DNA of 25,147 nt from a virus (Duplodnaviria > Caudoviricetes). A program made the translations under genes and the position numbers. Positions within the stretch are counted from its first letter, which is position 1; every line of letters begins with the position of its first letter. The stretch lies in IMG/VR virus record IMGVR_UViG_3300034101_002498, positions 1-25,147 of that record. One strand, 5' to 3'. The notes under the pieces were generated by a model that was not told the origin of the DNA, made no database searches, and saw only the letters and a program-made list of their open reading frames with translations. Positions 1 through 25,147 of the stretch are shown here, in pieces.

Positions 1-1
1 C

Positions 2-532
2 TCGTTTTGAAGGTCGAGGGATAGACCAGTGAACGCACCCGCACCGGACCACAATCTTTCCGTGTTTCTTCTCAAGGCGTTCCCCAGTCCAACCATCGAG
101 GATATGGACCTGTCGGGTTCCAGCGGTGCCAATCTCGTCGTGGTGAGCCCCTTTATGCCGCGCTTTTAACCCTGCAAAGGAGCACTCTAGCTCTGGTCCT
201 AACTCATTCGGGAGAATCGCAACCGCCCAGTTTTGGGTATCGCTTTCAGGCTTCCAGACAAACCCGCGCTTAGGTCCATCAACTGGGTTCCGAGCCCCAC
301 ATTTGACTTCTAAGGGCTCTTTGTTTTCAACGAGTACAATCGGGCTAGGAGTTGGTGTCGGTGCTACTGTCGGGGCAACTAGGGGCTCTATCGTCGGCGT
401 GGCACTCGGTGCAACCGATGGCTCGGCAGAATTCTTGGAGTGACGTTGAATCGCACTTAAGACCTGTTCGGCCACTTTCAGATGCTCTGCCGAACAAGCG
501 GTTAGAAGTATCAGGGGAATCAGTTTTTTCAT
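2..532 (-). CDS. Putative lipoprotein, 3'-partial (runs off window edge); not in supplied ORF track
   Basis: Manual translation from ATG at 532 gives MKKLIPLILLTAC-SAEHLKVAEQ...; basic N-terminus, hydrophobic core and lipobox LTA|C, then a Pro/Thr-rich linker (EPSVAPSATPTIEPLVAPTVAPTPTPSP) and a Cys-containing domain (KCGARNPVDGPKRGFVWKPESD...VVRCGCVHWSIPRPSKR). Open for 177 codons to the window end; AGAGG lies upstream. Confidence 0.8.
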   Translation of the reverse strand, partial: MKKLIPLILLTACSAEHLKVAEQVLSAIQRHSKNSAEPSVAPSATPTIEPLVAPTVAPTPTPSPIVLVENKEPLEVKCGARNPVDGPKRGFVWKPESDTQNWAVAILPNELGPELECSFAGLKARHKGAHHDEIGTAGTRQVHILDGWTGERLEKKHGKIVVRCGCVHWSIPRPSKR

Positions 533-550
533 CGCTTTTGCCTCTAAAAC

Positions 551-636
551 CCCTCCCCTCACCTCTCGGGGGACCCTCTCCACCCACTTTTTGACTAAAT
601 CCGAGCCAGAAAGGAGCGGGAGAGGGTAGGGGAGAG
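551..636 (-). promoter_or_regulatory. Structured intergenic RNA element (long hairpin / three-way junction) upstream of the lipoprotein gene
   Basis: Minus-strand CUCUCCCCU (636-628) pairs with AGGGGAGGG (559-551); ACCCUCUCC (627-619) pairs with GGAGAGGGU (581-573); inner stem UUUCUGGCU/AGUCAAAAA; short GAGA-loop hairpin. Most imperfections are G-U wobbles on the minus strand only. Confidence 0.5.
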
Positions 637-693
637 TTACTTCTTGCCACCCTTGCCGCTTTTTTTACCGCCTTTCTTTCCGCCGCACGCCAT
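637..693 (-). CDS. 18-aa Lys/Gly-rich basic micropeptide MACGGKKGGKKSGKGGKK; not in supplied ORF track
   Basis: AGGAGG-CTTT-ATG immediately after the stop of the upstream 60-aa gene; TAA stop at 637-639; same strand and tight packing as the operon. Confidence 0.65.
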   Translation of the reverse strand: MACGGKKGGKKSGKGGKK

Positions 694-701
694 AAAGCCT
701 C

Positions 702-884
702 CTATTTTTTGCTTGAGAAAAACTGAACCAATTTCAAAATAGTTCCGACTAGTGCCAGGACCAGCCCGATTGGCTCACCGACTCCGATGAGATTCGCGGG
801 TAGGTCAATCGTCTGAGCGAGAGACAGAAGCCCTGCACTTGATGCGAAACTGGCATTTGCTACTGCATTTGTTTTATCTGACAT
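702..884 (-). CDS. Small membrane protein, possible holin
   Basis: 60 aa with hydrophobic segments (ASFASSAGLLSLA; PIGLVLALVGTILKLVQFF) and a basic C-terminus SSKK; overlaps the end of the endolysin gene. Confidence 0.5.
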   Translation of the reverse strand: MSDKTNAVANASFASSAGLLSLAQTIDLPANLIGVGEPIGLVLALVGTILKLVQFFSSKK

Positions 885-1317
885 AAATCCCCGTTCTCAT
901 CATTTCAGCTAATCTGCGGGCGCGTTTCCCTGTTTGCTTCGCCCACCTTGAGTTTAGCATGTGATCGGCGGCCTCTGCCCATTTTTTTTCTCTGACGGCG
1001 GCAAGGGTATCGGTAAACTTGGCAAAGCCTCCGGCACCCATCTGGAAGACCATCGAGGTCAAAACATCTTGTCTCACTTCGTCCATCTCGCCCCAAACTG
1101 GACCAACTACTTTCTCAGCGGAGCCTTGGGATTTCGCGATATCGTGTCTTAGCTGAACAAAGATGGCTTGATCACAAAGGCCGTTTGCTTCTAGATTAAA
1201 ACCCACGCCGATGGTAAGCTTCCCCCGCGGACAGGTGTACATACGATTGTGGAACCCCTCATCTCGTATGAGCATCTTCATCAACGGCGTGTTCTCTAAC
1301 GATTTCAAATCGGCCAT
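874..1317 (-). CDS. Endolysin, T4-lysozyme-like (GH24) muramidase
   Basis: DEG-x5-YTC-PRGKLTIGVGFNL matches the E-x8-D/C-x5-T triad (E20, C29, T35); also MVFQMG, KF and SRWAKQTGKRARRL motifs typical of T4-type lysozymes. Confidence 0.9.
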   Translation of the reverse strand: MADLKSLENTPLMKMLIRDEGFHNRMYTCPRGKLTIGVGFNLEANGLCDQAIFVQLRHDIAKSQGSAEKVVGPVWGEMDEVRQDVLTSMVFQMGAGGFAKFTDTLAAVREKKWAEAADHMLNSRWAKQTGKRARRLAEMMRTGIYVR

Positions 1318-1645
1318 TTTTCATCCCTGCTGAGTATCCTAAAAGGTTAAGAATCAATAGCGTCACGGCAAGCGTAAAGCCCCCGACTTGTATCAAGTGC
1401 GCTGGTCGATGGCTCTGAATCGCTTGTGTTGTGAGTGACGTTATCTGCGAGATTAACGCGCTCTGGCGAGTCTCGATAGCGGCTAAGTCCGAGCGAATCT
1501 CAGCAACCGATTGAGCCTGTAACGTCAAACTCGTGGGCAAGGTGGAAAGAGCGGTCACATTCCGCGTGAGTTCGACAATCGCCTCAGTCTGAGTCCGAAG
1601 GTGCTCGACAACATCGCATAGGTTTACCCGCTCTTCCTCGGTCAT
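1259..1645 (-). CDS. Coiled-coil protein with C-terminal transmembrane helix (holin/XhlA-like lysis accessory candidate)
   Basis: N-terminal heptad pattern, a single hydrophobic segment VGGFTLAVTLLILNLLGYSAG; lies between tail fibre and endolysin. Confidence 0.5.
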   Translation of the reverse strand: MTEEERVNLCDVVEHLRTQTEAIVELTRNVTALSTLPTSLTLQAQSVAEIRSDLAAIETRQSALISQITSLTTQAIQSHRPAHLIQVGGFTLAVTLLILNLLGYSAGMKNGRFEIVREHAVDEDAHTR

Positions 1646-2899
1646 TTATGCCCCCTCTAATGCAGCAATTCTAGCCTCCAATGATTCAACCGTTAAGCTG
1701 AGTTCTTTGACGGCTTGAACAAGCACGGGAATCAAACGGCTGTAATCCATCGCTAGTTTTGTGAGGGTAGGATCTTCTCCTTGAATAACTTCTTTTGTGT
1801 CGTAAACTGCTTCGGGAATAATGCTAATTACTTCTTGAGCTATAAATCCAAGCTGCGGTGTGGCTGGGTCGGCTTTATATTTGAACGAGCAAGGTTCTAG
1901 TTGCGTTATTTCATTCAACCCATAATGAAGAGGGGACACATCTTCTTTTAACCGAATATCCGAAGTTTGGGTTCCAACAATCGTCCCTCCTGTTGTTCCT
2001 ATATTGGATTCAGAAGTTGATGTCCTCAAAACATCCGTGTTGTCGTGCCATAAACTATTAAATTGCCCGTCTTCGGCTTGAAGTCTTACCGCTCCACATG
2101 CATCGGTAATTCCTGAGTGCTTGTAAGCAAGGATCTGAGCCCATCGCGTATTCGAGCCGACTTTGCCTTGTGCGACCACATCCGCAAACTCAGTATCGGC
2201 AATGCTATCGCTTGCTACTTTTAACCGATGAGATCCGCTCGGCTTGTAAAAGTACTCTTGAGTAATGGCAGGCAAGCCATCATCAGTATTTGTCCCGACG
2301 AGAAGATTGCCACCGGACGTAACCCGAGCCCGTTCTATTGCCGAAGTAAAAAGGGTAATCGCACTCGCATCTGAACCATAAAGGCTAAGGGTACCTGTCC
2401 CGCGATGGACTAATTCAGAATTTGCGTTCGCGCCGCCACCACGAATGAAGCGACACCCATAATCTGAATAGGTGGTATCTCCGATAAGATCGACGTAAGC
2501 ATTTCCGGAGCCTGTTCGCCCTTCCCCGATGTTTATAGAGCAATCTTGCGTAGTCGTCGCCGCAGATCCGATGGTAATACCTGCTGCGGCATTGGTTACG
2601 TTTAATGATCCAGTTGAAAGAGAAGTGTTAATCTGGCCAAGCGTTGCATACTGGTCCGATGCTGTGGCACTCCCAACGCCCGTATGCTTAAACCCCGCCA
2701 TAGGCTGATTGCCCGTAGCCGCCTTAGAGCCGTTTGCCTTGACACAATCGGTCAACGCTGTGGCCACGTCATTCATCTCGGCATCGTGCTCTGTTGCGGA
2801 GATTATAGGGTTAGCTTGCGCTGCTCTTTGAGTCCAGAGTGTGCTTCCGCTCAAAGTGCCGTTAGTTCTTGTGTAGTTTCCGCTGCCGTCAAAGCCCAT
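1646..2899 (-). CDS. Tail fibre/spike with C-terminal intramolecular chaperone (Peptidase S74 domain)
   Basis: N-terminal virion-anchor-like segment (MGFDGSGNYTR...EMNDVATALTDCV...MAGFKHTGVG); C-terminal TSDIRLKEDV...GFIAQEV...DYSRLIPVLVQAVKEL plus coiled coil; AGGAG RBS. Confidence 0.9.
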   Translation of the reverse strand: MGFDGSGNYTRTNGTLSGSTLWTQRAAQANPIISATEHDAEMNDVATALTDCVKANGSKAATGNQPMAGFKHTGVGSATASDQYATLGQINTSLSTGSLNVTNAAAGITIGSAATTTQDCSINIGEGRTGSGNAYVDLIGDTTYSDYGCRFIRGGGANANSELVHRGTGTLSLYGSDASAITLFTSAIERARVTSGGNLLVGTNTDDGLPAITQEYFYKPSGSHRLKVASDSIADTEFADVVAQGKVGSNTRWAQILAYKHSGITDACGAVRLQAEDGQFNSLWHDNTDVLRTSTSESNIGTTGGTIVGTQTSDIRLKEDVSPLHYGLNEITQLEPCSFKYKADPATPQLGFIAQEVISIIPEAVYDTKEVIQGEDPTLTKLAMDYSRLIPVLVQAVKELSLTVESLEARIAALEGA

Positions 2900-2924
2900 T
2901 TTGTTCTCCTATTTACGCAACTTT

Positions 2925-5102
2925 TTATTCTTCGGCTGTTAATCTCGATAGCCCGCTAGCTGACAATGCTGTGCTTAGTTCTTTTTGAATATAGCTATTA
3001 AACAAACTATCAATCTTTTTACGTCCAGCTTTGGTCTTTTGAAGATCGCGTAAAAACATCTGACTTGCTTTTAGCTTTGTCACTGCATCGTCGCCTTGGC
3101 TAAACAAGTACTTAGCAATCTCTTTATCTGTAATAGGGTTATTCTTTGTTCCAAGAACGCTCTTTGCAGTATCAACTATCCAGCTTCGGACTCCACGCCT
3201 ACCCGCAACGAAGTTCAAAAAGCTGTCAACGTTATCGGCAATCGTTGTTTCGTTTAACTCTCGAATCTGTCTTGCCATCTCCTGCCGTGGCTGAGTAGGC
3301 GACCCTCCTAATATTTTGTTTTTGAATTTAACAAAGTCAGTTAGCCGCCTTACTTGACCAAGCATCTTTGTGGCGCGTTCCTCTCCAACTAGTGTCACCA
3401 TCTTTTGAAAGCGTTCGTTCCCTTTTTCAAACGGAGCATTAATTAATCGCTGACCTTGTTCTTGGCTGTAAGCTCGTTCAATCGCACCTGCTACTGAGCG
3501 TTTTATCTTATCAACGGCTTCCGTTCCCCCTTGCTTTTCTACAGCGTTTACAATCATCTTAAAGGAATCTGGGTCTACTTCAGAACTCATTAAACGCTCG
3601 CCCGGCTTCCCTAAAGGTCCACCGCTTAGGATGTTTTGAACTTGTTGTTCAACATCCGCACTCATCCCTTTTGCTTCTGGCGCAGCTTCTTTATAGGCTA
3701 ATCTTCTTTCCGGCAAATCGGGATTCCGAGCCACCAATTCATCCTCAATAGTCTTAAGGAGCTTCCTCCCTGGAATATCTGCAATTTTTATTTGCGTTTC
3801 TTCTAGGTATTTCCGAGGGTTCTTTAATGCTTGTTTTAATTGCGAGGCTACTTGGTTTGCAACCTCTTGACTTCTAATATCTGGAGCCGCTTCCCCCTTC
3901 GGATACGTTGTAGCAATATAATTGCTGGCAAGAGATTGATAAGTAGGATCTTCTGATGCCCGTGTAATTTCAGGAGAAAATTCAATCTTTGGTGGCAATG
4001 CTTCCTGTCTGTATGGTTGATTTATCCCAAACTGACGGGGAACCTCTTCTTGTCCATATTCATTAACAACGCGATAAGGGACTTCTTCCTTAAATGCTCC
4101 CTGATAGATTTCTTTGCCGCGGGCTGATAGTGCCTGTTGCCCTTTTTGTAATGTTTCTTCAAGAGCTTCATACCCTTCTCGCTGAGATGGTAAAAAGCCT
4201 TCTGATTTACCCAATGGCTCCATAATCATGCCCATTTGCTGATTAAGAGTCTCAGGCGATGTCCGACCTTCTAATGCCTGAGTAGCAATTTCAAGCCCTG
4301 CTGGTCCTTGAGCATACGTTCCAGCGATGCCTTGAGTAACTGGCCCTAGTGATTCGGCAACGGTCTCCATCCCGCCTTGTCCGGCTTCTGCTGCTAATCT
4401 TTGTGACTCGATAGCTTGTTGAATCTTTTCGGGTGTCATGCCCGCCACTTCTTCCTTGCCGAGCGTTTCAACTATCTGTTGTTCGCCCCGAGATAGAACG
4501 GTATCTGGCATCTTTGTATTTGGAATCCCAATCTTTGAGCCTAAATACGAAGGTAGTCCAGTTCGACTAAGACCACTGCCCAATGCCATCATTCCACCAG
4601 CACCAGCCGCTTCGACTCCGCCACTTAAAATACGTGCGACCATATCCGCCTCGGGGCTAGGTCTGGAAGAACCTTTTACAAACGATTCAAGTAAGTTAGT
4701 AATAACCGGAGACCTTAAAGCAGCTTCGCCTAGCGATCCGGCCCTTTTATAAATGCCCATAGGAGTAAAAGCCCCAAGAGCTTCATACCCTAATGCAGTT
4801 TTTGGATTTTCTTGCCGATACTGATTTGCAAGACTTCTTAGGTCAGACGCCTCAACATTTGGGATAAGCCCTGCTAGTGCATCAAGAGTGTAATCGCCCA
4901 CTGGAGAAAACGCGCTTCCCATTGCAAGGATATTGCCCGCAAAATCTTTACTTCTTTCCGTGGCCCAATCCTGTATCCCTGAAAGATACCCAGTGTCTTG
5001 TAAAACGTCATTAACTTTAACGTCCCCAAATACTTCTTCCCGCGATAGGTTAATTTCTTTTATTGTGCCATCTGGTAATTGAAGAAATTGTTTTTCAGCC
5101 AT
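2925..5102 (-). CDS. Probable DNA-ejection / internal virion protein (large)
   Basis: 725 aa, helical, Ala/Gly-rich hydrophobic stretch (LSGGVEAAGAGGMMALGSGL), ILGGSPT motif near the C-terminus; located between tail stabilisation protein and tail fibre; TAATG coupling to the upstream gene. Confidence 0.6.
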   Translation of the reverse strand: MAEKQFLQLPDGTIKEINLSREEVFGDVKVNDVLQDTGYLSGIQDWATERSKDFAGNILAMGSAFSPVGDYTLDALAGLIPNVEASDLRSLANQYRQENPKTALGYEALGAFTPMGIYKRAGSLGEAALRSPVITNLLESFVKGSSRPSPEADMVARILSGGVEAAGAGGMMALGSGLSRTGLPSYLGSKIGIPNTKMPDTVLSRGEQQIVETLGKEEVAGMTPEKIQQAIESQRLAAEAGQGGMETVAESLGPVTQGIAGTYAQGPAGLEIATQALEGRTSPETLNQQMGMIMEPLGKSEGFLPSQREGYEALEETLQKGQQALSARGKEIYQGAFKEEVPYRVVNEYGQEEVPRQFGINQPYRQEALPPKIEFSPEITRASEDPTYQSLASNYIATTYPKGEAAPDIRSQEVANQVASQLKQALKNPRKYLEETQIKIADIPGRKLLKTIEDELVARNPDLPERRLAYKEAAPEAKGMSADVEQQVQNILSGGPLGKPGERLMSSEVDPDSFKMIVNAVEKQGGTEAVDKIKRSVAGAIERAYSQEQGQRLINAPFEKGNERFQKMVTLVGEERATKMLGQVRRLTDFVKFKNKILGGSPTQPRQEMARQIRELNETTIADNVDSFLNFVAGRRGVRSWIVDTAKSVLGTKNNPITDKEIAKYLFSQGDDAVTKLKASQMFLRDLQKTKAGRKKIDSLFNSYIQKELSTALSASGLSRLTAEE

Positions 5103-7033
5103 TAGGGTCTCCTAAGCATTTTTGTCCCAAATGGAACGCCAAGCTTGTTTGCAGTAACAAGGTCCAATACGCCATTGTCAGGGTCGCCGTTCCAATACTT
5201 ATTGAAACTTGTATTTCTTATCTTTTTATTACGGTCTTCTATTAATTGGAGGGCGACGACTTGGGCTGCCTCTTCAGACTTTTGATAATAATCACGCGCT
5301 AATTTTGCATAATCTTCAATTCTTTTTTTTGCTTCAGGTGGCAAATCAACGCTTCTGCCTAACCAGCTATTTGCATAGGCCAGCATCTCATCTTTTTTAG
5401 TTACAACGCCCCGCATGAATGATTCTCTATCACCTTTTTGCACTACGGAATCATCAAGGCTACGGATAAACTCGGTAATCGCTCCATTTGTCGCGGCAGG
5501 GTTGTTTTGGGCAAAAGCTTGTTTTAATTTCCCGTAAGCGTCTTCTGCCAAATCGTACTTGGTCTTTTTAGTAATATATTCTGGCGCTATTTTCGCAACA
5601 GCTTCCTCAAACGCGGCTGACTCTTTTAATTGTTTTCCACTCGCGTTAGCCCTAGTGGTCCTACCCATTAATCCTGCTAAAGGGTTGCGGGTTGCTTCAG
5701 GTGTTGCGGTTGCAGTTGGCGTTGCTTGTACTGCAAGGGGTTGGGTTGTTGTTTGAGTTGTAGGTAACTTACTAATGCCTTGTTGATACGAGTTTATTTC
5801 GTCTGCACTAAGCCCTAGTTGCTGAAGAGCGTCCACGGCTTGCTGTTGAGTTGTCGCTGTTATCGGGGTTCCTTGCTGTGCTGCTGGTGGCGCAAATTGT
5901 TGGCCGCTTCTAAGTTGCTGTTGTAATTGATTGTTCCGAGCAAGTAGCGCCTTTCTTCGGCTGTCTAAATTAGCAAAAGCCGTTTCTACCTCCTTTTCAT
6001 CTGCATCTGTTTGTGGAAGCAATTTGCCTAACCGATCCATTTCCCGATCGATGTTTTGAATATCCTTATCGTTAAAATTGAACTCTGTGTTAAGCGCAGA
6101 ACGAGTCGACGCTTGGGTTCTTAGTCCCTGTTCTAATGGAAGCATTTCTGTTTGTACGCGAGTTTTTGCGGTTTGCGCTTCTCTGAAAGGGATGGTTGCT
6201 TCCGCCGCTCTTGCGGATGCCTCCATATTTTGAAGCCTAGGCCCTCGCAATTGTCGCTCGGTGGCCGTTCTTTCTTCCTGTAATACGCCTGTTTTTTGCC
6301 GTTGTTCGATTTGGGCTTGTCGGGCTGCCGCTTCTTGCCTTGTTTGTTCTTCCGTTTGCTGTCTTATTTGTTCTAATTGAGGTCGAATGCCTTCAACTGG
6401 CAGTCCCGTTTGAGCTGCAATCTGTTCTGCAATTGTTGGTGGAACGTTACCAATTCCTGGCTTCGCAAAGATATTGGCGGCATTTGTCAATGCGGTTGCT
6501 CGTCGGTCTTGTTCAGCTTTAACTGCCGTGCGTTCCGCATCCTGCATCTTCGTCCCCAGTTCGAGGATCTGACTTGCTTGGTTCGGATACTTGTTCATCA
6601 ATCCGAACAATGCCGCCGATTTCGATTGTGGCGCTGGGGGAGGGACGATTCCATCTTCTAATGTTTTGCCAACTAAACTTTCTGGGTATTCCCCTTTCTT
6701 TATTGGCTCTCCTGTATACGTGCCTTTTCCGCCAAGAATAGCCGCTAAATCTTGCCCTAGACCTCGCTTCTCAGAGGCTTGCAATTGAGAACCAGCAATC
6801 TGACCTGCGCCACCAAGAAGCCCTGCAAGTAGGTTAAAACGGTTTGCCTTGCGAATATCCTCATCAAGAGCCCCTGCGCCTGGGACCATCTCTACTCGCG
6901 AGGCAAGTTTACCGACTCCTTCGAGAATAGAGCCCCAATCAAGGTAACTACTGGACGGTGCAGAAGAGCCACCGCCCCCAAACAGAGACGAGCCTACGTT
7001 GATGATAGTTGGTATCCAATCTGCGATGCCCAT
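5102..7033 (-). CDS. Probable DNA-ejection / internal virion protein
   Basis: 643 aa, Gly-rich amphipathic N-terminus, Gln/Ala coiled coils, FIRSLDDSVVQKGD motif resembling LDPxSVVREGE-type segments of podovirus ejection proteins; synteny. Confidence 0.6.
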   Translation of the reverse strand: MGIADWIPTIINVGSSLFGGGGSSAPSSSYLDWGSILEGVGKLASRVEMVPGAGALDEDIRKANRFNLLAGLLGGAGQIAGSQLQASEKRGLGQDLAAILGGKGTYTGEPIKKGEYPESLVGKTLEDGIVPPPAPQSKSAALFGLMNKYPNQASQILELGTKMQDAERTAVKAEQDRRATALTNAANIFAKPGIGNVPPTIAEQIAAQTGLPVEGIRPQLEQIRQQTEEQTRQEAAARQAQIEQRQKTGVLQEERTATERQLRGPRLQNMEASARAAEATIPFREAQTAKTRVQTEMLPLEQGLRTQASTRSALNTEFNFNDKDIQNIDREMDRLGKLLPQTDADEKEVETAFANLDSRRKALLARNNQLQQQLRSGQQFAPPAAQQGTPITATTQQQAVDALQQLGLSADEINSYQQGISKLPTTQTTTQPLAVQATPTATATPEATRNPLAGLMGRTTRANASGKQLKESAAFEEAVAKIAPEYITKKTKYDLAEDAYGKLKQAFAQNNPAATNGAITEFIRSLDDSVVQKGDRESFMRGVVTKKDEMLAYANSWLGRSVDLPPEAKKRIEDYAKLARDYYQKSEEAAQVVALQLIEDRNKKIRNTSFNKYWNGDPDNGVLDLVTANKLGVPFGTKMLRRP

Positions 7034-7036
7034 TGC

Positions 7037-8128
7037 CTAGCTCCTCATTCTGATTTGTGATTCTCTGCTGCCGCCGCGCTCTTCTTTTTCCATAATCTTG
7101 GTGGCTTCTTCAGGGCTTAACCCGAGTCCCGCAATTCCCCTTGACGCGTCGGGTTGACGAATCAAATATTGAAACCGCTCGTTTCTAAGCAACGCCACAC
7201 GATCTGCATATTGTTGAGCCTCTTCGCCTTGTCCTGCTCTTTGCATTGCCGCAATAGCCAATCGGTTCGCCCTTTCTAGGTCTCCCTGTCTTTCGGCTGA
7301 CTTTATTTTTTCTTTTTCAAGTTTTGTCAGAAGTTTGTTGTTTTGGATATCTGACAGTATTCGCTTTTGCTCAAGTTTGTAGGTTTTCTCCCACTGCCTT
7401 TCTGCCGTTCCAATCTTGCGCTCTTCCTGTCCAATCTTGCGCTCTTCCTGAGCCGCACCAACGGCCTGTAGCGTGCGATTAAACTCAGCGGTAGTAGCAC
7501 CCTCGGCGAATTGTCGCGCTTGCTGGCGGGCTTGTGCTGCCTCTACTGCGCGTGATTCTGCAAGGGCTTGCTGTTCGCCTCGATATGCTTGCGAGTCTGG
7601 TGAGATACCTCTATCGGCAAGGTATTGCTCTCGCTGCTGTTGTTCTCGCGCTTGCCGCTCTGCTGCACCAACGGTGATATCGCCTAGCTCCTGCTCGTAC
7701 CGTTGTTGAAACATCTGAGCTAATTCTTGTTGAGTCGGAAGACGGTATCCACCTGTAAGGGCTTGCTGAGTCTGCTCCGCGGTTGGAGTTTGTGTGTATG
7801 GAGCTGGAGCGGTAATAGGGTTTCGCGGTTGTTGCGGTGCCGTCGCAGCAGGAGGCGGGTTTACGGGCTCTGACATTGGAATCCGTATTTGCGCCTGTGG
7901 CACTAACTTGCCGGAGGGGTCCCTATATAGACCAGGTGAGACTCTTGTATAACCCGATGGAGCCTTAAACGTAGATTGAGCTGATGCCGCTTGAGGAACT
8001 GTCGTCGTTGCCGGAGGATTGAACGCTTCCTTTGCTTGCTCATTCGGCTGCCCCATCCTATTGCCTGGATAGTTTGGGTCGCGTGCTGGCTGTGTTGATG
8101 TTCCTGGCATTGTTTTTCTAACGGCCAT
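7037..8128 (-). CDS. Probable DNA-ejection / pilot-like virion protein
   Basis: 363 aa, Pro/Gln-rich N-terminus, LADRGISPDSQAY motif followed by coiled coil, a pattern common in podovirus injection proteins; directly downstream of the gp10-like gene. Confidence 0.55.
   Translation of the reverse strand: MAVRKTMPGTSTQPARDPNYPGNRMGQPNEQAKEAFNPPATTTVPQAASAQSTFKAPSGYTRVSPGLYRDPSGKLVPQAQIRIPMSEPVNPPPAATAPQQPRNPITAPAPYTQTPTAEQTQQALTGGYRLPTQQELAQMFQQRYEQELGDITVGAAERQAREQQQREQYLADRGISPDSQAYRGEQQALAESRAVEAAQARQQARQFAEGATTAEFNRTLQAVGAAQEERKIGQEERKIGTAERQWEKTYKLEQKRILSDIQNNKLLTKLEKEKIKSAERQGDLERANRLAIAAMQRAGQGEEAQQYADRVALLRNERFQYLIRQPDASRGIAGLGLSPEEATKIMEKEERGGSRESQIRMRS
7409..7450. repeat. Perfect 21-nt tandem duplication encoding QEERKIG x2
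   Basis: TCCAATCTTGCGCTCTTCCTG at 7409-7429 and 7430-7450. Confidence 0.9.
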
Positions 8129-9630
8129 TAGAGTAATCCTCCGGTCTCAAATGTGATTGCTGCTGCGTAAAACTCGTACGGTCCTGTGGTGCTTTCAAAA
8201 GCAAAACTGATACTTGCGGCCCGCCCAAAGGCTGTAAGCGAATAAACATCTTCTCCCCGAATCTTGGGAGCACTCCAAAGAGCTTGATTCCAAAGTCCGG
8301 CGTTCCAGTTAAACCCACCTTCATTATTTTGAGTCGTATAAGTAAATGGGGCTTCCTTAAAATCGACATCCGTTCCAATTGAGAACGTTTCGCCTGGTGC
8401 GCTTTTTACATGTGGACGAATCATCGTAAACCGCTTTATTCGCGCTCGGTCTTTGAAATAATTATAGGCGATATGCACTTCGCTTTTTATTGGGGCTCCG
8501 TTATCGAGCGTCCCTGTTTCGGCTTTAAATACCCGCCCATTCGTCCCGCCGAAATAAATGCTATCGCCAAACGAAGCCCATACTTTTGCTTGCATTCCAG
8601 TGTATTGAGCCCATGCCCCTCGCTCAGGGTTAAGCACGAATTGTTGCGCAACATTAGAAACAGGGATATTGAAATAAACCGCCTTGCCGCCGCTGTGGTA
8701 TGCCGCGTTCCATCCCGTAGAGTTGCCGTAATCTTGAGCTGCACTTAAAAAAGCACTGTTTATGTTTGAGGTAATACTGGCGTAAGAAGAGTTGTTCCCG
8801 CCTGATAAAAGAGCTGATAGGGGGGTAATTCCAGCCTTATGAATGATAAGAAGATCGGAGCCTAATCCAAGATATGCCCTGCGCCCCGCAACTGGTTCAG
8901 GAAGAAAAAACCGTCCAGCGATAGACCAGTTGTTCGCATTTTCTGGGTCTGTTCCAGAGTATAGAAGTACTTCGCCTTCACTCGATACGATTACAAAATA
9001 ATCTTGTAATCCGACTCCCGTGTCTCGGGACCACGAGCTTACAAACTCAACTGTGCCACCGCGTTGCAATAGGTAGCTATAATCAATTCGGTGCATCTGC
9101 CCTTGGAACGCTGCCGTGTTACTATTCCAAACATAGCTGGTGTTCTTTTCAACGACAAAAAGGCGGCTTTTGTACTGGCAACCTTGTATCAAGTTTGACG
9201 GCGTAAGGTTATGCACTTGCCCGTTAAAACTAGGCTGACTCCACGTTGTCCCGTCATACATTTGGGGCGTATCGGTACCATTAAAGAACAGTATCCGGGT
9301 GCCAATTAAAACATGCTGCCAAGTGCTATTTGTGATTGCTGGACCTAACGCAACCGAGCTTGAAGATGTAACGTCGTAAAATCGAGTCCCTGCACACGCA
9401 ATTAGCTTGCTGCTGCCATTCGCTAGAGGTAACTCAACAAGCGTATTCACATCGCTGGTGTTACCAGTGATGAGGCAATGAGGCGTATATCCTCGGCGCG
9501 TCCTTACAAAACCATCATCCGGAAACGCATTAATCATTTTAATGGCGTAGGTAGGGTCCATCTGATCAAGAGGGTCGCGGGTGTTCCATCCGCCTGTTGG
9601 TGCTGATATGGTTGCGGTTGTGCTTCTCAT
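8128..9630 (-). CDS. Tail/DNA stabilisation protein (P22 gp10-like, tail tubular protein B analogue)
   Basis: 500 aa beta-rich; N-terminal APTGGWNTRDPL...MINAFP...VRTRRGY and C-terminal WNAGLWNQALW motifs; downstream of the adaptor. Confidence 0.8.
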   Translation of the reverse strand: MRSTTATISAPTGGWNTRDPLDQMDPTYAIKMINAFPDDGFVRTRRGYTPHCLITGNTSDVNTLVELPLANGSSKLIACAGTRFYDVTSSSSVALGPAITNSTWQHVLIGTRILFFNGTDTPQMYDGTTWSQPSFNGQVHNLTPSNLIQGCQYKSRLFVVEKNTSYVWNSNTAAFQGQMHRIDYSYLLQRGGTVEFVSSWSRDTGVGLQDYFVIVSSEGEVLLYSGTDPENANNWSIAGRFFLPEPVAGRRAYLGLGSDLLIIHKAGITPLSALLSGGNNSSYASITSNINSAFLSAAQDYGNSTGWNAAYHSGGKAVYFNIPVSNVAQQFVLNPERGAWAQYTGMQAKVWASFGDSIYFGGTNGRVFKAETGTLDNGAPIKSEVHIAYNYFKDRARIKRFTMIRPHVKSAPGETFSIGTDVDFKEAPFTYTTQNNEGGFNWNAGLWNQALWSAPKIRGEDVYSLTAFGRAASISFAFESTTGPYEFYAAAITFETGGLL

Positions 9631-10601
9631 TTACGCTCCCACGGTGGTACATAGACTGGGGATTCGTAAATTCTAGGTTGTTCTGTTTGCCACTTCTGAA
9701 CATTCGGGTCGTTGTACAGAATATTCGCCGCTTCTTGGTACGTTTCAGGAGTCCAGTTGATATTGACCGTTCCAGCGCGTTCTTTTACTAGATTATTCCG
9801 TAGGGCAATATCCATCATTTGTAACTTCTTTTCTTGAGGAAGAGCTAAATATTCCTTCCCAAAGTTTTCCACATTGGTGGCAAACTCAAAGATATCTTGA
9901 CTTTGTAAATCTTGGTTTTTACCGCTATTTACGAACTTATTATTTACCCACTGGCCTTTGTCGTTATAACCAACAAAGTCTTTAGGCAAAGTCTTATCTT
10001 GCGCTTTTAGCGCTGCGTCTTTGGTATCGACCCATTCGGGTTTTAAGCCAGTAAACCCGTAGTATTTTTCAAGACGGTTCCATCGCTCTTTTTCGTAGTT
10101 TTTTGGTCGGGGTGGTCGAATAGTCCCAATTACCGCTCCCACAAGAGCCCCAATCCCGCCACCTATTGCTGTTCCTTTTGGTCCAAAAAAGCTTCCAATT
10201 GAAGCACCCGTTTGAGCCCCAGAAACCGCCGAGCGGGTTGCTCCCCCCCGCTCTACAATATCTCTCGATAAATTGTATCCGCCCAACGCTGTGCCGACTA
10301 CTGGCGCGACATAGCCGCCCGCCGAACCTGCTGTTTGTGCACCCGCTTGCCCCGCTCCTTGAGTTCCAGCTTGCGTTGCGACTTGAGTTCCGCTTTGAGC
10401 AAGAGCCTCCCCTGCGCGTCTCTTTACCTCTCCAAGTACAATCTCACCGCCAATGTTTGCCGCTTCTTTCCCAATAATTTCAGCAGAAGTAGGCGTATTC
10501 GTCTGAGTAATAATCTGCGGTGCCCCTGATGGGCTAGTGGTTGCCTGTTGCCTTCTCTTTTGTTCGCGCCTAAACCACTCGGCGTAATCAATGTACGGCA
10601 T
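9627..10601 (-). CDS. Glycine-zipper-containing virion protein (possible membrane-penetrating ejection protein)
   Basis: GAQTGASIGSFFGPKGTAIGGGIGALVGAVIG (GxxxG repeats); ATGA overlap with the gp10-like gene. Confidence 0.55.
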   Translation of the reverse strand: MPYIDYAEWFRREQKRRQQATTSPSGAPQIITQTNTPTSAEIIGKEAANIGGEIVLGEVKRRAGEALAQSGTQVATQAGTQGAGQAGAQTAGSAGGYVAPVVGTALGGYNLSRDIVERGGATRSAVSGAQTGASIGSFFGPKGTAIGGGIGALVGAVIGTIRPPRPKNYEKERWNRLEKYYGFTGLKPEWVDTKDAALKAQDKTLPKDFVGYNDKGQWVNNKFVNSGKNQDLQSQDIFEFATNVENFGKEYLALPQEKKLQMMDIALRNNLVKERAGTVNINWTPETYQEAANILYNDPNVQKWQTEQPRIYESPVYVPPWERK

Positions 10602-10604
10602 CGG

Positions 10605-12626
10605 TTAGGCTCCTGAATCCCACAACCACATTGAATGATAAATCCCCATCGAGGCTTGTATAACTGGTTTTACTGGACTTAGCAGTTTTGGCAGAAAAAC
10701 ATTCGCATTGGTGCCATTTTGCAAGCCTAATTGATAATCGTTATTGTTGCCCCATCCCCATATAGAACCATCTTTCTTTATTGCTAAGGTTCCAGTTGTA
10801 CCATGGCAATCGCCTAAACTCGCCCAATCGGTTGCAGTGCCTATTTGAGTCAAGCTTGTCACAATTAAATTACCAGAAGGACCGCTAGTTCCTACACCTT
10901 GGCCCGCCCCACATTGTCCTTGTTGATTGATTCCACATCCCCACATCGTGCCATCGGACTTTATGGCAATAGTGAAATTGTTTCCTGCGTGGATATCAAC
11001 CCAAGTATTTCCAGTTCCAATTTGAGTTGGAGTTGCTCCATACGAATTACTTGTCCCTGTTAATTGGCCATAGTCTCCATTCCCCCATCCCCATAGGGTT
11101 CCATCCGTTTTTAAGGCAATAATATGGTAAATACCACTTATAGCTTTTTTCCAATTTGTTTCAGTCCCAACTTGTGTTATCGCTCCCAACCATCCGCTTA
11201 AACCTGCGGGTGGATAGCCCCAATGGTACATTGTGCCATCATCTTTTAGTGCAACTGTCCAGTTAGTTGTTGAGACACTTTTCCAATTTGTTGCAGTCCC
11301 AATTTGTGCAAAATACCAAGGAGTCGCTGTTGAAGTTCCGGCCCATAAATTATTTAAATTCCCAGCAACCCATCCGGCGCCCCAAAGAGTTCCGTTTTCT
11401 TTTATTGCATGGGCAAAATTATCACCAAACCAGGCCCAATGATTAACATGTTTCCATGTGCTGCCAGCCTCAATCGCAATAGGAGGATGTATTGGAGTTC
11501 CTTGAGCTGGCCAACTAGTGGACGAGCCATCGCCCATTGAATATTGTTGAGATCCCATCGCCCATAACGTCTTGTTTGTTTTCAACAAGAACGTGATTCG
11601 GTGCCCTGCGAAAACATTCGCCCATTCATTAACTGCGCTAAATGAGGCTGGTTGGCTAATGTATCCACCACCAGGGGCAATCTCGGTAGCGCCGTTATTG
11701 CCTAGACCAAAAGGGATTAGTGTTGTCGGCACAGTAGGCACAACCGGAGTTACAGGGGTACTACTTACACCACCGATAAACCCAACGTCTCGGCATCCGG
11801 TATCAAGAAACCCGCAGTTATAGCGGAATATATTACTAGTCCTACCACCGTTGCGTTCGGCTAAATCGTTCCTCAACCCGATGTTAAACTCGGCCTCTAG
11901 ATCTTGGTACTCAAGCCCCTTCATCCGGTAAAACCGGGCTAAAATGCCTTTCATCAGGATTGAGGGTTCAATTAAAGGCTCGTCAGTATCAGCGATAAAA
12001 CGCTCATAAAGGACGTTCGCTTTACGAGTCCAAGTGATAGTCCCATCGGCTCCATTGTTGGCGATTGTAGGGGCAGAACTGCCCGCTGTGCCGCTTGTGT
12101 TCGCAGTCCAATACTCACCATCGGAGAACACCCACATGCCCGCTGTGACGCTCATAGAGGCCTCCCATTCTCGGGGCTTTATCCATGTCTTCGAGCGGTA
12201 AAAGAGGCTGATTGTTTCATTACCCACCGGAGTAGGGTGCATCGCAACGGCTCTTGCGCCTTTGCTGTTTTGCGATACGCGAAATGCAAACTTAATCCCG
12301 GCGTTACCCGTTTGTGTAAGTGCCTGCCATTCCCGAGGCGTTATTGGGCCTCGTATCGGGGTCATATCGCCCGTGTACCATGCCGTTGAATCGAGCAATT
12401 CAGCGCAATCAGCGGGAAGCGTCTGGTTAGTTCCAGCAACAAGGGAGAGGGAAGAGAGCTTAGTAAGCTGTGGCCAATCGAACATCCGAACGGCTTCAAT
12501 GCCTCGTTCGTTGGCAATCGCTAGCAACTGTCTAGTTGTCGCGTCCGTATTGTTGATTATGGATGTCGGGCGAGGAAAGCCACCAAAATCACAGGCATCT
12601 TGGAGAACAGAGAGAAGAGTCGCCAC
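10605..12626 (-). CDS. Head-tail adaptor (tail tubular protein A / P22 gp4-like) fused to a Trp-rich insert and a C-terminal RCC1/BLIP-II-like beta-propeller
   Basis: N-terminal MATLLSVLQDAC...QLLAIANERG...DWPQL...GPITPREWQAL...FIADTDEPLIE...KGLEY resembles adaptors of this phage group; Pro/Thr linker; six [LI]K[TDSEK][DN][GK][TS][LMI][WY]xxG repeats plus a terminal MGIYHS strand. GTG start. Confidence 0.8.
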   Translation of the reverse strand: MATLLSVLQDACDFGGFPRPTSIINNTDATTRQLLAIANERGIEAVRMFDWPQLTKLSSLSLVAGTNQTLPADCAELLDSTAWYTGDMTPIRGPITPREWQALTQTGNAGIKFAFRVSQNSKGARAVAMHPTPVGNETISLFYRSKTWIKPREWEASMSVTAGMWVFSDGEYWTANTSGTAGSSAPTIANNGADGTITWTRKANVLYERFIADTDEPLIEPSILMKGILARFYRMKGLEYQDLEAEFNIGLRNDLAERNGGRTSNIFRYNCGFLDTGCRDVGFIGGVSSTPVTPVVPTVPTTLIPFGLGNNGATEIAPGGGYISQPASFSAVNEWANVFAGHRITFLLKTNKTLWAMGSQQYSMGDGSSTSWPAQGTPIHPPIAIEAGSTWKHVNHWAWFGDNFAHAIKENGTLWGAGWVAGNLNNLWAGTSTATPWYFAQIGTATNWKSVSTTNWTVALKDDGTMYHWGYPPAGLSGWLGAITQVGTETNWKKAISGIYHIIALKTDGTLWGWGNGDYGQLTGTSNSYGATPTQIGTGNTWVDIHAGNNFTIAIKSDGTMWGCGINQQGQCGAGQGVGTSGPSGNLIVTSLTQIGTATDWASLGDCHGTTGTLAIKKDGSIWGWGNNNDYQLGLQNGTNANVFLPKLLSPVKPVIQASMGIYHSMWLWDSGA

Positions 12627-12700
12627 GTTTCAAAATCCTGTAAGACTTCAAAACGGAGAGGCTCTTACAAAAAGCCGCCGTCGGTAACGCTCTTTACGGG

Positions 12701-12733
12701 TACAAAAGGGGGGTCGAGCGGTGTCCCCCCTTT
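12701..12733 (-). terminator. Intrinsic terminator-like hairpin after the 187-aa gene
   Basis: Minus strand AAAGGGGGG-ACACCGCTCGA-CCCCCCTTT-TGTA: G6/C6 stem followed by a U4 tract. Confidence 0.6.
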
Positions 12734-12765
12734 ATCTTATGTTAATTGCAGCTATTTTGCCACAA

Positions 12766-13329
12766 CTACTTTTTCCCTTTTACAAGCTCTTTCAACATAT
12801 CTTGTAGCTCTGCATTTTGCTTCTGCATCGCCGCCATCTGCTCTTTTAGGGCTTCGACTTCAGCATTCGGAGTAGGACGAGCGTTTAAGTAATCCTGAGA
12901 ACGTCGCCGCATGTTCATTGCTCCGATTCCGATAGCGGAAAGAGCGTGGTCGCCTATTTTTGACAGCTGTTCGACCGAAAACACATGGGCTCTTGTGCAC
13001 ATATCTTTTTGCACTTCGGTAAACCCAAGAACATCAAGAGGGGTGCCCAAGTCTTGACCTTCGTCAAGTTTCCATCGTCGATAGATTTCGGAGAATCTTT
13101 TAACGTCATCTGAGGTTGCAATCCTGACTATGGTATCGCCACCCGGTACTTTAATCTCGATATATTCAATCTGTACTTCAGGGTCGTACACGTCGCGGCC
13201 TTCTATACGGCTCTCCTCGCTCTTGAATTTTGGCCCCGTATAAAACCTCACCCGCAGTGCGGAGTCGTCACCGTGGCGCATCCTCTGGCCTGGAAGGGGC
13301 ATTCTATCTTCTTGTATCTGCGGAAACAT
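12766..13329 (-). CDS. Conserved phage hypothetical protein (capsid-to-adaptor interval; HhH-like SVEQL segment, C-terminal coiled coil)
   Basis: VRFY...EGRDVY...EYIEIKVPGG...KRF...GTPL...SVEQLS pattern that I recognise in this position of related phages; GAGGA RBS. Confidence 0.65.
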   Translation of the reverse strand: MFPQIQEDRMPLPGQRMRHGDDSALRVRFYTGPKFKSEESRIEGRDVYDPEVQIEYIEIKVPGGDTIVRIATSDDVKRFSEIYRRWKLDEGQDLGTPLDVLGFTEVQKDMCTRAHVFSVEQLSKIGDHALSAIGIGAMNMRRRSQDYLNARPTPNAEVEALKEQMAAMQKQNAELQDMLKELVKGKK

Positions 13330-13342
13330 AAATCCTCATTGG

Positions 13343-13368
13343 TTAATAGGGGAGAGCCGCCCCTCCCC
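13343..13368 (-). terminator. GC-rich hairpin after the cement gene (weak terminator or mRNA-stabilising stem)
   Basis: Minus strand GGGGAGGG-GCGG-CTCTCCCC followed by TATTAA; short U-tract. Confidence 0.5.
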
Positions 13369-13380
13369 GTTAGTTATGCC

Positions 13381-13884
13381 TTAGTTGCTCGCCTGATAAA
13401 CAAGCTCGCCAGGGCAGAAAATACGGATGTTAGCATCCGCCGCAGACACCGCCGCTGAATCACTGTGGAACGCATTAAGCGTCTTACCTGTGATGGCCGC
13501 ATCGTCCAGTTTCCCGTCAGTCGTGCTAAGGGATATCTGAGCGTTAGCCGCAATCGCCGCCGCTGAAGTAGCGTTGAGCAGTCCACCAGTTCCAACCCAT
13601 GCGTAGTTACCGTTTGGGATGTTATCAAACTGAGGAATACAAACAGCCCCTGCGCTTGCATCATCACCCGCAGCTTTTAACTCAAGTTCACCGCTTGAGC
13701 TATTTACTCTCAAGAAATACGCCAACCGAAGCGTGGCAGCACTTCCAAGAGCATTTTTCACAAGACGGTAAATCTTGCCATCTTTACCGATAACAACGTG
13801 ACCAGTGACAAATCCCACTGGAAGCGTTGGCGCGTTCCATTCCAATTCAACCCCACCAAGGGGCTCATATATTCCAATACCCAT
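13381..13884 (-). CDS. Capsid cement/decoration protein
   Basis: 167 aa Ala/Gly-rich beta protein directly after the major capsid gene; GKDGKIYRLVK, YAWVGTGG and STTDGKLDDA motifs; AGGAGG RBS. Confidence 0.65.
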   Translation of the reverse strand: MGIGIYEPLGGVELEWNAPTLPVGFVTGHVVIGKDGKIYRLVKNALGSAATLRLAYFLRVNSSSGELELKAAGDDASAGAVCIPQFDNIPNGNYAWVGTGGLLNATSAAAIAANAQISLSTTDGKLDDAAITGKTLNAFHSDSAAVSAADANIRIFCPGELVYQASN

Positions 13885-13902
13885 TTTATAAGCCTCCTAG
13901 CA

Positions 13903-14880
13903 TTAAGGTTTAGCGTGTCCCTGAAGGAACAAGTTGCGAGCGGTCATGTTACCAGCCCATGCAAGGTAACGGACAGTTGCATCTTGGTTGAACGAATCAC
14001 GAGCTTTCAAAGGCACGAAGTTACGCTTCGATGCAGTTTTGAAGAACAGGTGGTTCATGTTCAGGAAGTGAGTTGTGGTTGCATTCGCAATACCCTGATA
14101 CCCACCGCCGTTAACAACTGGAACGCCCATGAACTCAAGGCCAGTGCCAATCGTATCCACGGTGCCTTCACCCACTTTCATAATGCGCTGGATGGTCTGC
14201 AAGGACTCTCTGTAAAGTCTAAAATGCGTTCCACCTGCGTATACGAGGGTAGGTTTTTCAGCGTTACGGGTTAGTCCGTCGAAACAGATTCCGTAAAACT
14301 GCTGAATATTGGCATTGGTGAGGGAAGCAAACCCAAGATCGGAAGCATCAAATATCTGATTCCGCGCCCAGGTATAGGTTCCTCGATCAATTCCACCAAC
14401 CGAACCAGAAGTGTTTGCAGAAGGGTTAAGGAGTCCCAAACCACCAATCTGCTTTCCACCGTCGGCTGTCCCATCGGATTCAACGTCCGTTGCCATCGAG
14501 TTCATCATCGTGTACTCAGCAGCTTCGATCCTCTTTTCAAGGAGGTCAAATACCTGCTCAGGTCCAGTGTTCTGAACGTCGCTTTCAAGTCCGTTAATTA
14601 CAACGGCAACCGCTACCTGCTTCCAGTTAAACCGGAAAGCCGTAAACTGTTCGGTCTGAGAAGTGTTAAGAACCTCAGAACCAGCATAACGCTGATAAGA
14701 GGGGTTTTCTGCAAACAGCTGCTCTTCGAGGATGGATTCCCCACCCGAAACTAGCTTCTGGTTGTCTTTCATAAAACGAAGCAAAGGGATGTTTTTCGAT
14801 ATCCCATCTGCCATCTTTTTCGATCTCTTGTACATCGTTACGGTGAGCATTTCACCGATAGATGCGTTAGGCGTTGCCAT
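13903..14880 (-). CDS. Major capsid protein (HK97 fold)
   Basis: 325 aa; RSKKMAD...SGGESI...YAGSEVL...WKQVAVAVVINGLE...QN.G.EQVFDLLEKRI...DGTADGGKQIGGL...VGGIDR...NQDA...WAGNMT motifs; follows the scaffold. Confidence 0.9.
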   Translation of the reverse strand: MATPNASIGEMLTVTMYKRSKKMADGISKNIPLLRFMKDNQKLVSGGESILEEQLFAENPSYQRYAGSEVLNTSQTEQFTAFRFNWKQVAVAVVINGLESDVQNTGPEQVFDLLEKRIEAAEYTMMNSMATDVESDGTADGGKQIGGLGLLNPSANTSGSVGGIDRGTYTWARNQIFDASDLGFASLTNANIQQFYGICFDGLTRNAEKPTLVYAGGTHFRLYRESLQTIQRIMKVGEGTVDTIGTGLEFMGVPVVNGGGYQGIANATTTHFLNMNHLFFKTASKRNFVPLKARDSFNQDATVRYLAWAGNMTARNLFLQGHAKP

Positions 14881-14890
14881 TATTTATCCC

Positions 14891-15862
14891 TTAAAAATAT
14901 CCAGTTTCTTTTGCCGCCTGCATTAAGGCTTCGCGGATATTGGCAGGTTCCTTCGTCCTAGTAGGCGCACCGCTAATGCCACTAACTCCGCTAGCTGCTC
15001 GCCTTACAGATTGTGGTACTGGCTGTGGCTTTCTTAATGAAGCAAAAGAAGGGTGGCGCAGTGCAGCTCCGTAGGCCGTTTCAAGTTGTTCCTCAAACGA
15101 GAGGTAGGGATAGCTTTGCTGAATTTCGGGAATAATCTGGGCCATTGCTTGCCGGACCTCGGCAAAATGCGGCTTTGCAGCCCCCCAGTTATTTACGTAG
15201 TCAGTTAGTTGCCCTAACTCAATTTGCCTCTGCTGTTCTGCAATACCTTGTCTTTGCGCTTCAATTTGACTCTGCTGGTCCCTTAACTGCCATCGCGCTT
15301 GCCTTACTTCAGGCGGTTCGTTCAGCTCTGGGTCGCTTGCAAGGTCGTGCAGGGAGATACGATTCATATCGGCAAAACGCTTGATAAACCCCGAAGGGTC
15401 TTTCATCATTTCGCCCCGTTCAGCCAAAAGACGTTCAACGATCTGGCCTCTGGATACGTTATGTTTTTGTAACTCTGCGTCATACGGTTTAAGAGCCTTA
15501 TCAACATCCTCAAAGGTCTTCCGCATGTTTGCAAACTGCCCTCCGATCTTGCTGATATATGAGTGCATTTGGGCTTCGCGCTGATTGATGTACTTTCGCA
15601 CATCCTTCGGCACGCTTGCCCAACGCTGGCGCATCTCAGCAACCCACTGTTCAGGCTCAGGGATGTCCTCTTCCGTTTCACCTAAGACTGGCTCCTCTTC
15701 AGGAGTTTCTTCGGCTTCTTCTTCAAAGGTGGCTTCCTCGTCGTCGCCTGCTTCATCGGTCTGTGGTAAATCTGGTTCTTCGGCCTCCTCAACTTCTGAG
15801 CCTTCGTTAAGCTCGTTGAGATCCTCAGCCGCTTCCATTAAATCATTTCGCACGTCGCTCAT
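14891..15862 (-). CDS. Capsid scaffolding protein
   Basis: Highly acidic N-terminus, PEQW...WASVPKDVRKYINQRE motif, Gln-rich coiled coil; immediately upstream of the major capsid gene. Confidence 0.8.
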   Translation of the reverse strand: MSDVRNDLMEAAEDLNELNEGSEVEEAEEPDLPQTDEAGDDEEATFEEEAEETPEEEPVLGETEEDIPEPEQWVAEMRQRWASVPKDVRKYINQREAQMHSYISKIGGQFANMRKTFEDVDKALKPYDAELQKHNVSRGQIVERLLAERGEMMKDPSGFIKRFADMNRISLHDLASDPELNEPPEVRQARWQLRDQQSQIEAQRQGIAEQQRQIELGQLTDYVNNWGAAKPHFAEVRQAMAQIIPEIQQSYPYLSFEEQLETAYGAALRHPSFASLRKPQPVPQSVRRAASGVSGISGAPTRTKEPANIREALMQAAKETGYF

Positions 15863-16272
15863 CGGCGTAATCCTTCGGTTATATCGTTAGGGTCGACTTC
15901 TTCGCAGTCTCTTAACTCCTGCGGAACGTTCGCGTTTATGTAGTCCTTATTGCCTTTCATCGCAGCGGTATACCAGGCTTTTATTTCTTCGATATCGTCT
16001 TTTAATCCGTCTAATTTCCTATTTTGATGTTTGCCAACCATATCCCAGGTGCGTTTATCGTCAATCTCGACGTACCCTTTTTCTTTCGTTACACGACGAA
16101 ACGCGCTCTTGCTGTCAAAGGTTTCACCAGTTGCGGGGTGCCATGTAGGGTTAATGGTATCTTGATGAACGGCAGGGGCAGAGGAGACAATCACAGTCGG
16201 AACTTTCTCGACAAGCTTTTGCGTTGCCGAATCGTATACCCACTTGCCGCGCACCCCTTGAATATCAATCAT
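15859..16272 (-). CDS. Conserved small phage protein of the portal-scaffold interval
   Basis: PAVHQDTINPTWHPATGETFDSKSAFRRVTKEKGYVEI pattern; ATGA overlaps on both sides. Confidence 0.65.
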   Translation of the reverse strand: MIDIQGVRGKWVYDSATQKLVEKVPTVIVSSAPAVHQDTINPTWHPATGETFDSKSAFRRVTKEKGYVEIDDKRTWDMVGKHQNRKLDGLKDDIEEIKAWYTAAMKGNKDYINANVPQELRDCEEVDPNDITEGLRR

Positions 16273-16730
16273 AACTCTTGCATTAAATAAGTTAAAAGAA
16301 GCTGTAATTCCTCGTATTCTTCCGCTTCCTTTCGTTTTTTCTCTTCTTGATACAGTCTAACGGCTTTTTCGTATTCCTGCTTTATATATTCTTCTAGTCG
16401 AATCTTAGCTTGATACGCTTCTGCTGCCTTATTTAGCTCATTTGCTTTTATTTGCAGCTCTAACAACTGGAAACTAATGGCGATTTGTTCTTCAGCTAAT
16501 CGCAAAGCTTCTTGTTGTTTCTCTAACGACTGGCGATCACTTTGAGCTTGTTGCGCCGCGTCTATAGCGGAAACAGTTTGCTGCAACTGCTTCTTAATCT
16601 TCTTTACAACGCGACGCGCTTTTCGTGGTTCGCCTTTTTTACGCTCCTCAATTATCCATATCTCTTGGTATATTTTCGATATGGGAGGAACTGGAGGTTC
16701 CCCAAAGTTTTGCAAAAGCGTTAAAAGCAT
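16269..16730 (-). CDS. Hypothetical coiled-coil protein
   Basis: 153 aa, MLLTLL N-terminus, charged coiled coil, EEYEELQLLL C-terminus; tightly coupled to neighbours. Confidence 0.65.
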   Translation of the reverse strand: MLLTLLQNFGEPPVPPISKIYQEIWIIEERKKGEPRKARRVVKKIKKQLQQTVSAIDAAQQAQSDRQSLEKQQEALRLAEEQIAISFQLLELQIKANELNKAAEAYQAKIRLEEYIKQEYEKAVRLYQEEKKRKEAEEYEELQLLLTYLMQEL

Positions 16731-16734
16731 TTTT

Positions 16735-16902
16735 TTAGCTCAAAAGCGATCTTAATTTCTGAAGCGTTGCCGCCGTTGTTTCGATTTCCGCTTCAATCCT
16801 AACGATCTGCTGGATATCTCCCAGCGCGGTAGCTGTGCCTAGTTGGGAGTTTAGATAACTTAATCGGTTTTCGCATAAGAATACCAATTCTTCTATATTC
16901 AT
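16735..16902 (-). CDS. 55-aa helical-hairpin protein; not in supplied ORF track
   Basis: MNIEELVFLCENRLSYLNSQLGTATALGDIQQIVRIEAEIETTAATLQKLRSLLS*; fills the gap between flanking genes; same AAGGGTAAAAA leader as the upstream 537-aa gene. Confidence 0.8.
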   Translation of the reverse strand: MNIEELVFLCENRLSYLNSQLGTATALGDIQQIVRIEAEIETTAATLQKLRSLLS

Positions 16903-16913
16903 CTTTTTACCCT

Positions 16914-18527
16914 TTAAACTAGCGCAATTAGCTCCTGAGCTGTCGTCGCTGCATGCGATTGTAATAGCAGAACATCATAAACATCAGTTCCGTCTATCGC
17001 CGCATATGCCGCCATCCGATTACCCTCTACTGCGGTCCCAGTTTGCACTAAATCGGTCGGCGTGTAGGGAGAAAGAACCCTGTTTTTTACATCGAATCTA
17101 AATATCTGATTCAAGGCAGATGCTGCGTAACGGTTCATATAAAACATGCGGCCTTCGTTTCCAAAAGGAGAATAGCATCCGCCAGTTCCTTGTGTTATAG
17201 AGACTGATCCATCATAAGTGATTGCACCCGTCCACGTTCCAGTAATGCTCCCTGCAATATCAAGAACATCAAGGGTTGCTGCTCCACCTCGGAAGAAATA
17301 GCAGAAACTATGCCGCGCGTTTCTGGCTGGATCCGGCTGGATACCGAACGACGGTGCCCACAATCCACCTGTTGCGTTTGCCGCTGGTGCTGCGCCAAAA
17401 TACGTAGTACTCCACGATCCTGCCGTGATGTTGTTGGTGCCGTTGTTTATAGTCGCATCGGTGTAGTTGTAGGTGTAAACCGTTGTCGTTGCCGATGATC
17501 GGAGGAGGAGGAGGTTAGGCAATTCGATGACGTATTTTGCACTAGACGACGGCTGTGTAGTCCATGCCGTCCCGAGAGTGTAAACTGCGGAAGGTCCAGC
17601 GGTATGCGAAGCTATTATCCTTCTTTGACCTACGGCTGCCGGAGTTACCGTATCCTGTACGATTCTAATCTGAAAATTTCTAAATTCGTTCGCTGCAACC
17701 ACCGCATCTCCGAGAGTCGCTTGCCCTGTGAGGCTCGAGGCTCCTGATGCTGTTGCGGTAAGAGCTTTTCTGGCCACGAGGTTCGTGTCATAGGTAAAGG
17801 CACCCTTAATCATCCCTTCGCCTGGCACACAATCAAAAGGCGTGTACTGCTCATCAAGGACCATCATTGAGGAGTCTGTGGCGATTGTGGCGGGAAGCCC
17901 CGTAGTGCTTAAACCCGTTGAAAGCGTGTTAGCTGCAACCTCAAAGGATCTCCAAATATTTGCGGCAACTGTTCCAGCTCCCAACATAAACACTCGACCC
18001 GCAAGGACCTCGTATCGTGCGCCGCTTGCTGGTGTAAAGCTGAACGCATTATCAACGCTTATACTCGGCGTTGTTCCCGCGCTATTACCTACGATATATC
18101 GCTCTTCGGTTTTTCCTGCGGTCGTATCAATTATTCGGAGCTTGTATCCGTACTCTCCCGAGCCTCCTCGGTTTGCAAGCATATTTACGCCAACCGCTGT
18201 AGCTAATGCGGTACTTAGGGTCACACGAGTAGTCGTGGCTCCGGCTGCGATTGTTCCAACTGCGCCAAAACTAGGAACAAAAGACACCGCCGCACCCGAT
18301 CCAAAAGTTCCCGCAAGTGCTGGCGATTGGACAAGAGTCCATGCCTTAGTTACAATGTTATAGCGGTTTAAAACCGTGTTGCTTACTAGTTGATATACAA
18401 AAGGATTTCTCGACAAATCCGATCGTAAATCTGATGCAATACACACACCCGCTGCATGTGCGTTTGGCGAAGGGGTTACCTGAGCCCATATGTTGCGATC
18501 GATCACTTTTTTAAATGTATTTGCCAT
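16914..18527 (-). CDS. Beta-rich accessory structural protein (Kelch/propeller-like repeats with two duplicated beta-sandwich-like inserts)
   Basis: Thr/Ala/Gly-rich; blade-like segments (LNRYNIVTKAW, WRSFEVAANTL, YFFRGGAATLDVLDIA...TW, IFRFDVKNRVL); two similar segments [LI]RI...RxI...A[FW]xxxPxSxAxY. Confidence 0.55.
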   Translation of the reverse strand: MANTFKKVIDRNIWAQVTPSPNAHAAGVCIASDLRSDLSRNPFVYQLVSNTVLNRYNIVTKAWTLVQSPALAGTFGSGAAVSFVPSFGAVGTIAAGATTTRVTLSTALATAVGVNMLANRGGSGEYGYKLRIIDTTAGKTEERYIVGNSAGTTPSISVDNAFSFTPASGARYEVLAGRVFMLGAGTVAANIWRSFEVAANTLSTGLSTTGLPATIATDSSMMVLDEQYTPFDCVPGEGMIKGAFTYDTNLVARKALTATASGASSLTGQATLGDAVVAANEFRNFQIRIVQDTVTPAAVGQRRIIASHTAGPSAVYTLGTAWTTQPSSSAKYVIELPNLLLLRSSATTTVYTYNYTDATINNGTNNITAGSWSTTYFGAAPAANATGGLWAPSFGIQPDPARNARHSFCYFFRGGAATLDVLDIAGSITGTWTGAITYDGSVSITQGTGGCYSPFGNEGRMFYMNRYAASALNQIFRFDVKNRVLSPYTPTDLVQTGTAVEGNRMAAYAAIDGTDVYDVLLLQSHAATTAQELIALV

Positions 18528-18536
18528 TTTTTACCC

Positions 18537-19097
18537 TTAAGAGATTCTAGATCTTACGCAATCAGCCCATGCGGAGAGATTCTGGCCTATCTGCCCAATT
18601 CTGCCCTGTATCCCATCAATCGTTGAAATGTTTGAAACGGTTGAAACGGTTGTAACGGCTGAAACGGTTGAAACGGTTGAAACGGTTGAAACGGTTGTAA
18701 CGGCTGTAACGGTTCCGGATTCGACTACAACTGTGGAGCGTTGCCGCTGGAGAGACTTATCGTACCCTCTAGGCGAATCGAGGAGCTGAAGAACCAAATT
18801 CATCAAATTACGAACGTTTTCAACTCTTAAAGTCAACGGGTCGGTTTCGGAGATTGTAACTGGCAATGAACTTGCAGCCGTTACTGGAATTGGAGTAGTT
18901 GTTGAAACGTCGGCAATTTTGACATTTAATGGGGTAGCGGTATCTACCGATACAGGCATGGGGTTAGAACTTGATACATCAACCGCAGATCCATCAACTC
19001 CAACCCCAATCTTAACGCGCTGGTGCAATACGCCGCCAATATCATCTGCTGCGACGGTCGCCCCCGTTCCAGGTGTGTATCCAACATTATCGGCCAT
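18537..19097 (-). CDS. Accessory structural/fibre-like protein with (TVS)n repeat
   Basis: 186 aa; MADNVGYTPGTGATVAADDIGG..QRVK N-terminus, SSSNPMPV / TTPIPV / SSLPV spacer repeats, TV[ST] tract; TAATG coupling to portal. Confidence 0.6.
   Translation of the reverse strand: MADNVGYTPGTGATVAADDIGGVLHQRVKIGVGVDGSAVDVSSSNPMPVSVDTATPLNVKIADVSTTTPIPVTAASSLPVTISETDPLTLRVENVRNLMNLVLQLLDSPRGYDKSLQRQRSTVVVESGTVTAVTTVSTVSTVSTVSAVTTVSTVSNISTIDGIQGRIGQIGQNLSAWADCVRSRIS
18633..18713. repeat. 9-bp tandem repeat x9 (TG[AT]AACGG[TC])
   Basis: Nine consecutive units encoding TVTAVTTVSTVSTVSTVSAVTTVSTVS on the minus strand. Confidence 0.95.
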
Positions 19098-21463
19098 TAG
19101 CTAATCCCTCTTATTTGTGCCATCACTTGCTCTACTTCGGGCAACAGTTCCTCTGCATCCTCAATGATGACCATTTTATTACCCATCTCATCAACGCCGA
19201 TTCTGCCTACGCGTTTTGTCTTTTTAGGGGCAATGGTTTTTAGCTGTGCAGCCTTATCAAGTTGCATTTTTAATTGTTCGCGTACATGCCGCAAGTCCTC
19301 GGCCCGTCGCTCTCGTTCGTCAGCTAGCGCGATTTCTTGCCGTTTTAAATCCTCTTCTACTAGTTGTTTTTGAGCTTTTAACTGCAATTCCGCTTCTGCA
19401 AATGCTTTTTTCTGTTCTAGCTCAATGAATCGGGTATCAACTTGAGGTTGCTGTTGTTGAGCTTGCATCTGCAACTCGGCATCAGCTCTTTGTTGTTCAG
19501 CGGCTTGCGCTTGCATTGCCTGTTCAGCCTGTTGAGCTTGCATTTGACGTTGCTGCTCTTCAATGGCTTTTTGCTCCTGTCGAGCTTTTTCCATTTCGCC
19601 CTCTACTTCGGTGAGAGCTTTTTCAAGTTTGCCCCTTACCTCACGGCCCGCCTCAAACTGGCTTGTGGTGTAAAGAGTTATCTCGTTAATGACTGGCATC
19701 AACTGAGGGATTGCCTGAGCGTGTGGAAGCAATACGTTGAATAAATTGCCTAGTGCATTAGTTAGGTCTATTGCAGATTGTTTTGCGGCTTCTTGGTCAG
19801 CAAAAGTAGTCGAATCTGTCTCAATATCAATGCGATAATCGCTCTGAGTATCGTTTCGTAGTAGGTCAATTACACCGCCTAAATACTCTTCTATTTCAGG
19901 GTCATTAGTAACGCCTGCCATCTTAATCATGGTCTGAGGCTGGAAGTGGTTTTTTACGATTTGCGCCATTAGTGCAACCACATCGCGGCAGAACTTGGCA
20001 ACTTTCCGCTGTCTTTCAGAGATACGACTCATCGCGTACTGAGTCTTGATTTGTTGCGCCCCTAAAGTCTCAGAAGCACGAGAAGTACCGCGCACAATGT
20101 CCGAAATACCCGTAATATCGTAAATCTGCTGCTTTTCTTGCTCCATCGCGTCGTGCAGGACTCGTAGAATCGCTGCATGGTCGGCCATCGAGAGTACTTC
20201 CAAGGCGCTTTTTACGCCGCCCTGTTGGAGGTACATCTGAAAGTTAGATAGCTGAATGTGTGTGCCGTTTGGCTTTCTTAATATATTATCTAGCTCTGGG
20301 TTTTCGCTTCCCGAGATAGAAACAACCTTAATGTATCTCGCGATATCTTGGGCTTTCTGGCAGAGCTGATTAAGGGTCTCTTGCTGGTCTTGGTAGAAAC
20401 AGATATCGGGTCTTGGGATAAGTCCCGTGGTGAGCGTCGCAAAGAGGGGCTCAGGGCAGGGGAAGAACTCGTCAAAGGTAAGATAAGGCTCGTCCTCTTT
20501 TAAGGTCTCATTGTGGCCTTCTGCTAACCAATAGACCTTGTTAGAGTCCTTACACCAAACCTCGTACACGCAGATACGGTTCTTATTTATTTCCTTCTCG
20601 CCTTCTTCCTGCGACGCTTCCTCCGAGTTGCGATAAGTAGTGTAAGCATCTTCCCCGAATTTCTCCTTAAACTCTTTCTTAGTTATATGGGTCTTTCGGG
20701 CTACTTTTCGAACTTCCGCCCATGTTCTTGCTGGTTCAAACAGCAGATCCGACCAATGGATGTAATCAACTACGCATTTCTCATCTAGGAGCGTTTCAAC
20801 GGGCTCCCCGTCAACGTAGTACCCTTCGTCGTCCTGTTTAACAAGGCTGGGGTCTACAGGTTGGCCCATCTCATCAACGTACTGCTCAGGGGCTTCACCC
20901 ATTTTGGGAGCTTCTTGGCCTTCCATTTCGCCGCCCATCTCCATACCCATCTCAGGCATAGGAGGCATCCCTTCCATCGGAGGCATACCAGGCATTTGGC
21001 CCATCATCGGGGCAGGGGCTACCTCTTGGACTCGAATCTTAGGAGTCTCTACGCCTATCTTTGGCTCGTAACGTACCCATAGGGCACCTTGGCCTACAAC
21101 GAGGTAATCATCAACGGCTCTCGATACGGCAGCATCAAACCCCGACACTTCCACCTGGAAACGTGTGCAACGCTCTAGAATCTGGCTTCCTAAACGCGCT
21201 GTAACGTCCCGAGTAGGGTATCGCCTGAATATCTCTGGCTTAGGAGGTTGAGCGTAAAGAGCGGGTTTTAGAGTATTAACAATCGACCAAAATACGTTTA
21301 ATTGTGCAGGTCTTTCGCAGTATTGACTAAAATCTTCACCGGCATAAAGCTGCTCACTGCGCCTTGCCATCTCGTAGTAACGGTCACGCGCCTTTTTCCA
21401 CCGTCGTATCTCGGTGTGCAGGGGATGCTCTTTGTCTTTGTCGTCGCTTTCGTACTCAGCCAT
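19097..21463 (-). CDS. Portal protein (P22-like, long C-terminal coiled-coil barrel)
   Basis: 788 aa after terminase; NVFWSIVNTLKPALYAQPPKP, GQGALWVRY, ARTWAEV, FFPCPEPL, IYDITGISDIVRG...ETLGAQQIK and YRIDIETDST motifs; Gln/Ala-rich C-terminus. Confidence 0.9.
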   Translation of the reverse strand: MAEYESDDKDKEHPLHTEIRRWKKARDRYYEMARRSEQLYAGEDFSQYCERPAQLNVFWSIVNTLKPALYAQPPKPEIFRRYPTRDVTARLGSQILERCTRFQVEVSGFDAAVSRAVDDYLVVGQGALWVRYEPKIGVETPKIRVQEVAPAPMMGQMPGMPPMEGMPPMPEMGMEMGGEMEGQEAPKMGEAPEQYVDEMGQPVDPSLVKQDDEGYYVDGEPVETLLDEKCVVDYIHWSDLLFEPARTWAEVRKVARKTHITKKEFKEKFGEDAYTTYRNSEEASQEEGEKEINKNRICVYEVWCKDSNKVYWLAEGHNETLKEDEPYLTFDEFFPCPEPLFATLTTGLIPRPDICFYQDQQETLNQLCQKAQDIARYIKVVSISGSENPELDNILRKPNGTHIQLSNFQMYLQQGGVKSALEVLSMADHAAILRVLHDAMEQEKQQIYDITGISDIVRGTSRASETLGAQQIKTQYAMSRISERQRKVAKFCRDVVALMAQIVKNHFQPQTMIKMAGVTNDPEIEEYLGGVIDLLRNDTQSDYRIDIETDSTTFADQEAAKQSAIDLTNALGNLFNVLLPHAQAIPQLMPVINEITLYTTSQFEAGREVRGKLEKALTEVEGEMEKARQEQKAIEEQQRQMQAQQAEQAMQAQAAEQQRADAELQMQAQQQQPQVDTRFIELEQKKAFAEAELQLKAQKQLVEEDLKRQEIALADERERRAEDLRHVREQLKMQLDKAAQLKTIAPKKTKRVGRIGVDEMGNKMVIIEDAEELLPEVEQVMAQIRGIS

Positions 21464-21546
21464 CCCGCTTTAACCCCTACATAGAGAATCTCTCACTTAA
21501 CCACATGCGATAAGGGTATCCGATATCGCCTTAAATTGAAAAGAGC

Positions 21547-24126
21547 TTAAATCCGCCACCGATTACTCACATCGTCCACCGCTTCCACCAAGTCCGAATA
21601 GGTCATCGCGTTCGGGTCTCGGCGCTTCTTCTTGTCAAAACGGGGAATAACTGGCCATTGCATTGCTATGTAGCGAAGTACGTCCGCTAAATGGTCAGCT
21701 CCTTGCGTATCTACGTCCTCTGGCCTTCTATCGTCGTGCTGAAGCATCGGAAAGGTTCTAAGCAGGTGCTTACAGTTGCGAGTAAACAGCAAACTTTTCT
21801 CCCTCAACCTCATCCGTATCTGGTTCCACCCCGGAATTCTCGACTTATCGCTTCTTGAGAAGTAAACCCCCGCAATTGCCAACGCATCGGCGATACTTTG
21901 GCCCCCGTGGTTCTCAAATATCTGATTATCCGCCGGCCCTGGCTCAATTCTTCTCTTAATGGTCGATTCTCGCTCAGTAATCCCGTCTCGAATGTCAACA
22001 AGGGACATTTTTAAGCCCTCATCTTTATCATTTCCCCCGTACCATTCTCTCAAAATGACAATCGAGCCCTTTTTGATGCCTCTCCAGTCCTCTCCGGCAT
22101 AGGTGTACCAGAGCACCGCAAACGGGTGATAAGTCCCGTGGTCGTAGGCCCGATAAATCTTCCAGTGATTCGGGATGTCGTCAGGGTCAATCGCATCAAT
22201 AACATGCTCTTGGCTAAACTCAGGAAAGTAAGCCCCCGCTACAACGTCCCAATCCCCATGCAACCACGCCCGAACCATCTCAGGGCTCCCAATCTCGTGA
22301 AGCCTTTGAACGTAAGTCGGGTCGGCCTTCATCAGAATCTGGTTGTCCGTAACTCTAGAAGGGATGAACATCCTATGAAGTCCGGTGTCTTGCTCTAGGA
22401 GCTTGTAACCCATCGGGTTCTCGGCTATCCCATAACGCGCCTTTACCCATCCGTGGCCCACGCCTCCCGGGTTCGCAGTTAATCGCAACCGTTTATGAGG
22501 CACATCGTGGGGGCTTCTCAAACAAGCAATCATCTGAGTGAACCCCTCATCGGTGGCAAAGTTACCGACCTCATCGAAGCCCAACCACGTTAAGTTAAAA
22601 CCCTGATAATTGGTCGCATCCCTTGCATGCGCCATGTACCTTAAATAAAGTTTAGCCCCATTAGGCCATTTCCAAACCTTCTCATTCGCATTATAAGAAG
22701 CACCGGATTGAGGGTAAAACTCGAAACTTTGCCGAATCACCTCCTCTAGTTCTGGGTAAGTCCTACGGAAGAGCATCCCAACCCAGTGCTGCTTATAAAC
22801 CGAAACATCACTTACAAAATCCCCTAAAAGAGCGGCAGTGTTGTGCGTTGGGATAAAACTCCTTGTCACCAAAAACGTATGACTTGGAGAATCCACCGTT
22901 AAACATTGCGTCCAAACCGAATCTATCGCCTCAATATTTGTTATGTAATGCCATTTTTGAGTCTCCCTTAAAACTTTAGGCAATCTTTGACTTTTTCTAA
23001 ATAGCCTAAAAACAGGTAGGGCAGTAGTCGCTTTTACAATCCAAGCTAGTTTCCCCTCTACAGGCCCATTCTTCCCGTTCGTACAAATTGGTTTTTTTGA
23101 CGTGATAAATGGCTTTACCCCTAAGCTAGCTAATAACTCAAAAACCCCTCTAGATAAGCCTTCATTCGTATTGCAAAACTCAATTTGCCCATCCGACATA
23201 CAACTGCCGTCAGTATCAAACAACCCCTGCAATAATTCTAACCGTTGTTGTGGCGATGAATGAAGATATTTTTCAGGGATATGCTTTAAATCAGCAACTC
23301 CAAGTTCCTTAAGTTCAGTAATAAAAGGGCGGTCTCGTTCAATTTTATAAGTTATATCATCATAGGTAGCCCGTTCGACGCTGTATCCACAAGAAAAAAG
23401 TTCTTTTGTTAATTCCTGAGAGTCTTCCTTCCCAATGGTAATTCGACCACTATCTCGACTCCCATCACCTAACCAAACCCCTAACACGTAGGGAGGAATC
23501 GGCAAATCTCTTTCCGGCTGGTCAACGGTTCCAGCTAACTTAATTGCATGATTTACTTCTCGCCCGTTTTGAACTTTTAACGTCTCAAAAAGCTCCTGGG
23601 TATCCCGCATTGTCCCAGTATTCGGCTCTTTGTACTGGTATTCTCGCGCCTTATTTAGCTCGGTAACCTTTTTTTGGCTCCCCGCATTTTTAGGGTCACT
23701 TTTAGCCCGGGAAGGACGGTTTTCTCTTCGCTTTGCACGGTATTCATCAGTGCACTTATGATTAGATACTCGTTCAGCTTTTGAATAGGTAATCCAGCGA
23801 TGCACATCGTCGGCGACAATTTGCTGGCCATTGTCAAACGTCAATAGATAGCACTGCCTTAAAGTCGGCTCGCTCTTAAAAGTAACGGTCGTTGGCTTGC
23901 CATCAGCGTCAAAAATCACATCTCCAACTTTGAGATCGCCAACAGTAGACCACCCGTAAGTAGTTAAAACCTCTGTAGAAAGTTTCAGGCCTTTTCCACC
24001 ACCTCTCGCTCCGCCGAACAATATCTCAGGAACACTCTTGTATTTAAGCAAGTCCTCTTGAGGCCCCTTCTGAGGGAACCATACAAGTTTAGAGGCCCGC
24101 CTTAATATCTCGTCGCTTCCGTCCAT
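21547..24126 (-). CDS. terL: Terminase large subunit, intein-containing (likely start ATG at 24126, not GTG at 24177)
   Basis: Q motif PQKGPQ, Walker A GGARGGGK|T (split by the intein), FRRTYPEL, Walker B WLGFDE, coupling motif TANPGG, nuclease AYDHG...DHLADVLRY; GGGG 5 nt upstream of ATG 24126. Spliced product 475 aa. Confidence 0.95.
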   Translation of the reverse strand: MDGSDEILRRASKLVWFPQKGPQEDLLKYKSVPEILFGGARGGGKGLKLSTEVLTTYGWSTVGDLKVGDVIFDADGKPTTVTFKSEPTLRQCYLLTFDNGQQIVADDVHRWITYSKAERVSNHKCTDEYRAKRRENRPSRAKSDPKNAGSQKKVTELNKAREYQYKEPNTGTMRDTQELFETLKVQNGREVNHAIKLAGTVDQPERDLPIPPYVLGVWLGDGSRDSGRITIGKEDSQELTKELFSCGYSVERATYDDITYKIERDRPFITELKELGVADLKHIPEKYLHSSPQQRLELLQGLFDTDGSCMSDGQIEFCNTNEGLSRGVFELLASLGVKPFITSKKPICTNGKNGPVEGKLAWIVKATTALPVFRLFRKSQRLPKVLRETQKWHYITNIEAIDSVWTQCLTVDSPSHTFLVTRSFIPTHNTAALLGDFVSDVSVYKQHWVGMLFRRTYPELEEVIRQSFEFYPQSGASYNANEKVWKWPNGAKLYLRYMAHARDATNYQGFNLTWLGFDEVGNFATDEGFTQMIACLRSPHDVPHKRLRLTANPGGVGHGWVKARYGIAENPMGYKLLEQDTGLHRMFIPSRVTDNQILMKADPTYVQRLHEIGSPEMVRAWLHGDWDVVAGAYFPEFSQEHVIDAIDPDDIPNHWKIYRAYDHGTYHPFAVLWYTYAGEDWRGIKKGSIVILREWYGGNDKDEGLKMSLVDIRDGITERESTIKRRIEPGPADNQIFENHGGQSIADALAIAGVYFSRSDKSRIPGWNQIRMRLREKSLLFTRNCKHLLRTFPMLQHDDRRPEDVDTQGADHLADVLRYIAMQWPVIPRFDKKKRRDPNAMTYSDLVEAVDDVSNRWRI
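22840..23991 (-). mobile_element. Intein (384 aa, class-3 signature) with LAGLIDADG homing endonuclease, inserted in the TerL P-loop
   Basis: Block A GLKLSTEVLTTYGW...LKVGD; block B ADDVHRW; block C YVLGVWLGDG; block E LLQGLFDTDG; block H FELLASLGV; block F TQCLTVDSPSHTFLV; block G IPTHN|T. Confidence 0.93.
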
Positions 24127-24312
24127 AGAGCCCCATAAATGGCCTGTAGTGCAATGGTGATGGATACAGGATAGCACAGGTATCGGGTATCGGCGCTAGT
24201 GCCTATCAGGAGGTAGAGGGGCTTTAGAGAGGGAGGTGGATGAGACTCTTTGGGGTTTGATGGGGGGTGGGGTCCCGGGGGGGGCAGTTGTTAAGGGATG
24301 CTTAAGAGCTGG

Positions 24313-24367
24313 AAAAAAGAAGCCTTAAAGAGAGTCGAATCTTGGCGGAAACTCTCTCTTTAAGGCT
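24313..24367 (-). terminator. Terminator-like inverted repeat between terS and terL
   Basis: Perfect 14-bp IR AGCCTTAAAGAGAG (24321-24334) / CTCTCTTTAAGGCT (24354-24367), 19-nt loop, followed on the minus strand by TCTTTTTT. Confidence 0.6.
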
Positions 24368-24415
24368 CTATGAAGCGCGCATCTCTTAGTTGAGATCCTC
24401 TTCGTTCGTGTCGCC

Positions 24416-24446
24416 ATGATAGCTGGATTGAGGGGTCAGTTGTCAA
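24416..24446 (-). promoter_or_regulatory. Possible sigma70-type promoter with long (19-bp) spacer
   Basis: TTGACA (24446-24441) - 19 nt - TATCAT (24421-24416) on the minus strand. Confidence 0.35.
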
Positions 24447-24696
24447 GGAATACTTGATAGGTGGAAGAGGCTTTGGGTAAATTTGCTTGGGGGGGAGGGG
24501 TGGCTTGATGGGAAATTCGTTTAGGGACGAGGGGTGGCTTACAACGGGCGTCTCCCCAGTGGGCTGGAAGTGCCTGCCGTTTTGCATCCGGAGGCGGAGG
24601 GTGGGGGGGGGGTCGAATCGGCGGAGAGAAGGCAAGTAGGCGAAAAAGCGGAAGAAAAGCACCTAGTCAGGTGGAAGGTTGAGGTCAGGTTGGAGA

Positions 24697-25050
24697 CTAT
24701 TGAGGTTCGGAGTCGACTCGGATATCTGCGATAGCCTGAAACAAGTCATCACTCGTGCGGAGTTTCCTAGGGACCGATAATTGGTGATTATCGGACACTA
24801 GAACCGGGGAAGTGGATTCAATCCTGCGGCGCTCCGATTCTGCTCTGATTTCATCTAGCGTGATAGCTTCGGGAGCAACAGCACAAAGCTGGATATCTAC
24901 GTGTCTAACCGTTTCGCGGTCACCGTAGACCCAAGACAGCACTTCTTTCGCAGCTGCAACCTTATCTCTCGCGGTGCCATCTTTGAGCACATCGCGTAGT
25001 GCATCAATTGCCTCTGGTACTAAGTGCTCGAGCCGTAATCTAATTGTCAT
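24697..25050 (-). CDS. Putative terminase small subunit
   Basis: 117 aa helical protein EAIDALRDVLKDG...KVAAAKEVLSWVYG, a pattern resembling TerS oligomerisation helices; nearest credible gene upstream of terL. Confidence 0.55.
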   Translation of the reverse strand: MTIRLRLEHLVPEAIDALRDVLKDGTARDKVAAAKEVLSWVYGDRETVRHVDIQLCAVAPEAITLDEIRAESERRRIESTSPVLVSDNHQLSVPRKLRTSDDLFQAIADIRVDSEPQ

Positions 25051-25075
25051 AGTTGAGTCCGTGGTTTTCGCAGTC

Positions 25076-25147
25076 CTACCATCCCTACAACCTCACTACG
25101 TATCACTACACATCACTACGTAGCATCTAACCTCATCTAACACCTAC
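25076..25147. repeat. ~10-bp-period degenerate repeats (TCACTAC x3, CATCTAAC x2) upstream of the putative terS
   Basis: CTA[CA] at 25076, 25085, 25096, 25106, 25116, 25127, 25137 and 25144. Confidence 0.75.

What the first reader, a model, noticed from the sequence alone, without database searches (positions are those of the whole stretch)
10605..11770. Head-tail adaptor fused in-frame to an RCC1/BLIP-II-like beta-propeller
Seen: the adaptor-like region ends near ...RDVGFIGG (~aa 287). The frame continues without a stop through a linker VSSTPVTPVVPTVPTT into ~370 aa of RCC1-type repeats (LKTNKTLWAMG, IKENGTLWGAG, LKDDGTMYHWG, LKTDGTLWGWG, IKSDGTMWGCG, IKKDGSIWGWG, closing MGIYHS), consistent with seven blades. 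This part looks more AT-rich by eye. Established: P22 gp4 and T7 gp11 adaptors are ~170-200 aa dodecamers, and RCC1/BLIP-II propellers are protein-binding scaffolds. Inference: a ring of up to 12 flexibly tethered propellers at the neck acting as a multivalent adhesin or enzyme-binding collar. I do not know this architecture from characterised phages; it is the strongest novelty candidate in the window.
Basis: partly seen in the sequence, partly recalled or inferred. Interest (0 to 1): 0.78.

Follow-up and report, generated by a model that had tools for sequence, protein, structure and literature searches.

The report
Swappable RCC1 propeller on phage neck
A lake phage fuses its head-to-tail connector gene to a propeller-shaped domain that is swapped wholesale between near-identical phages and also occurs in a baseplate gene of an unrelated T4-like phage, so it is likely an interchangeable host-gripping part that would ring the virus neck.

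Summary
The fusion is real. One 673-aa ORF (10605-12626, minus strand) has no stop at the junction, contigs of three other lake runs bridge it, and 35 protein clusters carry it. Residues 1-265 are predicted to fold like the Pa223/SU10 podophage adaptor (Z 14.7/14.3) with a CBM5/12-like insert; residues 303-673 form a 28-strand RCC1 propeller.

Relatives 96-98% identical upstream lose homology at the linker and regain it at the stop codon. Eight propeller types share only 29-42% with this one, while adaptors reach 99% and the tail fibre stays 97-100% identical in three relatives. Two types (76%, up to 69%) also occupy one exchangeable slot in a gp7-like baseplate wedge gene of a T4-like lake phage. 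Amino-acid changes are relatively frequent in the propeller and favour one predicted face in two of three types.

The propeller is optional: 1 of the 150 nearest adaptor clusters has it. Best reading: a multivalent accessory adhesin at the neck (0.55). Virion display, ligand and host are untested. Nine literature searches found no description.

The parts
10605..12626 (-). Whole ORF, 673 aa: adaptor, tail, linker, RCC1 propeller
   Evidence: junction bridged by contigs of 3 of 4 runs laid; 33 fused clusters
11832..12626 (-). Adaptor core, aa 1-265 (helix bundle plus beta domain), SU10/Pa223 type
   Evidence: phrog_6013 E 2e-31; model mean pLDDT 80.6; VIA Z 14.7, rmsd 2.6, 186 aligned to 9nwi_A; Z 14.3, rmsd 2.6, 185 aligned to 7z47_A
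12012..12179 (-). CBM5/12-like insert, aa about 150-205, inside the adaptor
   Evidence: profile hit to cyanophage Pam1 tailspike 7eea, E 3e-5; VIA Z 8.8, rmsd 2.4, 56 aligned, and chitin-enzyme modules at Z 5-6; absent from about 235-aa relatives
11766..11831 (-). Remodelled C-terminal tail, aa 266-287, with a Cys pair; inferred portal-embracing arm
   Evidence: aligns with the tail of unfused relatives, F273 and G282 kept; Cys-pair motif in 35 of 35 fused, 0 of 25 unfused; role inferred from SU10 and A4 papers
11721..11765 (-). Pro/Thr/Val linker, aa 288-302; the upstream swap point (11728) lies at its end
   Evidence: pLDDT under 50; blastn break at gene nt 899 in L001, L002, L003
10605..11720 (-). 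Seven-bladed RCC1-type propeller, aa 303-673: the exchangeable cassette; homology to relatives resumes at the stop codon (10607)
   Evidence: 76% identical to a propeller in a T4-like wedge gene
13903..14880 (-). Major capsid protein (context)
   Evidence: phrog_9953
19097..21463 (-). Portal, the inferred partner of the adaptor tail (context)
   Evidence: phrog_12082
8128..9630 (-). 500-aa protein, inferred nozzle/tail hub from position and size, not tested (PHROG label 'amidase')
   Evidence: phrog_5107; inference
1646..2899 (-). Tail fibre with S74 chaperone, nearly invariant while the propeller is swapped (context)
   Evidence: 0 amino-acid changes vs G001; 97-98% in G006, G007

Best explanation
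This gene encodes a predicted podophage head-to-tail adaptor fused to an RCC1 propeller that is exchanged as a cassette between near-identical phages, and the propeller likely works as an accessory adhesin that would be displayed in 12 (perhaps 24) tethered copies around the neck. Steps: (1) predicted: aa 1-265 form the usual ring between portal and nozzle. (2) Inferred from SU10 and A4: the tail at aa 266-287 grips the portal outside the capsid, so the linker would carry each propeller outward just under the head. (3) Inferred: each propeller binds a host-surface ligand, most likely a protein, weakly through one face; many copies give avid, reversible capture before the conserved fibre and nozzle commit. 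(4) Shown as a pattern, inferred as a process: homologous recombination between the linker and the next gene swaps whole propellers, probably by the phage's RecT-like protein, from a pool shared with a T4-like phage, while point changes alter the loops. (5) Shown: the module is optional.
For: Adaptor fold. Clean swap ends in 3 relatives; contigs of run X3 show other alleles beside this one. 24 of 34 fused relatives have adaptors at least 95% identical but propellers 34-41% identical; 8 types at a 60% cut. Fibre unchanged or 97-98% in G001, G006, G007, which carry another propeller type. Five type-2 allele pairs: pN/pS 0.66-1.31 in the propeller vs 0.01-0.04 in the adaptor. A-B turns vary more than opposite-face loops in the window type (9 of 35 vs 3 of 47, p 0.024) and type 2 (9 of 35 vs 2 of 47, p 0.007). 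The window type (76% aa; 77% nt over 1011 nt) and type 1 (up to 69%) fill the same slot of a T4-like wedge gene whose flanks are mostly 84-100% identical. RCC1 proteins were found in W70 virions by mass spectrometry (PMC11370258, passages). A complete relative encodes RecT-like and Gam-like proteins. The adaptor family already carries CBM-like inserts, up to three in tandem.
Against: No virion, binding or host data. Type 1 shows no face bias (8 of 35 vs 11 of 47, p 1.0; a narrower test gave p 0.013 by entropy, 0.24 by counts), and its three pairs have pN/pS 0.20-0.25. No ratio is shown to exceed 1, pairs are not independent, and faces were assigned by motif, with the binding face recalled from BLIP-II/UVR8. 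A position beside the head is far from the tail tip; an adaptor Ig-like domain in R4C was read as structural for that reason (PMC10276861, passages). The five T4-like contigs with the window type are 99.7-100% identical in the slot, so about one lineage. The propellers in the T4-like gene are likewise not shown on a virion.
Confidence: 0.55

Rival explanations
1. The propeller is displayed on the virion but binds something other than the host receptor: particles, extracellular polymers, grazer or bystander surfaces, helping the virion persist near hosts.
For: The neck position suits general sticking; the module is optional; similar propellers occur in hundreds of viral contigs, often as free genes.
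Against: Two types shared between two phage lineages in host-facing structural genes, plus a shared fibre segment (53% over 107 aa), fit a common host better; rapid type turnover fits a changing target.
Confidence: 0.18
2. The propeller is a structural brace that packs against the capsid or fibres and stabilises the neck.
For: Precedent: the R4C adaptor Ig-like domain contacts the capsid (PMC10276861). The adaptor C-terminus ends beside the portal (PMC9509320).
Against: The capsid protein is identical between the window and G001 while the propeller falls to 34%; the same types occur in an unrelated baseplate gene.
Confidence: 0.1
3. The propeller is an enzyme- or protein-binding inhibitor (BLIP-II-like) acting on a host enzyme or defence protein, at the cell surface or after cleavage at the linker.
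For: BLIP-II is a seven-bladed propeller that binds beta-lactamases very tightly (PMC6121496, passages); loop variation also fits a protein arms race.
Against: Blades are four-stranded whereas BLIP-II blades are three-stranded; the domain is attached to outer structural proteins in two virion types; no cleavage signal was identified.
Confidence: 0.1
4. The propeller is a tolerated passenger under relaxed selection, with no useful function.
For: Optional, and gained or lost at least three times on the adaptor tree; pN/pS near 1 in some pairs.
Against: All 35 fused clusters keep RCC1 repeats in frame; strands vary at only 5-17% of sites; deeper pairs show pN/pS 0.20-0.25; swaps respect domain ends.
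Confidence: 0.07

Closest known systems
Pseudomonas phage Pa223 gp63 (PDB 9nwi) and Kuravirus SU10 gp11 (7z47; Pfam PF24175)
   Same: Helix bundle plus beta domain over aa 1-264, Z 14.7 and 14.3; position among head and tail genes; C-terminal tail.
   Different: 12-19% identity; they are 207-227 aa in the deposited chains, and the alignments do not cover the CBM-like insert, linker or propeller.
PHROG 6013 adaptors (Myxococcus Mx8/Mx9, Rhizobium RHph_N2, Stenotrophomonas BUCT555, Bradyrhizobium ppBjS10J-1)
   Same: Same family; capsid protein 37-41% identical to those of Mx8, Mx9, BUCT555 and ppBjS10J-1.
   Different: 22-27% identity; among the 150 nearest 50%-clusters only this lineage has a C-terminal extension.
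Phage RCC1 proteins (phrog_4219; W70_237-239, GAP32 gp001, S-SRM01, BUCT-ZZ01)
   Same: RCC1 repeats; reported in virions (PMC11370258, PMC5259590; passages); encoded beside baseplate and fibre genes in two freshwater cyanophages.
   Different: Separate genes, not adaptor fusions; the W70 paper suspects a role in packing DNA, whereas this fusion points to an outer location.
Roseophage R4C adaptor with Ig-like attachment domain
   Same: An accessory domain fused to a dodecameric adaptor by a flexible loop (PMC10276861, passages).
   Different: Siphophage adaptor, N-terminal Ig fold, read as structural; the passages seen mention no swapping.
Tail fibres and spikes with constant anchor and exchangeable tip (from established knowledge)
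   Same: Conserved N-terminus, recombination-swapped C-terminus, sharing across phage families.
   Different: Here the anchor is a core neck ring and the tip a monomeric propeller, not a trimer.
BLIP-II and eukaryotic RCC1/HERC/UVR8 propellers
   Same: Seven blades; best fold matches RCC1, HERC and RPGR domains, E about 1e-23.
   Different: 16-22% identity; a shared fold shows no Ran, chromatin or beta-lactamase binding.

Membership tests
SU10/T7-type podophage adaptor | Helix bundle plus beta (fibre-dock) domain | tested here: met
   Predicted model; VIA Z 14.7/14.3 with 185-186 aligned; Foldseek E 6e-7 to 9nwi_A
SU10/T7-type podophage adaptor | Pfam PF24175 over cut-off | tested here: inconclusive
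   No hit for aa 1-287 in the local scan; listed in the precomputed annotation of P0028; 52-57% relatives P0017, P0021 pass
SU10/T7-type podophage adaptor | Gene among portal, capsid and tail genes | tested here: met
   terminase, portal, capsid, this gene, 500-aa gene, fibre, endolysin on one strand
SU10/T7-type podophage adaptor | C-terminal arm embracing the portal | tested here: inconclusive
   Tail aligns with unfused tails but is remodelled; pLDDT under 50
SU10/T7-type podophage adaptor | Dodecameric ring in the virion | not testable with these tools
   needs cryo-EM; no complex prediction was run
P22 gp4-type adaptor | Helical adaptor lacking the fibre-dock domain | tested here: not met
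   Model has the beta domain; gp4 aligns over 102 residues, Z 9.0; SU10 paper says P22 and Sf6 lack it
RCC1-like domain | RCC1 repeats over Pfam cut-off | tested here: met
   PF00415 and PF13540 over cut-off; PF25390 129 vs 150 for this allele, 222 for P0029
RCC1-like domain | Seven four-stranded blades | tested here: met
   28 strands in the model; TM-score to target 0.74-0.85 for the best RCC1/HERC/RPGR rows
BLIP-II | Three-stranded blades | tested here: not met
   four per blade in the model vs three (PMC6121496)
BLIP-II | Inhibits class A beta-lactamase | not testable with these tools
   needs an assay
CBM5/12 | Fold and profile match of the insert | tested here: inconclusive
   Fold match Z 8.8 to 7eea, 5-6 to chitin enzymes; no Pfam hit for the window insert; P0151 passes PF02839; binding untested
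Diversity-generating retroelement target | Reverse transcriptase and template repeat in the genome | tested here: not met
   0 of 5 records with PF00078, two of them at least 90% complete; no template copy in G001
Phage receptor-binding protein | Virion display and host-specific binding | not testable with these tools
   only indirect signs

The most novel reading that the evidence does not exclude
Viral RCC1 propellers, routinely annotated as chromosome-condensation regulators, are an unrecognised class of interchangeable receptor-binding modules: one library of types is shared between a 12- or 24-valent podophage neck collar and a T4-like baseplate wedge, tracking the same variable host-surface target.
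Probability: 0.4. Interest if true: 0.82.

Novelty: new variant of a known kind. Interest (0 to 1): 0.66.

Why it matters
RCC1-type proteins are common in aquatic viruses (about 2000 stored stretches matched the patterns) and have been seen in virions, but their role is unsettled; one paper suspects DNA packing. A fusion to the end of an outer neck protein, and the same types in a baseplate gene, argue for an outward-facing role and make the question testable with natural allele pairs. It would also turn the adaptor, usually treated as invariant plumbing, into a display site for host-range variation, and shared types could link unrelated uncultured phages to a common host.

Tried and rejected
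Assembly or frameshift artefact: rejected. Programmed frameshift at the junction: no test beyond reading the aligned DNA, which shows synonymous variation there; not excluded. Diversity-generating retroelement: 8 of 9 non-synonymous changes in one pair involve A, but only 12 of 25 in the next pair, with no RT and no template. Capture of an adjacent free RCC1 gene: an RCC1 profile hit only fused ORFs in loci L001-L088 and 0 of 4 and 0 of 2 unfused records (all incomplete). Host: not found; no adaptor relative in bacterial genomes, best propeller match 32% in a Flavobacteriaceae MAG, cultured relatives too distant, database names of the unfused cluster conflict (cyanobacterium, Aquiluna). Direction of transfer: unresolved; propeller GC 44-45% lies between 37% (T4-like) and 48% (podophage); the propeller tree has long branches and omitted the G009 copy. 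RNA libraries: contigs of 4 of 4 runs carry the adaptor joined to a type-2 propeller and fragments of the window type, but no silent control was laid, so transcription is not shown. Sequence search of PDB with the adaptor alone found nothing. ESM Atlas gave no usable hit. Earlier scan notes: none. PMC12906663 was a false lead (strain names). BLIP-II was not among the listed fold matches, which excludes nothing. Two BFVD proteins of 629 and 654 aa with long alignments could not be fetched, so their N-termini are unchecked. Whether the T4-like copy keeps the same binding face as the window allele was not quantified.

Full report
Observation. The window is a 25-kb fragment of a podophage-like genome (estimated 54% complete) with terminase, portal, capsid, fibre and endolysin genes on the minus strand. 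The ORF 10605..12626 gives 673 aa with no internal stop. Residues 3-263 match phrog_6013 and residues 307-666 RCC1 repeats. The 18 DNA runs listed as holding the stretch are lake or freshwater metagenomes; two may be its source. Of four other runs laid, contigs of X3, X4 and X10 bridge the junction without gaps, and X5 has no listed piece across it. These are contigs, not raw reads. All 33 longer homologues and 2 of 27 near-length ones carry RCC1 repeats; the other 25 are unfused. Many of these clusters are near-copies (17 distinct of 25 type-1 propellers).

Anatomy. A model of aa 1-287 (mean pLDDT 80.6) matches podophage adaptors: Pa223 (Z 14.7, rmsd 2.6, 186 aligned), SU10 (14.3), A4 (14.0), and P22 gp4 more weakly (9.0, 102 aligned) (Foldseek agrees). 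Residues 150-205 are an insert like the module in the Pam1 tailspike; it is common in the family and absent from shorter members. The full-length model (pTM 0.56) has 28 strands in aa 303-670, low confidence at 259-299 and also at 79-126, and matches RCC1/HERC/RPGR domains. The last 22 adaptor residues align with the tail of unfused relatives but are remodelled, with a Cys pair in 35 of 35 fused and 0 of 25 unfused proteins. In SU10 and A4 the C-terminal arm hooks the adaptor to the portal (PMC9509320, PMC12002296; passages). Pa223 stacks two adaptor rings (bioRxiv 2025.06.11.659172; passages), so 12 or 24 copies are possible. Twelve propellers of an assumed 45-50 A need a ring radius of 87-97 A; that the tether reaches this far is my inference.

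The propeller is a cassette. Against L001, L002 and L003, DNA identity is 96-98% for 4.4-6.9 kb up to gene nucleotide 899, then only short repeat matches, then homology again from the stop codon. The window's propeller is 29-42% identical to the 34 others, while 24 of those adaptors are at least 95% identical; a 60% cut gives eight types. Run X3 holds contigs of other alleles beside this one. Between the window and the complete relative G001, capsid and fibre have no amino-acid change; the fibre is 97-98% in G006 and G007 but diverges in G002-G004. G001 encodes RecT-like and Gam-like proteins, a plausible but untested swapping route.

It is optional and rare. Of 78 viral loci (best 80 of 115 stretches kept), 7 are fused (6 distinct), 1 is cut off and 70 are unfused. 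Of the 150 best of 4941 family representatives, 1 has a C-terminal extension over 60 aa and 2 have N-terminal ones. A wider profile search of long proteins returned only 30 already known clusters, with candidates capped at 8000. A tree of 35 adaptor cores (14 of 35 fused, 19 close unfused, 2 outgroups) needs three changes; fused P0060 sits among unfused adaptors at 100/100, and one fused clade is rejected (p-AU 6e-58). L008 (fused) and L009 (unfused) share their flanks.

Variation within types. For five pairs among four type-2 alleles, pN/pS is 0.66-1.31 in the propeller and 0.01-0.04 in the adaptor; for three type-1 pairs it is 0.20-0.25 against 0.06-0.36. A-B turns vary more than opposite-face loops in the window type and type 2 (p 0.024, 0.007; five alleles each) but not in type 1 (p 1.0; 13 alleles). 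Faces were assigned by motif, and which face binds is recalled from BLIP-II and UVR8. This fits diversifying selection on a binding surface but does not prove it.

The same types in a T4-like phage. It lies within a run of propellers in an ORF upstream of a baseplate wedge gene. A sister contig, G009, has a hub, wedge, RCC1-bearing wedge, wedge block in the T4 gp5-gp25-gp6-gp7-gp8 order (gene numbers are my inference from the PHROG labels). The two ORFs are 84-100% identical in most 50-aa windows, apart from an insertion region and one slot (35-56%), which holds the window type in G008 and type 1 (61-69% to the adaptor-fused copies) in G009. Among 8 loci of this lineage, 5 near-identical ones carry the window type, 1 type 1, 1 another type and 1 is cut off. 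The 157-kb member encodes Gp23, three more RCC1 proteins behind a shared N-terminus, and a fibre segment 53% identical to the window's. A shared host is inferred, not shown.

Mechanism. Most likely the adaptor ring carries tethered propellers that act as an accessory, multivalent adhesin, refreshed by cassette exchange from a pool shared across phage families (0.55). Shown: fusion, cassette pattern, optional presence, sharing. Predicted: folds. Inferred: display, geometry, ligand, recombination route. Rivals: binding of non-host surfaces (0.18), structural brace (0.10), enzyme inhibitor (0.10), passenger (0.07).

Comparison with what is known. It works like a fibre with an exchangeable tip. 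It is a member of the phrog_6013 adaptors by sequence, SU10/Pa223-like by predicted fold, and an RCC1-like domain; it fails the tested features of P22 gp4, BLIP-II and retroelement targets. Known already: RCC1 proteins in virions of W70 (three, by mass spectrometry, suspected of packing DNA; PMC11370258) and GAP32 (PMC5259590), RCC1 genes beside tail genes in S-SRM01 and BUCT-ZZ01, and an Ig-like domain on the R4C adaptor (PMC10276861); all seen as passages or record annotation, no supplements read. Nine searches, judged from listings and abstract starts, showed no adaptor-RCC1 fusion or shared cassette; the library lacks most subscription papers. The fusions are already in databases under generic RCC1 names.

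Verdict. Real, rare within its family, and more informative than first noted. New variant of a known kind; interest 0.66.

Noticed in passing
window 21547-24177 (-): The large terminase carries an intein-like insertion with a LAGLIDADG domain.
   Followed up: no
window about 10100-10540, inside the 324-aa gene: A second variable stretch: homology to L002-L005 breaks here, and the gene is 324-395 aa in relatives.
   Followed up: no
window 16269-18527 vs L001 140-2357: The genes upstream of the 137-aa gene are replaced by unrelated ORFs in L001, and L008-L010 carry extra phrog_10356-like structural genes just before the adaptor.
   Followed up: partly
L009 5278-5898 and L091 516-1361: A broken copy of the window-type adaptor with a stop at codon 100, 99% identical over 965 nt in two assemblies; in L009 it precedes an intact, unfused adaptor. 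Remnant or chimera.
   Followed up: partly
window about 11790-11820 (-): Two cysteines seven residues apart in the tail of all 35 fused and none of 25 unfused adaptors; possibly a disulfide that anchors the loaded tail. Unexplained.
   Followed up: partly
P0151, P0170, P0193, P0196, P0214, P0128, P0230: Other adaptors carry two or three tandem CBM-like inserts, and two have N-terminal extensions of 351 and 1005 aa with no family match.
   Followed up: partly
window 8128-9630 (-): phrog_5107 is labelled amidase, but position and size suggest the nozzle; likely a wrong label.
   Followed up: no
L221 14265-18924; L225 8175-8942; L223 11374-12360 (G010): The T4-like phage has three tandem 510-aa RCC1 genes sharing an N-terminus with other ORFs nearby, plus a trypsin-like protease and a GH5 enzyme.
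   Followed up: partly
window 2-583 (-): ORF with a lipoprotein-like signal and Pro-rich linker, no Pfam, PHROG or Atlas match; a possible host clue.
   Followed up: partly
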